From NCBI GenBank assembly GCA_963797095.1, contig CAWCNY010000002.1:768001-832000 (forward strand): a stretch of DNA of 64,000 nucleotides. Reading direction: 5' to 3'. This stretch comes from an uncultured Chloroflexia bacterium. GTDB taxonomy: Bacteria > Chloroflexota > Chloroflexia > QHBQ01 > JADMIH01. The number at the start of each line of letters is the position of its first letter. Within the stretch, counting starts at the first letter, position 1. The notes below the pieces were generated by a model. The model did no database searches. It was not told where the DNA came from and saw only the letters and a list, made by a program, of their open reading frames with translations. This document shows positions 1-64,000 of this stretch, piece by piece. A program made the translations under genes and the position numbers.

Positions 1-123
1 ATGGCCCGCATCCGAGCCGCCAGAGACGCCACTATACCCTCCAACCAACAACAAGAGGGGACACCCTAAGGCATCCCCTCCACCAATCAGTCGCTACTCG
101 TCACTCGTTACTCGTCTTCCGAA

Positions 124-1791
124 TTACCGTTCGTGTTCTCCGTACAACATCTGCCGAATAACAAGCACGTCCTGCCTCATCTGGTTATCCGTCTCCACCA
201 GGCCCTCGATCTTCTCGAACGAGTGCATAGCAGTAGTATGGTCCCTCTTCCCAAAATAAGCCGCGATCTGGATAAACGGAGTCTCCAACTCCTCCCTCAT
301 CAAATACATCGCCACCTGCCTCGGAACCAGAACCTCCCGGCTCCGCGACCCCGTCTTCAGGTCCTCCGGCTCCAAATTAAAGAAGCTCGAGACCGTCTCC
401 ACGATCCTCTCGTGCGTAATCGGCCTTCGCCTCTGGCTCGCCCCCAGGTCCGTCAGCGTAGTCGCGGCCAGGTCCACCGTCACGCCTGTCCCGTTCAAAC
501 TCGCGTAAGCCACGATCCTGTTCAGAGCGCCCTCAAGCTCCCTGATATTGCTCTGCACCTTGCGGGCGATATAATCCACCACCTCGCTCGGAACCCGCAC
601 CTCCATACTCTCCGCCTTAGCCCGCAGGATCGCGATCCTCGTCTCCAAATCCGGAGGCTGAATATCCGCCGCAAGCCCCCACTCAAACCTCGACCTCAGC
701 CTCTCCTCCAGCGTCAAAATCGCCTTCGGCGGCCTATCGCTCGTCATCACAACCTGCTTGTTAGCCCCGTGCAGCGCATTGAAAGTATGGAAGAACTCCT
801 CCTGAGTGCTCTCCTTACCCGCGATGAACTGGATATCGTCCACCAGCAAAATATCCGTATTCCTGTACATACTCCTGAACGTCTCGTTCCGCCCCTCCCT
901 GATCGCATTGATCAGGTCGTTCGTAAACTTCTCGCTCGTCACATACAGCACCCGGATGCCTGGGTGCCGCCTCATAGCCTCATGCCCGATAGCGTGCAAA
1001 AGGTGCGTCTTCCCAAGCCCCGCCCCCCCGTAAAGGAACAGCGGGTTATACCCAAGCGCGGGCTTCTCGGCCACCGAGCGGCTGGCCGCGTGCGCAAGCT
1101 GGTTGCTCTTGCCCACGATGAACTTATCGAATGTATACTTCGAGTTGAGCATAGTGTTCTCTTCCATGCTCATCTCAAGCTGCACGGCAGGCCGCCCTCC
1201 CGGTCCGCCCCCGCCCCGAATATAAGCGGGAGCCTGCCCGGGCGCTGTGCTCGTCCCACCCCGTGGCATCCCGGTGCTCCCAGGAGCTACCGGCCTGATA
1301 ACATTCGCCGCCCCACCGCCGGCCGCCACCTGTCCGTTCGGCTGGCTCTGCGTCCCAAGCTGACCGTATATATTGATAGGTGTAGGTTCCCCGTGAGTCC
1401 CATGCCCCTGCGGCTGCGTCGTCACCGGCTTCTGCCCTATAGACCCGCCTACCTGCTGGCCGACCGCTATAGGCATCTCCACTTCCTGCTTCTCGCCGAC
1501 CCCATCCAGCGCATGCAAGGCCCTCTGGCTCTCCCCTCGTGCGGGCGTCTTCACCTCGAACCTTACCTCTACCTCGTATCCCAAAATACTCTTCAGCGTC
1601 TCAGCGATCTCCTTGCTGTACCTCTTCTCAAGCCACTCCTTAGCGAAGTTGCTAGGCACAGCGATCGCCACCAGCTTACCCTCATCAAACTGTGCAATAG
1701 AGGTATTCTTCAACCACGTCTGGAAGCTCGGCCCAGGCACCTTTACCTGCAAATCGCCCAACGCCGCTTGCCACAATTGCTTGGCATTCAT
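124..1791 (-). CDS. dnaA: Chromosomal replication initiator DnaA
   Basis: Walker A GGAGLGKT, LLVDDIQF, QEEFFHTFN, RLRSRFEWGL, domain IV RDHTT. The start at 1791 (MNAKQLW) has a GGAGGAG Shine-Dalgarno; the track start at 1842 is probably too long. Confidence 0.97.
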   Translation of the reverse strand: MNAKQLWQAALGDLQVKVPGPSFQTWLKNTSIAQFDEGKLVAIAVPSNFAKEWLEKRYSKEIAETLKSILGYEVEVRFEVKTPARGESQRALHALDGVGEKQEVEMPIAVGQQVGGSIGQKPVTTQPQGHGTHGEPTPINIYGQLGTQSQPNGQVAAGGGAANVIRPVAPGSTGMPRGGTSTAPGQAPAYIRGGGGPGGRPAVQLEMSMEENTMLNSKYTFDKFIVGKSNQLAHAASRSVAEKPALGYNPLFLYGGAGLGKTHLLHAIGHEAMRRHPGIRVLYVTSEKFTNDLINAIREGRNETFRSMYRNTDILLVDDIQFIAGKESTQEEFFHTFNALHGANKQVVMTSDRPPKAILTLEERLRSRFEWGLAADIQPPDLETRIAILRAKAESMEVRVPSEVVDYIARKVQSNIRELEGALNRIVAYASLNGTGVTVDLAATTLTDLGASQRRRPITHERIVETVSSFFNLEPEDLKTGSRSREVLVPRQVAMYLMREELETPFIQIAAYFGKRDHTTAMHSFEKIEGLVETDNQMRQDVLVIRQMLYGEHER

Positions 1792-2071
1792 CCGGCCCTC
1801 TCCTCCCGCTCCTGCGTGTTTAGAATGTTCAGATCCTCCCATAAGGAACCTCGCTCCCTCGACACCCGGTACGCGCCACCTCTATCCAAATGTCTCTACC
1901 GGCTAATCACCTCGCTAACACCGCAAAACAAAACACTCTACCAACTACCACTCATCACTCGTCGCGTTCCACCCATCATATCAGCGCTTACCAGCAATTT
2001 CAATAATCTCTCTAAGCGATTTCCATAAGAAGGAGTTATATCATACAAATTCCAGGAGCCTCTACAGGGAC

Positions 2072-2449
2072 TTTTCCACATGGCTAGTGTATAAACTTAT
2101 CCACATTTCCACGCCCCCTGTGCATTCCCTCCTCGACCCTCCGATCCCAAACCGCAGCCGTCTACATCTTGTGCCGCCATGAGTAATACAATACCACATC
2201 TAGTGGGCTCTTGTCTAGTCCCTAGACATAAGATTCCCACACATTTTCCTCAGTAAATGAGGTCGATGTGGCGCGTACGCCGCTCTATAGATTACTACCA
2301 GGAGAACTAAGGTTATAGCAAGCCAAACGAAGTATAGGGTCTAATTAGGACCTGTTACACTTCGCTGAGTTTTGGGGCCTGTTGAGGGGGCTTTCCCGAA
2401 GCCCCGTTAAGATACGCTATCCACACCCAGGAGTCAAGACTTTTCCACG
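2072..2449. promoter_or_regulatory. DnaA-box cluster upstream of dnaA (autoregulatory and/or oriC)
   Basis: Perfect TTATCCACA at 2097-2105. Near-matches: TTTTCCACA 2072-2080, TTATACACT (- strand) 2086-2094, CTATCCACA 2417-2425, TTTTCCACG 2441-2449. All lie in the ~800-bp non-coding gap. Confidence 0.75.
2159..2206. promoter_or_regulatory. Tandem NrdR-box-like operators
   Basis: cgtCTACATCTTGtg (2159-2173) and ataCCACATCTAGtgg (2191-2206) resemble the NrdR consensus acaCwAtATaTwGtg and are 32 bp apart. Confidence 0.55.
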
Positions 2450-2596
2450 TTATTTTGGCGAAATCCCCATAACGATTCTGTGCATCCATCCTACCCGTAA
2501 TATTAGCAATACTCGCTAGAACATCCGCTCCAATCTCCCTGCGCCCGCCTACTCTCCCATCACATACACCATCAACCTCCGGTTGAACGTCCTTCC

Positions 2597-4300
2597 CTAA
2601 TCGGCCAACTGCGCCATCGTCCCCTCGACTATCGCTTTCACCGTTTCGTCGTTCAGGGCGAACTTCGCGCCCGCCGCCTCGAATAGTAGAGGCAATGGCT
2701 TCGATCCGCCAAGGGCCAATCCTCTCTTGTATTCCTCGATCGCCTTGCGTTCGTTCTCCAGCGAATTGAGCCAGATCCTCAGCGCCGCCAATTGGGCGAT
2801 CCCGTATTCCACGTAGTAGAACGGCACATCGAACACATGCGGATACTGCCACCCGATCTCGCGGTACTGCTCAAGGCCCGTCCAATCTAGCCCCTGCCTG
2901 AACCTCTCCTCAAGCTCAACCCACTTTTTGCGTCTCGCGGATGCGCTGTGGTCGTCTGCCGTGTATACCCAATGCTGGAATGAGTTGATCATCGCCATGA
3001 ACGGGAAGAAGCGCAGCTTTTCGCGCAATTGGTCTTTCAGCAGCCGTCCTCGTTCCTCTTCGCTATAGAACTCATCGAGATAGGGCCGCGAAAGCAATTC
3101 CATGCTCATCGAGGCCACTTCCGAGAACTCGTGAGTGGTGCTGTGGTAGCTGGGGATGGGGAGTTTTCTGGCCAGATAGTAGTGGAACGAATGGCCTCCC
3201 TCGTGCAGCAGTGTATCGACATCGTCCTTGGTGCCCACCGCGTTCATGAATATGAAGGGCACGCGCGTGTCCGATAGCATATCCATGTAGCCGCCCGGCG
3301 CTTTGCCCGGTCTGTTATCGAGGTCAAGCAGCTTCTGGTCGATCATCTCCCTGAAGTACTGGGCCAATTCGGGGTCGAGCCTGCTGACGATCCGGTAGCA
3401 CCCCTCCTCCAATTCCTCGACCGTCCTGAACGGCTTCATAGGAGGCGCGCCCCTTGGGTCCACTTCGGTATCCCATGGCCGCGGCGCGTCCAGGCCCAAC
3501 TGATCTGCTCGCCTCTCCCAATCTGTTGCTACCACCGGTGTGATATTGCGTGCTATGGCGTCGTGGAATGCCAGGCACTCCTCAGGCGTATAATCGAACC
3601 GCTTCATCTCCTGGAACTTATAGTCGCGGAAGTTCGGGAACCCTGCGTTGTGCGCGATCTTCTGCCGCACCTCGTACATCCTGTCGTACAATTCGTCCAA
3701 TGCCGGAGCGTCTGCCAGCTTGGCGTTCCACCGCGCCCGCCACGCCTCTTCCCTGGTTTCTCTGTCTTGCTCCTCAAGGAAAGGGAGCAACTGCGGTAAC
3801 GTGTATTTCTTCCCCCTGAACTCCGCCTCCTGCGCGCCCACGATTTTGTTGAACTCCTGCTCAAGCCTGCGGTCCTCCTGCATCAGAGGCACATTCTCCT
3901 CGCGGAATAGCTCCACCTCCGACCTGATGTTGCGCAGGTACACAAGGTAATCATCTCCCAGCTTATCTACCGCCGGAGACTCCAGGATCTTCCTCTTGAG
4001 CGCGAAATCTCTCTGCTCCTTGATAGGCAGCACGTCGTCCACGATCTGCAAATAGCGCGCTTCGTAATCCTGGTTGGTAGTGTCCACGGTCATATCGATG
4101 TACGCTACCGAATAGCACTCGTAGAGGACCGCGCTCAACTCCTCCCAATCCAGAATGAAATCCTCCAGTTTCGCCTTCGTACCGACAGATCGCAGCTCAA
4201 GCTCATCGTAAATGCGGTTCAAAGCCTCCGTATCCATAGGGTCAAGCTCCTCAGGCACGAACCTTCGAGGAGCCAGTCGTCGTGCTGTGAAATTAGGCAT
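2597..4300 (-). CDS. M3 family oligoendopeptidase (PepF-like)
   Basis: Zn motif HEGGH, GKAPGGY, EVASMSME, PFYYVEYG. Confidence 0.92.
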   Translation of the reverse strand: MPNFTARRLAPRRFVPEELDPMDTEALNRIYDELELRSVGTKAKLEDFILDWEELSAVLYECYSVAYIDMTVDTTNQDYEARYLQIVDDVLPIKEQRDFALKRKILESPAVDKLGDDYLVYLRNIRSEVELFREENVPLMQEDRRLEQEFNKIVGAQEAEFRGKKYTLPQLLPFLEEQDRETREEAWRARWNAKLADAPALDELYDRMYEVRQKIAHNAGFPNFRDYKFQEMKRFDYTPEECLAFHDAIARNITPVVATDWERRADQLGLDAPRPWDTEVDPRGAPPMKPFRTVEELEEGCYRIVSRLDPELAQYFREMIDQKLLDLDNRPGKAPGGYMDMLSDTRVPFIFMNAVGTKDDVDTLLHEGGHSFHYYLARKLPIPSYHSTTHEFSEVASMSMELLSRPYLDEFYSEEERGRLLKDQLREKLRFFPFMAMINSFQHWVYTADDHSASARRKKWVELEERFRQGLDWTGLEQYREIGWQYPHVFDVPFYYVEYGIAQLAALRIWLNSLENERKAIEEYKRGLALGGSKPLPLLFEAAGAKFALNDETVKAIVEGTMAQLAD

Positions 4301-4397
4301 TTGTGTTTGTAGTTCCTTTCCAGTGTCAAGCTTACCCTACATTATATATACAGACCCCTCTCCGCCAACAGGGTCGCGGGAAGTATCCTTTATCCCC

Positions 4398-6095
4398 TCA
4401 TACTCTCATCCCCTGCCACTTCCCCCCACGGAACCGCAGATAGAGCAATATCGCTCGCACCGACGCCTCCACGATCAGCGCCATGTAAATACCTACCAAC
4501 CCCAGGCCCAACCCCGGCACACAGGTGCTGGTGAATGGAACGCACACGGCAGGCAGGCCCAGGAACGCCCCCACCGGCAGGCGTATCAGCCACACCGCGC
4601 AACTGGTGACCCACATAGGGTAGCGCACATCGCCTGCACCCCTCAAAGCCCCGCCCAGCACGAACGCTATCGCCAGCATGGGCTGGTACAGCGCGATCAC
4701 CTTCAGGCTGTCTGCTCCCAGCGAGATAAGGCGGGGGTCGTCGGTGAACAGCCTTATCAGCGTATCCCCGAAGAAGAAGAACACCACCCCCATCAATCCC
4801 ATCCATATCACCGCCGAGCGGGTAGCCAGTTGCGCGCCCAACGTAGCCCGCCTGGGACTCTTCGCTCCCAGGCTTTGCCCAACCAGCGTGGTAGCCGCTA
4901 CCGCGAACCCGAACCCCGGCATCTGCGACAGGAACACGGCGTTAAGCGCCAGTCTCGAAGTAGCGAACACCACCTCGCCCAGCCCGATCACCAGCAAGCT
5001 GTAGATCAGGATCCCCAGCGACATGAATAACTGCTCCAGCGCCGATGGCAGTCCGATCTTCATCACCCGCCCGATGGTATCGAAGTTGGGCCGCCACGAT
5101 CCCACACCCAGCACCCTGAGCGTCGATCTTGGCATCAGGAAGACGCCAAGCAGCACCAACGTGCCAATCGTTCGTGCGATCACCGCCGCCCATGCCGACC
5201 CCGCGACGCCTAGCTCAGGTATCCAATCGAGGCCGGGAACGATCACCTGTCCTGAGCCGCCAACTGCGTGAAATATCCCCGTGATCCAGCCGCCCAGGAT
5301 ATCGCTGGCCTTATTGCCACCAAACACCAGCTCCACTGCCAGCACTGCATTGACTACGTTGATCCCGGCGGTCACCATCATAGGCGTGCGCGTGTCGCCC
5401 GCCCCTCGCAACGCCGCCCCTGCCACGAACATCATCACCAGCGGCAGCGCCGAAAAGAGCGTTATCCCCAGGTAGGTAGCTCCCTCGCCCGCCGCCTCGC
5501 TATCCAGGCCAACCAGCGTCATAAGCGGCTGCGCCAGAAACCCAACCGGTATCAACACCAGGCTTGCCGCCACCGACAGCAACAGCGATTGCTTCAGCAC
5601 TGCATTGGCGTTACTCCTCTGTTGCGCGCCGATATAGCGCGCCACCAGCACCGTGGTGCCCATGCTGATGGCGATGAGAGCCGTGGTCAATATCCAGATC
5701 AACTGCTGGGCCGCCCCCACGCCCGACAGAGCCGCCGTTCCAAGCCGCGCCACCACAGCAGTGTCCACGATCCCCAGTAGCGTCTGCAACGCGTTCTCGG
5801 CGATGGCGGGCCACGCCAGCCTGAACACCGTTCGCCCCACCGCGCGCCGCTCGTCTGCTGTCAGTTCGTCCTCATGCTCACCTACCTGAGGCTCCGTGAC
5901 CACAAGCCCATCCGCAATCGTTTCGGCCTGCGCCGCTACCTCTAGCCCCAACACCCCCGGCGCAAACATATCTGCAACTTCTGCCACTTCCAGTGCCGCC
6001 TCTTCCGCGACCACCGAGTTGAGCACGCTCCCGCCCTGCACACTTTGTGGCGCAGGCATCTCCTTTTCAACTTCTCTTTTGACAGTCGAACTCAT
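4398..6095 (-). CDS. MATE family efflux transporter
   Basis: Many TM helices; LAWPAIAEN...DTAVVARLG; twice-repeated LRGAGD motif. Confidence 0.92.
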   Translation of the reverse strand: MSSTVKREVEKEMPAPQSVQGGSVLNSVVAEEAALEVAEVADMFAPGVLGLEVAAQAETIADGLVVTEPQVGEHEDELTADERRAVGRTVFRLAWPAIAENALQTLLGIVDTAVVARLGTAALSGVGAAQQLIWILTTALIAISMGTTVLVARYIGAQQRSNANAVLKQSLLLSVAASLVLIPVGFLAQPLMTLVGLDSEAAGEGATYLGITLFSALPLVMMFVAGAALRGAGDTRTPMMVTAGINVVNAVLAVELVFGGNKASDILGGWITGIFHAVGGSGQVIVPGLDWIPELGVAGSAWAAVIARTIGTLVLLGVFLMPRSTLRVLGVGSWRPNFDTIGRVMKIGLPSALEQLFMSLGILIYSLLVIGLGEVVFATSRLALNAVFLSQMPGFGFAVAATTLVGQSLGAKSPRRATLGAQLATRSAVIWMGLMGVVFFFFGDTLIRLFTDDPRLISLGADSLKVIALYQPMLAIAFVLGGALRGAGDVRYPMWVTSCAVWLIRLPVGAFLGLPAVCVPFTSTCVPGLGLGLVGIYMALIVEASVRAILLYLRFRGGKWQGMRV

Positions 6096-6265
6096 CCTTA
6101 TATCCTTAGCCCAAATAGACTTATATCTAATAACTGGCCCATTTTTTAGGGCGGCTAGTCAGCCGCCCGTACTAATTATTAATTGCTTGTTAATTATAGC
6201 ACATCAACCCCATTCAACCACTCTATGCTTTCCCACTCCTCCAGAAAACGAACCAACAAAGAGAT

Positions 6266-6294
6266 TGTCATCCTGAGCGAAGCGAAGGATGACA
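6266..6294. repeat. Short extragenic palindrome (TGTCATCCTGAGCGAAGCGAAGGATGACA)
   Basis: 9-bp stem TGTCATCCT/AGGATGACA just downstream of hisS; resembles a widespread REP-like intergenic repeat. Confidence 0.5.
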
Positions 6295-6330
6295 GACCGG
6301 ACAGGGCAGCCTTCTGCCATATTTTCGTTA

Positions 6331-7695
6331 TTAACTACCCTGCAACATACTCGCAAGCATCCCGCGCTCCACTGTCTGCTGGTTGGGCGGTGGCACCTTC
6401 AAATTCTTCACCGTCACCGTGCCCGCTGCACGCTCGTCCGGCCCCATCACCAGCGCGAACGGTATCCCCAGCTTATCGGCATACCCGAACTGCTTGCCCA
6501 GCTTATCTCCGACATTGAGGTACACCTCTGAAGGTATACCCTGCTCTCTCAACTCGGTGACAAGCCGCGTGGCGTCCAGCACGCTCTCATGCGTACTATC
6601 GAACACCGTCACGAGCGCACGGCTCGGCGATGCCTGCGGAGTGATCATGCCCAGCGTGGTCATCACGTCAATGATCCTCTCGACCCCGAACGACCCGCCT
6701 GTGGTTGGCAAATTGCGCCCCGCGAACATCCCGATCAGGTTGTCGTATCTTCCACCGCCACCCAGCGACCCGATCTTCGGCTCATCTACCACGATCTCAA
6801 ACACCGCACCCGTATAGTAATCCAGCCCTCGCGCCAGCGTAACATCCACTTGGTAGCGGTCCAACTGCACCCCCATCCCCTCCAGAGCCGACAGGATCTC
6901 GCGCAGATTCTCCAATCCCCGCGTTGCTTCTGCATCATTCGCCAGCGGGCCTGCCAGCTCGGCTAGCAAGGCCGCGTTGTCCGCGAACCCACCCACCTTA
7001 CCGCCACTGGTGAACATCTCAAGCGCACGGCCTGCAGTCACCCTCGACACCCCGTTCTTGACCATTTCCTCAAGCACGCCCTCAGGACCGATCTTGTCCA
7101 GCTTATCCACCGCCCTGTAGATGCTGCCTGCCTGTGCTGCTTCTACACCCGCGCTTCGGGCCAAGCCCGCGAGCAGCGCCCGGTGGTTGATCAGCACCCT
7201 GTATTCCTTGAACCCCAGCCTGTCCATCACCTTCCCATAGATCGACAGCACCTCGGCATCGGCCAGCGGCGAAGCTGTGCCAACGATATCGATATCGCAC
7301 TGGTAGAACTCGCGGTATCGCCCGAACTGGGGGTTCTCGCCCCGCCACACCGGGCTGATCTGGTAGCGTTTCCAGGGTAACTGCAACTCGTTTAGGTGCA
7401 TCCCCACCACGCGCGCCAGAGGCACCGTCAGGTCGAACCTCAGCCCCACCTTCCGCTTGCCCTGGTCCTCGAACCTGTACATCAGGCGCTCGTCCTCGCC
7501 GTACTTCCCTTCAAGCGTGGCTGCGTACTCAAGCGAAGGCGTTTCCAGCGCCGCGAACCCGTGCAACTCGAACACCGACCGCAAAGTGTCCATAACATGC
7601 TGCCGCACAAACATGCCGGTGGGCAGGTGATCCCGAAACCCCTTCAATCTCTGGGCCTCGATACGCTTAGGTTTCTCTTGTTCGTTATTGGACAT
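6331..7695 (-). CDS. hisS: Histidine--tRNA ligase
   Basis: LRFDLTVP, motif 2 WRGENPQFGRYREFYQCDID, ARGLDYYTG, GGGRYD. Confidence 0.97.
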   Translation of the reverse strand: MSNNEQEKPKRIEAQRLKGFRDHLPTGMFVRQHVMDTLRSVFELHGFAALETPSLEYAATLEGKYGEDERLMYRFEDQGKRKVGLRFDLTVPLARVVGMHLNELQLPWKRYQISPVWRGENPQFGRYREFYQCDIDIVGTASPLADAEVLSIYGKVMDRLGFKEYRVLINHRALLAGLARSAGVEAAQAGSIYRAVDKLDKIGPEGVLEEMVKNGVSRVTAGRALEMFTSGGKVGGFADNAALLAELAGPLANDAEATRGLENLREILSALEGMGVQLDRYQVDVTLARGLDYYTGAVFEIVVDEPKIGSLGGGGRYDNLIGMFAGRNLPTTGGSFGVERIIDVMTTLGMITPQASPSRALVTVFDSTHESVLDATRLVTELREQGIPSEVYLNVGDKLGKQFGYADKLGIPFALVMGPDERAAGTVTVKNLKVPPPNQQTVERGMLASMLQGS

Positions 7696-7763
7696 CGCTC
7701 ATCTTCCTCCCCAACTCTATAAGCCTGGACTCCCCTTAATTATATCCTAACCACACCACCACG

Positions 7764-8291
7764 GTGATAGACATGCAAGGCTGATGCAAAGTCGGTATCG
7801 GACACACCAGGTTTGGTTGCTGTCGCATACCACGGACATTGCTCAAGTGCGGGCGCTACTCGCAGGCGTCCTGCCCATACGCCATCAGCCATACGCCACC
7901 CCCATATAGTCCCGAAGGGACGGCAGAGAGTAACCCAGAGCGTAAGCCCTGTGGTAAGCCCAAGATGATGCCATAGCCCCGTAGGGGCGTAAGAACCAGC
8001 ACTCTGCTATACTATTGATGCAATGCTCTTACGTCCCTTCGGGACTATATGGGGGTGGCGTATGATCCACAGGGCTTGCGCCCTGGGCTACTTTCTTACG
8101 TCCCTTTGGGACTTTGGCTTGGGTGGCACACACCCGAATTCGCAGAGCTATACCGTCACTATGCTCAACAGCACAATCTACTGGTAAGCACCGGCTCCGA
8201 CTCGCACGGCCCACCTGACCCTCTACCGATAAAATACCCGGCATCCCTCAGAAGGAACCTTCTGGAGCGTTGCGGAGTGGCCGTAGAATAG
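7764..8291 (+). pseudogene. Remnant of a PHP-domain phosphoesterase gene disrupted by a REP cluster
   Basis: The C-terminal part ...NLLVSTGSDSHG... is a PHP terminal motif. Decayed N-terminal-like fragments lie upstream, and the middle is occupied by palindromic repeats. Confidence 0.5.
7890..8112. repeat. REP/BIME-like palindrome cluster
   Basis: Four hairpins (GTCCCGAAGGGAC, GCCCCGTAGGGGC, GTCCCTTCGGGAC, GTCCCTTTGGGAC). Perfect 33-bp inverted repeat 7890-7922/8032-8064; imperfect IR 7931-7954/8067-8090. Confidence 0.8.
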
Positions 8292-8374
8292 GATAAGGAT
8301 AGGATATCGCCCTCAATTCCACACCGAATCCACACGATCCACAGTCCGCTTCCCCCATCATATAATCGCCTTGT

Positions 8375-11300
8375 ATGAGCGATTTCACTTATCTCTTTGT
8401 CCACACGCATTTCAGCCGTGCGGGCGGTCCCGCTTCACCCTCTGAATGGTGCAAGCGCGCGCTGGAACTAGGATACACCTCCATCGGCATGGCCGACCGC
8501 TCGCCCCTTTCCGGCTGGCCCGCCATGCACCGCGCCGCCCGCCAATCCGGTCTCGGCCTTGTTTATGGCGTGGAGGTCGATATTGTCCTCCCTCCGATTA
8601 ACAGCCCCAAGACTAAAGCGCCTATCGAACCCGCTGCCCAGGGTACCCTCTTGCTGGCACGCTCCCCCGAAGGTGCTCGTAACCTGGCTCACATGGCTTC
8701 CAGCGCCTACGCCCACTGGCCTTCCCACGAAACCCCCATACCCTGGGATGCCCTTGCCGCCCATCATGACGGCCTCTTTCTCATACTCCCCGGCGGCGAC
8801 GAAGCAGGCGCTCCTCAGCCTATCGCAGGCCAGGACGCCCGCAAAGCAGAAGCCTGGGCAGCCGCGCTCAAATCCGCCTTTGGCAACTCTCTCTATATTG
8901 GTCTGCCCCACTCAGGCAGGCCCGGCGATACCGCTCTCGCCGAGGCAATAGCGTCTCGCGCCCAGAGCCTGGACCTGCCCCTTGTGGCCCTGCCCCCCGC
9001 CCGCTACCTCCTGTCCGGCGACGCACCCGCTTATGAGGCTCTCAAAGTAGCCAGGTTCCGTGCAGGCTGGCCCCGCGAAATCGCCAATCTCCCCGCCTCT
9101 ACCGGCTCAATCGCTTCTGACCGTGCTGGTTACGACTACCTACGCTCCCCCGACGAGGCACTTGCGCTCTACAGCCGATGGCCTGCCGCTATCGAGAGCG
9201 CTGCACACATATCGACCGAGGTCGCCCGAATTGATACGTGGCCTTTTGAGACCCCAGATACCAACCACGCCCGCGCTTCCCTTCTAGAGATCGTTGAGCA
9301 ACGCCTTTCTCAATTGCCCGAATTCGTTGCACCTACTGAGTTGCTCACTCGTATCGAGAGCGAGCTTGATAGGTCGAGCCGTTGGGGTGTCGCAGGTGCG
9401 TGGTCGGCCCTTGCAGCTTTGGCAACGCATGCCCAGGATGCGCGAGAGCCTGTGCCAACCGGCTCGCCTGTGGGTCACGCTATCAACTCCTCTCTTGCCT
9501 ATACGCTGGGTGTATCCACAACCACGCCTGCCGATCCTCCCACTTCAGTCCAAATCGAGTCCCCACCCTTCCCAGGCGTCACCTTACCCTCAGCCGGGCG
9601 TTCTTTGCTGCTCAACCGCCTAGCTGAAGAATATGGGCCGGATAGAGTGGCCTATGCCGCCTGCGCCCTCGACATTATGCCTGTACAGGCGCTGGCCGCC
9701 TCGGCAGCCGTCCTCGCTGTGGACAGTAACACGGTGCGAAGCATCATTCTCGCTGCTATAGACGGTGGCTGGCAAGCCCTTGCGAACGCCACCGGAAGCG
9801 ACCCGATCATCCCTACCCTGGCAGACCTCGCCATCGCCCTCAAAGGCGCGCCCATCAGCTCCGTGCCGGACCGGGATACCGCCCTGGTTTCCCCACGTGC
9901 TATCTATGCAGGTTCGACGCTAGCCTCCTGGTTGCCGCTCTTGCAACCTCCAGTTGGTGCGTCCTCCCCGTTGCCCTCGTGGTCGCCCTGGTCCGCCGAA
10001 TCTCTTGCTTCGCTTGGTTACCCCGCTATCCACCTCCCTACCTCCCAGCAACTCGACGCTCTGCACGCCGCCCTGCGACTCGCACTCCGCTATCCTGTGC
10101 CCGGCCTCGCGCTTCCCCCTGCCGATGCCGGCCCCGATGCGCTCTCGGCGGCTCTCCACTCCCAGCATCCTTCCGCCTACTTCGCGGGCGCTCTTGATAC
10201 CGCATGGCGGCACGGCGAGGCCGTTTCTGTAGCCCCTCTGGCTGCCGAAGCCCACAAACTGGGCATCAAGATTGAGCCGCCTCACGTCAATTTCAGCCTT
10301 GAGCATCATACGTTACAGCGCGACGGCAACTCCTGGTCTATACTGTGGGGATTGGCCGCGCTTCCGGGCTGGAGTCCTGCCGCTACCCAAAGCTTCATTG
10401 GTGCTCGCCCGCCAGGCGGTTTTCCGTCCCTCTCCGCAGTGGTTGAAGCGGCCCTATCGTCCGGCCTTGATATTTCCCACCTGCGCACCCTCATCCTCGC
10501 GGGCGCCTGTGATACTCTCGGCGAACGCCCACGCGACCGCCATGCCTTGCTGTCTGCGCTCCCCTCTCTCTTCGAGTGGGCCACATCCCAGGCAACCCGG
10601 GGCGGCCCTGGCGGGGCCAACCAGCTCGACCTCTTCAGCGCTCCTGCCACTCCACCTCCACTTGAGGAAGACCTGCGCGAAGATAACGCCCAGACCTCGT
10701 TTGATGCAGTCCCTACTGCTTACTCTCCCTACGAGCGGTATCTTCGCAATCGCTGGGAGCGCGACAAACTGGGCGTCACATTCACAGAAGCAGACGAGAT
10801 GCACGCCCTTATCGCCGTTCTCGAAGACTCCGGGGCTTTACGCTCCCGTCTCACTTCGACCGAAAGCATCAATGCCAAACAGATAGGCGCGAGCATCCAT
10901 ATAGTGGGTATTCTCTGTGAAATAGCCTTTCTCGAAGGCCAAGATGGCGATACGTTGGCAGTATGCAGCCTACAGGACCCTTATGGCACCCTGGAACTGG
11001 TCACTTTCCCGCCTAACTACAAACGCCACACCTCTTTGTGGGTCGAAAACACCCTTGTTGCCGTTACCGCTCGCGTTCAGGCTCACCAGGATGGCAGTCT
11101 CTATCTCCTGTGCGAGCACCTTGCCCTGTTCACCGCAGGGGCCACCGACGAAAGCTTCAGTATCACAATCAAGACCAGGGCTGCCAGGGGCGCAGCCGCC
11201 AACAAGGAAGCCTCGCAAACTCCCAAACCCGCCTCATCTGCTCGCCCCGACCTCAAGATCGTAGCCGCCCCACCTCCCGAACCGAGGCGAGAGCCACAGC

Positions 11301-11575
11301 CCGCCGCGCCTTCGGGTACGCCCAATTTCAGCCTCATAATCAGCATCCCCGATGCCGATGAAGACCAGCCCGTGATCGACAGCGTAATAAGTCTCAAACG
11401 CCTCCTCGAAGAGTACCCCGGCCCCGACACCGTCACCATCAGGGTTCCCTATATCCGGGGCAGATGGACTTCCGCAAGCCTCTCCTGGGGTGTCGGCTAC
11501 AGCCACCAGCTCGAATCGCGCATCCGCCGCCTCCTAGGCGATGACGCTATAGCCGTGATCCAATTGGCAAGCTGA
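8375..11575 (+). CDS. Catalytically inactive DnaE (Pol III alpha)-like protein
   Basis: Colinear with DnaE: PHP, palm remnant (SLAYTLGVS..P; EYGPDRVA), PPHVNFS, HhH, LILAGACD, QLDLF, OB fold, C-terminal domain. Catalytic PDxD is replaced by PGVT and KxD by AIH. Confidence 0.85.
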   Translation: MSDFTYLFVHTHFSRAGGPASPSEWCKRALELGYTSIGMADRSPLSGWPAMHRAARQSGLGLVYGVEVDIVLPPINSPKTKAPIEPAAQGTLLLARSPEGARNLAHMASSAYAHWPSHETPIPWDALAAHHDGLFLILPGGDEAGAPQPIAGQDARKAEAWAAALKSAFGNSLYIGLPHSGRPGDTALAEAIASRAQSLDLPLVALPPARYLLSGDAPAYEALKVARFRAGWPREIANLPASTGSIASDRAGYDYLRSPDEALALYSRWPAAIESAAHISTEVARIDTWPFETPDTNHARASLLEIVEQRLSQLPEFVAPTELLTRIESELDRSSRWGVAGAWSALAALATHAQDAREPVPTGSPVGHAINSSLAYTLGVSTTTPADPPTSVQIESPPFPGVTLPSAGRSLLLNRLAEEYGPDRVAYAACALDIMPVQALAASAAVLAVDSNTVRSIILAAIDGGWQALANATGSDPIIPTLADLAIALKGAPISSVPDRDTALVSPRAIYAGSTLASWLPLLQPPVGASSPLPSWSPWSAESLASLGYPAIHLPTSQQLDALHAALRLALRYPVPGLALPPADAGPDALSAALHSQHPSAYFAGALDTAWRHGEAVSVAPLAAEAHKLGIKIEPPHVNFSLEHHTLQRDGNSWSILWGLAALPGWSPAATQSFIGARPPGGFPSLSAVVEAALSSGLDISHLRTLILAGACDTLGERPRDRHALLSALPSLFEWATSQATRGGPGGANQLDLFSAPATPPPLEEDLREDNAQTSFDAVPTAYSPYERYLRNRWERDKLGVTFTEADEMHALIAVLEDSGALRSRLTSTESINAKQIGASIHIVGILCEIAFLEGQDGDTLAVCSLQDPYGTLELVTFPPNYKRHTSLWVENTLVAVTARVQAHQDGSLYLLCEHLALFTAGATDESFSITIKTRAARGAAANKEASQTPKPASSARPDLKIVAAPPPEPRREPQPAAPSGTPNFSLIISIPDADEDQPVIDSVISLKRLLEEYPGPDTVTIRVPYIRGRWTSASLSWGVGYSHQLESRIRRLLGDDAIAVIQLAS

Positions 11576-11753
11576 TCTCCACCGGCGCATTCCGAAGATA
11601 CCGGCAACCTCTGCTTTCTCTACAAGGCAGCCCCTGCCCTCAATCGCGGGTTCACGGCTTTGTTTCCTTGCAGCGCCAAAGATAGGACCTCAGGCCGATG
11701 CTTGCCTTTTTGCTCCATGTTATCCTAATCCGACACCACACAAGGAGAATGCA

Positions 11754-13115
11754 TTGGCGAAAGACACATCCTCGGAGCAAGACCTACCTAAGAACCTGGG
11801 TGACGGATTAGTGATGCGTAGGGCCACCCTCGAAGACCGTGAGAGGGTCGCCGATTTCCACGCCAATACCCTCCTCGACATAGGGCAAAAAGGCCCCGAT
11901 GAGCCTATGCGCCGCTGGATGCTCGACATGATGAGTGGCGAGCATCCCACTCTCAGGGCCACCGACTTCATCATTGTAGAAGACACAACCACAGGCAAGG
12001 TTGTCTCCTCTATGTGCCTGATCTCGCAGACCTGGACCTACGATGGTATCCCTTTCAAGTTTGGGCAGCCCGAAATAGTCAGCACTGACCCTGCTTACCG
12101 CAGACGAGGCCTTGTGCGCGCCCAATTCAACGAGATTCACCGGTGGAGCGCGGAACGAGGTGAGTTGGTGCAAGGCATCACAGGCATACCCTGGTATTAC
12201 CGGCAGTTCGGCTACGAAATGGCCGTGAACCTCGGCGGCAGTCGCCAGGGTTACAGGCCCAATGTTCCCAGGCTCAAAGAAGGCGAGCAGGAGCCGTACA
12301 ACGTTCGCAAAGCCACCACCGATGACATACCCCTCATCATGGACATGTACAGGCAGGCGGCCTCGCGCTCCCTCATAGCTTCTGTTCGCGATGAGGCTAT
12401 CTGGCGCTACGACCTTGAAAAGCGCACACGGGAGAGTGGCTTTAGCATCGAGTTACGCATAATTGAGACTCTCGAAGGCAAGCCTGTGGGCGTGCTGGCG
12501 CATTCATGGCGCTTGTGGGGGCCGAGCTTGAACACCCACCTCTATGAGACCATACCCGGTATGCCTCTCCTGGCAACCACCCCCACTGTCCTGCGTTACC
12601 TGGATGCCACGGGAGTAGAGTATGCCAAGCGCCCCAGCACTGAAGATGAGCCGAAGGACTTCGGGATCATTTCTTTTGGCCTGGGCGCTCAACACCCCGT
12701 ATATGACACGATTCCAAACAGATTGCCCCGTGTCAATAAACCCTACGCCTGGTATATTCGCGTGCTCGACCTGCCAGCCTTCGTGAACCGCATCGCTCCT
12801 GCTCTCGAAAAGCGTCTTGCCGAATCGGCGCAGGCAGGCTACGCAGGCGAGCTGAAGATCAACTTGTTTCGCACAGGACTTCTCCTCAAGTTCCAGGAGG
12901 GAAGTCTATCGGTGGAAGCCTGGAAGCCAGACCGCGTCGAGGAGGGAGATGCAGCCTTCCCCGACCTAATTTTCCTGCAACTCCTTTTTGGCTACAGGTC
13001 GCTGGAAGAACTGAGGTATGCTTTCCCCGATTGCTCCGCGAACACCGACACCGGTCGTGCCCTCATGCCTATCCTCTTCCCCAGGAAAGACTCCCACGTT
13101 TGGGCCGGGGGCTGA
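11754..13115 (+). CDS. GNAT family acetyltransferase (Eis-like tandem GNAT)
   Basis: Acetyl-CoA motif VSTDPAYRRRGL, YYRQFGYE, second GNAT-like repeat. Confidence 0.8.
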   Translation: MAKDTSSEQDLPKNLGDGLVMRRATLEDRERVADFHANTLLDIGQKGPDEPMRRWMLDMMSGEHPTLRATDFIIVEDTTTGKVVSSMCLISQTWTYDGIPFKFGQPEIVSTDPAYRRRGLVRAQFNEIHRWSAERGELVQGITGIPWYYRQFGYEMAVNLGGSRQGYRPNVPRLKEGEQEPYNVRKATTDDIPLIMDMYRQAASRSLIASVRDEAIWRYDLEKRTRESGFSIELRIIETLEGKPVGVLAHSWRLWGPSLNTHLYETIPGMPLLATTPTVLRYLDATGVEYAKRPSTEDEPKDFGIISFGLGAQHPVYDTIPNRLPRVNKPYAWYIRVLDLPAFVNRIAPALEKRLAESAQAGYAGELKINLFRTGLLLKFQEGSLSVEAWKPDRVEEGDAAFPDLIFLQLLFGYRSLEELRYAFPDCSANTDTGRALMPILFPRKDSHVWAGG

Positions 13116-13126
13116 GCCTGCCAATA

Positions 13127-13183
13127 ACGAGTGACGAGTGACGAGTGACGAGTGACGAGTTGTTAGTTGTCACTCGTCATTGG
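13127..13183. repeat. Heptamer tandem repeat (ACGAGTG)~5 plus inverted copy
   Basis: Directly visible; the same unit occurs at 96-116 and 17044-17070, each just after a stop codon. Confidence 0.85.
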
Positions 13184-13458
13184 GCCGAAACCAGTACTAG
13201 CAGTCCTAGCCAACACTAGCGAGTACTCCTAATCTCCCCCCGGCCCGGATTCCGCTTTAATGCGCACTATTAGATAGTCCTATATGCCTAGGACGTACTA
13301 TCTCCCATGCATGAGTAGTACCTATGTCATAATCCCTTTTATTGACTCCTTTCTCTGCGCTTTGTTATAGTCAATATGACACGCTCCTGGTCAGTCGCGC
13401 ACTGCTGCTGCCATGTTCTACGCTAAACTCGTGGGGCGCGAACTCAGGATGGAGAAAT

Positions 13459-14253
13459 ATGGACAAAACACCGATAAAAGTTGTCATCGCCGATAGCCAC
13501 GATCTATTCCGCCAGGGTCTCTCCAGTCTGCTCGCTCGTCAGTCCGATATTCAGATCGTGGGTGAGGCCAAAGATGGTGCTGAGCTAATTAGCATGATGC
13601 ACGATCTGGAGCCTCAGGTCCTCCTCATGGAAATCTATATGAGAGGCGTGGATGGTCTGCAAACCGTTTACGATATCATGGCCGAATATCCCGACACCAC
13701 AGTCGCCATACTTACATCTTCCGAAGACGACAATGATGTGCTAACCGCCGTCAAAATGGGTGTGAAGGGTTATATACTCAAAAACAGCAGCCTGGACGAG
13801 CTTGTCCAGGCGGTCCAGGCGCTCTCATCGGGCGGCGCTTACTTCTCCAGCAGCATGTTCACCAAAGTGCTCCAGGAGTTCACCCACCTGGCCCGCAGAC
13901 GCGACCTCCAGGAAGCCAAGGGGATAGACGCCCTTACCGAGCGTGAGAAGGACGTGCTTCGCCTGGTTGCCAAAGGCTCCACCAACCGCGACATCGCGGA
14001 CGAACTGGTAATCACCGAGAACACCGTGAAAGTGCACCTGCGCAATATCCTGGATAAATTGCAGTTGCGTAACCGCCAGCAGGCTGCGGCCTACGCGGTC
14101 CAGGAAGGTCTCATTTCTCGCGTTCTCCCCACCAACCGGGGCTACAACGGCTACAGCAACACATCCTCGGCGGCTCTTGCCACCCCGCGTAGCGTCCCCA
14201 GCCACGATGAGATACGTGCTCGCCTCAGCGAGTACAAAATCCGCATCCGCTAG
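13459..14253 (+). CDS. NarL/LuxR family response regulator with atypical receiver (Asp->Glu)
   Basis: REC domain plus LuxR HTH (LTEREKDVL...TVKVHLRNI); the phosphoacceptor position reads LLMEI; GGAGA SD before ATG 13459. Confidence 0.9.
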   Translation: MDKTPIKVVIADSHDLFRQGLSSLLARQSDIQIVGEAKDGAELISMMHDLEPQVLLMEIYMRGVDGLQTVYDIMAEYPDTTVAILTSSEDDNDVLTAVKMGVKGYILKNSSLDELVQAVQALSSGGAYFSSSMFTKVLQEFTHLARRRDLQEAKGIDALTEREKDVLRLVAKGSTNRDIADELVITENTVKVHLRNILDKLQLRNRQQAAAYAVQEGLISRVLPTNRGYNGYSNTSSAALATPRSVPSHDEIRARLSEYKIRIR

Positions 14254-14261
14254 ATCAAGTG

Positions 14262-14306
14262 AGTAACAAACAAATCCCCGCCACTCGCGGGGATTTGTTT
14301 GTTACT
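14262..14306. terminator. Bidirectional intrinsic terminator
   Basis: Perfect 20-bp stem with 5-nt loop between the convergent regulator and polX genes. Confidence 0.8.
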
Positions 14307-16083
14307 TCCCTCTATTCTTCAGCCACTTCTCTAACTTATCGAGCGGCCATGTTGTAATGATCCTGTCGGCGGTGGCCCACCCGCGCCTGGCTGTGTGCAC
14401 TCCATATTCTATGAAATCGTAGTTGCTGGGATAATGCGCGTCGGTATCCACGGCCAGCAAGCACCCTGCCTTCATCGCTTCCTGTATGTAAACATCGTCC
14501 AGGTCAAGCCTGTCGGGAGCCGAGTTCACTTCAAGTGCGGTACCCGTTTTCGCCGCCTCCCTTATTACCGCTCCCACGTTCATAGCCGACGGCTCGCGCT
14601 GGTTGATCAGCCTTCCGGTCGGGTGGCCCAGGATGTCAACGTGCGGGTTGCGCACTGCGTTCAGCGCTCGCCTCGTTACCTCTTCCCCTGGCTGCCTGAG
14701 CCCATTATGAATAGATGCCACCACTACATCGAGCCACTCAAGCACCTCATCGGGGAAATCGAGCGTGCCATCGGTCTTGATCTCAAGCTCGATCCCGTGG
14801 AAGATGCGGAAACCTCCGCCGATGCTCTTCTCCGCCGCCTCGATCTCCCGCCTTTGCGCTCTCAGTCTCTCAACCGTCAGCCCCCTCGCTATCGTAAGGC
14901 TCTGGCTGTGGTCGGTGATCGCCATATACTGGTATCCGCGCTCCTTCGCGGCCCGCGCCATGGTCAATATGCTCTCCGAGCCGTCGCTCCAGGTCGAATG
15001 GCAGTGCAGATCCCCCTTTATGTCCGCTACCTCGACCAGCGTGGGAAGTGTACCCCTCTCCGCCGCCTCGATCTCTCCCCGGTTTTCCCGCAACTCAGGC
15101 GGCATCCAATCCATGCCTAAAGTCCGGTAAATATCGGCTTCATTCTTAATTGGAATGGGTGTGCCGTCGCTGCGCTGTAGACCATATTCATTCAATTTCA
15201 GCCCCATCTTTATGGCACGGTCCCGTAAGGCGATATTGTGTTCCCGCGACCCGGTGAAATGCTGCAACAGCGATGGGTAATACCCGGGGTCCATCACATA
15301 CAGGTCTACCTGGATTCCGTTGTTGAGCCGCACCGTCGCCTTATTCGCCCCTCGCAGGTCCACCACATCCACCATCGGCAGCCCCACGAAGCAATCAAGC
15401 ACCTCGTTCACATCGGTGGCCGTGGCAAGGAAGTCCATATCGCCCACCGTCGCTTTCCACCTTCGCACCGACCCCGCCACCTCCAGCCTGTCGAGCGTCT
15501 TGCACTGCGCTCTCATCAATTGCATCATCTGGCGGGCGAGGGGCAGCGCCGTCCCTAGCAGGTCGCGCTTCTCGGCGCTCCGCTTTTGGATCGCCACCAA
15601 CCCTTCCTTGATGATCTCCACAGTTTTCGGCCCGAAGCCGGGCACGGTCGCAAGCCTTCCGTCCTCGATAGCCTTTTCCAGGTCGGCGATTCCCTGTATT
15701 CCCAGCGTCTGGTACATGTGCATCGCCTTTTTCGCACCGACGTGCGGTATCTCCGTCACCGCTATCAGCGAAGGAGGCACCTCATTCAGAAGGCGCTCGT
15801 AGAAGCGCAGATGCCCGGTCGTAAAAAGCTCATGTACCTTGTCGGTGATCGCCTTGCCCACCCCCGGCAGTTCGTCCACTCGCCCTTCCCGCCATACCTG
15901 CTTCAAATCTTCGTGCAGGTTGGCGAAGGTATCCGAGGCGGTGCGGTATGCCCGTACTTTGAACGGCGATTCACCCTTCAACTCCATTATCGAGGCGATC
16001 TCCGAGAAGATGCGCGCGAAGGTGGCGTTCGTGAAGTTCGCGGCTTCGGGGCTCATTGTGTATTGCCGATCTGTAGTGTTCAT
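14302..16083 (-). CDS. polX: DNA polymerase X with PHP 3'-5' exonuclease domain
   Basis: HhH repeats, GSVRR..TVGDMD, QVDL, HFTGS, PHP motifs DLHCHS, TDHS, DTDAH. Confidence 0.95.
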   Translation of the reverse strand: MNTTDRQYTMSPEAANFTNATFARIFSEIASIMELKGESPFKVRAYRTASDTFANLHEDLKQVWREGRVDELPGVGKAITDKVHELFTTGHLRFYERLLNEVPPSLIAVTEIPHVGAKKAMHMYQTLGIQGIADLEKAIEDGRLATVPGFGPKTVEIIKEGLVAIQKRSAEKRDLLGTALPLARQMMQLMRAQCKTLDRLEVAGSVRRWKATVGDMDFLATATDVNEVLDCFVGLPMVDVVDLRGANKATVRLNNGIQVDLYVMDPGYYPSLLQHFTGSREHNIALRDRAIKMGLKLNEYGLQRSDGTPIPIKNEADIYRTLGMDWMPPELRENRGEIEAAERGTLPTLVEVADIKGDLHCHSTWSDGSESILTMARAAKERGYQYMAITDHSQSLTIARGLTVERLRAQRREIEAAEKSIGGGFRIFHGIELEIKTDGTLDFPDEVLEWLDVVVASIHNGLRQPGEEVTRRALNAVRNPHVDILGHPTGRLINQREPSAMNVGAVIREAAKTGTALEVNSAPDRLDLDDVYIQEAMKAGCLLAVDTDAHYPSNYDFIEYGVHTARRGWATADRIITTWPLDKLEKWLKNRGK

Positions 16084-16199
16084 ATCTTAGGGCACTCTTC
16101 AAATGTTGGGTCTCGATGCCGGACAAGCACAATCAATGCCAGGATGTGTGGCGTTGGTCAGGGCGATCTCAGATCGCCCTATTGTTGGCTGGATACCTG

Positions 16200-16973
16200 C
16201 TAATCTTCCAGCATTCCGTGCTCGCGGGCGTATTGCGCGGCAGCCTCGCGCCCTGATAGGCTTAGTTTGCGATAGACTTCGGACAAATATGTGCGCACCA
16301 TTCCCTCGGATAACCCGGTGCGCCGGGCAACCTCATCGTTGCTCAACCCATTTGCGAGCAGCCGGAGGATGGCCCTTTCATTCGATGTAAGCAGCGCTTC
16401 AGTGATGAGCGAATTGGTTCCTGGGTGCATATCGTCGTCCCTGGCATCGCTCCCAAGCTCACCGCTCGAAAGGATTCCAGTGATGTAGCTGCCGGTAATG
16501 GGATGCCCTTCGCTTTGCAACAATGGGGTCTCGCCTGCCATTACGTCCCGGATGGTATCGAGCAATGCCTCGCTCCCGGCGTCTTTCAACACGTAGGCGC
16601 TTGCCCCTGCTCGCCTGGCTTCGCGCAGGTGCTCGTCTCCCTTGAACATGGTGAGCGTAATTACTAATATGCCCGGATATGCATCGGCGAGTTTGCGGGT
16701 CGCCTGCATGCCATCCATGCCAGGCATATTGATATCCATCAGCACAATGTCGGGGTGGAGCGTCTCCACTTTATCCAGGGCCTCTCCCCCATCCGCGGCC
16801 TCGCCCACCACCTCCACATCAGGCTCCAACTCAAACATCGAGCGAAGACCCTTTCTATACAGGGCATGGTCGTCTACAATTAAGAGCGTGATCTTCCCGC
16901 TTGCGGGCCGCAACCGTCCGTATGGCGAATTAGCCACGCGGGAAAACCAGATACCGCTCTTATCTGAAGACAT
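16200..16973 (-). CDS. NarL/LuxR family response regulator
   Basis: VDDH, LMDINMPGMDG, YVLK and C-terminal LuxR HTH. Confidence 0.9.
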   Translation of the reverse strand: MSSDKSGIWFSRVANSPYGRLRPASGKITLLIVDDHALYRKGLRSMFELEPDVEVVGEAADGGEALDKVETLHPDIVLMDINMPGMDGMQATRKLADAYPGILVITLTMFKGDEHLREARRAGASAYVLKDAGSEALLDTIRDVMAGETPLLQSEGHPITGSYITGILSSGELGSDARDDDMHPGTNSLITEALLTSNERAILRLLANGLSNDEVARRTGLSEGMVRTYLSEVYRKLSLSGREAAAQYAREHGMLED

Positions 16974-17079
16974 AAGATGCCCCTTCTTTGAAACGTGATG
17001 CTTGCCTATTGCATATTCCGTACTGCGTAGTACTTATCCCACTACTCGTCACTCGTCACTCGTCACTCGCCATCACGTC

Positions 17080-18102
17080 TCACGTATCTTGCCCCAACGC
17101 TTCAATCAATTCATATGCTACAGTGGCAGGGTCGGTATTTCGTGCCATAAGCTCATTTAGCGCCTGGTCCAACTTGCCATTGCCCTCGAAGTCTTGCCTC
17201 AGCCGCCGGAGAATAAGCTCGCGCGCTCTATCCAACACTTCAACTCGCAATCTCTCTCTGCGTTCCTGTTCGTATAGCCCATGCTCGACCATATACGCTT
17301 TGTGTCGCTTGATCGTCCCTGCCAGTTCTTCGATGCCTTTGCCCTCAGATGCTACCGTCTTCACAATAGGCGGTATCCACGCGCCTTCGGGGTGGGGCAG
17401 CAACCGCATGGTAGTTTTGATGTGATTGGCAAGCCGGTCAGCGCCTTCGCGGTCGGCCTTATTGATCACTATCACATCGGCCACCTCCAGCACTCCTGCC
17501 TTCAGCGCCTGTATATCATCGCCCATGCCTGGCACTTCGATCAGCAGCGTGGTGTCGGCAAGCCCCGCGATAGAGATCTCGTCTTGCCCCACTCCCACAG
17601 TCTCGATGATGATTATATCACGCCCAAAAGCGTCCAGTACCCTTACCACATCCACGGTGGCTGCCGCAAGCCCGCCAAGCTGCCCGCGTGACGCCATCGA
17701 GCGTATGAATACCCCCGGATCGCTGGTAAAGCCGAGCATCCTCACCCGGTCGCCCAGGATGGCGCCCCCACTCATCGCCGATGTTGGGTCCACAGCCACT
17801 ACACCCACAGTATTGTCGTGGCCGCGATAGTACTTGATCAATTCGTTGACAAGCGTGGATTTGCCGGCTCCCGGTGGCCCTGTCACGCCTATTATGTGCG
17901 CGCGCCCGGTGTGCGGAGCAACCAGGCGCAACGCCTCTCGATAGCCTCTTTGCCTGTTTTCCACGAGGGTCATCAGGCGCGACGCCGCCGCCCTATTCCC
18001 ACCAAGCAGTCTCTCGACAAAATCAGCTACTGTACCGGTTGCGGTGACGGGCCTCAGACCTGCCTTTGCGTCCTGGGCTTGCGGTGCGCTTTTGCCTGCC
18101 AT
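17080..18102 (-). CDS. meaB: MeaB/ArgK GTPase, B12-mutase chaperone
   Basis: GPPGAGKS, AVDPTS..SGGAILGDR, ETVGVGQ, NKAD. Confidence 0.93.
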   Translation of the reverse strand: MAGKSAPQAQDAKAGLRPVTATGTVADFVERLLGGNRAAASRLMTLVENRQRGYREALRLVAPHTGRAHIIGVTGPPGAGKSTLVNELIKYYRGHDNTVGVVAVDPTSAMSGGAILGDRVRMLGFTSDPGVFIRSMASRGQLGGLAAATVDVVRVLDAFGRDIIIIETVGVGQDEISIAGLADTTLLIEVPGMGDDIQALKAGVLEVADVIVINKADREGADRLANHIKTTMRLLPHPEGAWIPPIVKTVASEGKGIEELAGTIKRHKAYMVEHGLYEQERRERLRVEVLDRARELILRRLRQDFEGNGKLDQALNELMARNTDPATVAYELIEALGQDT

Positions 18103-18106
18103 GCCC

Positions 18107-18577
18107 CTATTCTTCCTCGCCAGCTATGCGCGGTGTGACGTTGTCGCGCACAAACTTTACCGCTTCTTCCATAGGAGTGCCAGGTCCGAACACACCTGCG
18201 ATGCCCATTTCCTTGATCGCCGGGATGTCGTCGTCTGGAATGATCCCACCTGCGTACACCAGCACATCATCCAGCCCGCGCTTGCGCAATTCCTCCATGA
18301 CACGCGGGAAAAGCGCCATATGCGCCCCCGACAGGATAGACAGTCCAATCGCGTCAACGTCTTCCTGCAACGCTGCTTCAGCGATCATCTCCGGCGTCTG
18401 GTGCAACCCGGTGTAGATCACTTCCATACCCGCGTCGCGCAAGGCACGCGCGATGATCTTGGCTCCCCGGTCGTGCCCATCCAGGCCGGGCTTGGCGATC
18501 AGCACCCGAATCTTACGGCCTATATCGGTCGCTGCTTCTCTTTTCTCCTGCGTATGGGATGGCGACTTTGCCATCAT
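18107..18577 (-). CDS. Cobalamin-binding small subunit of acyl-CoA mutase (IcmB-like)
   Basis: [10 protein letters not shown] (DxHxxG), [14 protein letters not shown]. Confidence 0.93.
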
Positions 18578-19241
18578 CTGTGCCTCCTAACGAACAAGAT
18601 ACCAACCCATATTACCCTAATCGAGCCGCGCTCGTAAAGGTAACCAAGGCACATATGCAGGGCAAACGCATCTAAATTGGAGATGGGCCAAGCAGCACCG
18701 TGAGCAGATAATCGTTGTCCCAACCACACTTGAGCCGCTTGCCTTTGATGCCCACCTTGACCCTTTTCTCAGCTTTGAGCAGGTTAAGGCACTCATGTTC
18801 TAAAAGTATTGTCAACGTCGACAATTGCCAAGCCAAGAATTGCCGTTTTCCTATCAAAACGGCAATTCTTGGCTTAGCCTACTAACGCATCCAATATCTC
18901 GTTTGCTATATAGACTCTCCCGTAATCAGCCTCATTAAGTTGGGATAATATTCCTGCATCTAGAAGCTTCTGAATATGGCGTTGAGCAGTATTATAACTA
19001 TTAAGCCCCAATCGTCGTTGTGCGTCGGGAATAGTAACTATAGGTGCCTCAAAGAGTTTGTCGGCTAAAATCAAAGTGATGGCGGCGGCTCTGGCGTGCG
19101 TAAGTCTATAATGCCAACTGTACAAGAAGAACATAATCCATTCTTGCCATCTGCCTTGCTCGCTGACAGCCAATAACAGATCAAAGTACAGAGATCTGTG
19201 CTTCTCAAAATATGAACTTAGATAAAGAAGGGGCAAAGGTA

Positions 19242-19612
19242 GTGACGGCTCCCCATGAGTGTGAACTCAGGGGCTTCTACAGTTTTTCACTGATACTGTA
19301 CCGCCCTACAGTCATTAGGTTTGTACAAGCTGACGCTCGATACATTTTACGTAGTCTGAGACTTTGAGACTACAACCCCATACGTATCCTACTGCCAAAG
19401 TACGAACCAGGGGAAGGGGTACAACGGGAGGCTATTCTCCTTCTCCGTCACAGATATCATGCCACTTTGGAGGACTTTATGCACAGACTTACAACCACCC
19501 TACTTGGTAGGGAGCCCTACGCGCTACTTGGTAGGGAGCCCTACGCGCTACTTGGTAGTGGCGGCTGTATCCCTACGCCTGAAGGCGAGGGTCTTAGCCG
19601 CTGTGAAAGTCA
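19242..19612 (-). mobile_element. 371-bp non-autonomous IS200/IS605-family element (PATE-like)
   Basis: Inserted 3' of TTTAT with no TSD and ends in TCAC. Subterminal hairpins CCCTCGCCTTCAGGCGTAGGG and CCCCTGAGTTCACACTCATGGGG. No intact ORF. Confidence 0.8.
19500..19558. repeat. 24-bp tandem repeat x2.5 (CTACTTGGTAGGGAGCCCTACGCG)
   Basis: Directly visible, without spacers, inside the small IS605-type element. Confidence 0.9.
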
Positions 19613-19942
19613 ATAAACCCCAGTGAATTAACGATAGTGAGATTAGCAAACGGCCTGTGCGCCCATTCCCATCGGCAAAAGGATGAATCGCCTCAAAATG
19701 ATAGTGGAGTAATGCTAAACTCACCAAACGTGGCAAGTCATGATCTGCTGTAAGGTATCTTTCAAAGGAACCAAGAAGTTCAGATAATTCACTTGCAGGT
19801 GGTGGCACATATCGGGCGTTTCGTATGCGATCACTTCCTATCCAGTTTTGGCTTGTGCGAAATTCACCTGGATGGGAGTACTCACCACGCACTCCTGACA
19901 TGAGAAGCTTATGCATTTCACGTACTAACATCAGATCAACAG

Positions 19943-21269
19943 GGTTGGTGTATTATCTTTTCTGTAAATTGGGAAATGTGGACCGGCTGAGATAGACAGC
20001 AGGTCAGGGTGTATCCTTTGAGTTGCGAAACACCAAAAGGAGGGCACCCATGACCTACCAGCCAGATTATACGTTATCGCAGGAACTGTTGGAACGTCTC
20101 AACGAAGAAGGATTAGACGCTTTACCAGAGATGATTCGAATCGTCATTAACTCAGCTATGCAAGCTGAGCGGCTCAAATAGTTGGGTGTTGGTGCTCCTT
20201 ACGAGCGCTCTGCGGAGCGGCAGGACCAGTCCAACGGTTACAAGCCAAAGACGCTCAAGACCAGAGTGGGTGAGATTACCTTCTCTGTGCCCCAGGTGCG
20301 ACAGGGCGACTTCTACCCTGGAGCCCTGGAGAAGGGACTGCGCTCGGAGCGTGCTCTCACACTGGCGTTGGCAGAGATGTACGTGCAAGGGGTCTCGACG
20401 CGCAGAGTGGCAGCCATCACCGAGAAGCTATGCGGTACCCAGGTATCCAGTGCTGCAGTGAGCCGAGCTGCCTCCCAGTTGGACGAGGTGCTGGAAGGGT
20501 GGCGCAACCGACCGCTGGGGGAGTGTCCCTACCTTATCCTGGATGCCCGTTATGAGAAGGTGAGGCAGGACGGGCAGGTGAGAGACGCTGCAGTGCTGAT
20601 TGGTATTGGCATCACCCGTGCAGGGCGACGGCAACTGCTGGGAGTATCGGTATCTTTGAGCGAGCATGAGGTGCATTGGCGCACCTTCCTGCAGAGCCTG
20701 GTATCGAGGGGGCTATCAGGAGTGAGGATGATAACATCCGACGCTCATGAGGGGCTGGGGGCAGCACGCAAGGCGGTATTCGGAGGAGTGCCCTGGCAGC
20801 GGTGCCAGTTTCATCTGCAGCAGAATGCCCAGGCTTATGTTCCCCGGCAGGAGATGAAAGCTGAGGTAGCCCAGGACATTAGAGCCATCTTCTCGGCATC
20901 ATCATTGGAGCAGGCCAAACAGATGCTGGACAAAGCGGTTGCGAAGTATGAGAAGAGCGCTGCTCGCCTATCGCACTGGCTGCAAAACAACATCTTGGAA
21001 GGGTTGACCGTCTTTGCCCTCCCACAATCACAGTGGCGATCCCTTCGCACCACCAACGGGCTGGAACGCATCAACCAGGAGGTACGCCGGCGGACCAGAG
21101 TGGTGGGGATCTTCCCCAACGAGGCGAGTTGCCTGCGCTTGGTGACGGCAGTGCTGATGGAGATCAGCGACGAATGGGAGACAGGCCGAGCTTACATGAC
21201 TTTTGACTACTGATTGACCAATTTAGAGGAACACCCTGACCAATTTACAGAAAAAGGCTTGCATAATCC
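19943..21269 (+). mobile_element. IS256 family insertion sequence
   Basis: Imperfect 30-bp terminal IRs sharing TTTTCTGTAAATTGG; target duplication TCAACAG(G) at 19936 and 21270. Confidence 0.92.
20050..21213 (+). pseudogene. IS256 (Mutator-type) DDE transposase with in-frame TAG at 20179-20181
   Basis: LDARYEK, SDAHEG, WQRCQFH, TTNGLER motifs. The reading frame from ATG 20050 is broken only by one TAG. Confidence 0.85.
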
Positions 21270-21768
21270 TCAACAGGTGCTCGCTTTTGCTCACCTATAC
21301 CATATTCCAGTGCTAGAACATAGTTGCGTACCTCTTGGGCATCAGCGTTTAGTGCTGATACTACTCCAGGTAGCGGTAACTGCCTCGCCTCATAAGCATA
21401 TAACTCTTCAATTCCTGTTTGGGTTCCTTCCATACGTGAGGACGCTACGGCTTCTCGTCTGATGAATAGACTAATAAGCAACCGGGGATTGGGCATGGTA
21501 TGACCTAGACCGGCCAATTCACCTAAGGCGCGGTCAGCATCGGACAGCGATAGCATGATCTCGCTACTATTTAGTGGCACATCAGGTGGTAACGGCCTGG
21601 ATATAAAGGCGAGACATCTCTTATCCTCATACCATATTTCCGTCAATCTACCGCTTATCGGCTTAAATCGGTTAATATCCATGCTAAGTTTTGCTAGGAT
21701 AGAATCAGGAGCGTAGACAAATATTCTACGCTCCTGATTCTACCACATACTAATATTGGTCTGTGAAA

Positions 21769-23535
21769 TTATACTACGTTGCTGAACTCCTGCACCCCGA
21801 ACACCGATTTCAGCACGTTGGCTATTTCTCCTAACGTTGCGTAAGCGTGGGCCGCTTCGATCAGCGCGGGCATGATATTCTCGTCGCGCATTGCCGTCTG
21901 GCGCACCCTCTCAAGGGCCGCCGACCACCGCTCCTGGTCGCGCTCGGCGCGCAGACGGGCCAGCTTCTCGCGCTGCTTCTCCTCGCCCCTGGGGTCCATC
22001 TCCAGGATCGGGATCTCGACTGGCTCCTCGATGATGTACTTGTTCACGCCGATCATGGTCTTGCGACCTTCGTCTACCTCGTGCTGGTATTCGTAGGAGG
22101 CGCGGGCGATCTCGTTCTGGAAGAAGTGGGCCTTGATCGCGGGGATCACGCCACCGTATTCCTCGATCCTGTCGAAGTAATCATAGCACTGACGCTCCAT
22201 CTCGTTGGTCAGCGCCTCCACGAAGTACGAGCCGCCGAGCGGGTCCACCGTATTCGTCACGCCCGATTCCTCGGCGATGATCTGCTGCGTCCTGAGCGCG
22301 ATCCTCACCGCCTTATCCGAGGGCAGGGCCAGTGCCTCGTCCATCGAGTTGGTGTGGAGGGATTGAGTGCCGCCCAGCACGCCCGCCAACGCCTGGATCG
22401 TGGTCCTCACGATATTGATCTCAGGTTGCTGGGCCGTCAATGAGCACCCAGCCGTCTGTGTGTGGAACCTGAGCCACAGCGACCTGTCCTTCTTCGCGCC
22501 GAAGCGCTCTCTTAGCTCGCGTGCCCAGATCCTGCGCGCCGCCCTGTACTTGGCGATCTCCTCGAAGAAGTCGTTGTGCGCGTTGAAGAAATACGACAGG
22601 CGCGGCGCGAAGTCGTCCACGTCCAACCCGCGATCGACGCACCACTGCACATAGGTCAGCCCATCGGCCAGGGTGAAGGCCAATTCCTGCGCCGCCGTGG
22701 ACCCCGCTTCCCGTATGTGATAGCCGGAGATAGATACCGGGTTCCACTTGGGCAGTTCCTGCGCTGCAAACTCTATCGTATCGACCACCAGCCTCATCGA
22801 CGGTTCCGGCGGGAAGATGAAGGTGTTTTGTGCTATGTACTCCTTCAGGATGTCGTTCTGCGTGGTGCCGCCCAGCGCCGCCCTCGGTATGCCCCGGTTC
22901 TCGGCTGCCGCTATGTAGAATGCCCACACTATGGCTGCCGGGCCGTTGATCGTCATGGAGGTTGTTACCTGGTCGATGGGGATGCCCGCGAACAGGGTCT
23001 CCATATCGGCCAGCGAGGCCACGCCCACGCCCACCTTGCCGAACTCCCCATACGCCAGCGGGTCGTCCGAGTCGATCCCGTACAACGTGGGGAAGTCGAA
23101 GGCTGTGGAAAGCCCCGTTTCCCCATGATCGAGCAAATAGCGGAACCTTGCGTTGGTCTCGTCAGCCGACCCGAACCCCGCGAACATCCGCATCGTCCAG
23201 AAGCGCGAGCGGTACATGGTGGGGTGGATGCCACGCGTGAACGGATATTCCCCAGGAAAGCCAAGATCCTGCTCATAATCGAAACCCTGCACATCGGCGG
23301 GGGTGTAGATACGCTGAATTGGCTCGCCCGAAATGGTGGTGAAAGTCTCCGGTCCCCCGCGCTCAGGCAATCGCTTCATCGACGAAGCGACTGTGTTCTC
23401 CTCCCACCGCCTCCGCTCGGCGGCGATCTTCTGCTGGCTCTCGGTAAGCTGCGTATTGTGCAGCCTGCGTCCCACTCCGTTGCGATACTGGGCGTGCTTG
23501 TTGGAACTGGTGGGTTTGGAGATCATATCTACCAT
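21769..23535 (-). CDS. B12-dependent acyl-CoA mutase large subunit, isobutyryl-CoA mutase (IcmA)-like
   Basis: MCM-family TIM barrel ([25 protein letters not shown]). Specificity positions are Phe (MRMFAGFG) and Gln (EYIAQ), not Tyr/Arg. Confidence 0.88.
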
Positions 23536-23708
23536 TGCGAATCACTCCTTCGTGATGTCTGTTACTCGTATCAATAATGCCTATAAAACTCATTATACAC
23601 ACTATCCGCGCTACAAAGGTAGCCCCAAATGGGTAGTTTCTGATGTAGAATAACCCCAAGGTCCAGCCAACTCTGCCTTATGAGCCGGATATTACTCAAC
23701 CGCCTGCG

Positions 23709-24329
23709 CTAGCTCGTCTGTGGGCTTTGCTTCGCTGCGACCATCCGTTTCAACTCCTCCACCGCCTTCTTTCTCCGTCCTGCCTCCTCCATCATCACCT
23801 CAATTGCCAGGTCGTAGCTCCCCATATTGTTCCTCTTTAGAGGCAGCTCAAGCATCTCGATCAGCGAGTCGGCGGCGTGGCTGCGCACGAGATCTTCTCC
23901 GTCCTCCAGCGCGCCAAGCAGAGCCTTGATCACTTCCGGTTTGTTGATATCGCGTAGTGCGCGGGCCGCGTCTATGCGCGCTCCCCAATCGGGGTCCCCC
24001 TGCAATTCGTTGATAAGCACGTTGACAGCGGGGGGCCACTCGGCTATCTCCCAGAGGGCCAGCGCCGTCTCCACCCTCTCTTTGCCTACAGCATCCCCCA
24101 GCTTCATCTTCAGCTTATCAACTGCGCTTTTTGACCCAAGTACCCTCAACCCTACCGAGGGCCTGTAATCGCTCGTACCGAGGGCTTCCAGCAACAACCG
24201 TTCGGCCTCCTTGCGCTGATCCCCTTCCAGCGCCTCAAGAGATCGGGTGTCCAGCCCGTCATGCCACGCCATGTAGGGGTCACCAAAGAAAGATTCCATA
24301 AAAGCGTTCCACTCATACGATGGCATCAC
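23709..24329 (-). CDS. HEAT-repeat protein
   Basis: Repeats such as RIDAARAL and VRSHAADSL. Confidence 0.7.
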   Translation of the reverse strand: MMPSYEWNAFMESFFGDPYMAWHDGLDTRSLEALEGDQRKEAERLLLEALGTSDYRPSVGLRVLGSKSAVDKLKMKLGDAVGKERVETALALWEIAEWPPAVNVLINELQGDPDWGARIDAARALRDINKPEVIKALLGALEDGEDLVRSHAADSLIEMLELPLKRNNMGSYDLAIEVMMEEAGRRKKAVEELKRMVAAKQSPQTS

Positions 24330-24584
24330 TGCCCTCCCATAAAGATCGTCATGCGCCAGATAGCCCGCGCTTGCCGCGGATCGTGCAAGCTATTATAGCC
24401 TGCCCCCCTGACAGGCGTCACGAAACGTGAGTTATCCCAAAATCTTGGGGAGGGGCCTTCTAAAACAGCCAAAAATGGCGACTCCGCCGCCATTTTTGGC
24501 TGTTTTAGAACCAGTTTGTGCGCCTGCGAACCCGAATCTCAAATTCGGGTTGCCCCATGTTCAGGGCGGGTTTGGGTCTGTTTG

Positions 24585-25309
24585 TTAGGCGGTGCTGCCC
24601 TGGGGCGCAAGCCCCTGCGGCCTGCGCAACCAGAAGTAGAGATAGGCCAGCAGCTCCCTTACCTGATAAGGCTTCGACCGTGCGCGAGTGGCTCCCTTGC
24701 GAATGGCGGCGCGCAGTTCAGAGGCACTACTGCCAGGGAATGAAGTGTACCCCTTGCCTATCGCCAACAGGATATGAGCATCCGAGTTGCCGAGGGCCGA
24801 TAGCCTGCGCACGCTGGCGTTGTACCTGGCGGCGCGCCTGTTCGCGGGGCCGAGGGTCGGCGTGCCGTTTATCGTTTCCAGCGCGTCGATGTCCAGCCGG
24901 TCTACGTATTTGCCGAGGCCCTCCATCGTGATGGGACGCCCCTCGATCTGTTCGGCACGAAAAAAGGGGTGTGGCGCAAACGCGACCCCACCCCCTTCGT
25001 GAATTGCGGCCACGGTGTCAGCCGCGCTCATGCCGGGTGGAATGCACTCCTTTAGGAACAGCCCGACCAGGTGTCCCTGCCGGGTTGAGACCTCCTCCCC
25101 TACTATGACCTCGAACGGATAGGATACTGGGTGTGCGCAACTATCTCTTGCGCCTCCAAAGCGCCTCTGATAGTGTCGTGATCTGTTATTGCGGTTACAT
25201 CGAGCCGAGTGTTGCGTGCCACATGCTCCAGCAGCGCCCTCACGGTTGGCGCACCGTCCGAATGGCGCGTGTGCATGTGCAAGTCGGCCCCGCCTACCCG
25301 GTTGCTCAT
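24585..25309 (-). pseudogene. PHP-domain phosphoesterase, frameshifted near 25120
   Basis: DLHMHT..SDG and TDHD in one frame; GEEV, PHPF and NSDAH in the next. Confidence 0.75.
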
Positions 25310-26476
25310 ACAGGCACCCTCCTTTTCTGCTTCCGCATACTTGATCTCTCTGCTACCACCTCATCTTGTGGGCGCATAAACGCCTCATGCCACCCCATCA
25401 ACTCATCAAAGATTGCTTCCCAGGTGTATTTCTCTGCCTGTTGCCTGGCTGCCAGCCCTATCGTGCGGCGTAGGTCGGCATTGGCGACCAAACTACGTGT
25501 CGCAGCGACTAAGGCTTCTTGATCGCCTGGGGGGCCAGAAGTCCGGTCACCCCAGGCTGTACGAGATCTTTAACTCCACCCGCGCGCACTCCCACCGCAG
25601 GCAATCCGGAGGCCATAGCCTCGCGCACCACCTGTCCGAAGGTTTCGAGCTCGGATGGGAACACAAAGAGATCTGCTGTAGCATAGGCGGTTGCAAGTTC
25701 TTCGCCATGCAGCCAGCCGGTAAAATACACGTTACGATCGGCGATGGCCTGGGCAAGCGTCGCACGGTATGGCCATCACCGACCACCAGCAGTGCCGCGT
25801 CGGGTAAAGCCTTTGCCACAGCGATCAAGGTGCTCAAGCCCTTCTCAGGAGCAACCCTGCCGACGTAAGCGAGCACGGGCCTATCTTGAGCGCCCGTTAT
25901 GGTTGCTCGCAGGGCCGGATCGCGTCGCCCAGGGTGGAACATCTGCGTGTCAACACCGCGCCCCAGAACGTGAACGTTGCGCATTCCATCGCCGCGTAGC
26001 TCGGCGGCTATGGTTTCGGTGGGGGCAAAGTTGATAGAGCTGTCGTTATGGATTGCAAGCAGCCGCCGCCACGTCAGCCCGGCAAATAGGCTCAGGCCAT
26101 AGTGGCGTGCGAAGCGCACGAGGTCTGTTTGATAATGGGAGGCGACCGGGAAGCCCAGATCGCGTGCTAGGCGCAGCCCATACGCGCCCAGCACAAAGGG
26201 GCCTGCGAGATGTACTATGTCGGGCTGCCATGCTCGGAGGATGGGGCGCATGCGCCTGGAATGAGGGGCGACAACAAGGCCGGGATAGAGCGGGAACCCC
26301 ACTCCGCGCACCCGCACGACCTCGACGTTGCCGTATTGGGTGGGGCCGTCACCCGGCGCAAAGAGAATCGCGCTGTGACCGCGTGTTTGGAGGTAGTCAA
26401 GGAACTCGATCAGCATCCTCACGATGCCGTCGACGCGAGGCAGATAGGTCTCGGTGACCAGCGCAATTCGCATCAA
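25306..26476 (-). pseudogene. GT4 glycosyltransferase (PimB/SqdX-like), several frameshifts
   Basis: TETYLPRVDG, RGVD..FHP, VGRVAPEKG, then ETFGQVVREAMASG in another frame. Confidence 0.8.
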
Positions 26477-26789
26477 GGTTTCTCTATCAGTCGTACATTA
26501 TCGGCCCTATGATTTCGCAATGCATCTCCTCATTGACATAACCATGTCAATCGTAACATGATCTTATCAATACCGTGTTAAGGTGAATAGATAACCGGAG
26601 CATGTATTCCACAATTTGGCAAAGTAGGAAGGGACAAAGTGCTTTTCGGGGCTGCAAAACGAACACGAATGAGCTATTAGTTTTACTATTACTGTGCTCG
26701 CTCTATAATATGGTATAGAATCAGGCGATCCGTTGTTGATTGTCTTTCTCATAATTGTATATGTGTGAGAGCCTCAAAGGAGTGTAACA

Positions 26790-28176
26790 ATGGAATTGGC
26801 CCGTCGAATCGCAAGCCGGCCTGCTCTGCTGATATCGGGCGTTTTAGTGGTCGGAATACTTGCCATTCTTGGCATTTTATCTTTCAATCCATCCGACAAG
26901 TCCGCCACCACGGGTCCGGGGCCGGTTGCTACTGCTGGAGCCAACGGCGGCGCTCCAACTCCGGTGCCGAGCAGCCGTGCCCTTATCTTCCTCCCTACCC
27001 CAACTCCGGTGCCTACACCTACCGCTATGCGTGGTCTCAAAGAGGGCATAATCCAGATAGGTGTGGATTCGCCCATTTCTGGTGCAGATGCAAAAAATGG
27101 CATTCCAACACGTAACGGGGTGCAACTCGCCATCGAGCAAACTAACGCCAAAGAGGTATAAAGCTAGGCGATATGACATACACGCTTGAGATGTACGCTC
27201 TCGATGATGCTGTTGATGGCATGCATGACCCTGCACAGGGTTTTAAGAATGCGGAAACTTTCGTCTCCAACTCATCTGTGTTAGCCATGGTCGGCCCTAT
27301 TAACTCGAACGTAGCTCGAGCCCAGATGCCAATCCTCAACAGGGCGGTCCTTGCCCATATTAGCCCTTTCACTTCAGCCCCGTCGCTAACCGATCCGGAG
27401 TATGGCGAGACAAAAGACCTAAGGCCCACAGATAACCTTACTTACTTCCGTGTGAATGCGGCAAGTGACCTTGAAGGACCTGCCGCCGCCGACTTCATGT
27501 TCGACAAACTCAATGTAAGGAAGCTTGCTCTCTTTGAAGATACGGAGACTTACGCCAAGGCGATTGCGGATGGGCTCCAGCAAGAGTTTGTGGCTAAAGG
27601 AGGTCCGCTAACGCTCGTTCAGAGCGTGCCGCTAGGCACTATTGATTTCAGTTCAATAATATCGGATATAGTTTCGCTTCAGCCTGATGGGATCTTCTAT
27701 GGAGGCCTCTATGATGGTCCCAATCTCGCCCTACAGCAATTGAGAGAGGTAGGGTCTAACGTTCTCTTTATGGGGGACGATGGTATTCTGGATCAAGCTT
27801 TCGTAGACGAGGTTGGAAGTGATGGTATAGGTGCTTATTGCGTGGCCGCAGGAGTAGATGCGACAAAATTGCCGGAAGCCCAACAATTCATCAGCGACTA
27901 CAGGGCCAGGTTTAACGAGGAGATAGGCGCTTATAGCGCCAAGCCTATGAGGCCACAAACATAATAATCGACGCGATGAAGCGCGCAGGCACGCCAGACC
28001 GCGAAGCAATGCGCGCAGCTATTGCCGCCACCCATGACTATAAAGGCATACTTGGTACGACCAGCTTTGACGCCAATGGAGATACGACCAATAATTGGGT
28101 ATCGATTTATCAGATTCAGGATAAAGGCAATGGACCTGAGTGGGTACACTTCGATCAGTTGCAGGTGAGCAAATGA
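26790..28176 (+). pseudogene. Branched-chain amino acid ABC substrate-binding protein (LivJ-like), two frameshifts
   Basis: N-terminal TM anchor, IGVDSPISG, GPINS, YFRV, FMGDDG, SFDANGD spread over three ORFs; breaks near 27155 and 27940. Confidence 0.8.
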
Positions 28177-29237
28177 GCGTGCCCGATCCGCTTTACGGCG
28201 ACGAGCTGGCCGCCGCTCGTGAGCAATTCAACGCGTTCATCGAGGCTGGCAATATTGAGCGTCCCCTCACCATTCTGTGCGATGGCGATGTGGACGGCCT
28301 GGGCGCGGGCGTCACCCTCTGGTACTTTCTCACCAGGCTTGACACTCCTCCCAATGCGATCACGGTGCTCCACCCCGACAAGGGAGAAAACGCTTTCACT
28401 CCCACCACGCGCGGCTATGTGGCTCGAACCCATCCCAAAGCCCTCTTTGTGCTCGACCTCGGCGTGGCGGGCAAGCAGATCATCCACTCGATCCCGACCC
28501 TGTTTATCGACCACCATCGCCCCACCGGAGAGCCACCCAACTCGACGGTGCTCACGAGCTATGGCTGGGACCCTGTGCCTACGTCCAGCCTGCTCACTTA
28601 TCTTTTGTGCAACGCCGATAGCACCCTGAACGATAAAGCGTGGGTAGCAGCCATCGGCAACATAGGCGATCTTGGACCTGAACACCCGGCGCTGACCCAG
28701 GCAGCCAAAGCGCAAAAGCTCAAATGGATGCGAGAGGCCACCACCCTCCTCAACGCCGCCAAGCGCAGCAGCCGCTATCCCATTGATGCGGCTTTTCGCG
28801 CTCTCAGAGATGCGGAGAGCGCCCAGGAGGTCGCAGAAGGCGGCACACTCGACCTTGCTCTTTTGAGAATATGCCGTTCAGAGGTAAGATCGGCGCTGGA
28901 CGAGGTGAAGAAACTGGCACCCAGATTCAGCAAGACCGAGCATGTGGCCCTATTCGAGTTCAGCGACCCCAACCGCATCCAACCCCTCCTGGCTCAAAGC
29001 TGGCATGGTCGCTTGATGAAATTTATCGTTATCGCCGCCAACAGCGGGTGGCTCCCTGGCAAGGTGGCCTTCAGCGCCCGCACCTCCTCAGGTGCGAACG
29101 TGCTCGAATTTCTACAGAGGTTCCGCGATGCCGTGCCCGGCGAGCTTGAATACGGCTATGGCCACGATCAGGCATCGGGCGGGGTCATTTCACAGGAAGG
29201 TTGGGATAAGCTCAAGGTTGCTATGGGCTTCGGCTGA
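28173..29237 (+). CDS. DHH family phosphoesterase (short RecJ-like)
   Basis: DGDVDG, LDLG, IDHH, GHDQASG motifs. Confidence 0.85.
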   Translation: MSVPDPLYGDELAAAREQFNAFIEAGNIERPLTILCDGDVDGLGAGVTLWYFLTRLDTPPNAITVLHPDKGENAFTPTTRGYVARTHPKALFVLDLGVAGKQIIHSIPTLFIDHHRPTGEPPNSTVLTSYGWDPVPTSSLLTYLLCNADSTLNDKAWVAAIGNIGDLGPEHPALTQAAKAQKLKWMREATTLLNAAKRSSRYPIDAAFRALRDAESAQEVAEGGTLDLALLRICRSEVRSALDEVKKLAPRFSKTEHVALFEFSDPNRIQPLLAQSWHGRLMKFIVIAANSGWLPGKVAFSARTSSGANVLEFLQRFRDAVPGELEYGYGHDQASGGVISQEGWDKLKVAMGFG

Positions 29238-29263
29238 TATCGTTATCACGCACCAATTGCCTT

Positions 29264-30118
29264 CTACTTTACAATCTGTATCCATCGGGTGCACATTATG
29301 GAATACACTCCGAACGCCGCCAGGCCAAGTGCCACCACAAGAAGCGCAATTGTGCCGAACGGTCCTCCGGCGATGGTTGCCAGCACGCCGTCCAGGCTCT
29401 GCGCCTGACCGGGGTCGTTCTGCAACGCGGCGCGCACCAGGAAGATTCCGCCCAGTAAGAATACCACCCCGCGTGCTATATAACCTATTCTGCCGACCCA
29501 GGTGGCGACCTTCAACTCTTCCTCGGACATTTCCGATTTCTTGAACTGATAGGTGAACTTGGCAGTTACTCCCATGAAGCCCTGGCCTAAGGCCCCGCCT
29601 ATTGCGACCAGCCCCGCCACCAGCACAAGCCAGTGCCCAAGCGGTTGCGACAGTAGAAAAGCAGTCTCTTTGCTTGCGCCACTGCTCTGGTCCTGATTGG
29701 CGTTGGTGCCTGCGCCCCGAATAAAGTTAATTGTTGGGACGATTAAGCTTCCATAGGAAAGGGCGCTCACAACGTAGCCTCCACGCTGTGCCAGCCCCTT
29801 GGGAGATGTGCCCTTGCGCAAGGGATCGAGCACAGCCCGTACAAGGCCCCAGAGTGCATAGCCTGCAAGCCCAATCGCTACGCCCACCAGCAGCACCTTG
29901 CCAAAGGGTTGTTGGGCGATAGTGGCTATCGCGCCTGCCTTGCCCTCGACATCACTTCGCGCTCCAACCGCTACCTGCGCAGCGAGTATACCCACAAGCA
30001 CATAGAGCACGCCGCGTACGAGGTAGCCAAACCTCGCCAATCCCTCGATCCATGTACTGTGTTCAACCTTACTTGCGGCCTCTCTGCCGCCTTCCTTCGC
30101 TGTATCTATTGCTGACAT
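29264..30118 (-). CDS. DUF1206-type membrane protein
   Basis: Repeated ARxGYxxRG and PFG..LL..VA.GL units. Confidence 0.75.
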   Translation of the reverse strand: MSAIDTAKEGGREAASKVEHSTWIEGLARFGYLVRGVLYVLVGILAAQVAVGARSDVEGKAGAIATIAQQPFGKVLLVGVAIGLAGYALWGLVRAVLDPLRKGTSPKGLAQRGGYVVSALSYGSLIVPTINFIRGAGTNANQDQSSGASKETAFLLSQPLGHWLVLVAGLVAIGGALGQGFMGVTAKFTYQFKKSEMSEEELKVATWVGRIGYIARGVVFLLGGIFLVRAALQNDPGQAQSLDGVLATIAGGPFGTIALLVVALGLAAFGVYSIMCTRWIQIVK

Positions 30119-30324
30119 AGTAGCTCGCTTTGTGCCAGGTATATCGCCCACGAAGTTACTAAAGAGCATTACTCATGCCAGCAGAAGGTTTCTCGGTTTG
30201 CGTTTGGCACTTTCTTGCAAGGGGCATTTTCCGTTGCAGCAGGTAAGCACAGAGAGCACCACCATAAGAGGGCGATTACGCAGGAAATCCCCGGATTTGT
30301 GGCGTAGAAGAGATCAGGTCGCGC

Positions 30325-30684
30325 TCAGTACCGCGACCATTCGGGCGGCAACTGGAGCCTCTGCCTTGGCACTACTATGGTGCAGCCGCCATTTCGCATT
30401 GCATCCTCGCCATGTGCATAGGCGCACCTGCCCGGCACATCCAGCAAATATTCCGCGCCACGCATAAGGAGTTGCGCGTCGAACCCCTTGATCCGCGTAC
30501 CCTGCGCTTGCAGGCAGGCACGTACCGCCTCCCTGAGCACACCTTCGCCTCCGTGGCCTCTACCGTGGATCACGTTCAGTCCGTCATACCTGTCGCTAGT
30601 CAGCAGGCGATTGTATTCCATCACAAATCGCCTCATGCCTGCAGCAACGGTGTATCCATGTAGGTCCAGCGTGGCAAGGTTCAT
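30325..30684 (-). CDS. Stand-alone Smr domain protein
   Basis: LDLHG...VIHGRG...NGGCT. Confidence 0.75.
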   Translation of the reverse strand: MNLATLDLHGYTVAAGMRRFVMEYNRLLTSDRYDGLNVIHGRGHGGEGVLREAVRACLQAQGTRIKGFDAQLLMRGAEYLLDVPGRCAYAHGEDAMRNGGCTIVVPRQRLQLPPEWSRY

Positions 30685-30767
30685 ACAAATGCGGAATGCG
30701 GAGCGCGGAGTGTGGGGTAGGGCGCTATCTATCGTTCCGAACTTCGCACTCCACACGCCGCACTACC

Positions 30768-31922
30768 TCAGTCCCTGTTTCCCTTAAGCAAATTCGATGC
30801 GATTACTATTCGCTGAATCTGCGAGGTCCCCTCGTATATCTCGGTGATCTTGGCGTCGCGGAAGAAGCGCTCGACCGGGTATTCTTTCACATAGCCATAG
30901 CCGCCATGTATCTGTACGGCAGACCACGCGCTCCTCATAGCCAATTCGCTGGCGAACAGCTTTGCCATGCTGGCCTCTTTGCTCACCCGCTGGCCCTTAT
31001 CGCGCATCGTCGCCGCTCTGTAGAGGAGCAGGCGTGCCGCGCTCAGCCCGGTCGCCATATCGGCCAGCATGAACTGGATCGCCTGGTGGTTGGAGATCGG
31101 CCCGCCGAACTGCTCTCTCTGTATGCTGTATGAGGTGGCTTCATCGAATGCACGCTGGGCGATGCCCACCGCTTGTGCAGCGATCCCGATACGTCCACCA
31201 TCCAGCAACGACATAGCGATCTTAAATCCCTGTCCCTCGTAGCCCAGCAAGCATTCCTCCGGAATCTCAGCGTCCTCGAAGATAAGCTGTGTGGTCTCCG
31301 AGGCCCTGATACCCATCTTGTTTTCCAGCTTGCCCACGGTCAGCCCCGGTACGTCTTTCGGGCAAATGAACGCCGATATGTTACGCGATGGCCTGTCCGT
31401 GTTCCCTGTCACCGCGAACAGGATCGCCACGTCGCAAGATTGGCCTGATGTGATCCAGGTCTTCGTGCCGTTCACCACATATACGTCCCCGCGTCGCACG
31501 CCGGTGGCCCTCATGGCGGCAGGGTTGGACCCCGCGTGGGCTTCCGACAGCGCGTATGCCCCTAACCACTCGCCGCTCGCAAGACTGGGGAGGTATTTCG
31601 CCTTCTGCTCGTCGTTGCCGAACATCATCAGCGCCATACAGGCCAGCGAATTATGCACCGACACAACAGTGCCGATAGCGGGCACCGACCGGTTGATTTC
31701 CTCCAGCATCAGGATGTACGACAATGTGTCGGCGCCCACACCACCGTACTCCTCAGGCACAAGCATCCCGGCAAAGCCCAACTCGCCCATCTTGTTGAAC
31801 ACATCTCGCGGGAAAATATCGCGCTCGTCCCACTCCTGGGCGTGCGGCTCAAGCTCGCGCAGCGCAAAGTCGTGGGCGGTGTCTCGGATCAGTTGTTGTT
31901 CGGGGTTCAATTCCAAGTTCAT
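30768..31922 (-). CDS. Acyl-CoA dehydrogenase
   Basis: ALSEAHAGS, KMGIRAS, REQFG, IYEGTSQIQR. Confidence 0.95.
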   Translation of the reverse strand: MNLELNPEQQLIRDTAHDFALRELEPHAQEWDERDIFPRDVFNKMGELGFAGMLVPEEYGGVGADTLSYILMLEEINRSVPAIGTVVSVHNSLACMALMMFGNDEQKAKYLPSLASGEWLGAYALSEAHAGSNPAAMRATGVRRGDVYVVNGTKTWITSGQSCDVAILFAVTGNTDRPSRNISAFICPKDVPGLTVGKLENKMGIRASETTQLIFEDAEIPEECLLGYEGQGFKIAMSLLDGGRIGIAAQAVGIAQRAFDEATSYSIQREQFGGPISNHQAIQFMLADMATGLSAARLLLYRAATMRDKGQRVSKEASMAKLFASELAMRSAWSAVQIHGGYGYVKEYPVERFFRDAKITEIYEGTSQIQRIVIASNLLKGNRD

Positions 31923-31941
31923 AAAGAATGCCTATCCCACA

Positions 31942-32367
31942 TCATTTTGTTGCCGGGTGCTTACCTGCTATCACCAGGAGCGCTCTCAGATTCACCATAC
32001 CCTGTCGATTGAGTTGCAGGGTCTCTGCGGTTACACGGCCAATAGCCGTCAAGCCCACTATTTGTGTAAGGCCTGCACTCCACGCAAAGTGTTCCATCCA
32101 TGCATGCGTTCTGGGATTATACAGAGGCGTTAGCACATCGGTAATTGGGCCATTTGCTGCTATCTTGTTGTATTTGGCATTGTTACACCCCTGGCAGGAG
32201 AGTGCAAGATTGTCCAGAATGGTTTCACCTTCAAGGTTCTTCGGTATTATGTGTTCAGCCGAAAAAGGGTCAGGCGAAACGCTCATGGAGCTTAGGCAGT
32301 ATTCACACAGCCCCTGTGCCCTGGCTACGACCACCCTTTTCTGCCGAGCCGTAACGCGTTCATTCAA
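31942..32367 (-). CDS. HNH endonuclease
   Basis: CEYC...EHIIP...NLALSCQGCN. Confidence 0.88.
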   Translation of the reverse strand: MNERVTARQKRVVVARAQGLCEYCLSSMSVSPDPFSAEHIIPKNLEGETILDNLALSCQGCNNAKYNKIAANGPITDVLTPLYNPRTHAWMEHFAWSAGLTQIVGLTAIGRVTAETLQLNRQGMVNLRALLVIAGKHPATK

Positions 32368-32752
32368 CGGGAGGTGGTACTATCCCCAGGGAAGCCATTA
32401 CCTCATCCAACGACATATTGCGGATTTGCGCCAACTCTATGAGAGCTTCCAACCTCTCGACCTGATACTGTTCTGCCAATTCCGTCAACTTCAGTAACTC
32501 TGTGTGTTCATCTTCTGTGAGGGAGTTTTGTCTTCTCCTTTTGATCAGTTCGCGATATCGCCGACGTACATCCGGCGCTAACCCTCCATTGATTGTGGCT
32601 AACAATGCAGTCTCATCTACATCGAGGATGTGGGTCTTGCGATATGCTTGCACACTGTGCAGAGTGTTTATTAGTTTGTCCAGTTCCGCATCGCTAAGTT
32701 GCTTAGCAGCCTCTACTAGAGCATGCGGTGTTATTTGCTTAGCAGTTGCCAT
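32360..32752 (-). CDS. Small helical protein coupled to the HNH gene (candidate antitoxin)
   Basis: Overlaps the HNH start; motif LTEDEHTELL...RLEALIELA. Confidence 0.6.
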   Translation of the reverse strand: MATAKQITPHALVEAAKQLSDAELDKLINTLHSVQAYRKTHILDVDETALLATINGGLAPDVRRRYRELIKRRRQNSLTEDEHTELLKLTELAEQYQVERLEALIELAQIRNMSLDEVMASLGIVPPPVE

Positions 32753-32849
32753 AAATTTCCTCCACAGGCGTTGCATTTGCTACCTTAATACTAACATGCC
32801 CTGACGGTGTGTTTGTGTAATTCGTAACCGCAATAGAAAGATCCGTACT

Positions 32850-33536
32850 CTAAGGTTTGTTGAAGTGCGCATCCTCCAACACGACATTTGCCTCCATCCT
32901 CTCCCAGGTAAAGACCTCGTTGTGAGCGCCGTCCTTTGCCAGCTCTTGCGATTGGAACGGGAAAAGCACCCCTTCGACTTCTCTATAATCTCCATAAACA
33001 GTTTCGGTCATCAACTCATCGCCGCCATGGACGGGGCGCACAGCGCGTGTTCTTGTGACCAGCAGGGTTTCTGCGTCGAGGTAGTATTCCATCACGTTAC
33101 CGTCCGTGAGGATCACCGTGATCACGTGCTGCATGCGCCCTTCGATATCCTCCGCGCCTTTGTAGGTTGCCATGTGCCCCTTGTCCCGGTAGCCCACTAA
33201 AGGCCCATCGAACTCCGCCCCGCGCTGTAGGGCCAATGCAGGCGCGCCCGTGACATACTCGGCCTGCTTCATACCCTTCGAGGGGTTGAACTCCCAGGCC
33301 CGCGAACCATCCCAGCCTTCTTCACCTGTCACACCATTTACCGTGTACTTGATCCGAAGGAGGTTAGGCCGCATCCGCTCGCCTGAAATGAGCACCACGA
33401 AAGCCGGTGTCTCTACCCGCCCGCTCTGCGCGAGAGTGCGGATCGCCATGATCTTCTCCATACCTCCCCGCGCCTCGATATGGCGGGCGATCATGCAGTC
33501 AGCAACCTGGGTAGTGTCTTCTGAGGGGCCTGTCAC
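32850..33536 (-). CDS. Hypothetical protein, possibly LolA-like beta fold
   Basis: IARHIEARGG, GWDG..AW, YYLDAET, YGDYREVEGVLFPF pattern. Confidence 0.55.
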   Translation of the reverse strand: MTGPSEDTTQVADCMIARHIEARGGMEKIMAIRTLAQSGRVETPAFVVLISGERMRPNLLRIKYTVNGVTGEEGWDGSRAWEFNPSKGMKQAEYVTGAPALALQRGAEFDGPLVGYRDKGHMATYKGAEDIEGRMQHVITVILTDGNVMEYYLDAETLLVTRTRAVRPVHGGDELMTETVYGDYREVEGVLFPFQSQELAKDGAHNEVFTWERMEANVVLEDAHFNKP

Positions 33537-33596
33537 CGCTTCCGAACCGTGATGCTTGTTCTTTCTCTGTGCTCTCTGCGTCTCTATGGTGAAACC

Positions 33597-34772
33597 TTAC
33601 GCGTGTGCGTGGGCGACCGACTTCCTGGCCGCCTTCAATACCTCGCGTGCGATCACTAACCGCTGGATCTCCGACGTGCCCTCGCCGATCTCGGTGAGGC
33701 GTACATCTCTGTAGTATCGCTCGACGTGTGCTTCGGTGATGTACCCGAAACCACCGTGCACCTGGATCGCTTTGTGGCAGCACTCCTCGCCCACCTCGGA
33801 CGCGAACAGCTTCGCCATCGCGGCTTCCTTGGTGAACGGCTTCTTGTGGTCCTTAAGCCATGCAGCCTGGAGCACCATCAGCCTCGCCGCTTCCAGCTTG
33901 GTCGCCATGTCAGCCAGCATGAACTGCACCGCCTGGAAGTTGGAGATAGGCTGGTTGAACTGCTGCCTCTCGTTCGAGTAGCGCAACGCAGCCTCGAACG
34001 CGGCCTGCCCAAGCCCCACCGCCATCGCACCAATCGAGATGCGCCCGCCGTCCAATATCTCAAGGAACTGCCGGAACCCCAGCCCAGGCGTTCCCAGGAT
34101 CGCGTCGTCGCCCACTCGCACGTTCTCGAAGAACACAGGTGATGTGATCGAAGAGCGCAACCCCATCTTGTCCTCGTCCTTGCCGAACGACAGCCCCTCG
34201 GTGGGATTCTCTACAATGAAGCTTGTGATCCCCTTCGATCCCGAAGCGTGGGGGTCGGTCTTGGCCGTGATCACCATCACACCAGCGATGCGCCCTGAGG
34301 TCATATAGAGCTTGGAGCCATTGATCACCCATTCGCCGTCTTGCTTCACGCCTACGGTCTTTGTCCCGCCCGCGTCCGACCCGGCGTGTGGCTCGGTCAG
34401 CCCGAAGGCTCCGACCATATCTCCCTGCGCCAGCGGCATCAGGTACTTTCGCTTCTGCTCTTCGGTGCCGAACAATTGAAACGGTGCGCCTCCCAGCGAG
34501 GTGTGGGCCGCCAGCGTCAGCCCAAGCGAGCCATCGGCCCTCGATATCTCCTCGACGGCAATCGCGTAAGAGATAGTATCTCCTCCCGCGCCGCCGTATT
34601 CCTCAGAGAAAGGCACTCCCATCAGGCCCAATGCCGCCATCTTCTTGATCAGGTCATAAGGGAATTCGTGTGTCTTGTCGCGCTCCAGCGCGCCCGGAGC
34701 TACTTCTTTGTCGGCGAAATCGCGCACCGTGTCGCGGAATAGTCTGTGTTCCTGGGAAAGCTCAAAATCCAT
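33597..34772 (-). CDS. Acyl-CoA dehydrogenase
   Basis: GLTEPHAGSD, KMGLRSS, RQQF, IGEGTSEIQR. Confidence 0.95.
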   Translation of the reverse strand: MDFELSQEHRLFRDTVRDFADKEVAPGALERDKTHEFPYDLIKKMAALGLMGVPFSEEYGGAGGDTISYAIAVEEISRADGSLGLTLAAHTSLGGAPFQLFGTEEQKRKYLMPLAQGDMVGAFGLTEPHAGSDAGGTKTVGVKQDGEWVINGSKLYMTSGRIAGVMVITAKTDPHASGSKGITSFIVENPTEGLSFGKDEDKMGLRSSITSPVFFENVRVGDDAILGTPGLGFRQFLEILDGGRISIGAMAVGLGQAAFEAALRYSNERQQFNQPISNFQAVQFMLADMATKLEAARLMVLQAAWLKDHKKPFTKEAAMAKLFASEVGEECCHKAIQVHGGFGYITEAHVERYYRDVRLTEIGEGTSEIQRLVIAREVLKAARKSVAHAHA

Positions 34773-34907
34773 GCAGCGAAAGCCTCCTCATTGAGGTCAT
34801 TGGTAGGATGCTCGCCCTCATAATCACATTTTCCGATCATTACTTCCTGAGGGCCAATCATCCGATTATAGCACAGGGGCATAGCCTTGTCGAAACTGCC
34901 GCGCTGA

Positions 34908-36393
34908 GTAAATGTCCAGAGTTGCGGTGGGGCAATTTCCACGATATTGTATGAGGCATGAGCTGGGAAGAAGAAGTAATGGCTTTGCGGGCTGAAGTAG
35001 TCATCCTCAAAGAGCAGCTTGCCCAAGCATTGGCTGCGAACAGCCAGTTGCAGGCACAACTAGACAAGTACCGAAGCGAACCACCCTCTTTCGTCAAGCC
35101 CAACACTGCCAAGTCCAAAGACCAGGCTAACTCCGAGAAGAAACCACGCCGCAAACGAGCCAAAGACCAAAATGGTGCCAGGCGTAGAGAGCAAACGCCT
35201 ACCCAAACGGTGCAGCACCACATAGAGATGTGCCCTGACTGTGGATATGGACTAAGCCAGCCCCAACTGGCCTCCGGCTCCAGACGCCAGGTGATAGAAC
35301 TCCCTCCTCCCCTTCCTGTAGAAGTCACCGAGCACCAGTTGTTCAAGAGTTGGTGCGCCCGATGCTCCAAATGGCATTATCCTCCACTCGATTTGAGCGC
35401 TCAGGGGGAGGTGATTGGACAAAGCAGAATGGGGATACGCATCGCCTCCCTGATAGCTTACTTACGCACCACCCTGAGAATGCCGGTGCGTCTGATTAGA
35501 GAATACCTGCACATCGTGCACAACTTGCTCATCTCTACAGGTGAGGTTGCGGACCTGCTGCACCGAGTGGCCGAGGCAGAGAAGGTGAGAAAAGCAGCAC
35601 AAGATATCAAAGAGGAGGTAAGACAGAGCAGTGTGGTGCATGGGGACGAGACAGGGTGGCGAGAAGGTGGGCAGAATGGCTATATCTGGTGCTTCTGCAC
35701 GCCCCATGGTGAGCGATACTACGAGTACGACAAGAGCCGGGGAGGAGCAGTGGCCAGGCGTATCCTCGGCTCACAGTTCAAGGGTACACTGGTCACCGAC
35801 TTCTACGCGGCACACAATGAATTCCCAGGAGAACACCAACGATGCTGGGTGCATCTGCTGAGGGACTTACACGAGTTGAAGGAAGAGCACAAAGGGAATG
35901 AAGAAGTGGTGGAGTGGGCCAAAGGGGTGCGGGTTCTGTATGACACAGCCCAAGAGTGCCTGCGAGCTGAACAGTGCGAACAGGGTGAACACGGTCCACC
36001 TTCTGCGGTAGAGAGAGAAGTGTTGTACATTGAGCTAATGGAGGGTGTGAGAGAGTTGGGAGGCAAGTACGCCTCAGCCAAGCCTCACAAGGAGCACCCA
36101 TGTCATGCTCTGTGCAAGAGGTTGCTTCGCCACCAGGACGAGCTATTCCGCTTCGTACTACAAAGTGGCCTCTCGGCGGACAACAACCTGGCGGAGAGGA
36201 GTGTGCGGGCGGTGGTGGTGATGCGCAAGGTGTCGGGAGGGTCGCAATCAGCAAGGGGGAGTGCCACACGCATGAGGCTGGCTACATTGTTCGGCACCTG
36301 GCGAGCTAAGGGTCTCAACCCCTTCTTTGAGTGTTTCACCCTTCTCTCTCAACCCCAACCCCAGCCCCTCACACCCTAAATCTGAACGCTATC
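34908..36393 (+). mobile_element. IS66 family element, single-ORF type
   Basis: Ends GTAAATGTCCAGA / TCTGAACGCTATC; 8-bp TSD CGCGCTGA at 34900-34907 and 36394-36401. Confidence 0.92.
34958..36379 (+). CDS. IS66 DDE transposase
   Basis: Coiled coil, CPDC/CARC zinc finger, HGDETGW, QRCWVHL, DNNLAER. Confidence 0.93.
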   Translation: MSWEEEVMALRAEVVILKEQLAQALAANSQLQAQLDKYRSEPPSFVKPNTAKSKDQANSEKKPRRKRAKDQNGARRREQTPTQTVQHHIEMCPDCGYGLSQPQLASGSRRQVIELPPPLPVEVTEHQLFKSWCARCSKWHYPPLDLSAQGEVIGQSRMGIRIASLIAYLRTTLRMPVRLIREYLHIVHNLLISTGEVADLLHRVAEAEKVRKAAQDIKEEVRQSSVVHGDETGWREGGQNGYIWCFCTPHGERYYEYDKSRGGAVARRILGSQFKGTLVTDFYAAHNEFPGEHQRCWVHLLRDLHELKEEHKGNEEVVEWAKGVRVLYDTAQECLRAEQCEQGEHGPPSAVEREVLYIELMEGVRELGGKYASAKPHKEHPCHALCKRLLRHQDELFRFVLQSGLSADNNLAERSVRAVVVMRKVSGGSQSARGSATRMRLATLFGTWRAKGLNPFFECFTLLSQPQPQPLTP

Positions 36394-36496
36394 CGCGCTG
36401 ATCAAACATACGATGAACGGCGAGCAACTGGCCGTAGCTCGGCAGGTTATCCGCCACACAGGCGCACGCACTATTGAGCAGCGCGACCTTTAGCTC

Positions 36497-37222
36497 TTAT
36501 ATCAACAGGTCGTCCGCGTTATGCCACTCGTGCCTGATATTCCGCATAATCAATGCGTGGTCGAATTGCACGCTCCCTCGCGGGAACTTGCTCTTATCTA
36601 GGAAATAGCTCGATCGCACGTGGCTCACTTGGAGTGGTTCCACCTTCCATTCCGTCGTTTTCAGGCGCAGGCCATCCAGCCTGCCCCTGTCTCTCGTCAG
36701 CGAATAACCGAGCGAGCCGCATTCGAAGAAAGCTGATGATGCCTCCAAAGATGGGAAGATAGAAGTAATAGGTAGAGTGCGTGCGACCTCGCTATCTACT
36801 TCCACCGCCACCTCTCTATCAATTGAGCGCATTGCTAGAGATATTCCATCTCCCCATTCGCGCACTCGGAAGGCAGCCCGGTGATGCTCACCTGGAAAAG
36901 CACGACCACCCAGTAGCAAATTCACAGGAGAATTGGTATCCCTACGTGGGATGAAGACTCCTTCATGTGTTTTACCGTCCTCATCGTCCCATAGCATCGC
37001 GATCCTGTGTGCCGCGTTTTCGCTACTGAGCCCGATAAACTCCGGTGTCATTTTGGGCCGCAAGTGCTCAAGCCTGATCAAGCAAATACCTACTACTGCA
37101 TGTCCATTCTGCAATTTTGGCCTGAACCGTGCTGGTAGCTGATCTTGCACTACCTTCGGATCGGCCCGGAAATTCACCAGTACACGGCGCCTGATGACAC
37201 CTTGAATAGTTGGTAGTCTCAT
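36497..37222 (-). CDS. DUF2071-like protein
   Basis: RRVLVNFRADP, SENAAHRI, FPGEHH pattern. Confidence 0.6.
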   Translation of the reverse strand: MRLPTIQGVIRRRVLVNFRADPKVVQDQLPARFRPKLQNGHAVVGICLIRLEHLRPKMTPEFIGLSSENAAHRIAMLWDDEDGKTHEGVFIPRRDTNSPVNLLLGGRAFPGEHHRAAFRVREWGDGISLAMRSIDREVAVEVDSEVARTLPITSIFPSLEASSAFFECGSLGYSLTRDRGRLDGLRLKTTEWKVEPLQVSHVRSSYFLDKSKFPRGSVQFDHALIMRNIRHEWHNADDLLI

Positions 37223-37344
37223 CGCGATATCTCACAATCTGGCGCAAAGGCCCTCGAAGTCATCCTGTATAACCTATTATACAAAGGAAGAGGCCCGCGA
37301 TTGACGCAGACCTCTTCACTAAATGACAACACAACCGACACTAA

Positions 37345-40300
37345 CTAGCGTATCTTATTGAAAGCCTCGATAGCCTCTTTGTGCCTGCCCATCTTCAGGA
37401 GAAGATCCCCTACTACCTGGTAGTACCGCGGCAGGTGCTTTGCCACCTCTTCAAAGTCGGCCAGGTCATCGCCGATAATGCTGAGCATAGTTTGTGAGGT
37501 GGTGCGCTTCCTTATGATTCTGCGGTATATGCGTAGGGCTGTATCGAAGTCCTCCGCCTGCACATAGGCAGAAGCCATCGCCATCTGGGCGCCTATGTTA
37601 TCCATATCCTGCCCACCCCACTCGCCCATATCCTCAAAGCCTTCGAGCGAAGGTAGAGGGCCGCTGGTCATCAACCCTCCATGTGAAGGAACCTTCGCAG
37701 CCCCTTCAGAATGTGGCACATGACTCGCAACCGGAACAGGCGTCTGCGTTACCCGGCCTTCGTTCCCCCTTCCGATGGTGCTACCTTGCATATCCTCACC
37801 CCCTTGCACTTGATCAGCTTTGGCGTTTGCGGTGTCGTAGTCGTATTCCCTCATATCGAATACGGCAGGCGTTTCCACCTCCTGTGGAACTGCTTCGGGC
37901 ACAGGTTGAGCTTTGGGTTGTTCGGCGCTTGGCTTCCCCTCTTGCTCCTCGGCAAAGGCCGCCCAGAGGCTGCGCGCCACTCGCGCTTTCACTTCCGGCT
38001 GTTCCACGGGCTGCTCAGGTTCACTTTCTACCGGTGCCGGCGCAGCCATTTCCCATATCTCCAGAGGTATCTCTGCCTGCTCTGCCATAGCCATTGGTGC
38101 GTACTCCTGATCGGGTTGCATGGCTTCAATCTCAGCTTCGTGCTCATAGATAAGGTAGCCTGTTGGCCTGTTGTCCTCTTCCAGCACGGCTTCTGCTAAC
38201 GACTCCACTGCCTCGTCAGAAGCAGGAGTGTCCGCCATCATAGCTTCTGCATTTTCCTTAGGTGCCTCAGGTGCCTTAGGTGTAGATACGCTCACAAAGA
38301 GTGAGGTATCCCCATCGGCTTCGCTCCAAACGTCATTCAGCGGCCTGGAACGCAGCATAATATCGTTTTCGTCGGGCACCGCCAGCTTGCCTGTGCCGTA
38401 ACTCCTCTGCATCTGATCTGCTTCCAGGTGCCCTGTGTGAGGCTCCTCTGTTTCCAGGTCAAGCTGGGCATAGTCGAAGGGTGCAACGTCCATACCGTCG
38501 ATTGCCAGGTCTATCTCGGTCGCCGGGCTGCTAACCTCGTCGACCATATCGTCCAAACTGGTATCAGTCAGATTGGTAGTAGCGCTCGCCATCCAACCGC
38601 GTGTTACGTGTGTATCCTTGATTGGAGCGGTATGCCTGGTCTCTTTCACTTCCGGCGATGCTGCCTCCCGCACAGCAGGCTCAACCTCCATAACCGGGGT
38701 TTCTGCCTCCATCACAGCAGGCTCAACCTCCATGACCGGGGCTACCGCTTCCATAACGGCGGGCTCGATCTCATCAGCGTAACCGGCTTCTTCACTCTGT
38801 TGTGCTACTTCCTCCATGCCATAGTCGCTCTCGGAAACCTCGGAAACCTCGGAAACCTCAACGGCATCAACAGGCTCAGGCTCCATGGCAGGCATTTCCA
38901 CAGGCATAGCAGGCTCAGGCTCCATGGCAGGCATTTCCACAGGCATAGCAGGCTCAGGCTCAATACTCAGCATATCCATACCTGTCACAGTCTCCATCTC
39001 CAGATCAGCCCCATGGGAAGCTACTTCCCACTCCTGTGGCTGCTCTTCCTCGGCCTGGACAACGGCTGCATCTTCTACATCCTCGTGAGATAGAATACCG
39101 GACGACATGACAACCTCTGTCTCCATATCGCCCATTACCGGCTCGTCGTAGATCATATTCGGCCCGGATTCCGGCTCAGGCTCAGGCTGGCCGCCCAGCA
39201 GGTCGGCTACAGCAGCCAGGTTCATCGTGATCGTCATCGGGTCGTGATCGTCTGGCATCAGACCGATCAACTCATCGGTATTGAAGCCCAGCGATTCCTC
39301 GACTTCATTGGCTGGTAGCAAAGAGAAATCGAACGGTTCGATTGGCGGCAACTGGCCGAAGTCTTCATCCGCATTCTCGTTGGACGCCTGCCCAGAGGCT
39401 GCGCCTGCATACTCAGAGGGCATGGGACGCGGCTCATTCAAGAACTCCTTTGTGCCCCAACCTCTCTGCGCTATATCCTGTATAAGCATCCCGGTTGGCG
39501 CTTCGTTTGCCGCTCCTTGTAGCCAGAACGGCAAATCTCCTGTGTTGTTGGCAACGTTTTGATCGGTCGGATCGGTCGCCTGCATCCCAATCGGGTCCCT
39601 CATCTCGGCGATAATTGACGCATCCAGGTCCTCGTAATCGCCCATTTCCTCGCTCCCGGCCACGGCTGCCTCGACATAAGGCGTAGGATCGAAAGCAGGT
39701 CCCATATCATTCTGGAGTTGGGCGATCTCTTCGGGGTTCGGAGCGGGTAGCGCCGACAATGGCGTGGCCGCACCCTGGTTGAACATGAAGCCCTCGAACT
39801 CTATTTCATCGCCCGTCAGATTGCCGCCCACGATCACCGGGTTCACACTCTTCAGAGCTTCGACTACCTCCGGATCGAGGTTGCTCGGTTCGTCTTGAGT
39901 CGTCTTTTGCCTGGTTGCTTCCAATTCAGCGATAGCTGCGCCCGCCGTCGCGGTGGTTGTGGTGGCCGTGGTGTCGGTAGCCTGTGGCGCTTCGCTCGTG
40001 GAAGCAGCCATCACGGGAGTTTCCTCCGCAGTTGGGGCTTCGGCCCCGGTCGCCTCATTTACATTTACTACAGGTTCCTGGACCTCATGTGCTCGGGCAG
40101 GACTGGCAGGCAGGTCCGGCTCCCACTGTCCCGCGAATTGCCCGGTGACCCATGAGAAATCTGGCCCCTGCTCAACTGCGGTTTCCTGTTCAACAGCCGG
40201 AGGAGCGCTCTCCTGCGCCATATGCGGCGCGTTATCGCCTGACCCCATTGTTCCGCCATCGACGGTCATTTCAGGGGTGTGGGCCTCTGCATGCTCGGCT

Positions 40301-41379
40301 ACATCCTGCATCGTGGTATCAGTAGCATTGGCCGTCGCTTGCGCTGCGTGCATTGCCCACTCAGGCATATCCATTACATCTGACATATCGGCGGTCGAAG
40401 AGATAGACGCGATCTGCGGCTCAGTTGATGGTGCAATATCATGTGACTGCTCGGTCTCAACATGGGCAGGTGCTTCCAGCGTAGCGATGGCAGCAGTTTG
40501 CGAGAGCATAGTCTCGTTCAAGGGGGTTGATTGTCTCAGCTTCTTCCCCGCTTGCATTGCGATCAGGATCGAGCTGAAATCTTCGATGGAAGCCAGCGAG
40601 CTATCGCTCCAGGAGGAATTGGGCGCGGCCACCCTGTCAGGAGGTAGTGGCCCCAACGGCCCGGTATTTCCTCTCGTGCGGCCCAGGCTTGTCACGGGAG
40701 AGGTGGCGGGAAGCGCGGTGGGCACGCTAGGAGACACCGCTACCGAAAGGGGACCGGTGGGTGTGCGTCCCGTCATTTGCTCGCTGCTGTCCAACGCCAT
40801 GGAAGGATCGTTTGCGGCGAGTGGTTAAATCGGCCCTGTAGGCAGCACAAGACCGGAGGTCGTTGCGTCGCCGCCTGTGTATGTTGTAGGCTGATCCTCA
40901 TTGACCCAGTGGGAAGGCTCAAGTGACTCGGTGGATTCAGACTGGCTGTCGGCCAGGTAGAAGGGTAGAGGTACGTCATCGCCTATGATATCAGCGTCTT
41001 CTGTCCGGGTATTGCTGGGTGCTCGTCCTTCTGTGGCGTTTGCACCAGGCTTCCCGCCTGGAATGGAGAATGGTTCGAAGCTGAATCCTGCCGGGGTGGC
41101 ATCCGTGCTTGCACCATTAGCGGGCAGTTGTTCTACTGCGCCCTGGTCAAACATGAACGGCTCGAACTCCATTTCAGCATCGCCAAACTGGCCCAAAGGC
41201 ATGTTGGGAAGGCCCGAATCCGAGGTTGTCCCTTTCTCTTTATTGCCAGCCTCCGGTCGCTCGGAGTCGAACATGAAAGGCGCGACTTCCACCTCTTCGT
41301 CTTTTACGCGGTTTGCCCGCGCCTCCTTGCTACCTGAGCCTTTGCTTCTCTGTTTCGCCATGAGTACCCCCTTATCCAT
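37345..41379 (-). CDS. Very large acidic low-complexity protein with C-terminal TPR-like helices; one in-frame TAA at 40825-40827
   Basis: ORFs 40825..41379 and 37345..40800 are in the same frame, separated by one stop plus 8 sense codons. They share PF(M/D)F-type motifs; the C-terminus is YYQVVGDLLLKMGRHKEAIEAF. Confidence 0.7.
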
Positions 41380-41418
41380 TTTGGATTGCGTTATTAATCT
41401 GACATCCGCAATCCAAAA

Positions 41419-42684
41419 TCACGAGTCTCCCACTCCGGCCTGGGTTTCGCCGAGTGATGCATTTAGTCTGTCGTAATATTTGAGGAGCGTTGCTATCCGC
41501 TCCGGTGTGGTGTTCTTGTCTTCCAGGTATATCTCTAACACCTGGCGTGGGTTCATCTGCTCGACCACGTGGTCTCCCAGCCTCATTCTATGTGAACGTG
41601 CCGAGTTGGTCACCACCGAGCCGAACGACGGTTCTTTCGCGTTCAAGGCGCGTCTGATCTCGTCCTGGCGCAGGTCTCGTAGGTATTCGGGTGTGGTCTC
41701 TATTACAAGACGCACCACCGAATCTTTGATCTCGTCTTCGTGCTCTTCTATCCTTCTGAGCGCTTCCTCTGTGGGGAAGTCCCCTGCCGCGTTTACTTTA
41801 ATAGTAAGGAAGCGGCGGGCGGGTACTTCGTGGAATTCGTGCCTGACGGTGCGCACCCCATCAGGCCCAGGCTCTCCTATCTCCACAGAGACAAAGCCCT
41901 TTTTGTCGTTCTGTTCGCCGAAGTCTATCCTCTCCAGCGAGCCGGGATATACGATAGGTGGCTTGCCTTCGGAGAGCACTTGATACTTGTGGATGTGGCC
42001 CATAGCCACGTAGTCGAATCGCGGGTTGGCTACCACCGACTTGGGCAATATTATGTCCTGCCCAAGCATGATATCCCGCTCGCTGGAGAAGACCGCTCCC
42101 TGCACCGAAGCATGAGCCGCCAGGATCGCGGGCATCGATGGGTCGAGCTCCTCCGCCGAAGTATCTATGAAACCTTCCACCATTGTGAGCAATTCACTGT
42201 TCAACTCGTCCGGCGTAAGGTTGCGCATATCGATTTGGCTGAGCAAATACGAGCGCGACAGCCACGGCAAGGCCACGATCTGCACCTTGCCTGCTTTCGT
42301 ATCAATAGTATGAATGCCCGGCTTCTGGGCTACGGTCACATTTGGTACGGCCAGAGTCGAATAGATCTCCACTGTGTTGGCACGCTGCAAAGCGTTGGGC
42401 ACATCGTGGTTGCCTACCAATATAAATGTAGGCATGTTTGCCGACGATAGCTTGTGAATGCACTTGGCGAATTCGCGCTGCACTGTGGGGGTGGGATCGC
42501 GGTTCTTGAAAATATCTCCCGCGATCAATACCATATCAACGTCGTTATCCAGCGCCCAATCGAGCGCCATATTAAGCGTCTTGAGGAAGTCACCAAGGCG
42601 CGTCGACAGACCCTTGACAGGGTCCACCCTGCCATAGTTCTCCATACCCAGGTGTATATCAGCTAAATGTAAGATGCGTAGCAT
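41419..42684 (-). CDS. sbcD: SbcD/Mre11 family nuclease
   Basis: HLADIHLG, AGDIF, GNHD, MGHIH, YPGSLERIDFGE. Confidence 0.92.
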   Translation of the reverse strand: MLRILHLADIHLGMENYGRVDPVKGLSTRLGDFLKTLNMALDWALDNDVDMVLIAGDIFKNRDPTPTVQREFAKCIHKLSSANMPTFILVGNHDVPNALQRANTVEIYSTLAVPNVTVAQKPGIHTIDTKAGKVQIVALPWLSRSYLLSQIDMRNLTPDELNSELLTMVEGFIDTSAEELDPSMPAILAAHASVQGAVFSSERDIMLGQDIILPKSVVANPRFDYVAMGHIHKYQVLSEGKPPIVYPGSLERIDFGEQNDKKGFVSVEIGEPGPDGVRTVRHEFHEVPARRFLTIKVNAAGDFPTEEALRRIEEHEDEIKDSVVRLVIETTPEYLRDLRQDEIRRALNAKEPSFGSVVTNSARSHRMRLGDHVVEQMNPRQVLEIYLEDKNTTPERIATLLKYYDRLNASLGETQAGVGDS

Positions 42685-43022
42685 ATCTACTTCGTGGCGA
42701 TCATTGAACGCTTGTTACTTGTGCTCGCTACTTGCCGGTCATTTACCTTAACATAATATCAAGCCAAAAGGTACGCAAAAAGGCGTAGTACCCCCGCTCA
42801 ATTCGGAGTATAGCACCCGTGATTCAGGGGTGTCAACCCTGACTTATGGTACAATAGGCATACTCCTAATGCGTATTGCGTACTATTCCGGACTACACCC
42901 AGACGAAGGACGATTGATGAAGGACGATGGATTAAAGTAATTCTTGGTTCTGATTACCGACTACCGACTACCGACGACCAGGAACTTTCGTCCTTCGTCC
43001 CCATAACAGGGGAGAACGTTCA

Positions 43023-44105
43023 ATGACTCACAGAGTTACCCTTATTCCAGGTGACGGCATCGGGCCGGAGATTTCGCAGGCCACCCAGCGCGTGATCGAT
43101 GCGCTTGGTGCTGGCATTGAGTGGGACGTGATGGACGCGGGCGAGGCGGCCATTGCGCGCACGGGCCAACCTCTTCCGCCGGAGGTGGTCGAATCGGTGC
43201 GCCGCAACAAGGTAGCCATCAAAGGGCCGATCACTACCCCCGTAGGCAAAGGCTTCAGGTCGGTAAACGTCGGCCTTCGTAAGTCGCTCGACCTCTACGC
43301 CAATATACGCCCCTGCAAGACCCGCAAGGGTGTCCGCTCGCGCTACGAAGGGATAGATCTGGTGGTGGTGCGCGAAAACACCGAAGACCTATATGCGGGC
43401 ATAGAGTTTGCCGAGGGCACGCCCGAAGTAGCCGAGCTTATACAGTGGATCGGCCAGAAGAGCGGTGCCGCTATCCGCCCCGACTCTGCCATCTCCATCA
43501 AACCGATCTCTATAAGTGGCAGCAGGCGTATCGCGGAGTTCGCCTTCAAGTATGCCGAGGAAAACGGGCGAAGAAAGGTGAGCGCCGTCCACAAGGCCAA
43601 CATTATGAAGGCCACCGACGGCCTCTATTTGCGTGTGGCCGAGGAAGTGGCAGCCAGTCACCCCTCGATCGCCTTCGAGAACGTGATCGTAGACAACATG
43701 TGCATGCAGCTGGTACAGAAGCCCGACCTGTATGATGTGCTGGTGCTACCCAACCTCTATGGCGACATCATATCCGACCTTTGCGCGGGCCTCGTCGGAG
43801 GGTTAGGGGTGGCCCCTGGTGCCAACATCGGCGGTGGAGTAGCCCTCTTTGAGCCGATCCACGGCAGCGCGCCCAAATACGCGGGCCAGAACAAGGTCAA
43901 CCCGATGGCGATGATGTACTCAGGCGTGATGATGCTCAACTGGATCGATGAGCGCGCAGCCGCTGACCGCCTCGAGCGCGCCCTCGATGAGACCATAGCC
44001 GAAGGCGTCGATGTCACTTACGACCTCAAGCAGCGCCGTGACGACCCCACCGCCAAGAGTACATCCGAGGTTGCAGATGCCCTAATAAGAAAGCTTCGCG
44101 GTTGA
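43023..44105 (+). CDS. Isocitrate/isopropylmalate dehydrogenase family protein (NAD-IDH-like)
   Basis: [43 protein letters not shown]. Confidence 0.9.
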
Positions 44106-44133
44106 TATTTGCCCGTCACCCTTGCGCTAAAGG

Positions 44134-44163
44134 ATCCCGTCTTTCAACAGACGGGATTTTTCT
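44134..44163 (+). terminator. Intrinsic terminator
   Basis: ATCCCGTCT/AGACGGGAT stem followed by a T-run, ~30 bp after the stop. Confidence 0.75.
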
Positions 44164-44360
44164 TATCCATTATGTCTCTTGCTTGTTATGGGGAAGCGAT
44201 TGCGCAGTCTGACCCGCCCGTTTAATATCTTCTCCTCTATTCGGAATATGGTATAATTAACCCACAACTGAATGATATGTATGCATTGAATTGTAGTGCC
44301 GGGTCTTGCACGTCTGCTACAGATGGGCGTAGTCGGTGAAGATTCATTACTTCACCGGCT

Positions 44361-46775
44361 GTGAGTTTACCATATACAACCAGGACTTGGCTGCACTCTC
44401 CTGGCGGTGCATCCGACATTCTTGTTAAGCGTTCAACTGCTTGTCAGATGAAGGAGGGTTCGATCATGTGGCATCAGAGAACTTTCTGGTGCAAGATAGC
44501 TCGCGCTCATACGTCGGTAAGCGTCTGGCGAACACGATATCCTCAATATATGCCTATCTCTGTGGTCGTGATAAGCCTGGTGCTATCGACCTTGTCTCTC
44601 ACGGTTCGTCTTTTATTAGCCCCCGCCAATGCAGGCATTGATGATGCCTGGTGGAGTGCAAGCGCATACATCTATCTTACCTCTTTCGCTGTTGTGCTCC
44701 TGGGTCTCCTCTTGAACAAGCGTGTATCAGCTTTCCGTCCCATATTGGCCGCCGGGTCTATATATGAGGACAACAGGTGCGCACCCAGTGATATGGTCCC
44801 GATAGTCGGCTCAGATGAGCAATCCGTCAGCGATACAGAGCGGCACAGCGCGCATGGCGATCACGAGAATATTGAAGAGGCGCTAAAGACCAGTCGTGCG
44901 CATCTGGCGGGCATCATCGGCTCTGCGATGGATGCCGTTATCACCATCGATGAGGAGCAACGCATTCTCATCTTCAACTCCGCAGCCGAGCGCATGTTCA
45001 GTTATAGCGCGAATGATGTGATAGGCCACCCCCTTGAAACTCTTATCCCTAAGCGCTTCAGAAAGGCTCATGCCAAACACATAAAGAATTTCGCGCTAAC
45101 GAATATCACCAACCGCAGGATGGGTTCCCTCGGCCAGCTAATGGGTCTACGCTCTACCGGGGAAGAGTTTTACATAGAGGCGTCCATTTCCCAGCTTGTA
45201 TCGGGCAAGCAAAAGCTCTTCACCGTTATCCTCCGTGATATCACCGAGCGTATACACGCCGAAGAAGCCCTGCGTGCTTCCGAAGCCAGGTACCGCGATC
45301 TTATTGAGCAAGCCGCCGACGGCATCATACTCTCTGATCGCGACGCAAACCTGATCGAAGTGAACAGAAGGGCTTGCGAAATGCTTGGCTACACACGAGA
45401 AGAACTCCTCGGCCTGAACCTTGCCGACTTGATACCTGCGGCAGACCTTGCCGCGCAACCTCTGGGCCATAAGACCCTGGCCACCGGTGAAACGATGTTA
45501 CAGGAGCGTAACCTGAGGCGAAAAGACGGCGCCCCGATCCCTGTTGAGAGTACCATCAAGAAGCTTGTCGATGGTACTGTACAATCAATAGTGCGTGATA
45601 TTACCGAGCGTAAGAGATCGGAGGAATTGCGCAAGGCGAAGGAAGTCGCCGAAGAAGCCAATAGGGCCAAAAGCGATTTCCTGTCTCGCATGAGCCATGA
45701 GCTACGCACACCCCTCAACTCTATCCTGGGGTTCGGGCAACTCCTTACCCTCGACAATATAACTCCGTCCCAGGCCGAGAACGTCAGTCAGATCCTGAAA
45801 GGTGGTTGGCATCTGCTCGACTTGATAAATGAGGTGTTGGACATTTCGCGGGTCGAGACAGGACGCCTCTCCCTCTCTCCTGAGCCGGTGCTGGCTTCAA
45901 CCCTGCTCAATGAATGCCTCCAATTGTCTCGTGTCATCGCCGACGAGCGTCAAATTATTATGTCCTCACCTGCCCCGGGCACGACCAACGTATATGTGCT
46001 GGCCGACCGTCAGCGCCTTACCCAGGTAATACTCAATCTGTTCGCCAATGCCATTAAATACAACCGCACGGGTGGTAGCGTAAGTGTATCCTGCACGGTG
46101 AACGCCGCAAAGACCCTCCGCATCAATGTCAGCGATACCGGCTATGGCATCCCAAAGGAGAAGATGCCCAGGCTCTTTACCCCCTTCGACCGCCTGGGAG
46201 CGGAAACCAGTGGAGTTGAAGGGACCGGCCTGGGGCTGGCGCTCTCCAAGAAGCTCATCGAGGCTATGCACGGGGATATCGGAGCAGAAAGTGTGAGCAA
46301 TAAAGGAAGCACTTTCTGGGTGGAGCTTCCCATAGCTGAAAGCCAGCTTGAGCGATTGGAGCGGGAAGAGATGCGGATCTTCCCGCAGGATATAGCGGCT
46401 ATGAAGACAAGCATCATTCTCTATATTGAGGATAACCTTGCGAATCTAAAACTGGTAGAGCGTCTCCTCGCTCGTTACCCGAACCTTACTTTACTTTCAG
46501 CGATGCAAGGCAGGCTTGGGATAGACCTGGCCCGGCAAGAGAAGCCCGATCTCATACTCCTCGATCTGCATCTGCCGGATATACATGGTGAAGAAGTGTT
46601 GCGTATGATGAAGACAGACCCTCTCACTGATTCGATCCCCGTGATCATAATCAGCGCCGATGCCACAAAGCGCGAGATGGATCTGTTGCGCACCGAAGGC
46701 GCTTACGCCTATCTGACCAAGCCTTTCGACGTCAGAAAATTCATCGATCTGGTGGAGGCTGTCCTGAAGCCGTGA
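44361..46775 (+). CDS. PAS-PAS hybrid sensor histidine kinase with receiver domain (start uncertain)
   Basis: Two TM segments, two PAS domains, MSHELRTPLN, NAIKYN, GTGLGL, LLDLHLPD. Confidence 0.92.
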   Translation: MSLPYTTRTWLHSPGGASDILVKRSTACQMKEGSIMWHQRTFWCKIARAHTSVSVWRTRYPQYMPISVVVISLVLSTLSLTVRLLLAPANAGIDDAWWSASAYIYLTSFAVVLLGLLLNKRVSAFRPILAAGSIYEDNRCAPSDMVPIVGSDEQSVSDTERHSAHGDHENIEEALKTSRAHLAGIIGSAMDAVITIDEEQRILIFNSAAERMFSYSANDVIGHPLETLIPKRFRKAHAKHIKNFALTNITNRRMGSLGQLMGLRSTGEEFYIEASISQLVSGKQKLFTVILRDITERIHAEEALRASEARYRDLIEQAADGIILSDRDANLIEVNRRACEMLGYTREELLGLNLADLIPAADLAAQPLGHKTLATGETMLQERNLRRKDGAPIPVESTIKKLVDGTVQSIVRDITERKRSEELRKAKEVAEEANRAKSDFLSRMSHELRTPLNSILGFGQLLTLDNITPSQAENVSQILKGGWHLLDLINEVLDISRVETGRLSLSPEPVLASTLLNECLQLSRVIADERQIIMSSPAPGTTNVYVLADRQRLTQVILNLFANAIKYNRTGGSVSVSCTVNAAKTLRINVSDTGYGIPKEKMPRLFTPFDRLGAETSGVEGTGLGLALSKKLIEAMHGDIGAESVSNKGSTFWVELPIAESQLERLEREEMRIFPQDIAAMKTSIILYIEDNLANLKLVERLLARYPNLTLLSAMQGRLGIDLARQEKPDLILLDLHLPDIHGEEVLRMMKTDPLTDSIPVIIISADATKREMDLLRTEGAYAYLTKPFDVRKFIDLVEAVLKP

Positions 46776-46899
46776 CCATTATATTACTAGGACCATCGCG
46801 TACGAAATCTAGGAGAATAGTAGGGCGGCCCACGGGCCGCCTCGTTGCTATAATTGAAACTGCAACGTATACAATACGCCGAATCCAACTCAGCGTCTT

Positions 46900-48240
46900 A
46901 TGGAAATCTCCTTCCCACAGGCAACGGCTGAAACAAGCAGCCCAAAGGCCGCCACCCAGCCGGCTGATATCTCATCGCAAAGCCTTCCTATAGAGGGGGC
47001 TTCGTCGCGCATCTGGCAGCGGCTCTTTGTGCTGGCTGTGTTTGCGATGGTCATGCTCATGGTGCTCAGGCCGTTCTATATGCCCGTAATCAACGGCGAC
47101 CATTATGTCTACCTGGCCGAGCACCTGGTCCATGGCGAATTGTCGGTAAACGACATCCCCGCCGGTTACTCCGACGTTATCACCTGGCAGGGCGATAAAT
47201 ATCTCCCCTTCGGCCCGTTGCCTGCCGTGTTGCTCGTTCCGTTCCTCCCGCTAATGCACCTGCTCGGTACACGCGAGTCTTCCCTGGCGGCCTACTTGCT
47301 CACCCTGCTCAACGTCTTGCTCCTCGCCCGCATCCTCAAGCAAATCGGCATCAGCGACGAGCAGCGAAAATGGGCGCTTCTGCTAATGTTTGGGGGTACA
47401 GTCTACTTCTCTATGGCAGTGGTAGCTGCTACGTGGTACTTCGCGCATATAGTTGCCACCACTTGCCTGTTGCTTGCGATTACCGAGGCGCTGGGCAAGA
47501 AGCGTATGCTCCTGGTCGGGCTATGCCTGGGGCTGGCCGAGGCGACCCGCTTCGACCTCTTGTTCGCGCTACCTTTCTTCGTGTGGGCCATCTGGCAAGG
47601 CCGAAACGTCACCCAGGATAATACCCAAGCCCATGTGAACTGGCATGATTATCTTTCCAGTTATTCTTTGATTCGTTATGCTGCCCTTCTTGGAGGTTTG
47701 ACAGTGCCTCTCTTGTTGGTTTTGGGTTACAACTATGGTCGTTTCGGCAGCCCATTTGAGAATGGTTATGGCTTGGCAGCGGTAACAAGCCCCATGCTGG
47801 CGGCGGCCTACGAGGGCGGATTCTTTAGCTTGGCGCACCTTCCTAAAAACCTCTTTGCACTCCTGCTCCAAGGCCCGCTCCCTTACCCTGCGGAAGATGC
47901 AGCTACCTTACAATTCCCCTATATGCAACCCTCACCCTGGGGTATGAGTATCCTGCTGACCTCACCTGCTATTCTCTACGCGTTTCGGGCTAAATGGAAA
48001 GAGCCTCTGGTACGTGCTTGCTGGGTAACCACAATCGCGATTGGTGCCACTCTCCTACCTTACTACTGGACGGGGTTCGTGCAGTTCGGCTACCGCTACG
48101 CCCTAGACTTCATCCCATTCTTGCTGTTGCTGGTTGCCCTTGGTCTACCGAAGCCGCTGACCGCATGGTCCCGCGTCTTGATCCTCATTAGCGTGGCGGT
48201 CAATATCTGGGGTGCTATTTTCCTGGCTAAGTGGATATAG
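46900..48240 (+). CDS. Integral membrane protein, GT-C glycosyltransferase-like
   Basis: Many TM helices; YLPFGPLPA, YNYGRFG, GYRYALD. Confidence 0.6.
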   Translation: MEISFPQATAETSSPKAATQPADISSQSLPIEGASSRIWQRLFVLAVFAMVMLMVLRPFYMPVINGDHYVYLAEHLVHGELSVNDIPAGYSDVITWQGDKYLPFGPLPAVLLVPFLPLMHLLGTRESSLAAYLLTLLNVLLLARILKQIGISDEQRKWALLLMFGGTVYFSMAVVAATWYFAHIVATTCLLLAITEALGKKRMLLVGLCLGLAEATRFDLLFALPFFVWAIWQGRNVTQDNTQAHVNWHDYLSSYSLIRYAALLGGLTVPLLLVLGYNYGRFGSPFENGYGLAAVTSPMLAAAYEGGFFSLAHLPKNLFALLLQGPLPYPAEDAATLQFPYMQPSPWGMSILLTSPAILYAFRAKWKEPLVRACWVTTIAIGATLLPYYWTGFVQFGYRYALDFIPFLLLLVALGLPKPLTAWSRVLILISVAVNIWGAIFLAKWI

Positions 48241-48312
48241 GGGCTACAGCCTCTTCACAACCCTACCCTGTAGACCGGCATAGCCGTCTTTTCCATAGCC
48301 GCCGTTTGCACC

Positions 48313-49689
48313 TCACCGGTCATGGTAGGTTTTCCAGCTTAACTTATCCCCGGTGCCATGTTCTTCCAGGCGTTCCTTCCGGCTCTTTACTGACCTGTGG
48401 GCCGTAGCGCGTTCATACACGCTTTCTATCCTGCCTGTAGCCTCTTCCCATGATAGCTCGCGTATTGCCTTCTCCCTTAGCCTCCGCCCGATCTCCCTGG
48501 CCTCCACCGGGTTGTCCACTACCGCGCACAACTTCTCTGCCAGCGCGCGCGAGTTGCCCCTTTCAGCATACACCCCCAGGTCGCCCAGGTATTCGTGGCT
48601 GATCGGCATCTCGAACGCCACCACGGGCAGCCCCATAGCCATATAGTTGCCGATCTTCCCTGCACCCTCGGTGGCCGACAATTTGGGTGCGACCGCCACA
48701 TCTCCCAACGCGAGGTAGCGCGGCGCGTCTCCGTACGGTATCCTCCCTGGAAAGCTCACCCACCCGTTCAGGCCAAGCTGATCGGCCTGGCTCCTGTACG
48801 TATCGACGCCAGGGAACCCCATGATCAGAAAATGGATGTCTCGCCGTCCCCACTCATTGATGATAATGGCGGCTGCTTCCAGCAGCAGGTCGGTGCCCTG
48901 GTACGGCGCGAGCAAACCCAGGTACGCCACTACTTTGTGGTCGAGTGGGATGCCCAGCGACTGCCTCAATGCCCTGCACGCCGCCCGTTCCATATCACTT
49001 GCAGGAGGCGCGAAACTGGCAGTGTTTACCGCGTCCGCCACCGTCGCGATCCTATCCGAATAATCGCCTGTAGCCGCCCGCAATGCGCTCTCCGCGTTAT
49101 GTGAAGAGGTGATCACGGCATCTGCCGCCCCGTCGATCCTGCGCTCAAGCCATGTAAGAGGCTTAAGGAATGAGGAGTTTTCGCCTATGAAATGATGATC
49201 CAGCATCTCCGCCGTCATGCTCCCCTGGTAATCGAACACCAGCGGCACATGGCGGATCTGCCTCACCGTCCACCCCAGCAACGCGCCCTCATGTATATGG
49301 GCGTGCACAATATCGGGCCGGAACCGGGCTGCCTCCCTTTGCACGGTAGCAAGCAGCGCCAGGTCGAAATACAATTTGTGGCGCGATGAACCGACCATCA
49401 CACCCCGCTTCCAGGGCACATCTATAGAGCGGCGTATATCTATGCCGTCAAGATTATTGCCCGTATGATATGTGCAGAGGAGGACAGAGTGACCGCGGCG
49501 CTGGAGGTGGGTGATCTCCTCCAGGATTCGGACGTGCGCGCCGTAGTCGGAGAAAAATGAGGTAGGTGCTATCGATAGTATGCGGTATGCCAATAATCTG
49601 TGCCCGGTGTCTGCTGGTTTCTGCCTGTCATTATATGGCCCTCCATCCGCGAGTGTCAAATTTGTTAGGACATAAGTGATCTGGAACAA
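48313..49689 (-). CDS. GT4 glycosyltransferase (start uncertain)
   Basis: PDIVHAH, YLGLLAPYQG, GKIGNYMAMGLPVV. Confidence 0.88.
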   Translation of the reverse strand: MFQITYVLTNLTLADGGPYNDRQKPADTGHRLLAYRILSIAPTSFFSDYGAHVRILEEITHLQRRGHSVLLCTYHTGNNLDGIDIRRSIDVPWKRGVMVGSSRHKLYFDLALLATVQREAARFRPDIVHAHIHEGALLGWTVRQIRHVPLVFDYQGSMTAEMLDHHFIGENSSFLKPLTWLERRIDGAADAVITSSHNAESALRAATGDYSDRIATVADAVNTASFAPPASDMERAACRALRQSLGIPLDHKVVAYLGLLAPYQGTDLLLEAAAIIINEWGRRDIHFLIMGFPGVDTYRSQADQLGLNGWVSFPGRIPYGDAPRYLALGDVAVAPKLSATEGAGKIGNYMAMGLPVVAFEMPISHEYLGDLGVYAERGNSRALAEKLCAVVDNPVEAREIGRRLREKAIRELSWEEATGRIESVYERATAHRSVKSRKERLEEHGTGDKLSWKTYHDR

Positions 49690-49730
49690 AATATGCTTCC
49701 TCTATGTAAGCACCGCACAGGAGGTCCAAA

Positions 49731-50147
49731 GTGAACGCCACCAACCCAAAAGCCCCAATTCGCCGCTTCGACGTGTTCGCGGAGTACACCAAGCAGAAGG
49801 CTATGCAGGACGGAATGCCCGAAGACGAAGCTGAGGGCTACGGCCTGTGGGTCGCCAAAGTAGTTGCCTCGCGCCGTTACGGTGGCGGGCCACCTGCCCA
49901 GCCTCCTCGTAAAGGCGGCGGCCACAAAGGCGAGACCGAACAGGAACACGAGCAGCAGCCCAAACCCAAATGGCACGACCTCGGAGGTGAGCCGCAGACC
50001 GACGCCCTATTCGAGCGCGAAGTCGTTGGGCGCATGGGCCGTCAGTTCTACAACACCGTGTTCGCCCCCGCCATAGAAGACGCCCTGGCCCAGGGCAAAA
50101 GCTACACGGCCATCCGCGACACGATCCGCAAGGACTGGAAGCCGTAA
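49731..50147 (+). CDS. Hypothetical protein
   Basis: AGGAGG SD before GTG; 138 aa; followed by a terminator. Confidence 0.7.
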   Translation: MNATNPKAPIRRFDVFAEYTKQKAMQDGMPEDEAEGYGLWVAKVVASRRYGGGPPAQPPRKGGGHKGETEQEHEQQPKPKWHDLGGEPQTDALFEREVVGRMGRQFYNTVFAPAIEDALAQGKSYTAIRDTIRKDWKP

Positions 50148-50155
50148 AAACCCAG

Positions 50156-50204
50156 GTACAAAGAGAAAGCAGTAGGCATCGCGCCTACTGCTTTCTCTTT
50201 GTAC
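50156..50204. terminator. Bidirectional terminator
   Basis: Perfect 22-bp stem with 5-nt loop between convergent genes. Confidence 0.8.
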
Positions 50205-50212
50205 TCTACTTT

Positions 50213-52609
50213 TCATGCGCCCCGCGCCACGTATTCCTGTTCCACAGGCTCCTTGCCATCCCACTCGGTGATGTGCCCGCAACGGATGCACTTCACCTTC
50301 TGTGGGCCTTCCTGCTTCTGCGTGCGCCCTACCACCGTCATGAGGCCGCCGCATTGCGGGCAGGGTAGAGGCACGGGCCTATCCCACGTAGAGAATTCAC
50401 AGTCGGGGTAGCGGCTGCACGAGTAAAAGATACGTCCCTTCTTGCTTTTCTTTTCGATCAACTGCCCTTCCCCGCACTGCGGACATTCCACCCCTGTGCT
50501 CACCACGATGGGGCGCGTGTATCTACACTTGGGGAAGCCTGAGCACGCTATGAACGGCCCGAACCTGCTCTCCCGTATCACAAGCTCGTGCCCCGACAGG
50601 GGACATAACTCCCCTATCTTCTCAGGCTCCGGCCTGGCGACCTCGATCCGGCCAACGCTCGTTTCGGCTGCTGCCAGCGCCCGTTCGAGCGGCCCGTAGA
50701 ACTCCGATATCACAGGCTGCCAGCGGCGGTCGCCCGATGCCACGTCGTCCAACTCCTCTTCCATATTAGAGGTGAAGCCGATATCCACTATGTCAGGGAA
50801 GTACTCTACCAGCAGATCGTTCACCGCGATCCCCAGGTCTGTCGGCAGGAATTTCTTCTCCTCCTTCACCACGTAGCCCCGGTCCTGTATGGTCGATAGG
50901 ATAGGCGCGTATGTAGATGGTCTGCCGATCCCTTGCTCCTCCAGCGTCTTGACCAGCGTGGCCTCCGTATACCGGGGTGGCGGTTGGGTGAAGTGCTGCT
51001 CAGGCCACAGCTTGAGCAGATCGAGCAACTCCCCTTCGGTCAGAGGCGGTAGGGCTGCCTGGTCCATCTCGTCCTCGGCGTCTCCGGCGTCGTGCCCCTC
51101 TCTGTACACGGATATGAACCCGGCAAACTTGATAACCGATCCGGTTGCCCTGAACGTATAGGGCCTTCGTCCCTCAGATTTTCCATTCTGGCCCTTGGCT
51201 TGCCGCCCATCGCCCGATGCCCACAGTTCATCGTCTGCCTTGCCTGCCCCCACATCCACCGTTGTCTGGTCGAATATGGCGTTAGCCATCTGCGATGCGA
51301 TGAACCTCTGCCAGATCAGCTTGTACAGGCGATACTGGTCCGACGAAAGATACTGCTTGATCCCATCCGGGTCTCGTCTCGCCAGCGTGGGGCGGACCGC
51401 CTCGTGCGCCTCCTGTGCGCGGGGGTTCTTGCGTGCATACACCGGCGGCGACCCAGGCACGAACTCTTTTCCAAAGCGCTCGGCGATTACCTCGCGTGCC
51501 TCTGCCTGTGCAACGCTCGCCACGTTGGTCGAGTCGGTCCTCATATACGTGATGAGTCCCGTGGACCCTTCTACTCCGATCTCTATCCCTTCGTACAACT
51601 GCTGCGCGATCAACATCGTCTTGCGCGCCGCGAAGTTAAACTTGCGTGATGCCTCTTGTTGGAGAGTAGATGTCGTGAAAGGCGGCGAAGGTCTCCGTTG
51701 CGCCTCGCGTTTCTTGACGCTCTCCACTACATATTCTGCGCTCTTGAGCGCGGTCATCACCCCATCCGCGTCCTCAGCGTTCTTCAGTTCGGGCTTCTTG
51801 CCCCTGATCAGCGCCAGTAGCGAATGGAATAAATCCTTCTTCTTGCCCGATGGGCGCTTGCTCAGGTCGGCCTCTATGCTCCAGTACTCTTCCGGTATAA
51901 ACGCATCGATCTCGCGCTCGCGCTCGACCACGAGGCGCACAGCCACGCTCTGCACCCTGCCGGCCGATAGCCCCCGCCGTACCTTCTTCCACAGCAGCGG
52001 CGACAGTTTGTAGCCGACCAGCCTGTCGAGCACTCTCCGTGCCTGTTGTGCGTCTACCATCCGCATATCGATCTCTCGCGGGCTGGATACAGCGGCCTGC
52101 ACCGCGCCCGGCGTGATTTCGTGGAACTCCACCCTGTACACCGGCTGCCCGCCGTTGCCCGCGCCCGTCACCTCGCGCACGTGCCACGCGATAGCCTCGC
52201 CCTCGCGGTCGGGGTCCGTCGCCAGGTATACTGCCCGCGCCGTTTGCACCCTCCCCTTGAGGTCCTTGACCGTCTTGCTCTTGTCTCGGGGTACCACGTA
52301 TTGAGGCGCGAATCCGTGCTCAACATCCACCCCCAGAGTCGACTTGGGGAGGTCGCGCACGTGCCCCATGCTCGCTTCTACAACGAAGTTGCGCCCTAAA
52401 TACTTCTTGATCGTCCTGGCCTTGGCGGGTGACTCCACGATCACGAGGTTGGTGCTCCCCCGTGTAACAGGCCCATTCCCCGACGCCCGTGTGGACCTCG
52501 CCGTGGTCGAGCGCGTGGTCGTGCTTTTGCCTTTAGAAGCTGCTGTGCTTCTGCTTTTACTTGTTGTTGTGGCACCTGTCGTGCCGCTGGTTTTTCTGGT
52601 GGTTGCCAT
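50213..52609 (-). CDS. topA: DNA topoisomerase I
   Basis: IVESPAK, ATDPDREGE, SAGRVQS, ITYMRTDS, GIGRPSTY, C-terminal zinc ribbons. Confidence 0.97.
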   Translation of the reverse strand: MATTRKTSGTTGATTTSKSRSTAASKGKSTTTRSTTARSTRASGNGPVTRGSTNLVIVESPAKARTIKKYLGRNFVVEASMGHVRDLPKSTLGVDVEHGFAPQYVVPRDKSKTVKDLKGRVQTARAVYLATDPDREGEAIAWHVREVTGAGNGGQPVYRVEFHEITPGAVQAAVSSPREIDMRMVDAQQARRVLDRLVGYKLSPLLWKKVRRGLSAGRVQSVAVRLVVEREREIDAFIPEEYWSIEADLSKRPSGKKKDLFHSLLALIRGKKPELKNAEDADGVMTALKSAEYVVESVKKREAQRRPSPPFTTSTLQQEASRKFNFAARKTMLIAQQLYEGIEIGVEGSTGLITYMRTDSTNVASVAQAEAREVIAERFGKEFVPGSPPVYARKNPRAQEAHEAVRPTLARRDPDGIKQYLSSDQYRLYKLIWQRFIASQMANAIFDQTTVDVGAGKADDELWASGDGRQAKGQNGKSEGRRPYTFRATGSVIKFAGFISVYREGHDAGDAEDEMDQAALPPLTEGELLDLLKLWPEQHFTQPPPRYTEATLVKTLEEQGIGRPSTYAPILSTIQDRGYVVKEEKKFLPTDLGIAVNDLLVEYFPDIVDIGFTSNMEEELDDVASGDRRWQPVISEFYGPLERALAAAETSVGRIEVARPEPEKIGELCPLSGHELVIRESRFGPFIACSGFPKCRYTRPIVVSTGVECPQCGEGQLIEKKSKKGRIFYSCSRYPDCEFSTWDRPVPLPCPQCGGLMTVVGRTQKQEGPQKVKCIRCGHITEWDGKEPVEQEYVARGA

Positions 52610-52800
52610 TCTTTCTTGTTGTTATCCTTATTCTGTTACAGCCCAAATTGATGTGCAAGGGTAATCTTACGCACATTATTACACACCTGTCAAGCCGCAA
52701 AGCATGCAATATCCGGAATTTGCATTCGTAATTGCAAACTCATAATCTGGTGCAGCTACGTTTGTTTTCACACCATTCTCGATGCCGTTGGCGAATTGGG

Positions 52801-54378
52801 TTAGGCAGCAGCCAGGGCGGCGAAGGGTGATATGCGGGTAGTCGCCCTCGGTTTCTCACTCCACCACGCCGATAGTCGCCCCACATTTATCGCTACCGCT
52901 GTCAGTACATGCTGTAGATGTGTCTTTCGCTCACCCATGTACCTCGCCCGCCGCATCTCATGCCCCACCACTGCCTCTGATAGCGTTCCTTCGATATCTG
53001 CTCGCCCAGCATACACCGCTTTGAACTCTTGCGTCTGCTGCCTCATGCGCGCTCGCTCCAGAGCCTCATGCTCCGCTTGCCGGTGCAGCGTCAACTCCCG
53101 AGCCCAACTCTTGCGTCTGGTACACCGCTTCCGCACCTCACACACCCTGCACTCTGCTGCGTTGAACTGCACTTGGATGGTTGGTTTGCCCCTCGACCCT
53201 ATCTCCTCGTGCCAGTGGCGGCTGATGCGCCCTTGCGGGCAAATCGCTCGCTTGCCCGCCCAATCGATTGTGAAGGTCGTGATGTCGAAGGCCTCCGGGT
53301 CTAGAGCTTGCCAGCTTACATCGGGGCGTACCGGCCCCACCACATTCACCCCATATTCCTGCTTACTGCTTACCAGCACTTCGGCGGACGCATAGGTCGT
53401 ATCCACCAGATGCTCCCCTGGCAACCTCCCATCCTCATCTCCATCTGCGGCTGCAGCCAGGTCCCGGTGAATAAGGGACAGTGCCATGCTGTCATCCTCG
53501 GTGGCTGGGCAAGTGTGCACATGGGTTATCAAGTGCGGCATATCTGGCTCGCATGTTTCGGTAAGATGCGCTTTGTAGCCCACCCATGATACGCTGCGCT
53601 TGCTGCTGTAGCGTGCCTCTGTATCATACGGGGAAGTGATCCGCTCCGCTGCCATTGGGGTCAGTGTATCCTGGCTATTCTGGCTATTCTGGCTATTCTG
53701 GCTATTCTGGCTATCAGAAGTACCCGGTTCCTCGCCTAACTTGGTCCTGGTCTTGGGCTTGGCCTTGGCCGTGCCCGTATCTGTTGCTGTAACTACGCTG
53801 CTCGTATCCGTTCTTGTGCCTGCGCCTGCGCCTGTGGTCGTAATCGTTCGCAAATGTGCCTGCCCATCGGTGACGATATACTGCTGTTGCCACACCTGCC
53901 GCAGAACCTTCACGGCCTCCAAGTCACGCAGGTGGGGTGGAGCATCAGCAGCAGGGTGCTCAACTAAGGCAAGCAGGTGTAACCCATTCGCTCCTATCTG
54001 CTCGGCCAACACAGTGCGCTTGGCCTCCTCCTTGGGCAGGCGATATTCATCAATGAGGCGGCTGTAGCGGTCAAACCATTCGGGTGGAGTGTTGACACGC
54101 AGCCAACCGGGTGCCTCTTTGGCCAGGGCATTGAGGGCATATTGGAGGGTGCGTCCCACCAGTTCGACCCGGTTGAGGCTACGCACTGCCGCTAGAATGT
54201 GAGTGGAGTCGGTGCGCTGGCGACCTCTTGTCTTGAGTAGGCCACGCTCCTGTAAGTGCTCAAGCAGAGTATCAAGCAACAGGTGTTCAGCGTGGTTGGC
54301 GAGCAGGCGGTCGCGGAACTCGGAGAGTACGGAGAAATCGAAGCCCGGGTCGGTGAGTTGGAGGCCAAGGAGATACTT
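52801..54378 (-). CDS. IS1182 transposase, 3' exon
   Basis: Begins KYLLGLQLTDPGFDFSVLSEFR; QRTDSTH, GYKAH, VDTTY, IEGTLS. Confidence 0.88.
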   Translation of the reverse strand, partial: KYLLGLQLTDPGFDFSVLSEFRDRLLANHAEHLLLDTLLEHLQERGLLKTRGRQRTDSTHILAAVRSLNRVELVGRTLQYALNALAKEAPGWLRVNTPPEWFDRYSRLIDEYRLPKEEAKRTVLAEQIGANGLHLLALVEHPAADAPPHLRDLEAVKVLRQVWQQQYIVTDGQAHLRTITTTGAGAGTRTDTSSVVTATDTGTAKAKPKTRTKLGEEPGTSDSQNSQNSQNSQNSQDTLTPMAAERITSPYDTEARYSSKRSVSWVGYKAHLTETCEPDMPHLITHVHTCPATEDDSMALSLIHRDLAAAADGDEDGRLPGEHLVDTTYASAEVLVSSKQEYGVNVVGPVRPDVSWQALDPEAFDITTFTIDWAGKRAICPQGRISRHWHEEIGSRGKPTIQVQFNAAECRVCEVRKRCTRRKSWARELTLHRQAEHEALERARMRQQTQEFKAVYAGRADIEGTLSEAVVGHEMRRARYMGERKTHLQHVLTAVAINVGRLSAWWSEKPRATTRISPFAALAAA

Positions 54379-54452
54379 ATCGAGTAAGGGAGAGCGGGTC
54401 GCCCCGCCTCCCTCCTCACAGAACCGGACAAGACCGTCGCCGATCATCCGGC

Positions 54453-55304
54453 TCAGGCTTCCACCGACTTTACTGCGGGTCTTCTACCAAATGTTGCGCG
54501 GTGGCAGACTTCGTGTAAGATGCTGAGGTTTTCCTCCTCATCTGTTCCACCGTCTGCTACCGATTGCTCATGGTGAATATGAATACGCTCTTCATTGAAC
54601 AAGTGCATTCGGCACAGGGGACATCGCCAGTGCTGCTTTGCGGCTACCCGGTATAGCTTTGACCCCACAGCAAAATAGCTTTTGCCATATCTTGTCTGCC
54701 GTGCCGCCCAGTATTCGCCCAGCGTTGGGTCGTCTGGGGATGCTGCGCCTTTGACTTTGATGTGGCGAGTAATTGGCGTCTGCCCTATCCGATACAGATA
54801 GGTCTTCGTCATCTTACCGTGCCGGTTCTTTGTCTTGGCGTAGAAGACCCAGTTGTTCCCGCCTACTCTCGTGAAGTAACGCGGAAGTACCCACCGTGGA
54901 CCCTTACCCGGGTGTCGCCGTCTCGCCCATCGGATAAGTAGTAACACTAACCGGTGGCTGAAGGTGGCGAACATCTTCTTGCTCACCCCATGCTTGTAGT
55001 AGTTCGCCCAACCCCTCAGAATCGGGTTTAGCACGTCAATCACGTCGTCGGGACCAACGTTCGGATGCGTGACCAGCCACTGCTTGATTTCACGCAGTTT
55101 GGTCTGCACCTTTTCCTTCTGGGGCTTGATTAGGCATTTCGTGCCGTAGCGACGGATGTTGAAACCCAAGAAGTCGAAACCATCTGCAATGTTGCGGATA
55201 TGGGTTTTCTCGGTGTTGAGTTCGAGTCCGCGCTCGGCCAGCCAGGCTACCACATGAGGTTGAATAGCCTCGATTTCCTCCCTCGTGGCTGCTGTTATGA
55301 TGAA
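54453..55304 (-). CDS. ltrA: Outer intron-encoded RT/maturase/HNH, 3' part
   Basis: FIIT...GFDFLGF, maturase LNPILRGWANYY, CPLC..HH..GG...NL..LH..CH. Confidence 0.9.
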   Translation of the reverse strand, partial: FIITAATREEIEAIQPHVVAWLAERGLELNTEKTHIRNIADGFDFLGFNIRRYGTKCLIKPQKEKVQTKLREIKQWLVTHPNVGPDDVIDVLNPILRGWANYYKHGVSKKMFATFSHRLVLLLIRWARRRHPGKGPRWVLPRYFTRVGGNNWVFYAKTKNRHGKMTKTYLYRIGQTPITRHIKVKGAASPDDPTLGEYWAARQTRYGKSYFAVGSKLYRVAAKQHWRCPLCRMHLFNEERIHIHHEQSVADGGTDEEENLSILHEVCHRATFGRRPAVKSVEA

Positions 55305-57811
55305 GTGGAGTGGGCGGCCAGCGAGGTGCTGCTTGCGCAGCTCTTTTCTGTCCGCCTCTCCCCGAACCGGGCTTACGCCTTTCGGAGTACCCGGCTCTCC
55401 AGTGTTTTCCTTCTCGCGGCTTTCACGGCAGCAGTTTGAGTGTTGCGACCAGCATGAATGCTATCGTGGCACTCGCGACAGACCACCAGCGTCTTGCGCT
55501 TGCGAGCTGCCATCACCTGCATCCAGAAAGGCGGTTCTGCGCGTCCTTTGGTCCGTAGATCTTTGAGTGCTCGTACATGATGCACCTCGATGTTTTCTCG
55601 TGAACCACAAAGCTCACAAGCTTGTGCCAAGAGGCGTCGTTCGAGTTCCGCTCTCGGTCCGCTGATTTGTAGGGGCGCGTCGTTCAGTATTGCCTTGGAG
55701 TTGCGTGCGAGTGAAATACCGCCCCACCGCGCTATCAACGGTTTTCTTCCTTTATCGCCCTTATCACGATCGCCCTCATCACGCTCTACCCTGACTTCGA
55801 GGATTGCACGTGTTCCCTGATCTGTCCGTACTAAGGTGTGGTATCGCTTGTAGATAGATCGGACACTGATCTTGAGTTTTGAGGCCAGTGTCTGTGCCAG
55901 GGAGCGTTCCATTAGCCATTTCAGTTGGTTGAGTTTGTGAAGGTTGAAGGCCAGTCGATAGTATTCCACGAGACCCCGGTACTCCTGCTGGTATTGTGCC
56001 ACGATACTGAAGACAGCATCGTGTTCAAGTTCCGGTCGGTGGATCGGTTTGGCGTGGCGCAGATAGCGTTTGCATTTCACTTTCACAACCTCTGCTGGTA
56101 CTTTCAGTCCGATCCCGCCGTTGATGCTGCGGTGACCTCGGCGATCCAGCTTGTGGTCGTTATTGAGCACCACGATATCATAGCCCAGGAAATGCGCAGC
56201 TTTGGTCCGCGCATGGGTAATCAGCGTCTTTTCCTCAGAGAGTTCCAACTTGAGATCCTCTCGTAAGAAGTCCCGGATTGCAGACTTGATTTCCTGGGCT
56301 TCTTCTCGTGGGCCGCTGAAACCGAGTAGCCAATCATCGGCGTAACGACAGTAACGCAGGCGTCGGTAGTTGGGGTCGTGTGTGTCCAAGGAGGGGACCT
56401 GCTGCATCAGACGACGCATTTTGCAGGCCTCTTTCTTGTCACCATGTTCCTTCAATTGCCGAGCAAGCTGTTGTCGCCGTTGCCATTCAGGATTGAGTCT
56501 ACGACGGTTTCCGCACGTGTACCTGGGAAGCAGTGTCTTCTCGACAAACTGGTCCAACTTGTCCATGTAGATGTTCGAAAGAACGGGGCTGAGCACGGCA
56601 CCTTGTGGGCTTCCACTCAGGGTGCAGTGATAACGCCATTCTTCCAGGTATCCGGCTTGCAGGAGGCGTTCGATCAAGCGTAAGAAGCGATTGTCGAAGA
56701 TCTTCTCGCGTAGGATTGATATCAGGACTGTGTGGTCCAGAGTGTCGAAGCACGCTCTGATATCGCCTTCCACCCACCATTTTGTGCCTACCCACTTATG
56801 TTGGATCTCGCTTAGCGCGGTGTGACACCCACGTTGAGGGCGAAAGCCGTGTGAGGCCGGGCTGAATTGCGGTTCGTAATATGCCTGTAGGATAAGGCGT
56901 ATCACTTCTTGCAACAGCTTATCCGACCAAGAAGGGATTCCTAGCCCACGCCTTTTGGTCGAGTTTCTCTTGGCGATGTACACGCGTCGTACTGGCGTCC
57001 ATCGATATCGTTCCTGTCGTAGTGCACCGATGATGGCTTCGATCTTGGCCAGCGACATCCCATCCACAGTTTCGTCTGTTACGCCAGGTGTCATAGCCCC
57101 GTTATTGCGGTAGATATGCCCATAAGCGAGTAGATACAAGTCTGGGTTGAACAGTTGCCGGTACACGTCCTCCAATGGCAAGCCCTTCTTGCCGCGTTCA
57201 TGGATGATCCCCAGCACAGTTTCGGCGTTTCGCATCTCGCGTACCTCCCTGATTGGGTCTCACAACACCTGCCACCCTTCCCCATTGGCAACTTATCTTC
57301 TTTGCAAGGCATTGCCATGTTGCTATGTTGCTATGTTGCTATGTTGCCATGTAGACGGCTTTCCCGTCCTCGGAGTAATATGGTGGCTCCGTCGCCATGG
57401 GGCTCGCGCCCTGTAGGCGATCCCACATTCCCAAGGTTATGGACGTATCGAGCGTGACGTAGGTGCCTGTTCCGTCTCCTTGAGTCAGGTCGTTCCTGAC
57501 CGCCCATTGTGCGAAAGGTTCAGGCGGCGACGACTTAACCGCCCTATCACAATGGCTCCGCCAATAGATGCTATGGTCGGAGAATATTCGCTTGCATCGC
57601 TGGAGACTAAGGTTTGGGCAGTTTGGCTCTCACCATATCACGCGGGTCTTGCAGAACGATACCCTAAGCATCTTCAAGTATCTTCCGCTTCAGCAGCATG
57701 CTACTGTTCCCTTCAGCTTTCGCTTCCAGGTAAGCTGTTGACCCGGAGGTCTTGTCTTCCGTACCTCCCCTTTCTGCGAAAGGAATCCATTATCTTGGTT
57801 ATGTGGCGCAC
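55305..57811 (-). mobile_element. Inner group II intron (ML/IIA-like)
   Basis: 5' GTGCG at 57811; domain V GAGAGCCGGGTACTCCGAAAGGCGTAAGCCCGGTTC; 3' end CCCACTCCAC. EBS1 GTCGTC at 57529-57534. Confidence 0.92.
55373..57235 (-). CDS. ltrA: Inner intron-encoded RT/maturase with HNH-like C-terminus, intact
   Basis: TPGV..ETVDG, SHGFRP, PQGAVLSP, RYADD, FLGY, CELCG..EVHH..CRECH. Confidence 0.95.
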   Translation of the reverse strand: MRNAETVLGIIHERGKKGLPLEDVYRQLFNPDLYLLAYGHIYRNNGAMTPGVTDETVDGMSLAKIEAIIGALRQERYRWTPVRRVYIAKRNSTKRRGLGIPSWSDKLLQEVIRLILQAYYEPQFSPASHGFRPQRGCHTALSEIQHKWVGTKWWVEGDIRACFDTLDHTVLISILREKIFDNRFLRLIERLLQAGYLEEWRYHCTLSGSPQGAVLSPVLSNIYMDKLDQFVEKTLLPRYTCGNRRRLNPEWQRRQQLARQLKEHGDKKEACKMRRLMQQVPSLDTHDPNYRRLRYCRYADDWLLGFSGPREEAQEIKSAIRDFLREDLKLELSEEKTLITHARTKAAHFLGYDIVVLNNDHKLDRRGHRSINGGIGLKVPAEVVKVKCKRYLRHAKPIHRPELEHDAVFSIVAQYQQEYRGLVEYYRLAFNLHKLNQLKWLMERSLAQTLASKLKISVRSIYKRYHTLVRTDQGTRAILEVRVERDEGDRDKGDKGRKPLIARWGGISLARNSKAILNDAPLQISGPRAELERRLLAQACELCGSRENIEVHHVRALKDLRTKGRAEPPFWMQVMAARKRKTLVVCRECHDSIHAGRNTQTAAVKAARRKTLESRVLRKA

Positions 57812-58723
57812 GTCGTCCGCAAAACGGATGTAACCGTAGCGTGGATTAGCCTGTTTATGTACACATCCCACCTGTTTGCCGCGCTTGTTGGTGTAAGTTC
57901 GCTGGTTAGTCCATTGACCAAGCCAGCGTTCCATACCGTCCAAGGCAATGTTGGCGAGTAATGGTGAGACGACAGAGCCTTGTGAGGTACCACTCTCAGT
58001 GGCGTGGAAGATCTCGGCCTCTACATAGCCTGCCTTCAGCCATGCTTCTATCCACTCGCGTCCCGGCGTTTGGCCAATGGCGTCGAGGATATATTCCTGA
58101 CTGATATTGTCGAACGCACCCCGGATATCGGCGTCGAGCACAAAGCTGTGTCCGTTTGCGCCCTTAAACCAGTTCCAGCATTGCACGATGGCATCATGAC
58201 AATTGCGGCCCGGACGAAAGCCATAGCTGTTCGGCTCGAATTGGGCCTCCCAACTTGGTTCCAGTGCGTTCTTGATAACTGCCTGCGCGATGCGGTCTTT
58301 GAGAGTTTGGATGCCGATCGGCCTTTGTTTGCCATTGGCCTTAGGTATATATATCCGCCGGGCTGGTTTGACCTGTCGTGGTTTGTACTCCGGCATCTCG
58401 CGGATCACTTGCGTCCTGGTTTTGGCGGTAAGAGCAGTCTGACCATCAATGCCAGCCGTTTTCTTGCCGTGATTGTCCATGGTCACTCTTCGCGTTGACA
58501 GTAGCAGGTTTGCGTAGCTGCGCATCATCAGCTTCTTCAGGCTGCGCACCTGATTCCACTGACCCGCTGCGGTCGCACGATAAATCCTTTGTCTCAGGTT
58601 CCTGACCCGATTGTTAACAATAGCCCAGTCAATAGCGTCCCAATCAATGGGAGTGCCTTGTTTGGGTATCTCGCTGAAAGCAGATCCTGGCGTTCCGATG
58701 TCAGAAGTGACTCTATCTTGCAC
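57812..58723 (-). CDS. ltrA: Outer intron-encoded RT, 5' part (ends at FADD)
   Basis: RVT_N (WDAIDW...RIYRA), SYGFRPGR, DADIRGAFD, QGSVVSPLLAN, RFADD. Confidence 0.9.
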
Positions 58724-59331
58724 GTCAGTTTGGTTCCTTCACATTAGTTCTATCGTCAGAAGCTAGCTGGAAGTCAGCCGCCTTTCGGCGTGGGGCAAAT
58801 CTTGAAAAGAACCCCTATCCCGCGCATTACTGCGGGCCTTCGCTTGCTCCAGCGTCTTTTACCCGATGAGTAATTCTGCCTTCCTTACGGTCGGCTTACT
58901 CCGCATGCCAAGTGGAGAACTCAACGGGCTTACCGTAGTTCCAGATGTTGAGATGCGTCCAGGGAAGGTCCTGCCTATGCTCCGGTGGGAGTGTGTCCTG
59001 TCGTCGAGCAGCGACTGGATTTGCTCGACCACCCACTTACCATTTTGGTGAGAGTGTCTCAGCCTTATTGCACTCTTGCCGAATCACGAAGCTTTAGATG
59101 GCAGTTCACTTGCGTTGACCTATCTGACTTCCCCTTGCGCATGACCAGGTTTAGGCTACCAGTCAGCGGCGCTTGCGTGGCCTGCATTCCACCAGGTTCA
59201 TTGCTTACTACTGGAGTGGCCGGGGTCAGAGACCCTTTTACGTGGGGACAGTGGGACAGAATCCACTGGGAGAGGGCTAACTCTCCACTCGATGGAGTTA
59301 CCTCCTTACATCTAGCTTAGCTACGTCGCAC

Positions 59332-59597
59332 CCAGTCAATCCGGCTGCGAACAGCGTCGGCAGCCTGGCGGTCGGTGAGGTTCTCTATGAACTGCATGAT
59401 CAGCACAAGAGCCAGTCGGGTAGGGCAATGGGCAGGCTGGCCACGTTGGGGGAAGAGTTGAGCAAACAGGGGGTCGGAGAAGATGGACCGAGCTGCTCAT
59501 AGATGCGCATGTACAGGTTGCCTTTTGGAAAAGCAGCCCGCGCCACACGTTCAGTCTCTTCGGGGATCTGGTATACGATCAACGGGTGCAGGCACAT
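59332..59597 (-). CDS. IS1182 transposase, 5' exon (1-nt frameshift near 59487)
   Basis: MCLHP..IPEETERVARAAFPKG, then in the shifted frame FSDPLFAQLFPQRGQP...DRQAADAVRSRIDW. Confidence 0.85.
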
Positions 59598-59935
59598 GGC
59601 AAGTTCCTCCTCTCGCACTCTCTCAGCGGACGGGACAAGTGGACACAGCGTACAAGGAACGGGTGAATAGGTGTGACCACAATTGTACAGATGCAAGGAC
59701 GCTGTGAAAAGGCGAGTTCCCGGACTGCTCTTTGGGAGGACAAACCTTCTGGGCGACAATTCGCCAACGGCATCATTCTCCAAGTATTGAGAAGTCCACT
59801 TCTTGCCCTCAAGCCTCTTATAGCAAAACAATATTGCGTAAAAATTCACCCATTTGGGTACTTGAAATACGAACATAGGTTCTATATACTCTGTGTACAA
59901 GCGTAGTGCTGCCATCACAAAAGAGAGAATTTGCC

Positions 59936-60244
59936 ATGGGAAGGCGAAGAATCAAACGCATCAAATCTATATCGCCGCCAACAGAGATCGACATCGGGAT
60001 GCTGACCCTGCGGCAGATCGAGGTCCTGAGCCTCATTGCCCTCGGCAAAAGCAACAAAGAGATCGCCCAGGCCCTCTCCGTGACCCCCAGCACCGTCAAA
60101 TCTCACATCACCAGGCTGCTCCATATATGCGGCAAACGCACCCGCACCGACCTCGCTGTGCTCTGGACCGAGATAATGCACAAACCAGGCGACAGGGACC
60201 AAGCCTCCGAAGATAATGATTACGGGCCTTACGCCGTTGGCTAG
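59936..60244 (+). CDS. Small LuxR/GerE-type HTH regulator
   Basis: LTLRQIEVLSLIALGKSNKEIAQAL.V...TVKSH. Confidence 0.85.
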   Translation: MGRRRIKRIKSISPPTEIDIGMLTLRQIEVLSLIALGKSNKEIAQALSVTPSTVKSHITRLLHICGKRTRTDLAVLWTEIMHKPGDRDQASEDNDYGPYAVG

Positions 60245-60255
60245 CCCATGTAGCT

Positions 60256-61272
60256 TCAGCTACTGCCGGAGCCTGGAGCAACCGCAAGCACCGCTGCCCC
60301 GCGAATCTTGCTTTGCTTCAACTTGAGCAACACGCTGTTCGCCTCGTCCAACGGGTAAGTCTCCACTTCCAGGTGCAGGGGCACTTCAGACGCAATTGCA
60401 AGCAGTTCTTCCGCGTCCTGGCGTGTTGCATTCGCCACGCTGCGTATTACCCGCTCACCCCAGATGAGCGAATAATCAAACTGAGGAATTGGACTCATGT
60501 ATATCCCAGCTAGGGTCAGCACGCCACCTTTCCGGAGCCGCTTCAACGCTTGCGGCACCAGTTCACCCGCCGGGGCGAAGATGATCGAGGCGTCCAACTC
60601 CACGCCGGGGTAGTCCTCTGCACCACCGGTCCACACGGCACCGAGCGTCTCGGCCAATCTGCGATGCTCCGGGTTCCTGGTGAACACATACGCCTCGACG
60701 CCCCAGTGGCTTGCGATCTGTACAGCGATATGGGCCGAAGCCCCGAACCCGTACAACCCCAACCGTCGCGTTTCCTTAGCGTTCGCCAATCGCGATGCCC
60801 TGTATCCAATAACACCCGCGCATAGAAGCGGCGCTGCCTCTGCATCGGAATACCGTTCGGGGATCGGATACACAAAACGCTCGTCAGTCACCTGGTATGC
60901 CGCGTACCCACCATCAACATGATAACCCGTAAACTTCGCAAAATCGCAAAGGTTCTCCTGCCCATGCCTGCAATAGTAGCACTTCCCGCACGCCCAGTTC
61001 AGCCAGGCCACCCCTACCCTATCCCCAACCTTGTAGCGTTTCGCGCCCGGCCCAGGCTGCTCCACGGTCCCCACGATCTGGTGCCCTGGCACCACGGGCA
61101 GTTTAGGCAGCTCAATCTCTCCCTCGACGATATGCAGGTCTGTGTGGCACACCCCGCACGTATGCACCTTGATCAACAACTCGCCCTGGTGCAGTTTCGC
61201 CACAGGTATATCAACCTGCGAGAGTGGACCCTCTTCAACGGGCTTAGGTGCGCTCAGTTGCCATGCTTTCAT
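60256..61272 (-). CDS. Zinc-dependent alcohol dehydrogenase family protein
   Basis: GVCHTD, PGHQIVG, CGKCYYC...C, APLLCAG, YGFGAS. Confidence 0.92.
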   Translation of the reverse strand: MKAWQLSAPKPVEEGPLSQVDIPVAKLHQGELLIKVHTCGVCHTDLHIVEGEIELPKLPVVPGHQIVGTVEQPGPGAKRYKVGDRVGVAWLNWACGKCYYCRHGQENLCDFAKFTGYHVDGGYAAYQVTDERFVYPIPERYSDAEAAPLLCAGVIGYRASRLANAKETRRLGLYGFGASAHIAVQIASHWGVEAYVFTRNPEHRRLAETLGAVWTGGAEDYPGVELDASIIFAPAGELVPQALKRLRKGGVLTLAGIYMSPIPQFDYSLIWGERVIRSVANATRQDAEELLAIASEVPLHLEVETYPLDEANSVLLKLKQSKIRGAAVLAVAPGSGSS

Positions 61273-61344
61273 CCCGAGTCCTTTCGATTCTTTTCTCCCA
61301 ATCATATTATCGACGAAATTGCTTCCGAGCGCTCGAAAAGGGAC

Positions 61345-61962
61345 CTAATAGATTATCGAAATGTGGCCTGGCACCCTACTGTGGGGCATGATAATCGGCT
61401 GCATCTTCACCAGGAATTGCAGGCGCGTTCTCTGGATCTCCGGCTCCGGCCCCATCAGGTACTCCTCTTCAAACAGGCCTGTGCTCTCATATCCATTTCT
61501 GGATACGAAATCTTTCAGGCACTCCATGGCTTGCAGTCTGCGCGCCCGACCTATGCTCAAGCCGGGCCCTCTATATGTAAGCTGAGCTATCGTGCCGTAC
61601 TCCCACATCTCGATTTCTACTTCGACGTGCGGGAACCTCTGGGGCAATGAACTTGTATCCTCAGGGATAGGCAGGCCCCAGATACTATGCAACTCCTCCA
61701 TTGGCGCGAATTCGGCATTGAGCCAGCGCGCTCGGAAGTGGTCCAGCTTGAAATCCTTGCCCTCTTTCCTTCGCTCGTACTTCAATCTGTAGACCGAGCT
61801 ATAAAGCGGCGGGAGTACAAGGTGCATACACTGGTCGGGGTCGCCAATAGTGTGAATTACAGCCATCTTCTGGCCTGGCAGTTGGACAATCTCAGGCTGC
61901 ATATCGTGCAGGTCATGCTCATTGTGGCTGTCATGTAAGAGATCTTCATCGAGCGTTAGCAT
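61345..61962 (-). CDS. GyrI-like small-molecule-binding protein
   Basis: LY..VY.LK, WEYGTIAQL.Y.GP, EEEYL.GP pattern. Confidence 0.7.
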   Translation of the reverse strand: MLTLDEDLLHDSHNEHDLHDMQPEIVQLPGQKMAVIHTIGDPDQCMHLVLPPLYSSVYRLKYERRKEGKDFKLDHFRARWLNAEFAPMEELHSIWGLPIPEDTSSLPQRFPHVEVEIEMWEYGTIAQLTYRGPGLSIGRARRLQAMECLKDFVSRNGYESTGLFEEEYLMGPEPEIQRTRLQFLVKMQPIIMPHSRVPGHISIIY

Positions 61963-62476
61963 AGTGCCACCTCCCGTGTTCGTGCTGTTCTGCTGCTCGT
62001 TGCAGGTCCTCAAGCGAGATCACCGCGCAGGTATGTTCTGCTTGTTCGCAGACCTCTCTACTCCAGCTTGCTGTCCCCTCCATGAATAGAGCAGACTGGT
62101 AGTCATTTGCCAACGCCGCTCTGTAAGTCTCAAGCACGCCATATTCCAGAACGAAGCCGCAGACAACAACCATATCCACACCATACGAGCTTAGCAGCAA
62201 ATCTAATCTTGTTCCCAGAAAGGCATCCTGATGCATCTTACGAATCATGATGTCTCCTGGCCGATAATCGATCCCTCCGTACAATTCCCTCTCAAATGAA
62301 CCTGGCACGTTGCTGGCCGAGAAGTCTTGAATGAACACTATGAGCCAATTGCGGTCTCTGAAAAGGGAGATAGCCTCGTTAATATGCGGCACAACCCTCC
62401 GAAACTCGGCGAGTTCGCTGTTGTCGCCTTCAAAGAAGTCGTTCTGAGGGTCCAGGACAAGCAAGGCAGGCTTCAT
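61946..62476 (-). CDS. Isochorismatase/cysteine hydrolase family protein
   Basis: LLVLDPQNDF, K...DAF.GT.L; the nucleophile position reads EYGV. Confidence 0.8.
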   Translation of the reverse strand: MKPALLVLDPQNDFFEGDNSELAEFRRVVPHINEAISLFRDRNWLIVFIQDFSASNVPGSFERELYGGIDYRPGDIMIRKMHQDAFLGTRLDLLLSSYGVDMVVVCGFVLEYGVLETYRAALANDYQSALFMEGTASWSREVCEQAEHTCAVISLEDLQRAAEQHEHGRWHYANAR

Positions 62477-62901
62477 AGTACCTCCTCCTCCCATCTCCGG
62501 GGGACCGCCACAGAAGTGGCTTCCGACAAGATCACGGTCCGTGCGCTAGACGGCCTTCATCAAAATCAGCCGATTGATGCCGGAGGTCAATAAAAGCGGG
62601 ATCTCCCAGGAGCTTCCCGGCGGGTGCTTCTGTTCTCGGCAAGACTCGCAAGATAGAGTCCGCCTGCATATATGATAAAGCCCTGAAGTGGAAAATCAGG
62701 TATAGCTGCGTGACAGAATTGTAACAATCTCACTCTACGCTGTCGCGCACAAACAACTCATACCAAATAATGAGATGCCGCAACTTTCTGGTTCTTGGGT
62801 AAAGCAGATCGGGAGCACCCGGAGAGCATCCTCAACTCCCTCAATTGGGGAGGAGAACATACAGCTACCCAGCGTATTTGCAGATGCCGCCTGCCTCGCT
62901 T

Positions 62902-64000
62902 TTATTGCATTGATTTGGCTTCGGCCAGTAGTTGTTGGACTACTTTTTCGTTCTTGTCGTAGTTGCCTTCGCCGTAGTGGGTGTAGCGCAGGTGACCGTT
63001 TGCGTCTATGAAGTAGAAGGCGGGCCAGTAGTGGTTGCTGTAGGCTCGCCAGGTTTTGTAGTCGGGGTCGAGCACTACGGGCCACACTACACCTAGCTTC
63101 TTGGAGTTCTCCTGGACGTTGCTTAGTACGCGCTCGTAGGCGAATTCGGGGGTGTGAACGCCTATGATTTCGAGGCCCTGGTCGTGGTATTTGCTGTAGA
63201 GGTCTCGCACGTAGGGGATGGTGTTGATGCAGTTATAGCAGCCGAAGGTCCAGAAGTCTACTATCACTACTTTACCGCGCAGGCTTGCGAGGGTCAGCGG
63301 ATCGGAGTTGATCCAGTCGGTGGTGCCGGTAATCTCAGGGGCAACGCCGAGGTCTTTGAGGGCGATGCCGGGTCTGGGGGTTGGGGTCATTGTCATGGTT
63401 GGTTCCGGTGTAGAGGTGGCCGTAGCGGTGGGCTGCGGCCTGGGGGTGGAAGTGGCTGCGGGTGCGGCGGGTGCGGCGGGTGCGGCGGGTGCGGCGACCA
63501 TACCACCCATGTTTACGTTGGCGGTGTTCTTTGCTTCGGCCAGTAGCTCCTGGACAACGAGATCGTTGTTATCGTAGTTGCCTTCGCCGATGTGCTTGTA
63601 CCTGATACGGCCCGTGGCGTCTACGAAGTAGAAGGCGGGCCACCAGTGGTTATCGTAGGAGCGCCAGGTCTTGTAGTCGGGGTCGAATGCGACGGGCCAA
63701 TCGATATCCTGCGCCTGAATCGCGTTCTCTACGTTGGCGGGGACGTACTCGAAAGATAGCTCAGGTGTATGAACGCCTATGATTTCGAGGCCCTGGTCGT
63801 GATACTTCTCGTAGAGAGCCTGCACATAGGGGCGGGTGTTCGCGCAGTTGTAGCAGGCGTAGGTCCAGAAGTCTATGAGGACCACTTTGCCGCGCAGGTC
63901 AGCCATAGTCAGTGGTTCGGAGTTCCACCACTGGGTGATGCCTGTCAGTTCGGGGGCCTGGCCCAGGTCTTCGAGGGGAACGGCGGGTGTGGGCGTGACC
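62902..64000 (-). CDS. Tandem thioredoxin-like (DipZ/TlpA-type) redoxin, 5' end outside window
   Basis: Two domains, DFWTYACYNC and DFWTFGCYNC, each with GVHTPE and NHxWP; Pro/Thr linker; frame stays open to the window edge. Confidence 0.88.
   Translation of the reverse strand, partial: VTPTPAVPLEDLGQAPELTGITQWWNSEPLTMADLRGKVVLIDFWTYACYNCANTRPYVQALYEKYHDQGLEIIGVHTPELSFEYVPANVENAIQAQDIDWPVAFDPDYKTWRSYDNHWWPAFYFVDATGRIRYKHIGEGNYDNNDLVVQELLAEAKNTANVNMGGMVAAPAAPAAPAAPAATSTPRPQPTATATSTPEPTMTMTPTPRPGIALKDLGVAPEITGTTDWINSDPLTLASLRGKVVIVDFWTFGCYNCINTIPYVRDLYSKYHDQGLEIIGVHTPEFAYERVLSNVQENSKKLGVVWPVVLDPDYKTWRAYSNHYWPAFYFIDANGHLRYTHYGEGNYDKNEKVVQQLLAEAKSMQ

Follow-up and report, generated by a model that had tools for sequence, protein, structure and literature searches.

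A polymerase-dead DnaE1-type protein as a putative replisome adaptor in a lineage of Chloroflexia

The window, i.e. the whole stretch of 64,000 nucleotides from an uncultured Chloroflexia bacterium of soil that was analysed, contains a gene whose product has the fold and domain order of the DNA polymerase III alpha subunit of the DnaE1 group, but in which the residues needed for catalysis have been replaced. The best explanation, to which a probability of roughly 0.6 can be given, is that this dead DnaE1 is a non-catalytic adaptor of the replisome which occupies the lineage's own dnaE1 locus and has been kept for its contact modules. The initial annotation had already proposed the core of this, a protein under selection that has no polymerase activity and keeps the modules for contacts within the replisome, and all the checks that were run support it.

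In the mechanism proposed here, an ancestral dnaE1 would have lost both its polymerase and its PHP catalysis and, in the subclade of the window, most of the fingers as well. Purifying selection would have continued to act on the contact modules, which are a C-terminal domain (CTD) predicted to hold the clamp-loader subunit tau, a clamp motif of the form Qxx(L)F, and the helix-hairpin-helix (HhH) and OB modules for DNA binding. The dead DnaE1 would then sit in the replisome, bound to tau as modelled and presumably also to the clamp, and would lend P0163, a polymerase that has no CTD, the replisome coupling that it is unable to provide alone, be it by direct contact or via DNA and a clamp that both share. 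Such a protein would be expected to contact the active polymerase and to have a role in chromosome replication.

Lost catalysis and retained contact modules

The open reading frame of the dead dnaE1 (Table 1) is free of internal stops, and its product can be followed from end to end as a relative of Pol III alpha, as had been read from the letters alone. Pfam recognises the PHP domain (residues 9-177) and the HhH module, and scores the OB fold just below the cut-off of 27 bits (residues 851-916), while the palm (PF07733) and fingers (PF17657) families have no match in the protein. The NCBIfam models of DnaE1 match over the whole length but far under their cut-offs (NF004226 with 180.5 of the 1002 bits required), and NF005298 aligns its positions 764-1150 of 1151 with residues 592-1061. 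With phmmer, the E. coli alpha subunit (5fku) is found at an E value of 4e-23, with PDFDVDF aligned to PPFPGVTL. The AlphaFold2 model (pLDDT 80.7, pTM 0.68) finds full-length Pol III alpha structures as its best Foldseek matches (2hpi, 7pu7, 4iqj, 3e0d and 5fkv, E values 1e-36 to 1e-40). Assignment to DnaE2 can be ruled out by the presence of the CTD, by a score of 104.4 of 939 bits with NF004225, and by the absence of the catalytic residues. As far as the text of one survey goes, a CTD after the OB fold is found in DnaE1 and in no DnaE2 (PMC3919608).

Table 1. Features of the dead dnaE1 gene and of its surroundings, in nucleotide positions of the window; residue numbers are those of the encoded protein.
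Feature	Position	Strand	Remarks
dnaA	124-1842	-	6.5 kb from dead dnaE1
Histidyl-tRNA synthetase	6331..7695	-	divergent upstream neighbour; synteny conserved in genus (context only)
Polymerase-dead DnaE1-type gene (P0001)	8375..11575	+	ATG start, 1066 codons and stop
PHP domain, degenerate metal site	8375..9229	+	residues 1-285; Pfam PHP E 3.4e-17
Degenerate palm/thumb	9230..10144	+	residues 286-590; lowest conservation among folded parts in family
Remnant of PDxDxD	9566..9589	+	residues 398-405, PFPGVTLP; neither catalytic Asp kept
Remnant of KxDxLG	10025..10042	+	residues 551-556, AIHLPT; third catalytic Asp replaced by H553, Lys by A551
Fingers-deletion junction	10121..10144	+	about 190-200 residues absent in subclade; degenerate form in longer family members
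Tandem helix-hairpin-helix module	10262..10528	+	residues 630-718; Pfam HHH_6 E 2.6e-9
Clamp-binding-type motif QLDLF	10622..10636	+	residues 750-754; low-confidence, probably disordered linker
OB fold	10730..11134	+	residues 786-920; 24 of 135 columns invariant in family; Pfam OB 26.1 bits
Pro/Ala-rich linker	11135..11326	+	residues 921-984; variable, identity 0.24; pLDDT below 50 at 923-981
DnaE1-type C-terminal domain (CTD)	11327..11572	+	residues 985-1066; most conserved part
GNAT gene	11754-13115		between dead dnaE1 and response regulator; seen in window only
LuxR-type response regulator	13342..14253	+	context only; downstream on same strand at all orthologous loci with enough flank
PolX (with PHP domain)	14302..16083	-	convergent with dead dnaE1, 2.7 kb downstream; pairing conserved

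The catalytic carboxylates of E. coli alpha are D401, D403 and D555, and the three corresponding positions of the dead DnaE1 are occupied by F, G and H. The initial annotation had read the PDxDxD motif as PGVTLP, the GRGS loop as PVGH and KxDxLG as AIHLPT with H553, and all three are located where it placed them, at P400-G401-V402-T403-L404-P405, P365-V-G367-H368 and A551-I-H553-L-P-T, respectively. This is a property of the whole family: among its 37 non-redundant members, none carries D or E at either PDxD position or at the KxD position, none has kept the Lys of KxD or the Arg of GRGS, and the second PDxD position is G in 35; the third Asp of PDxDxD is replaced by Glu in 25 of the 37. The metal site of the PHP domain had likewise been described as mostly substituted, and by comparison with five intact Chloroflexia DnaE1 only two of the nine ligands (H10 and E67) remain. 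In the part of the literature consulted, the intact metal site reads HHDHEH[C/H]DH and is not needed in all DnaE1 (PMC12926913, section 14). A large part of the fingers was also noted as missing, and this amounts to about 190-200 residues gone between positions of about 583 and 590 when canonical DnaE1 and the longer members of the family are used for comparison. The longer orthologues give a weak match to PF07733 (positions of about 3-170, E values 1e-4 to 1e-14), and neither the short nor the long forms of the family match PF17657.

The modules outside the catalytic core, by the reading of the initial annotation an HhH, a near-consensus clamp motif, an OB fold and a DnaE1-like CTD, are recovered by Pfam, NCBIfam and the alignments. 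The QLDLF of the dead DnaE1 aligns with the GQxx[LM]F of five Chloroflexia DnaE1 between HhH and OB fold, in a region where the model has a pLDDT below 50 at 745-751 and 765-781. Most members of the family have kept this motif, with LF in 16 of 17 alignment rows and Q in 11; the Q has been lost in the other six, and one row is devoid of the whole motif. Binding of the clamp through QLDLF would be consistent with this alignment. The model shows β-strands at 840-918 in the OB region and, for the CTD, a folded α/β unit at 985-1063.

The presumed partner of the CTD, tau, is 631 aa long; its C-terminal domain is conserved and its tail motif invariant. In a model of the complex, tau residues 605-629 are placed on residues 991-1037 of the CTD with a score of 0.61, compared to 0.00 for the best of three controls; among solved complexes 58 of 80 attain that mark, among mismatched pairs 2 of 110. 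The model runs share at least 50% of their contacts, and the pLDDT of the partner is at least 68. Modelling thus supports binding of tau by the CTD, but as alpha-tau complexes have already been solved (4iqj, 5fku), the result may mirror likeness to these structures rather than retained binding.

Distribution, selection and descent

Every one of the 25 genus genomes has an orthologue of the dead dnaE1 (22 of 22 when three unpublished ones are left out), whereas the 35 genomes examined from other families have none at E ≤ 1e-30. No full-length copy has an interrupted reading frame, and dN/dS is 0.19-0.23 at unsaturated dS values of 0.42-0.91; the active polymerase, compared between the same two genomes, has 0.16. 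The gene is therefore under selection, as had been claimed. The pattern of constraint in the dead family is inverted: among the folded parts, mean pairwise identity is highest in the CTD (0.57-0.58) and OB fold (0.55) and lowest in palm and thumb (0.38-0.40), whereas the canonical DnaE1 of the class have 0.61 in palm and thumb, 0.45 in the OB fold and 0.38 in the CTD. As a whole, the dead DnaE1 evolves faster than its neighbours, with 37-55% identity at the same loci at which HisRS, MatE and PolX have 64-81%. A dead and very divergent homologue is encoded in a genome of the sister family f3 (G027), and degenerate derivatives exist in families f2 and f3. The inactivation is an old event, with dead homologues detectable across the order.

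The term "paralogue", which was used initially, does not describe the gene well. The profile of the dead family scores 339-460 bits against every CTD-bearing DnaE1 but 207-296 bits against every CTD-less DnaE. It extends into the CTD of all CTD-bearing DnaE1, and 16 of these align to it in a single alignment each, reaching position 1172-1210 of 1215. The convergent arrangement of dnaE1 and polX flanks intact dnaE1 in four of four loci of another family (f8), which places the dead gene at the ancestral dnaE1 locus; an M3 peptidase is found upstream in one locus of family f7. Architecture, profile scores and synteny together suggest that the gene is the lineage's own dnaE1 and not a spare copy. 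Sequence trees, on the other hand, have the dead clade on a long stem between DnaE1 and the DnaE2-side groups and not nested in the Chloroflexia DnaE1, and an AU test (LG+G4, 22 rows, with the group named after the tree had been seen) rejects a grouping with the Chloroflexia DnaE1 (lnL 37 lower, p 0.009). Long-branch pull is the likely reason for this placement, but the conflict with DnaE1 descent stands.

Vicinity to dnaA had been put forward as well and is correct, but the tie to the origin that this might imply is not borne out, as no switch of GC skew was seen in the window. The dnaN gene is on this contig too, at a distance of about 684 kb.

The active polymerase and alternative roles of the dead protein

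A separate, active dnaE exists in the genome. PF07733 has a single match, P0163 (1240 aa), which is encoded on the same contig as the dead dnaE1 at a distance of about 735 kb; no other C-family polymerase with intact catalytic residues was found. P0163 has PDIDLD and KMDLLG but no domain after the OB fold. It belongs to a CTD-less clade on the DnaE2 side of the tree (support 98-99), and by tree position and NCBIfam cut-offs it is neither PolC, DnaE1 nor DnaE3. A Q-x-x-L-F motif is absent from the homologous site of P0163, and none is conserved there in nine sequences of the genus. The genome further contains two A-family genes and a single Y-family match (PF00817) on another contig; there was no match for a B-family polymerase. 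No RNA runs were listed with the dead dnaE1, and one DNA run carries 0.31 of the sampled words.

A different use of the same contacts would be that of a decoy or regulator, in which the dead DnaE1 takes the tau and clamp sites and thereby limits or times the active polymerase, e.g. during slow growth or stress, without any productive partnership. The retained modules for tau and clamp and the purifying selection would serve this reading equally, and the response regulator that is conserved downstream on the same strand could be seen in its favour. It is nevertheless unlikely, as the HhH and OB modules match the CTD in strength of conservation and would be superfluous for a pure decoy of protein sites, and as P0163, which lacks a CTD and, at the homologous site, also a clamp motif, leaves no evident competitor for such a decoy.

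The adaptor reading also depends on the absence of an intact DnaE1. If one existed but were systematically missing from the assemblies, the dead copy would be an accessory paralogue on a side branch. All genomes are metagenome assemblies, and in families f2 and f3 the catalytic C-family gene is missing from 12 of 14 of them, which means that such genes can drop systematically from bins; the trees and the AU test, which put the dead clade outside the Chloroflexia DnaE1, point in the same direction. Within the genus, however, a PF07733 match of the DnaE1 type is found in none of the 25 genomes. Ten of these reach a completeness of 90% or more, and G000, G003 and G025 consist of 8-30 contigs, G000 being 93% complete with 8 contigs. 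G027, also in 8 contigs, has the dead and the CTD-less genes only, and it is the dead gene that occupies the dnaE1-polX locus. An accessory paralogue therefore appears improbable. Family f6 of the class apparently relies on a single CTD-less DnaE, which indicates that a CTD-bearing adaptor is not generally needed.

Of similarly low probability is a scaffold on the side of repair, in which the dead DnaE1 has left the replisome and works with PolX or the single Y-family polymerase through clamp and DNA binding only. The conserved pairing with polX and the analogy to ImuB, which stems from repair, are what recommends it. The pairing is ancestral and also flanks intact dnaE1, so it says nothing specific about repair, and the CTD, which is predicted to bind tau, is the best conserved part of the protein. 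No imuA/imuB-type cassette and no Y-family or RecA-like gene lies beside either dnaE, and the one Y-family gene is far off; nothing found here ties the dead DnaE1 to a classical mutasome, a role that the initial annotation had considered.

A decaying pseudogene, or an active polymerase using other residues, might be read from the fast evolution of the dead DnaE1 and from the Glu at the third Asp of PDxDxD, but the former is rejected by open frames and low dN/dS at unsaturated dS, and conservation across the genus and detectability across the order, the lack of D or E at all three catalytic positions throughout the 37 members and the deleted fingers of the window protein make either very improbable.

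Relation to known systems and implications

The adaptor that is favoured here can be compared with several known systems. DnaE1 itself, with solved structures from E. coli, Thermus aquaticus and M. tuberculosis, has the same order of PHP, palm/thumb, HhH, internal clamp motif, OB fold and CTD and the same type of locus, and the CTD of the dead protein is modelled as holding the C-terminus of tau. The differences are the loss of the carboxylates, the KxD Lys, the GRGS Arg and seven of nine PHP ligands, the degenerate or deleted fingers, a score of 180 of 1002 bits with the NCBIfam equivalog, and the inverted pattern of conservation.

Two further systems contain dead polymerase modules. ImuB serves DnaE2 in mutasomes, and the dead DnaE1 would resemble it in aiding P0163: both are dead polymerase homologues with a clamp motif that co-occur with a CTD-less polymerase from the DnaE2 side. 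By contrast, the dead DnaE1 has a C-family and not a Y-family fold, shares no cassette with the active dnaE, has an additional CTD predicted to bind tau, and apparently descends from a replicase, and its partner P0163 seems to be the sole C-family catalyst and not an accessory. In eukaryotic Pol epsilon, a dead second polymerase module of the B-family is fused to the active one and has been kept for replisome assembly; here, dead and active proteins are encoded by separate genes at the distance given above.

Replisomes with PolC plus DnaE3 or DnaE1 likewise contain two C-family proteins per genome with a division of labour, both of them active (PMC12926913, section 14, among the parts consulted), whereas one is dead here. 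PolX proteins with an inactivated polymerase site but a retained PHP exonuclease are described in section 17 of the same survey; the polymerase site decays and other modules are kept in both cases, but in the dead DnaE1 the PHP domain is dead too and it is the contact modules that remain. Dead polymerase homologues have been described for the Y and X families (PMC12926913, PMC3919608). No polymerase-dead homologue of the C-family was found in the parts of the literature covered, although the 'DnaEX' leftovers of PMC3919608 and the supplementary tables of both surveys may hold cases.

According to the sections consulted of two broad surveys, bacteria always carry one or more catalytic Pol III alpha belonging to DnaE1 or DnaE3 (PMC12926913, section 14), and DnaE2 is a non-essential accessory (PMC3919608). 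The Chloroflexia lineage described here appears to break both rules. A tentative extension, for which the chances are somewhat short of even, is that in a lineage at the level of an order the replicase has been rebuilt: the ancestral DnaE1, its catalysis lost, is now a scaffold that binds tau and clamp, and the sole replicative catalyst is a DnaE2-side polymerase without CTD, from a group otherwise seen as repair enzymes that are not essential. Current annotation would call the dead dnaE1 DNA polymerase III subunit alpha or hypothetical, and the replicase gene of these organisms would thereby be misreported. If the extension is true, no bacteria lacking an active DnaE1, DnaE3 and PolC would have been described before, and the dead DnaE1 would be the first pseudo-polymerase of the C-family. 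The lineage would then be a natural experiment that separates the parts of alpha needed for the architecture of the replisome from those needed for chemistry. It would show how a paralogue can take the place of a replicase, and would provide a bacterial counterpart of the dead polymerase modules of eukaryotes.

A catalytically dead DnaE1 under selection

The reading frame of the dead DnaE1 (P0001) is open throughout and has the architecture of Pol III alpha, as the initial annotation had claimed. NCBIfam DnaE1 models span residues 3-1061 with scores that are a fraction of those required (for NF004226, 180.5 bits against 1002), and NF005298 aligns residues 592-1061 with positions 764-1150 of a model 1151 positions long. 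The closest solved relative by sequence is E. coli alpha (E 4e-23). An AlphaFold2 model built from 21 family sequences (pLDDT 80.7, pTM 0.68) finds its best structural matches in full-length Pol III alpha of Thermus, M. tuberculosis and E. coli (E 1e-36 to 1e-40). The Pfam search gave no match to the palm model PF07733 or the fingers model PF17657, and the fingers are short by about 190-200 residues, which bears out the loss described earlier. The substituted catalytic motifs and the clamp-type motif all lie at the residues originally reported, and the PHP metal ligands are mostly replaced as proposed, with two of nine retained when five Chloroflexia DnaE1 with a full PHP signature serve as the reference.

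Features of the dead DnaE1 and its surroundings (window coordinates in nucleotides, residues of the dead protein)
Feature	Position	Strand	Remark
dnaA	window 124-1842	-	
Dead dnaE1 gene	window 8375-11575	+	single open frame, 1066 codons, ATG start
PHP domain	residues 9-177		Pfam match
PDxDxD site			PFPGVTLP
GRGS site			PVGH
KxDxLG site			AIHLPT
Tandem HhH module	residues 630-718		Pfam match
Clamp-type motif	residues 750-754		QLDLF
OB fold	residues 851-916		Pfam match slightly below cut-off

A protein search returned seven orthologues with 45-66% identity, for none of which PF07733 is recorded, and an exhaustive search of representatives revealed an identity gap between the family (at least 38%) and ordinary DnaE (at most 29%). 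The gene is present in all 25 other genomes of the genus (22 of 22 without three unpublished genomes) and, at E<=1e-30, in none of 35 genomes of other families. Most orthologues have 1200-1310 residues and a fingers region that is degenerate yet retained, the deletion being confined to the subclade of the window (G000, G014, G015, G017). None of the 37 non-redundant members retains either PDxD aspartate, the KxD aspartate or lysine, or the GRGS arginine, while the third Asp of PDxDxD is a glutamate in 25 of them.

The dead gene has a dN/dS of 0.19-0.23 in four pairs (dS 0.42-0.91), below 1 as the initial annotation had anticipated; for the pair G009-G019 the value is 0.232, against 0.164 for the active polymerase. 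With orthologues throughout the genus and such ratios, a decaying gene is rejected, and the dead dnaE1 is under selection. It does diverge faster than HisRS, MatE and PolX of the same loci (37-55% identity versus 64-81%). Its pattern of constraint is inverted: mean identity within the family is highest in the CTD (C-terminal domain; 0.57-0.58) and the OB fold (0.54-0.55) and lowest in palm/thumb (0.38-0.40), the opposite order to 18 canonical DnaE1 of the class (palm/thumb 0.61, OB 0.45, CTD 0.38).

Descent of the locus

The gene had been labelled a paralogue, a term that synteny and profile scores do not favour. Throughout the genus the gene order is MatE, HisRS (-), dead dnaE (+), a LuxR-type regulator (+) and polX (-). 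In family f8, all four loci likewise pair a catalytically intact dnaE1 with a convergent polX, and in one f7 locus an M3 peptidase resembling that of the window lies upstream of an intact dnaE1. This shared synteny suggests that the gene is the lineage's dnaE1 in its native place, not a spare paralogue. The family profile scores 339-460 bits on every CTD-bearing DnaE1 of the comparison set, 16 of which align in a single stretch up to model position 1172-1210 of 1215, versus 207-296 bits on every CTD-less DnaE, the genome's active enzyme included. According to the domain-architecture section of PMC3919608, the CTD is present in no DnaE2. A GNAT acetyltransferase gene (window 11754-13115) separates the dead dnaE from the LuxR-type regulator in the window alone, being absent from that place in all orthologous loci examined.

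Trees do not confirm this origin. Both reconstructions (FastTree, 80 rows; LG+C20 PMSF, 39 rows) give the dead clade a long stem that branches between the DnaE1 and CTD-less groups, and an AU test in a lighter version (LG+G4, 22 rows), with the group picked once the tree was known, rejects its grouping with Chloroflexia DnaE1 (lnL 37 lower, p 0.009). The conflict is real; we read the placement as long-branch pull following a functional shift.

In the sister family f3, genome G027 (8 contigs) encodes a homologue of 1296 residues (about 29% identity; E 9.5e-102 against the family profile) without any of the motifs, which groups with the f1 clade, that of the window's family, at full support but on a very long branch. 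Other genomes of f3 and of the second sister family, f2, carry additional degenerate derivatives, so that inactivation seems to predate the genus. Among the DnaE1-like frames there, one in G029 (L155:148-2307; 719 residues) has no PHP and keeps a fingers remnant, HhH, OB and CTD, and one in G026 (L156:1315-3573; at least 753 residues, exceeding the fetched locus) has lost the PHP histidines as well.

The active polymerase

A separate active dnaE, which the initial annotation had proposed to look for, is present: the genome's one PF07733 match is P0163, a protein of 1240 residues encoded on the same contig about 735 kb from the dead gene, with PDIDLD, RGS and KMDLLG. It ends about 50 residues past the OB fold, has no CTD, retains three of nine PHP ligands and is missing Q-x-x-L-F at the site homologous to the DnaE1 clamp motif; a pattern scan of nine genus sequences of the enzyme found no conserved Q-x-x-L-F. 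No DnaE1-type PF07733 match was found in any of the 25 genus genomes, versus one in families f4, f5 and f7-f10. P0163 falls under both NCBIfam cut-offs (DnaE1, 769 versus 1002; error-prone DnaE2, 644 versus 939) and within the CTD-less clade in both trees (support 98-99), where the sister subclade is bona fide DnaE2 (L079, L075 and P0013 exceed the NF004225 cut-off). Its closest relatives outside the order are proteins of 1030-1120 residues, among them the product of the second dnaE copy in a genome where an intact DnaE1 is present as well. Its neighbours are housekeeping genes, and imuA/imuB-like genes are absent from among them.

P0163 (L035:471-4190, -) has lineage-specific inserts in PHP (residues ~98-170) and between HhH and OB, and its tail of about 50 residues past the OB fold is conserved. 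These regions (~98-170 and ~972-1140), absent in the nearest relatives from genomes with intact DnaE1, are candidate docking sites. G012, a genome of the genus, has two full-length copies of the active CTD-less polymerase (L038 on C57, L061 on C18), about 65-66% identical to P0163. The genome of the window further contains one Y-family, two DnaQ-like and two A-family genes, and no B-family polymerase. The second A-family gene (G000:C6:470042-473452; open frame of 1598 codons) matches Pfam DNA_pol_A in three pieces with long inserts between them, which could be inteins or insertions.

Tau contact and the proposed role

The dnaX product is a tau of 631 residues (P0283; L116:688-2580, -) with a conserved C-terminal domain (~485-575) and, beyond a variable Gly/Pro-rich stretch, a tail motif (~606-627; P..ET.RG.A.MN.F....F). 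Domain and motif recur in 19 further genus sequences, the motif being invariant across all 20. When dead DnaE1 591-1066 and tau 480-631 were modelled as a complex, the score was 0.61, versus 0.00 for the best of three controls; the runs share 50% or more of their contacts, and the pLDDT of the partner is 68 or higher. Of solved complexes, 58 of 80 attain the mark that this model reached, as do 2 of 110 mismatched pairs, counts that are only approximate here because the alignments were custom-made. The modelled tail (605-629) lies on CTD residues 991-1037 and forms tau's main contact with the dead CTD, and interface positions are invariant or nearly so on both sides. The model supports, rather than demonstrates, tau binding by the dead CTD; its pass may reflect likeness to the alpha-tau complexes already solved (4iqj, 5fku). 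A dnaN is found about 684 kb from dnaA on the same contig, so that the two are non-adjacent; GC skew over window 1-20000 is strongly negative (-0.30 to -0.07), with constant sign near dnaA.

The best-supported reading is that of a non-catalytic DnaE1 retained as a replisome subunit. It would contact tau through its CTD, the clamp, probably, through QLDLF, and DNA through HhH and OB, leaving the chemistry to a CTD-less polymerase without those handles. The sequence data establish a dead gene under selection with DnaE1 architecture and locus, inverted constraint and a separate active enzyme short of those handles. Tau binding has the complex model behind it, whereas the clamp, the active polymerase and chromosome replication enter the reading by inference.

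Several findings count against the replisome-subunit reading, namely the tree/AU conflict, the use of metagenome assemblies throughout the genome set, and the clamp motif, whose expected conservation as QLxLF holds in part, its Q missing in 6 of 17 family rows. Family f6 also apparently lives with a single CTD-less DnaE (L081, L082, L083; G058, G048, G053) of 963-1095 residues, a long-branched protein that the tree puts on the DnaE1 side, and the family may represent another unusual replicase arrangement within Chloroflexia. Searches of f2/f3 with PF07733 and P0163, and for five genomes with the active DnaE of G027, found a catalytic C-family gene only in G027, plus a fragment in G038; it is missing in 12 of the 14 assemblies (G026, G028-G039; 71-91% complete). 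Systematic loss from bins is therefore possible; the genes may have dropped out during assembly or binning, or the cause may be more unusual.

Section 14 of PMC12926913 places a catalytic DnaE1 or DnaE3 in every bacterial species and lists three replicase combinations, and the dead polymerase homologues in the portions of that review consulted belong to the Y and X families only. PMC3919608 considers DnaE2 non-essential and puts aside a few divergent 'DnaEX'. A polymerase-dead C-family protein was found nowhere in the main texts of the literature searched. A dead polymerase as scaffold is a known concept; a case from the C family that occupies the locus of the replicase itself and accompanies a sole catalyst from the DnaE2 side is not known, as far as these searches reach. 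By analogy with ImuB, which serves DnaE2, the dead DnaE1 would likewise serve the CTD-less polymerase.

What the first reader, a model, noticed from the sequence alone, without database searches (positions are those of the whole stretch)
52775..59780. Three-layer nest: IS1182 interrupted by a group II intron that is itself interrupted by a second group II intron
Seen: an IS with perfect 18-bp IRs and a 6-bp TSD. Its transposase is split between codons at RIDW|KYLLG by intron 1 (59331-54379). Intron 1's RT is split between codons at RFADD|FIIT by intron 2 (57811-55305). Both junctions rejoin in frame and both introns have 5' GTGCG, domain V and domain VI. Inference: expression is a splicing cascade in which intron 2 must splice to make intron 1's maturase, and intron 1 must splice to make the transposase. 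The 7-kb IS could also carry both introns as cargo. Twintrons are known, but a two-class twintron inside an IS with intact ends is unusual.
Basis: partly seen in the sequence, partly recalled or inferred. Interest (0 to 1): 0.75.

Follow-up and report, generated by a model that had tools for sequence, protein, structure and literature searches.

The report
Intron inside intron inside transposon
A jumping gene has been invaded by a self-splicing intron that was then invaded by a second, unrelated intron specialised in attacking other introns; the nest is real, but the jumping gene at the bottom of it is already broken.

Summary

- **The IS.** An IS1182-family IS lies at 52781-59774 (-), with perfect 18-bp IRs and a GAGAAT duplication.
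- **Intron I1.** The IS is split at RIDW|KYLLG by a 4,953-nt insert, I1 (59331-54379).
- **Intron I2.** I1's reverse transcriptase is split at RFADD|FIIT by I2 (57811-55305, 2,507 nt).
- **Empty sites.** Intron-less IS relatives in sister genomes join the exons exactly at the predicted I1 site. One metagenome contig lacks exactly the 2,507 nt of I2.
- **Different lineages.** I2's protein is LtrA-like (IIA/ML type). I1's is T.el4h-like (IIB/CL type).

New points:
1. The transposase carries a 1-nt deletion in exon 1, so the splicing cascade would end in a broken product.
2. The I1+I2 pair has a second, about 99.9% identical copy inside a different IS1182 relative. An I1 fragment sits in a third. 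Spread was therefore by retrohoming, not as IS cargo.
3. I2 belongs to a lineage that homes into the (Y/F)ADD active-site codons of other introns' RTs. It is found here, in a sister genome and in five cyanobacterial loci.
4. I2's exon-binding sites covary with their targets, including an EBS2 change that matches I1's Phe codon.

Each principle is known; the combination and the mixed-class YADD-homing lineage look new. Splicing could not be tested because no RNA data were listed.

The parts
52775..52780 (.). Target-site duplication GAGAAT, one copy
   Evidence: Read directly. The same hexamer lies at 59775-59780.
59775..59780 (.). Target-site duplication GAGAAT, second copy
52781..52798 (.). 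Terminal inverted repeat of the IS (right end on the IS's own strand)
   Evidence: pair I3: 18 nt, 100% complementary. Homology to relatives ends here, at query position 7000.
59757..59774 (.). Terminal inverted repeat of the IS (left end on the IS's own strand)
   Evidence: The identical IR heads the 84%-identical C4 copy. Homology to relatives begins at query position 6/7.
59332..59756 (-). IS exon 1. The transposase ATG is at 59597-59595, preceded by GAGGAGGA. A 1-nt deletion lies between 59488 and 59487. The start-codon frame stops at TGA 59402-59400. The frame that joins exon 2 is open only from about 59487.
   Evidence: Pfam DUF772 positions 1-38 match 59332-59487.
57812..59331 (-). Intron 1, 5' segment: 5' GUGCGAC, ribozyme domains I-III and the N-terminal 304 codons of its RT (58723-57812). 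The candidate EBS1, CCAGUCG, lies at 59012-59018 (intron nt 314-320).
   Evidence: RVT_N and RVT_1 1-155 match. TIGR04416 3-215 matches. EBS1 pairs with exon TGACTGG and lies in an 11-nt hairpin loop.
55305..57811 (-). Intron 2 (2,507 nt): 5' GUGCGCC, EBS2 GCGAA at 57587-57591 (nt 221-225), EBS1 GUCGUC at 57529-57534 (nt 278-283), a 620-aa RT/maturase/HNH protein at 57235-55376, and domains V/VI at 55399-55305.
   Evidence: A contig in run X3 skips exactly 55305-57811.
54379..55304 (-). Intron 1, 3' segment: the C-terminal 283 codons of its RT/maturase/HNH (55304-54456) and domains V/VI (54456-54379), with a bulged A 7 nt from the 3' end.
52799..54378 (-). IS exon 2: transposase body of 525 codons (54378-52804), stop at 52803-52801. 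It contains a 9-nt tandem repeat that encodes SQNSQNSQNSQ.
   Evidence: NF033551 IS1182 scores 274.2 bits against a cut-off of 270. DDE_Tnp_1_6 and DUF772 39-71 match. The repeat is family D1.

Best explanation
The locus is a genuine three-layer nest built by successive site-specific invasions.

1. An IS1182-family IS, 2,041 bp without its inserts, transposed into the spacer upstream of topA and made a 6-bp duplication.
2. I1 retrohomed into the DUF772-coding part of the transposase. I1 is a 2,446-nt T.el4h-like (IIB/CL-type) group II intron that encodes RT, maturase and HNH.
3. I2 retrohomed into I1's RT gene directly after the FADD catalytic-motif codons. I2 is a 2,507-nt LtrA-like (IIA/ML-type) intron with its own intact RT/maturase/HNH protein. 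It could have entered before or after I1 arrived at this site.

I2 belongs to a lineage whose homing site is the (Y/F)ADD|F codons of other introns' RTs. Its EBS2, EBS1 and delta pair with positions -12..-8, -6..-1 and +1 of that site.

Inferred, not shown: I2 must splice before I1's RT/maturase can be translated, and I1 must splice before the transposase reading frame is rejoined. In this copy the rejoined frame still carries a 1-nt deletion. The IS is therefore most likely a dead 'safe haven', and the introns are the live parasites.
For: Boundaries:
- Exact adjacency of query positions 449|5403 occurs in G001:C701, G001:C234 and G013:C191. Adjacency is inferred in G024:C123 and G001:C627.
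- The last two were confirmed as single continuous protein alignments.
- An X3 contig (817 nt, 35 other letters) joins 55304 to 57812 with 255 nt or more on the shorter side.

Identity of the parts. LtrA matches I2's protein at E 5.6e-121 over residues 24-593. Chain 6me0_C matches I1's N-terminal part at E 6.9e-61.

Ribozyme parts: RF00029 scores above its cut-off for both introns. Both DV/DVI units fold with z -4.6 and -5.15, with 0 of 200 shuffles as good, and both have a bulged A at -7.

Recent mobility:
- The C3 copy of I1+I2 differs at 3 real positions in about 4.9 kb.
- It lies in a different IS1182-type gene at the same |KYLL site.
- The C4 copy joins an 84%-identical exon 1 to I1 nt 1-666 at the same junction.

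I2's homing specificity:
- (Y/F)ADD| junctions occur in the window, the C3 copy, I2' (C3:115k, and C1:492k by its 3' side only) and G013.
- They also occur in 5 of 39 genome-contig loci. These are the 5 full-length matches at 70% identity or more.

Covariation in 8 members:
- EBS1 position 1 with target -1: G-C five times, A-T twice, G.U once.
- EBS2 position 4 with target -11: U-A seven times, and A-U in the window's I2, matching TTT (Phe) in place of TAY (Tyr).
- EBS2 position 3 with target -10: G-C three times, G.U four times, A-U once.
- Target +1 is T in 7 of 7 junctions that could be read.

Frameshift. The frame is continuous in C4, G024, G001 and G035.
Against: - No RNA run holds the locus, so no splice junction has been seen.
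- The 1-nt deletion rests on one assembly and was not covered by the laid contigs. An assembly error cannot be excluded.
- I1's EBS2 assignment (nt 247-254) is doubtful. Four of the 6 differences in the C4 copy fall in it although the exon is identical, and part of it is paired in the fold.
- Two partial loci at 70% identity or more (L045, L058) showed no (Y)ADD junction.
- More distant I2 relatives sit in other targets: IS3-type and ISL3-type transposases, an ssb-like gene, and a DNMLKI| site. RT-homing is therefore a sub-lineage trait.
- I1 has FADD, not YADD. Its activity is assumed.
Confidence: 0.8

Rival explanations
1. One reading: a working expression cascade in which I2 splices, then I1 splices, then an active transposase is made, and the 7-kb IS moves with both introns as cargo.
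For: Both junctions restore the frame. The IRs and the duplication are intact. Both intron proteins are intact.
Against: A 1-nt deletion in exon 1 separates the first 38 codons from the rest. The five relatives checked read through in one frame. I saw no canonical slippery heptamer in the overlap when reading the sequence. The genome holds no second copy of this IS. The intron pair's other copy lies in a different IS.
Confidence: 0.07
2. Composite mobility: I1 with unspliced I2 inside moves as one 4,953-nt retroelement. The two copies at C2 and C3 would then come from one composite homing event, and not from I2 re-invading each new I1 copy.
For: Both I1 copies that reach the site carry I2, 2 of 2. 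Differences are equally rare in the I1 part (2) and the I2 part (1). Mohr et al. 2010 name composite retromobility as one of two routes (passage read).
Against: I1's RT can only be translated from RNA from which I2 has been removed, so the composite would need that protein to act in trans. In T. elongatus the evidence favoured separate mobility. An I2-less I1 relative exists as DNA. With three differences the data cannot decide.
Confidence: 0.35
3. Fossil nest: all three layers are inactive remnants and nothing splices or moves any more.
For: The C3 and C4 copies are plainly wrecked by further IS insertions and by truncation. The transposase here is broken. I1 has FADD. No expression data exist.
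Against: Both intron proteins are full-length without stops. The ribozyme termini and DV/DVI are intact. The copies are 99.9% identical. I2's EBS2 is matched to I1's own codon.
Confidence: 0.12
4. Assembly artefact: repeats were joined wrongly and the nest does not exist as drawn.
For: I1 and I2 are repeated at 99% identity or more elsewhere in the genome. No reads of the source strain were available.
Against: The two flanks belong together: perfect IRs, matching duplication, one transposase frame and continuous profile coordinates. The same I1|I2 junctions recur at C3, and the same IS|I1 junctions recur at C4 (5' side) and C3 (3' side) in different surroundings. The contig is 1.37 Mb long.
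Confidence: 0.02

Closest known systems
Thermosynechococcus elongatus twintrons (TeI3 inside TeI4) and introns targeted to IS elements (Mohr, Ghanem & Lambowitz 2010, PMC2882425; passages read)
   Same: [quoted passage not shown] The inner intron interrupts the outer intron's ORF. Proliferation by composite or by separate mobility is discussed. I1's protein is nearest to the T.el4h-type maturase.
   Different: There the inner intron is ORF-less, belongs to the same IIB1 family, and sits between two start codons, so the outer protein can still be made without splicing. Here the inner intron is autonomous, belongs to another class (LtrA-like), and cuts the RT after its catalytic motif, so the outer protein strictly needs inner splicing. 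That paper describes no IS > intron > intron nest in the passages I read.
Methanosarcina acetivorans nested introns (Dai & Zimmerly 2003). Only the title and the review's summary in PMC4424553 were seen; the paper itself is not held.
   Same: Repeated site-specific homing of group II introns into the sequences or ORFs of other group II introns, giving a perpetual homing site.
   Different: An archaeal case, with related introns nesting in each other and no coding flanking exons. I could not see which ORF position is targeted there.
Ll.LtrB / LtrA of Lactococcus lactis (PDB 5g2x and others)
   Same: I2's protein aligns end to end with LtrA (E 5.6e-121) and has the Intron_maturas2 and AI2M-like HNH domains. 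The target geometry, IBS2 -12..-8, IBS1 -6..-1 and delta' +1, is as I recall it for Ll.LtrB.
   Different: Ll.LtrB sits in a relaxase gene (recalled), whereas I2 sits in another intron's RT. The geometry for Ll.LtrB is recalled and was not checked in a call.
RmInt1 in ISRm2011-2 of Sinorhizobium meliloti (recalled; no paper read)
   Same: An intron whose natural homing site lies inside an IS transposase gene, as I1's does in IS1182-type genes. Here that is 3 loci in this genome plus one in G035.
   Different: A different intron class and IS family, and not a twintron.
Porphyridium purpureum plastid twintrons (Perrineau et al. 2015, PMC4476101; passages read)
   Same: One inner intron is found nested in two different outer introns at the same domain IV site.
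   Different: A plastid case in which inner and outer introns derive from the same element, and the outer ORFs are remnants.

Membership tests
IS1182 family insertion sequence | DDE transposase that matches the family model above its curated cut-off | tested here: met
   NF033551 scores 274.2 bits against a cut-off of 270 with exon 2 alone. DDE_Tnp_1_6 scores E 6e-27, and DUF772 is split 1-38|39-71 over the two exons.
IS1182 family insertion sequence | Terminal inverted repeats and a target-site duplication | tested here: met
   18-nt perfect IRs and GAGAAT on both sides. The homology limits in relatives coincide with the IRs. The family's usual duplication length was not checked.
IS1182 family insertion sequence | Uninterrupted transposase frame (autonomy, not membership) | tested here: not met
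   A 1-nt deletion lies between 59488 and 59487 relative to C4. The frame is continuous in C4, C6, G024, G001 and G035.
Group II intron (I1, outer) | 5' GUGYG, domain V and domain VI with a bulged A | tested here: met
   GUGCG at 59331. RF00029 scores 47.3 bits against 40. The fold has z -5.15 and an unpaired A 7 nt from the 3' end.
Group II intron (I1, outer) | RT plus maturase protein encoded in the intron | tested here: met
   Only after I2 is removed: RVT_N, RVT_1, GIIM and HNH match, and TIGR04416 runs 3-215|216-353. The joined frame is 587 aa without stops.
Group II intron (I1, outer) | EBS-IBS pairing with the flanking exon | tested here: inconclusive
   EBS1 CCAGUCG pairs with TGACTGG (6 Watson-Crick pairs and 1 G.U) and lies in a hairpin loop. 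EBS2 is doubtful. No covariation set was available.
Group II intron (I1, outer) | Precise unoccupied site in homologues | tested here: met
   Exons are adjacent at query positions 449|5403 in 3 contigs exactly and in 2 more by inference. Protein alignments are continuous. A weak X3 joint has a side of 27 nt.
Group II intron, LtrA-like IIA/ML type (I2, inner) | 5' GUGYG, domains V and VI, and a protein of the ML type | tested here: met
   GUGCG at 57811. RF00029 scores 54.5 bits. LtrA matches at E 5.6e-121 over the full length. Intron_maturas2 and AI2M-like HNH match. That ML goes with IIA is stated in PMC2882425. A full IIA secondary structure was not modelled.
Group II intron, LtrA-like IIA/ML type (I2, inner) | EBS1, EBS2 and delta pair with the target, supported by covariation | tested here: met
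   In 8 of 8 members all EBS1 positions can pair. Compensatory changes occur at EBS1 position 1 (twice), EBS2 position 3 (once) and EBS2 position 4 (once). Target +1 is T in 7 of 7. The loops are unpaired in the fold.
Group II intron, LtrA-like IIA/ML type (I2, inner) | Precise unoccupied site | tested here: met
   An X3 contig skips exactly 2,507 nt, 55305-57811. Uninterrupted I1-like RTs at C2:711091-712702 and C1:430284-428503 align across residue 304|305.
Twintron | One intron lies wholly inside another, and each has its own complete ends | tested here: met
Twintron | Sequential splicing, inner before outer | not testable with these tools
   No RNA holder was listed.

The most novel reading that the evidence does not exclude
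I2-type introns form a cross-phylum lineage of 'hyperparasites of introns'. They are autonomous LtrA-like group II introns whose homing site is the codons of the RT catalytic motif (Y/F)ADD of chloroplast-like-class introns. The host intron cannot mutate that site away without killing its own RT. The parasite follows host variation by single-base changes in EBS1 and EBS2, as in the U-to-A change that matches I1's Phe codon here. It thereby makes the host intron's protein, and so its mobility, dependent on the parasite's splicing.
Probability: 0.5. Interest if true: 0.6.

Novelty: new variant of a known kind. Interest (0 to 1): 0.45.

Why it matters
The nest shows parasitism among selfish elements three layers deep, with exact, testable junctions.

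The more general point is the I2 lineage. It is an intron that targets the one stretch of another intron's gene that cannot change, the RT active-site codons, and it tracks the remaining wobble and Tyr/Phe variation through its guide sequences. This is a natural example of retargeting by EBS changes, which is the principle behind targetrons. It also offers a tractable system for asking two questions: whether twintrons move as composites or separately, and whether an inner intron controls an outer intron's mobility.

For genome annotation, such nests hide three genes that gene callers report as fragments.

Tried and rejected
- **RNA evidence.** No RNA holder was listed for 52700-59850, so splicing could not be examined.
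- **Empty site for the IS itself.** The left flank (topA side) matches relatives only up to about 75 nt short of the IS, and the right flank has no match in the five loci tried. The outcome is inconclusive.
- **Bridging contigs of run X1.** Records 5 and 8 cross the I1|I2 and IS|I1 5' junctions. They cannot be assigned to this copy as opposed to the C3 and C4 copies. Record 8 carries the C4-type base at I1 nt 63. I did not use them as support.
- **First EBS listing.** The listing with G-U pairs allowed was too noisy for I2's EBS2. My first candidates (nt 157-166 and 216-221) were dropped in favour of nt 221-225 after the family alignment.
- **Alternative target for the C4 variant of I1 nt 247-254.** The search gave only scattered chance matches.
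- **The 'six twintron pairs'.** My early reading of the domain V census was wrong for C6. There the I2-like element is an ORF-less copy of about 730 nt inside an IS3-type transposase.
- **Programmed frameshifting.** I considered it as a rescue of the transposase and rejected it. I saw no slippery heptamer when reading, and the relatives are in frame.
- **Literature.** Searches found no report of an ML-in-CL twintron at the YADD site or of an IS > intron > intron nest. Dai & Zimmerly 2003 is not held, and supplements and the Zimmerly intron database could not be consulted, so prior description cannot be excluded.
- **Earlier notes of this scan.** Nothing was found.
- **Taxon.** The taxon of the genome was not established.

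Full report
**1. The observation**

- The window lies at G000:C2:768001-832000.
- On the minus strand, an element is bounded by perfect 18-nt inverted repeats (59774-59757 and 52798-52781). They are the only 100% pair among 16 pairs in 8.5 kb.
- It is flanked by GAGAAT on both sides.
- Rfam's group II domain V/VI model hits twice above its gathering score of 40 bits, at 55305-55399 (54.5 bits) and at 54379-54456 (47.3 bits), both on the minus strand.
- GTGCG starts at 59331 and at 57811.
- Removing 57811-55305 joins RFADD to FIIT. Removing 59331-54379 joins RIDW to KYLLG.

**2. The boundaries are confirmed by profiles and by empty sites**

Profile coordinates continue across both junctions.

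| Profile | Before the junction | After the junction |
|---|---|---|
| DUF772 | 1-38 | 39-71 |
| RVT_1 | 1-155 | 157-205 |
| TIGR04416 | 3-215 | 216-353 |

I searched the 7,006-nt element against 41 genomes, the own genome included. In the query, exon 1 is positions 1-449 and exon 2 starts at 5403.

- Intron-less IS relatives at 66-74% identity place position 449 directly next to 5403. The adjacency is exact in G001:C701 (717|718), G001:C234 and G013:C191 (1822|1821). It is inferred from the offsets in G024:C123 and G001:C627.
- The last two give single continuous protein alignments across the site. So does an IS1182-type gene of the own genome at C6:206276-205599.
- Homology starts at query position 6/7 and ends at 7000, which are the IR ends.

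For the inner intron:

- A metagenome contig of run X3 (817 nt, 35 other letters) joins 55304 to 57812. It skips exactly 2,507 nt, with 255 nt or more on the shorter side. An I2-less form of I1 therefore exists as DNA.
- Uninterrupted I1-like RTs in the own genome (C2:711091-712702 and C1:430284-428503) also align across residue 304|305.
- A second X3 joint links 59332 to a diverged AAGTAT... exon, but one side is only 27 nt, so it is weak.

**3. What the parts are**

- **The IS.** Exon 2 alone passes NCBIfam's IS1182 model, 274.2 bits against 270. Without its inserts the IS is 2,041 bp.
- **I1.** After I2 is removed, I1 encodes 587 aa with RVT_N, RVT_1, GIIM and HNH. Its best solved relative is chain 6me0_C at E 6.9e-61. 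I recall that chain as the T.el4h maturase but did not verify it. The T. elongatus introns are IIB1 (PMC2882425).
- **I2.** It encodes an intact 620-aa protein with RVT_1, Intron_maturas2 and AI2M-like HNH. This protein aligns with LtrA over residues 24-593 at E 5.6e-121. ML-type proteins go with IIA RNAs (PMC2882425).
- The 'two-class' guess is therefore supported.
- Both DV/DVI units fold far better than shuffles (z -4.6 and -5.15, 0 of 200 shuffles as good). Both show an unpaired A 7 nt from the 3' splice site.

**4.

(a) The transposase is broken.
- The ATG at 59597 opens a frame that stops at 59400.
- The frame that joins exon 2 is open only from about 59487.
- Aligned with the 84%-identical copy on C4, the window lacks one base between 59488 and 59487.
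- C4, C6, G024, G001 and G035 read through in one frame.
- The cascade would therefore end in a 65-codon product. An assembly error at that base cannot be excluded, because the laid contigs do not cover it.

(b) The intron pair has moved by retrohoming.
- C3:566597-573007 holds I1+I2 again. It differs at I1 nt 117 and 387 and at I2 nt 1317. Two further mismatches, at nt 995 and 997, lie at the edge of an IS insertion there.
- Its 3' exon is another IS1182-type gene (KYLLCLELTDPGFDH...), about 46% identical in protein.
- That copy is wrecked. An IS3-type element replaces I1's first 27 nt. An IS4-type element sits in I1's RT. Another IS cuts the host transposase.
- C4 holds exon 1 plus I1 nt 1-666, followed by an unrelated gene.
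- G035, which belongs to another family of the same order, has an I1-like 3' fragment in front of an IS1182-type exon 2.
- I1's home is therefore the DUF772 codons of IS1182-type transposases.
- This IS has no other copy in the genome, so nothing supports 'cargo'.

(c) I2 belongs to a lineage that homes into other introns' RTs.
- In the own genome, a diverged pair is built the same way. I1' is 42% and I2' 66.5% identical in protein. They lie at C3:115051-119358 and, truncated at the 5' end, at C1:492590-495757. The junction is RYADD|FVVMHE.
- G013, a species of the same genus, has RYADD|FVVLDE.
- Of the 39 loci found with I2's protein in species genomes, 30 gave a GTGCG candidate for the 5' end and 9 gave none.
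- Five show ...RYADD|GTGCGCC: Brasilonema, two Stigonema, and two cyanobacterial MAGs. These are the five full-length matches at 70% identity or more.
- An I1-like RT aligns up to residue 304 before the intron and from residue 305 after it in L023, L046 and L053. In L052 it aligns on the 3' side only. In L050 the alignment is less clean.
- Two partial loci at 70% identity or more (L045, L058) showed no such junction.
- More distant relatives sit elsewhere:
  - an IS3-type transposase (C6);
  - ISL3-type transposases at DRFHL| (G035, G037);
  - an ssb-like gene (G034);
  - a DNMLKI| site in 8 loci, mostly Clostridia-type genomes and MAGs.

**5. Mechanistic signature**

I aligned eight YADD-homing members together with their exons.

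- **EBS1.** In the window it is nt 278-283, GUCGUC, in the loop of a GC hairpin. It pairs with target positions -6..-1 in 8 of 8 members.
  - Its first base is G opposite C in five members, A opposite T in two independent members (I2' and L053), and G opposite T in one.
- **EBS2.** In the window it is nt 221-225.
  - It reads GCGUA in six relatives and GCAUA in L046, opposite TAYGC, which is the Tyr codon plus GC.
  - It reads GCGAA in the window's I2, opposite TTTGC. That is exactly the Phe codon of I1's unusual FADD.
  - L046's GCAUA lies opposite TATGC.
- **Position +1.** The base 5' of EBS1 is A, and target +1 is T in 7 of 7 junctions that could be read.
- I2 is therefore matched to I1, not merely lodged in it.
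- **I1.** EBS1 (nt 314-320, CCAGUCG) pairs with TGACTGG and lies in an 11-nt hairpin loop. Its EBS2 remains uncertain.

**6. How it most likely works**

Shown: the anatomy, the exact boundaries, intact ribozyme ends and intron proteins, recent duplication by homing, and guide-target matching.

Inferred:
- I2's protein is translated from the precursor and helps I2 to splice.
- Only then can I1's RT/maturase be translated and I1 be spliced.
- The rejoined transposase message is still frameshifted.
- The IS is thus a dead landing pad.
- Whether I1+I2 moves as a composite or I2 re-invades each new I1 copy cannot be decided from three differences. Mohr et al. discuss both routes.

**7. Comparison with what is known**

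- Twintrons in bacteria, homing into IS elements and homing into other introns are all established (PMC2882425; PMC4424553; PMC4476101).
- What differs here:
  - The inner intron is autonomous and of another class than the outer one.
  - Its site is the RT catalytic-motif codons, so the outer protein strictly depends on inner splicing.
  - The same arrangement recurs in cyanobacteria and in this genus.
  - The guide sequences covary with the targets.
  - The nest has three clean layers.
- Searches found no description of this. Supplements, the intron database and Dai & Zimmerly 2003 could not be seen.

**8. Verdict**

The finding is real and correctly delimited. It is a new variant of a known kind, of moderate interest.

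Noticed in passing
L001 (G000:C3:562000-577000), about 3200-13800: A pile-up of mobile elements. An IS1182-type gene holds I1+I2. An IS3-type element replaces I1's first 27 nt. An IS4-type element (473-aa ORF) sits inside I1's RT. Another IS (402-aa ORF) cuts the host transposase. That makes at least five elements in about 10 kb.
   Followed up: partly
L021 (G000:C1:27500-33500): Another twintron with a different site. An I1-like RT is split between residues 205 and 206 (FDN|IDQAALLEKL, RT motif 3 region) by an intron whose protein is 41% identical to I2's. The outer intron has an uninterrupted sibling at C1:430284-428405.
   Followed up: partly
L020 (G000:C6:299500-305500): An ORF-less I2-like element of about 730 nt sits in an IS3-type transposase at LDWHSR|YIVSWE. 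A second group II domain V lies about 1 kb downstream and is identical to one at C4:713784-713881.
   Followed up: partly
Whole genome G000: The genome has 22 group II domain V hits, 19 of them above the cut-off. Ten of them belong to five twintron loci, so the genome is unusually rich in nested introns.
   Followed up: partly
window 57312-57351: Four tandem copies of an 8-nt unit (TTGCYATG on the + strand) lie in I2's 5' RNA part, at intron nt 461-500. Metagenome relatives replace or skip 94 nt here (57251-57346), and word depth in run X4 peaks at 222 in this bin. It appears to be a variable region of the ribozyme.
   Followed up: no
window 53667-53714: A 9-nt tandem repeat inside the transposase encodes SQNSQNSQNSQ within a low-complexity stretch rich in Thr, Ala and Lys. 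The C3 locus has a similar SAASAA... repeat in another transposase.
   Followed up: no
window 52609-52780 and 59781-59906: The 7-kb nest lies 166 nt upstream of the topoisomerase I start codon (52609, minus strand). It separates that gene from a divergently oriented small LuxR/GerE-type regulator gene (59906-60244). It may have displaced the topA promoter region.
   Followed up: no
G000:C4:273992-274657 versus window 59078-59085: Four of the 6 differences between the C4 fragment of I1 and the window copy fall in 8 nt (I1 nt 247-254), although the upstream exon is identical. This may be a variable guide loop or a relic of another target.
   Followed up: partly
L016 (G034:C522:5200-9800): A more distant I2-family intron interrupts an ssb-like gene at GLNKCL|FIGRLGSDPEMR. 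This is a likely housekeeping target, in contrast to the mobile-element targets elsewhere.
   Followed up: no
L030, L031, L032, L034, L036, L039, L044, L056: Eight LtrA-like introns, mostly in Clostridia-type genomes and MAGs, share the 5' exon ending ...DNMLKI|GTGCGCT. This points to another conserved homing site. The host gene was not identified.
   Followed up: no

Follow-up and report, generated by a model that had tools for sequence, protein, structure and literature searches.

A bacterial twintron in which an ML-class group II intron has very probably homed into the reverse transcriptase active-site codons of a different group II intron

That group II introns home into RYADD codons of reverse transcriptase (RT) genes has been published for B.th.I3, M.a.I5, UA.I3 and P.l.I2, which, in the sections of that report drawn on here, are assigned to a B-like RNA class of about 1.8 kb in which the endonuclease (En) domain is absent, members share 58–67% sequence identity and conservation is limited to the 5′ exon (Tourasse & Kolsto 2008, PMC2504315). 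Among nested introns, the TeI3/TeI4 twintrons of Thermosynechococcus elongatus can move either whole or as individual introns, and their inner and outer members are, according to the passages that describe them, close relatives sharing one intron-encoded protein (IEP) (Mohr et al. 2010, PMC2882425). The nested introns of Methanosarcina acetivorans are archaeal and reach up to five levels, with no coding exons in the part of the report that concerns them (PMC4424553). In Ll.LtrB-type IIA introns, as outlined in the target-recognition text of one study, the domain I elements EBS1, EBS2 and delta recognize IBS1, IBS2 and delta′ by base pairing, flanking bases are read by the RT, and there is an En domain (Enyeart et al. 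2014, PMC3898094).

Here we describe a twintron in a 64,000-nt stretch of the genome of an uncultured Chloroflexia bacterium (the window, meaning the whole stretch analysed) that shares features with several of these systems. As in the B.th.I3 lineage, the inner intron takes RYADD codons of an RT gene as its IBS1 and IBS2; unlike that lineage as its published description has it, the inner intron is 2507 nt long, encodes an IEP of ML type that includes an HNH domain and makes a delta–delta′ pairing with the 3′ exon. It has the En domain and the three domain I pairings of Ll.LtrB-type introns, but its target is not one host gene but the coding sequence of a protein motif common to many retroelements. 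Unlike in TeI3/TeI4, its outer partner is not a close relative with which it shares an IEP. Judged from its sequence, the element is very probably the inner member of a bacterial twintron, an ML-class (IIA-type) intron that homed into the RT active-site codons of a different group II intron.

The inner intron lies within the RT gene of the outer group II intron, and the outer intron lies within an IS1182-like transposase gene (Table 1). The insertion point falls between RFADD and F of the outer RT: the 5′ exon closes with ...TTT GCG GAC GAC, its last base at 57812, the 3′ exon opens TTC ATC ATA from 55304, and the natural ligated target is TTTGCGGACGAC↓TTC (the arrow marks the insertion point throughout). 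The boundary signals 5′ GUGYG and 3′ AY are both present (GTGCG and CCAC), and the RF00029 match from an Rfam search ends at the same nucleotide as the intron. A first-pass annotation of this DNA had set the intron start at 57817, 6 nt too far because six IBS1 bases had been included; its reading of the target GACGAC↓TT as the Asp-Asp-Phe codons of a (Y/F)ADDF motif agrees with the exon sequence. Among assembled metagenome contigs, the only material compared and one in which uncovered parts carry no meaning, one (run X3) joins 55304 directly to 57812, omitting exactly 2507 nt with GT..AC ends. This contig would represent an empty site, although the DNA label of the run is a guess and a spliced transcript could give the same junction; no RNA run is listed that contains the locus.

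Table 1. Features of the twintron and its surroundings, in positions of the window
Feature	Position	Strand	Basis
Outer group II intron with GTGCG at 59331 and domain V/VI at 54379-54456	54379..59331	−	sequence, Rfam
N-terminal part of outer IEP, 304 aa, closing with ...RFADD	57812..58723	−	Pfam RVT_N and RVT_1 profile positions 1-155
Outer IEP, C-terminal part, 283 aa and stop, starts FIITAAT...	54453..55304	−	Pfam RVT_1 positions 157-205, GIIM, HNH
IS1182-like transposase, 3′ exon	52801..54378	−	Pfam DUF772 (profile positions 39-71), DDE_Tnp_1_6
Transposase, 5′ exon, start codon and junction codon in different frames	59332..59597	−	sequence
Inner group II intron, 2507 nt, 5′ GTGCG (57811) to ...CCAC 3′ (55305)	55305..57811	−	sequence, RF00029, metagenome contig
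Inner intron domains V/VI	55305..55399	−	Rfam RF00029, 54.5 bits against gathering score 40
Intact inner IEP of 620 aa with RT, maturase and HNH endonuclease domains	55373..57235	−	Pfam RVT_1, Intron_maturas2, AI2M-like_HNH
Inner IEP own active site, TAC GCC GAT GAT TGG (YADDW)	56330..56344	−	sequence
5′ exon target, F-A-D-D codons of outer RT	57812..57823	−	sequence and alignments
IBS2 TTTGC	57823-57819	−	within 5′ exon target
Unpaired −7, third base of Ala codon	57818	−	between IBS2 and IBS1
IBS1 GACGAC	57817-57812	−	within 5′ exon target
3′ exon first codon TTC (Phe), +1/+2 TT read as delta′	55302..55304	−	sequence
Domain I hairpin, loop read as delta (AA) and EBS1 (GTCGTC)	57523..57544	−	sequence, RNAalifold
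EBS2 GCGAA in small hairpin loop, partner IBS2 TTTGC	57587..57591	−	alignments

The RVT_1 profile of the outer RT is broken across the inner intron, at positions 155/157, and the reading frame would be restored only by inner splicing, in line with the earlier proposal that the inner intron gates the outer RT. At the outer intron, the transposase junction reads ...IDW↓KYLLGL. The same genome holds a second copy of the twintron formed by this inner intron, which we call inner1. In that copy (G000:C3) the outer intron is dead, being without its first 27 nt and carrying an IS insertion, and the window copy looks, from sequence, like the only functional one of the two. Only 3 positions distinguish the two copies, 2 of them in the outer part and 1 in the inner, and joint movement as a single unit is probable.

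The inner IEP matches RVT_1 (E = 7e-32), Intron_maturas2 (1.7e-11) and AI2M-like_HNH (1.3e-16), a combination of Pfam families that marks the ML class; the domain IV IEP with RT, X and En domains that characterizes this class is thus found here by Pfam. With the codon upstream, its own active-site motif reads CGT TAC GCC GAT GAT TGG (56347-56330, RYADDW), and so contains the GCC GAT GAT TGG that had been noticed before.

Two loops appear to guide the intron to its target. The first sits in the domain I hairpin, which was found exactly where and as initially described and consists, on the minus strand, of GGGCGG (57544-57539), TTAAGTCGTCG (57538-57528) and CCGCC (57527-57523), with the motif AAGTCGTC at 57529-57536 in the loop. 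The loop displays AAGUCGUC, which we read as delta plus EBS1 with GACGAC↓TT as partner. Of the 14 nt of TTT GCG GAC GAC↓TT, 13 are paired by this loop and EBS2, with six Watson–Crick pairs between EBS1 and IBS1, and four Watson–Crick pairs and one G-U pair between EBS2 and IBS2. By itself the loop 8-mer is not above chance in the window (2 matches, a count reached by 39 of 100 shuffles, against 1.27 expected), and its weight comes from hairpin conservation, from complementarity in distant relatives and from the fit of cognate pairs. The hairpin, with the guide in its terminal loop, is kept in 8/8 relatives, and 4 of its 7 stem pairs have changed on both sides (RNAalifold, columns 281-287/297-303), within a domain I-like fold in which 44 of 131 pairs have such changes. 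In the distant relatives L051, L053, L022 and L025, the homologous loop is complementary to their own, different 5′ exons. This conserved hairpin, with a loop that covaries with the targets of relatives, supports the initial assignment to EBS1 and an adjacent IIA-type delta. No Rfam D1–D4 family matches either intron (57200-59400, E ≤ 1), so the EBS assignment rests on comparison rather than on a curated covariance model.

Within the family, cognate guides and targets pair with 0 mismatches in eight of nine cases, and the cognate assignment beats permuted ones (p = 0.0065 for Watson–Crick pairs and p = 0.013 for mismatches, values that overstate independence because the members are related). 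EBS2 variants follow the target codons, with GCGTA facing TAY, GCATA (L012) matching TAT perfectly and GCGAA (inner1) facing TTT, and delta AA lies 5′ of EBS1 in 8/9 members; for the F-ADD target of the metagenome locus L082, an EBS2 of the GCGAA or GCAAA type is predicted. Most guides place G opposite the synonymous C/T positions −10, −4 and −1, so that any synonymous spelling of the motif would be tolerated. Covariation at −1 (EBS1 position 1) is clean in the first nine members and weak with the metagenome loci included: of five guides with A, four are opposite T and one (L067, a mismatch) is opposite C, and among those with G the opposing base is C in 7 and T in 5. A delta or IBS1 mismatch is present in L010 and the L069 group, which are decayed copies.

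The site preference extends across the family. All nine members (inner1, inner2, L010, L011, L012, L013, L037, L045 and L066) lie at R(Y/F)ADD↓, a count that overstates independence since the members are related, and TT occupies +1/+2 in the eight with a known 3′ exon. One of them, inner2, is 66.6% identical to inner1 in amino acid sequence and has a host RT that is 42% identical; its IEP has a premature stop. A metagenome scan that was blind to the exons, using the family's 5′-end pattern, returned 18 loci, 17 of them with a 5′ exon, and 17/17 junctions end in (Y/F)A(D/E)D codons; L044, 5′-truncated by an IS and cut by a contig end, yields no junction. When the flanking exons of close IEP homologues are tabulated, all are at (Y/F)ADD↓ and none at unrelated sites; more distant relatives occupy other sites. 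In a quick tree of 26 rows, which omits L013, L045, L010, L035 and further IEPs that are frameshifted or have short ORFs, the five homers with a full-length IEP form one group (SH-aLRT 100). Homing into the (Y/F)ADD↓F codons of RT genes that belong to other retroelements, first proposed for this intron from the window alone, is therefore well supported for its clade by the comparison of sequences. T also stands at +5 in 8/8 targets.

A shared site could also arise without homing, if a single ancient insertion had been inherited with the outer intron and the pattern reflected common descent of the twintron. The near-identity of the two inner1 twintron copies is what descent would leave, but the hosts make this account hardly tenable: host RTs share 35–68% identity (at least 44 residues aligned) against 66–91% for the inner IEPs, the closest inner pair, L012 and L037, has IEPs that are 90.8% identical in host RTs that are 41% identical, and the L083 host is of a different RT type, being itself ML-type. 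EBS2 has moreover been retuned to the host codon, and a contig with an apparently empty site exists. Retention of full RT and En domains by the inner IEP and the movement of the family among unrelated hosts argue against another alternative, domestication of the inner intron as a switch gating expression of the outer RT or the transposase. The dependence of the outer RT frame solely on inner splicing would suit such a switch, but many outer RTs among the hosts are decayed (L068, the L069 group, L079 and L013) and the transposase 5′ exon is frameshifted, and we regard domestication as very improbable.

Homing to YADD codons as such is already known; what is new is that an En+, ML/IIA-type lineage does so. 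In the open-access texts searched, neither an ML-class intron that homes to YADD nor a bacterial intron that homes to domain V is reported, and YADD sites are not the subject of the twintron papers on Porphyridium, Trichodesmium and the groEL intron. Our comparison also contains a second YADD-homing lineage: the L019 invader has a 427-aa, En-less IEP and is inserted at GAT GAC T↓TC, one nucleotide downstream of the inner intron's site, and the same lineage invades its own kind in the nested array L047. The L019 and L047 introns are likely members of the published B.th.I3 lineage, and the inner intron lineage would thus insert one nucleotide upstream of the En-minus, B-like YADD homers.

The first-pass annotation further held that the intron spares its own active site through codon choice, its motif differing from the target at three of the eight paired positions. 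The count is right (−4, −1 and +2), but the differences at −4 and −1 put T across from G, and such pairs are wobbles, not mismatches. Self-sparing by codon choice does not hold up: GAT in place of GAC amounts to a G-U wobble, most family guides carry G at the synonymous positions, and the own site of L037 is identical to its occupied target from −12 to +1, with computed duplex energies of −6.1 kcal/mol for the own site and −5.9 kcal/mol for the target. Across the family, the only consistent difference between own and target sites is the residue after YADD, which in the members' own motifs is W in 8/9, V in 1/9 (inner2) and F in 0/9.

Two readings of this residue were weighed. In one, held tentatively and at somewhat less than an even chance, self-immunity is real and adaptive: W or V after the own YADD would create a delta′ mismatch at +2 (or +1), perhaps along with 3′-exon contacts of the IEP, and specialization on YADD↓F would be possible only in this way. 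The absence of F from the family contrasts with its presence in 16 of the 28 non-homing relatives examined, and in L014 and L024, the near outgroups in the tree, YADD is followed by I and F, while known targets all have TT at +1/+2 (8/8). In the genome of the window, RT sites reading ADD↓TT are occupied in 3/3 cases and those in which ADD is followed by CTG, GAA, TGG or GTG in 0/9; the unoccupied sites include foreign RT sites with good IBS1 and IBS2 matches and CTG or GAA after ADD, but the lack of occupation could also be explained otherwise, inner1 having its EBS2 retuned to TTT and inner2 being dead. W after YADD has a single origin in the clade and so provides no replication, and the only V-bearing member, inner2, is a pseudogene. 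The immunity difference would come down to one or two delta′ positions, and the equal L037 energies also weigh against it.

The other reading, to which we give something close to an even chance, is that the own-site differences are a phylogenetic legacy with no protective role, self-insertion being rare or harmless and W neutral. W is indeed also found in relatives that do not target YADD, namely the domain-V homers L022, L027, L028, L034 and L035, and in L041, and the agreement of own site and target in L037 fits a legacy as well. That the second YADD-homing lineage tolerates nested self-invasion indicates that sparing is not required, and nested introns are likewise described, in the portion of that work used here, for Methanosarcina (PMC4424553). 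Against a neutral legacy stand the lack of F in the family relative to its non-homing relatives and the own YADD sites themselves, which are invaded in 0/9 members despite near-perfect IBS1 and IBS2; in this lack of self-nesting the family differs from the M. acetivorans introns.

In the homing reading of the inner intron, its guide consists of the two domain I loops, with EBS2 (GCGAA) directed to TTTGC and delta plus EBS1 to GACGAC↓TT. Pairing then takes in the F/Y-A-D-D codons and, of the Phe codon that follows, its first two bases; the sole unpaired base is the fourfold-degenerate third base of the Ala codon. Recognition by Ll.LtrB involves positions −12 to −8, −6 to −1 and +1 to +3 and T+5. 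From the workings of IIA, En+ introns, the intron would be expected to reverse-splice into the site, its HNH domain to cut the bottom strand and reverse transcription to be target-primed, and the outer RT would be made only once the inner intron has been spliced out. What the intron probably gains is a conserved landing site that exists in many copies, is neutral to the host and can itself move. If its own YADD is protected at all, this would be due to the W (or V) codon that follows, as a delta′ mismatch perhaps joined by 3′-exon protein contacts, and not to synonymous choice.

A wider reading, which we offer as speculation and consider rather unlikely to hold in full, is that these elements are a radiation of obligate ‘introns of introns’, with one group on RT YADD codons and a sister group (L022, L025, L027, L028 and L035) on the GNRA loop region of domain V. 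The YADD guide would then be a degenerate motif probe, with G opposite every synonymous C/T and the Ala wobble in the −7 gap, retunable to F-ADD by one EBS2 change; the intron's own RT would escape through W or V, and the system would be convergent with the En-minus lineage one nucleotide downstream. At the level of the family, the findings indicate that a second, unrelated class of introns (En+, IIA-type, with delta–delta′) has come to target the active-site codons of RT, and that this YADD-homing ML/IIA class is spread over cyanobacterial and other genomes. They raise the question of whether one codon after YADD, TTC versus TGG, shields an intron from itself. For annotation, RT genes that apparently end ...ADD and are followed by VRH... 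are likely to be twintron hosts and not pseudogenes. The inner intron would also be a natural example of a 13-nt RNA guide that tracks a protein motif through synonymous and Tyr/Phe variation.

Three mobile elements lie one inside another here, with every feature on the minus strand. The first-pass annotation had begun the inner intron at 57817, six bases too far and taking in IBS1; from its true start at 57811, the flanking exons read ...CGT TTT GCG GAC GAC / TTC ATC ATA... (RFADD|FII). Its intron-encoded protein (IEP) is intact at 620 aa and carries RVT_1, Intron_maturas2 and an AI2M-like HNH domain, a set that by established classification marks the mitochondrial-like class, which goes with IIA RNA structure; a delta adjoining EBS1 fits this class.

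Nested elements of the window and their coordinates
Feature	Position	Strand	Details
IS1182-like transposase 5′ exon	ends ...IDW at 59332	minus	
IS1182-like transposase 3′ exon	54378-52801	minus	Pfam DUF772 profile positions 39-71 and DDE_Tnp_1_6
Outer group II intron	59331 (GTGCG) to 54379	minus	splits transposase gene
Outer intron domain V/VI	54379-54456	minus	Rfam RF00029, 47.3 bits
Outer RT N-terminal part	58723-57812	minus	RVT_N and RVT_1 positions 1-155
Outer RT C-terminal part	55304-54453	minus	RVT_1 positions 157-205, GIIM, HNH
Inner intron	57811-55305, 2507 nt	minus	5′ GTGCG, 3′ ...CCAC; separates both outer RT parts
Inner intron domain V/VI	55305-55399	minus	Rfam, 54.5 bits

Within this genome (G000; contigs C1–C3), the window twintron is the only copy that looks functional: its inner IEP is intact, its outer RT can be restored in frame and its outer 5′ end is complete. 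A second, near-identical twintron (G000:C3:566597-573007; three differences, two in the outer part and one in the inner part) occupies the same codon (...|KYLL) of a diverged IS1182-like transposase gene; its outer intron lacks the first 27 nt, and a 1.47-kb IS, bounded by terminal inverted repeats and encoding a 477-aa DDE transposase, lies within its outer RT. A diverged family member, inner2 (C3:115831-118378; 69% nucleotide and 66.6% amino-acid identity to the inner intron), encodes an IEP that a stop at codon 79 cuts short in each of its two copies (C3:116408-118312 and C1:492807-494711), the C1 copy being a 5′-truncated duplicate of the C3 twintron, 99.9% identical over 3176 nt.

The transposase gene of the window looks frameshifted in its 5′ exon (59332-59597, minus), where the ATG frame (MCLHPLIVYQ...EQLGP) and the junction frame (...IFSDPLFAQLFP...RIDW) are offset by one base; its 3′ exon holds five copies of a 9-nt tandem repeat (53668-53713, minus) encoding a Ser-Gln-Asn run. 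The inner intron has, in domain IV shortly before the IEP start (57313-57350, minus), about four tandem copies of an 8-nt unit, and 57251-57346 is a variable stretch, swapped for other sequence in contigs of metagenome run X4. In another twintron of this genome (G000:C1:28410-32677, minus), an intron whose 5′ end has no clear GTGCG splits an outer RT at another conserved motif, ...ASCFD(R)|IDQAALL; the ML-like RT that it encodes shares 40% identity with the inner IEP of the window and has own site YADDW.

A hairpin at 57523-57544, displaying AAGTCGTC at 57529-57536, had been proposed to present EBS1 plus a IIA-type delta, and both the hairpin and the assignment hold up. With 2 matches in the 64 kb where 1.27 are expected, the 8-mer alone does not exceed chance, so the evidence for EBS1 is comparative; domain I matched none of the Rfam D1-D4 models. 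In an RNAalifold analysis of domain I from eight family members, the motif sits in the terminal loop of a conserved hairpin of 7 bp (columns 281-287/297-303), four of whose seven stem pairs show both-sided changes. Homologous loops complement their own 5′ exons in distant relatives inserted at other sites: CACTG against CAGTG in L051, TAATCC against GGATTA in L053, and ACTTTC (intron position about 277) exactly against GAAAGT in L022 and L025. About 45 nt upstream of the EBS1 motif, GCG(T/A)A occupies a small hairpin loop. In the inner intron, EBS2 GCGAA pairs with TTTGC (−12 to −8; four Watson–Crick pairs and one G-U), EBS1 GUCGUC with GACGAC (−6 to −1) and delta AA with TT (+1, +2), leaving unpaired only −7, the third base of the Ala codon.

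The YADD target, which homologues' flanking exons had been expected to share, recurs throughout the family. Inner2 interrupts AGG TAT GCC GAT GAT / TTC GTG, and its host RT shares just 42% identity with that of the inner intron. A search of other genomes gave 39 related loci, seven of them with at least 70% best-segment identity and all in cyanobacterial records; the 5′ junction is at RYADD| in all six where it is visible (L010, L011, L012, L013, L037 and L045), the seventh, L044, being 5′-truncated by an IS. With L066, a second copy in the genome of L011 (LIRYADD|), the tally at (Y/F)ADD| is 9/9 members, which are related to one another, and TT opens the 3′ exon in all eight with a known 3′ exon (seven Phe, one Leu TTA). 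An exon-blind scan of metagenome contigs, using only the first 25 intron bases of the family as pattern, found 18 loci, 17 with a 5′ exon, and (Y/F)A(D/E)D codons end the exon in 17/17; four of these junctions belong to a single element (RYAED), one repeats the L010 contig, one has a 1-nt frameshift and two show just the last 9 nt of the exon (ADD codons). L082, a metagenome locus too short to show EBS2, is a second RFADD host (TTT GCA GAT GAT) entered by a family member. The host of L083 is itself an ML-type RT, sharing 47–62% identity with the family and with other ML-class relatives. L010 (5058-5809, Tolypothrix) is, by its sequence, a decayed copy, because its IEP is replaced soon after YADDWLIGFSG by an IS630-like transposase fragment and its delta is mismatched.

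More distant relatives (50–60% identity) occupy other sites. Nine Firmicutes-type loci lie in an SNF2-type helicase gene, and five (L022, L025, L027, L028 and L035; 50–56% IEP identity) in domain V of other introns, two bases past the GNRA loop and with half a domain V on each side; a search of open-access literature found no report of bacterial domain-V homing. Among 400 sampled genomes of the host phylum, ten had a related domain I, and YADD codons ended the 5′ exon in 0/9 read (L058 yielded no 5′ exon). A quickly computed ML tree of 26 IEPs puts the five homers whose IEP is full-length in one clade (SH-aLRT 100).

Judged from sequence comparison, the shared site is independent homing and not co-inheritance. 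Host RTs downstream of the junction are 35–68% identical (at least 44 residues aligned), whereas inner IEPs are 66–91% identical; in the closest inner pair, L012/L037, the IEPs are 90.8% identical and the host RTs 41%. EBS2 follows the codon of its host: most members have GCGTA (perfect against TAC, one G-U against TAT), and it is GCATA in L012 (perfect against its host TAT) and GCGAA in the inner intron, where TTT (Phe) replaces Tyr. Cognate guide–target pairs are mismatch-free in 8/9, the exception being the delta of L010, and, set against 20,000 permutations, the cognate assignment surpasses 99.35% in its number of Watson–Crick pairs and also shows fewer mismatches (p = 0.013), both figures being inflated by relatedness. 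With all loci pooled, co-variation at −1 is mixed, as A guides face T in 4/5 and C in 1/5, and G guides face C in seven and T in five. In metagenome run X3, an 817-nt contig that matches the outer RT at about 96% identity places 57812 directly next to 55304 and omits precisely the 2507 nt between them; it is a natural empty site, or a spliced transcript if the run's guessed DNA label is wrong.

The intron's own motif reads CGT TAC GCC GAT GAT TGG, exactly as first described, but the proposal that codon choice spares it does not hold up across the family. Against the guide, this site has nine Watson–Crick and two G-U pairs among 13 positions, with mismatches at −11 (A opposite A), because EBS2 is retuned to TTT, and at +2 (G opposite A). 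In L011, L012 and L013, own site and target differ solely by wobble at −1 and by +2, and in L037 they are the same from −12 to +1. Most family guides place G opposite C/T third positions and are thus indifferent to GAT or GAC, so sparing by synonymous spelling fails.

The other half of that proposal, avoidance through F->W, fares better: a non-F residue after the own YADD could confer self-immunity through delta′. This residue is the one difference between own site and target that is consistent across members: it is W in 8/9, V in 1/9 and F in 0/9, against F 16, W 7, H 3, I 1 and T 1 in 28 non-homing relatives, and in G000 RT sites with ADD|TT are occupied in 3/3 cases and those followed by CTG, GAA, TGG or GTG in 0/9. 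However, the change has only one origin, the domain-V homers have W too, the one member with V (inner2) is a pseudogene and the unoccupied sites are explicable in other ways. A second YADD-homing lineage also nests within its own kind. These different introns (L019:2039-4190 and L047:1515-3990), with an En-less IEP (427 aa in L019) and an Rfam group-II-D1D4-2 match, lie at GAT GAC T|TC of an ML-type RT, one nucleotide downstream of the family site; L019 carries an empty and a filled site, one on each side of an N run. In L047 they are nested in one another's own YADD|G site, so sparing is not obligatory for YADD homing. Separately, RYADDEVVFCE is the motif of an uninterrupted group II RT at G000:C2:711091-712845, which shares 51% identity with the outer RT. 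Its Glu (GAA) takes the place of the Phe of invaded relatives such as L012, L010 and L013 (RYADD|F/L-V-V/I-FCE), which may mean a resistant allele or may be coincidental.

The principle of intron homing into RT or intron sites is already established: B.th.I3 targets the RYADD coding sequence, IBS1 and IBS2 included (Tourasse & Kolsto 2008, PMC2504315), and homing to conserved sites of other introns is described as a proliferation strategy by Mohr et al. 2010 (PMC2882425) and Zimmerly & Semper 2015 (PMC4424553). B.th.I3-type introns have a B-like RNA, lack the En domain and measure about 1.8 kb (PMC2504315), in contrast to the 2507-nt inner intron with its HNH domain. In open-access text, we found no report of an ML/IIA-type, En+ YADD-homing lineage that depends on a delta′ in the 3′ exon, or of a codon-register reading of the guide.
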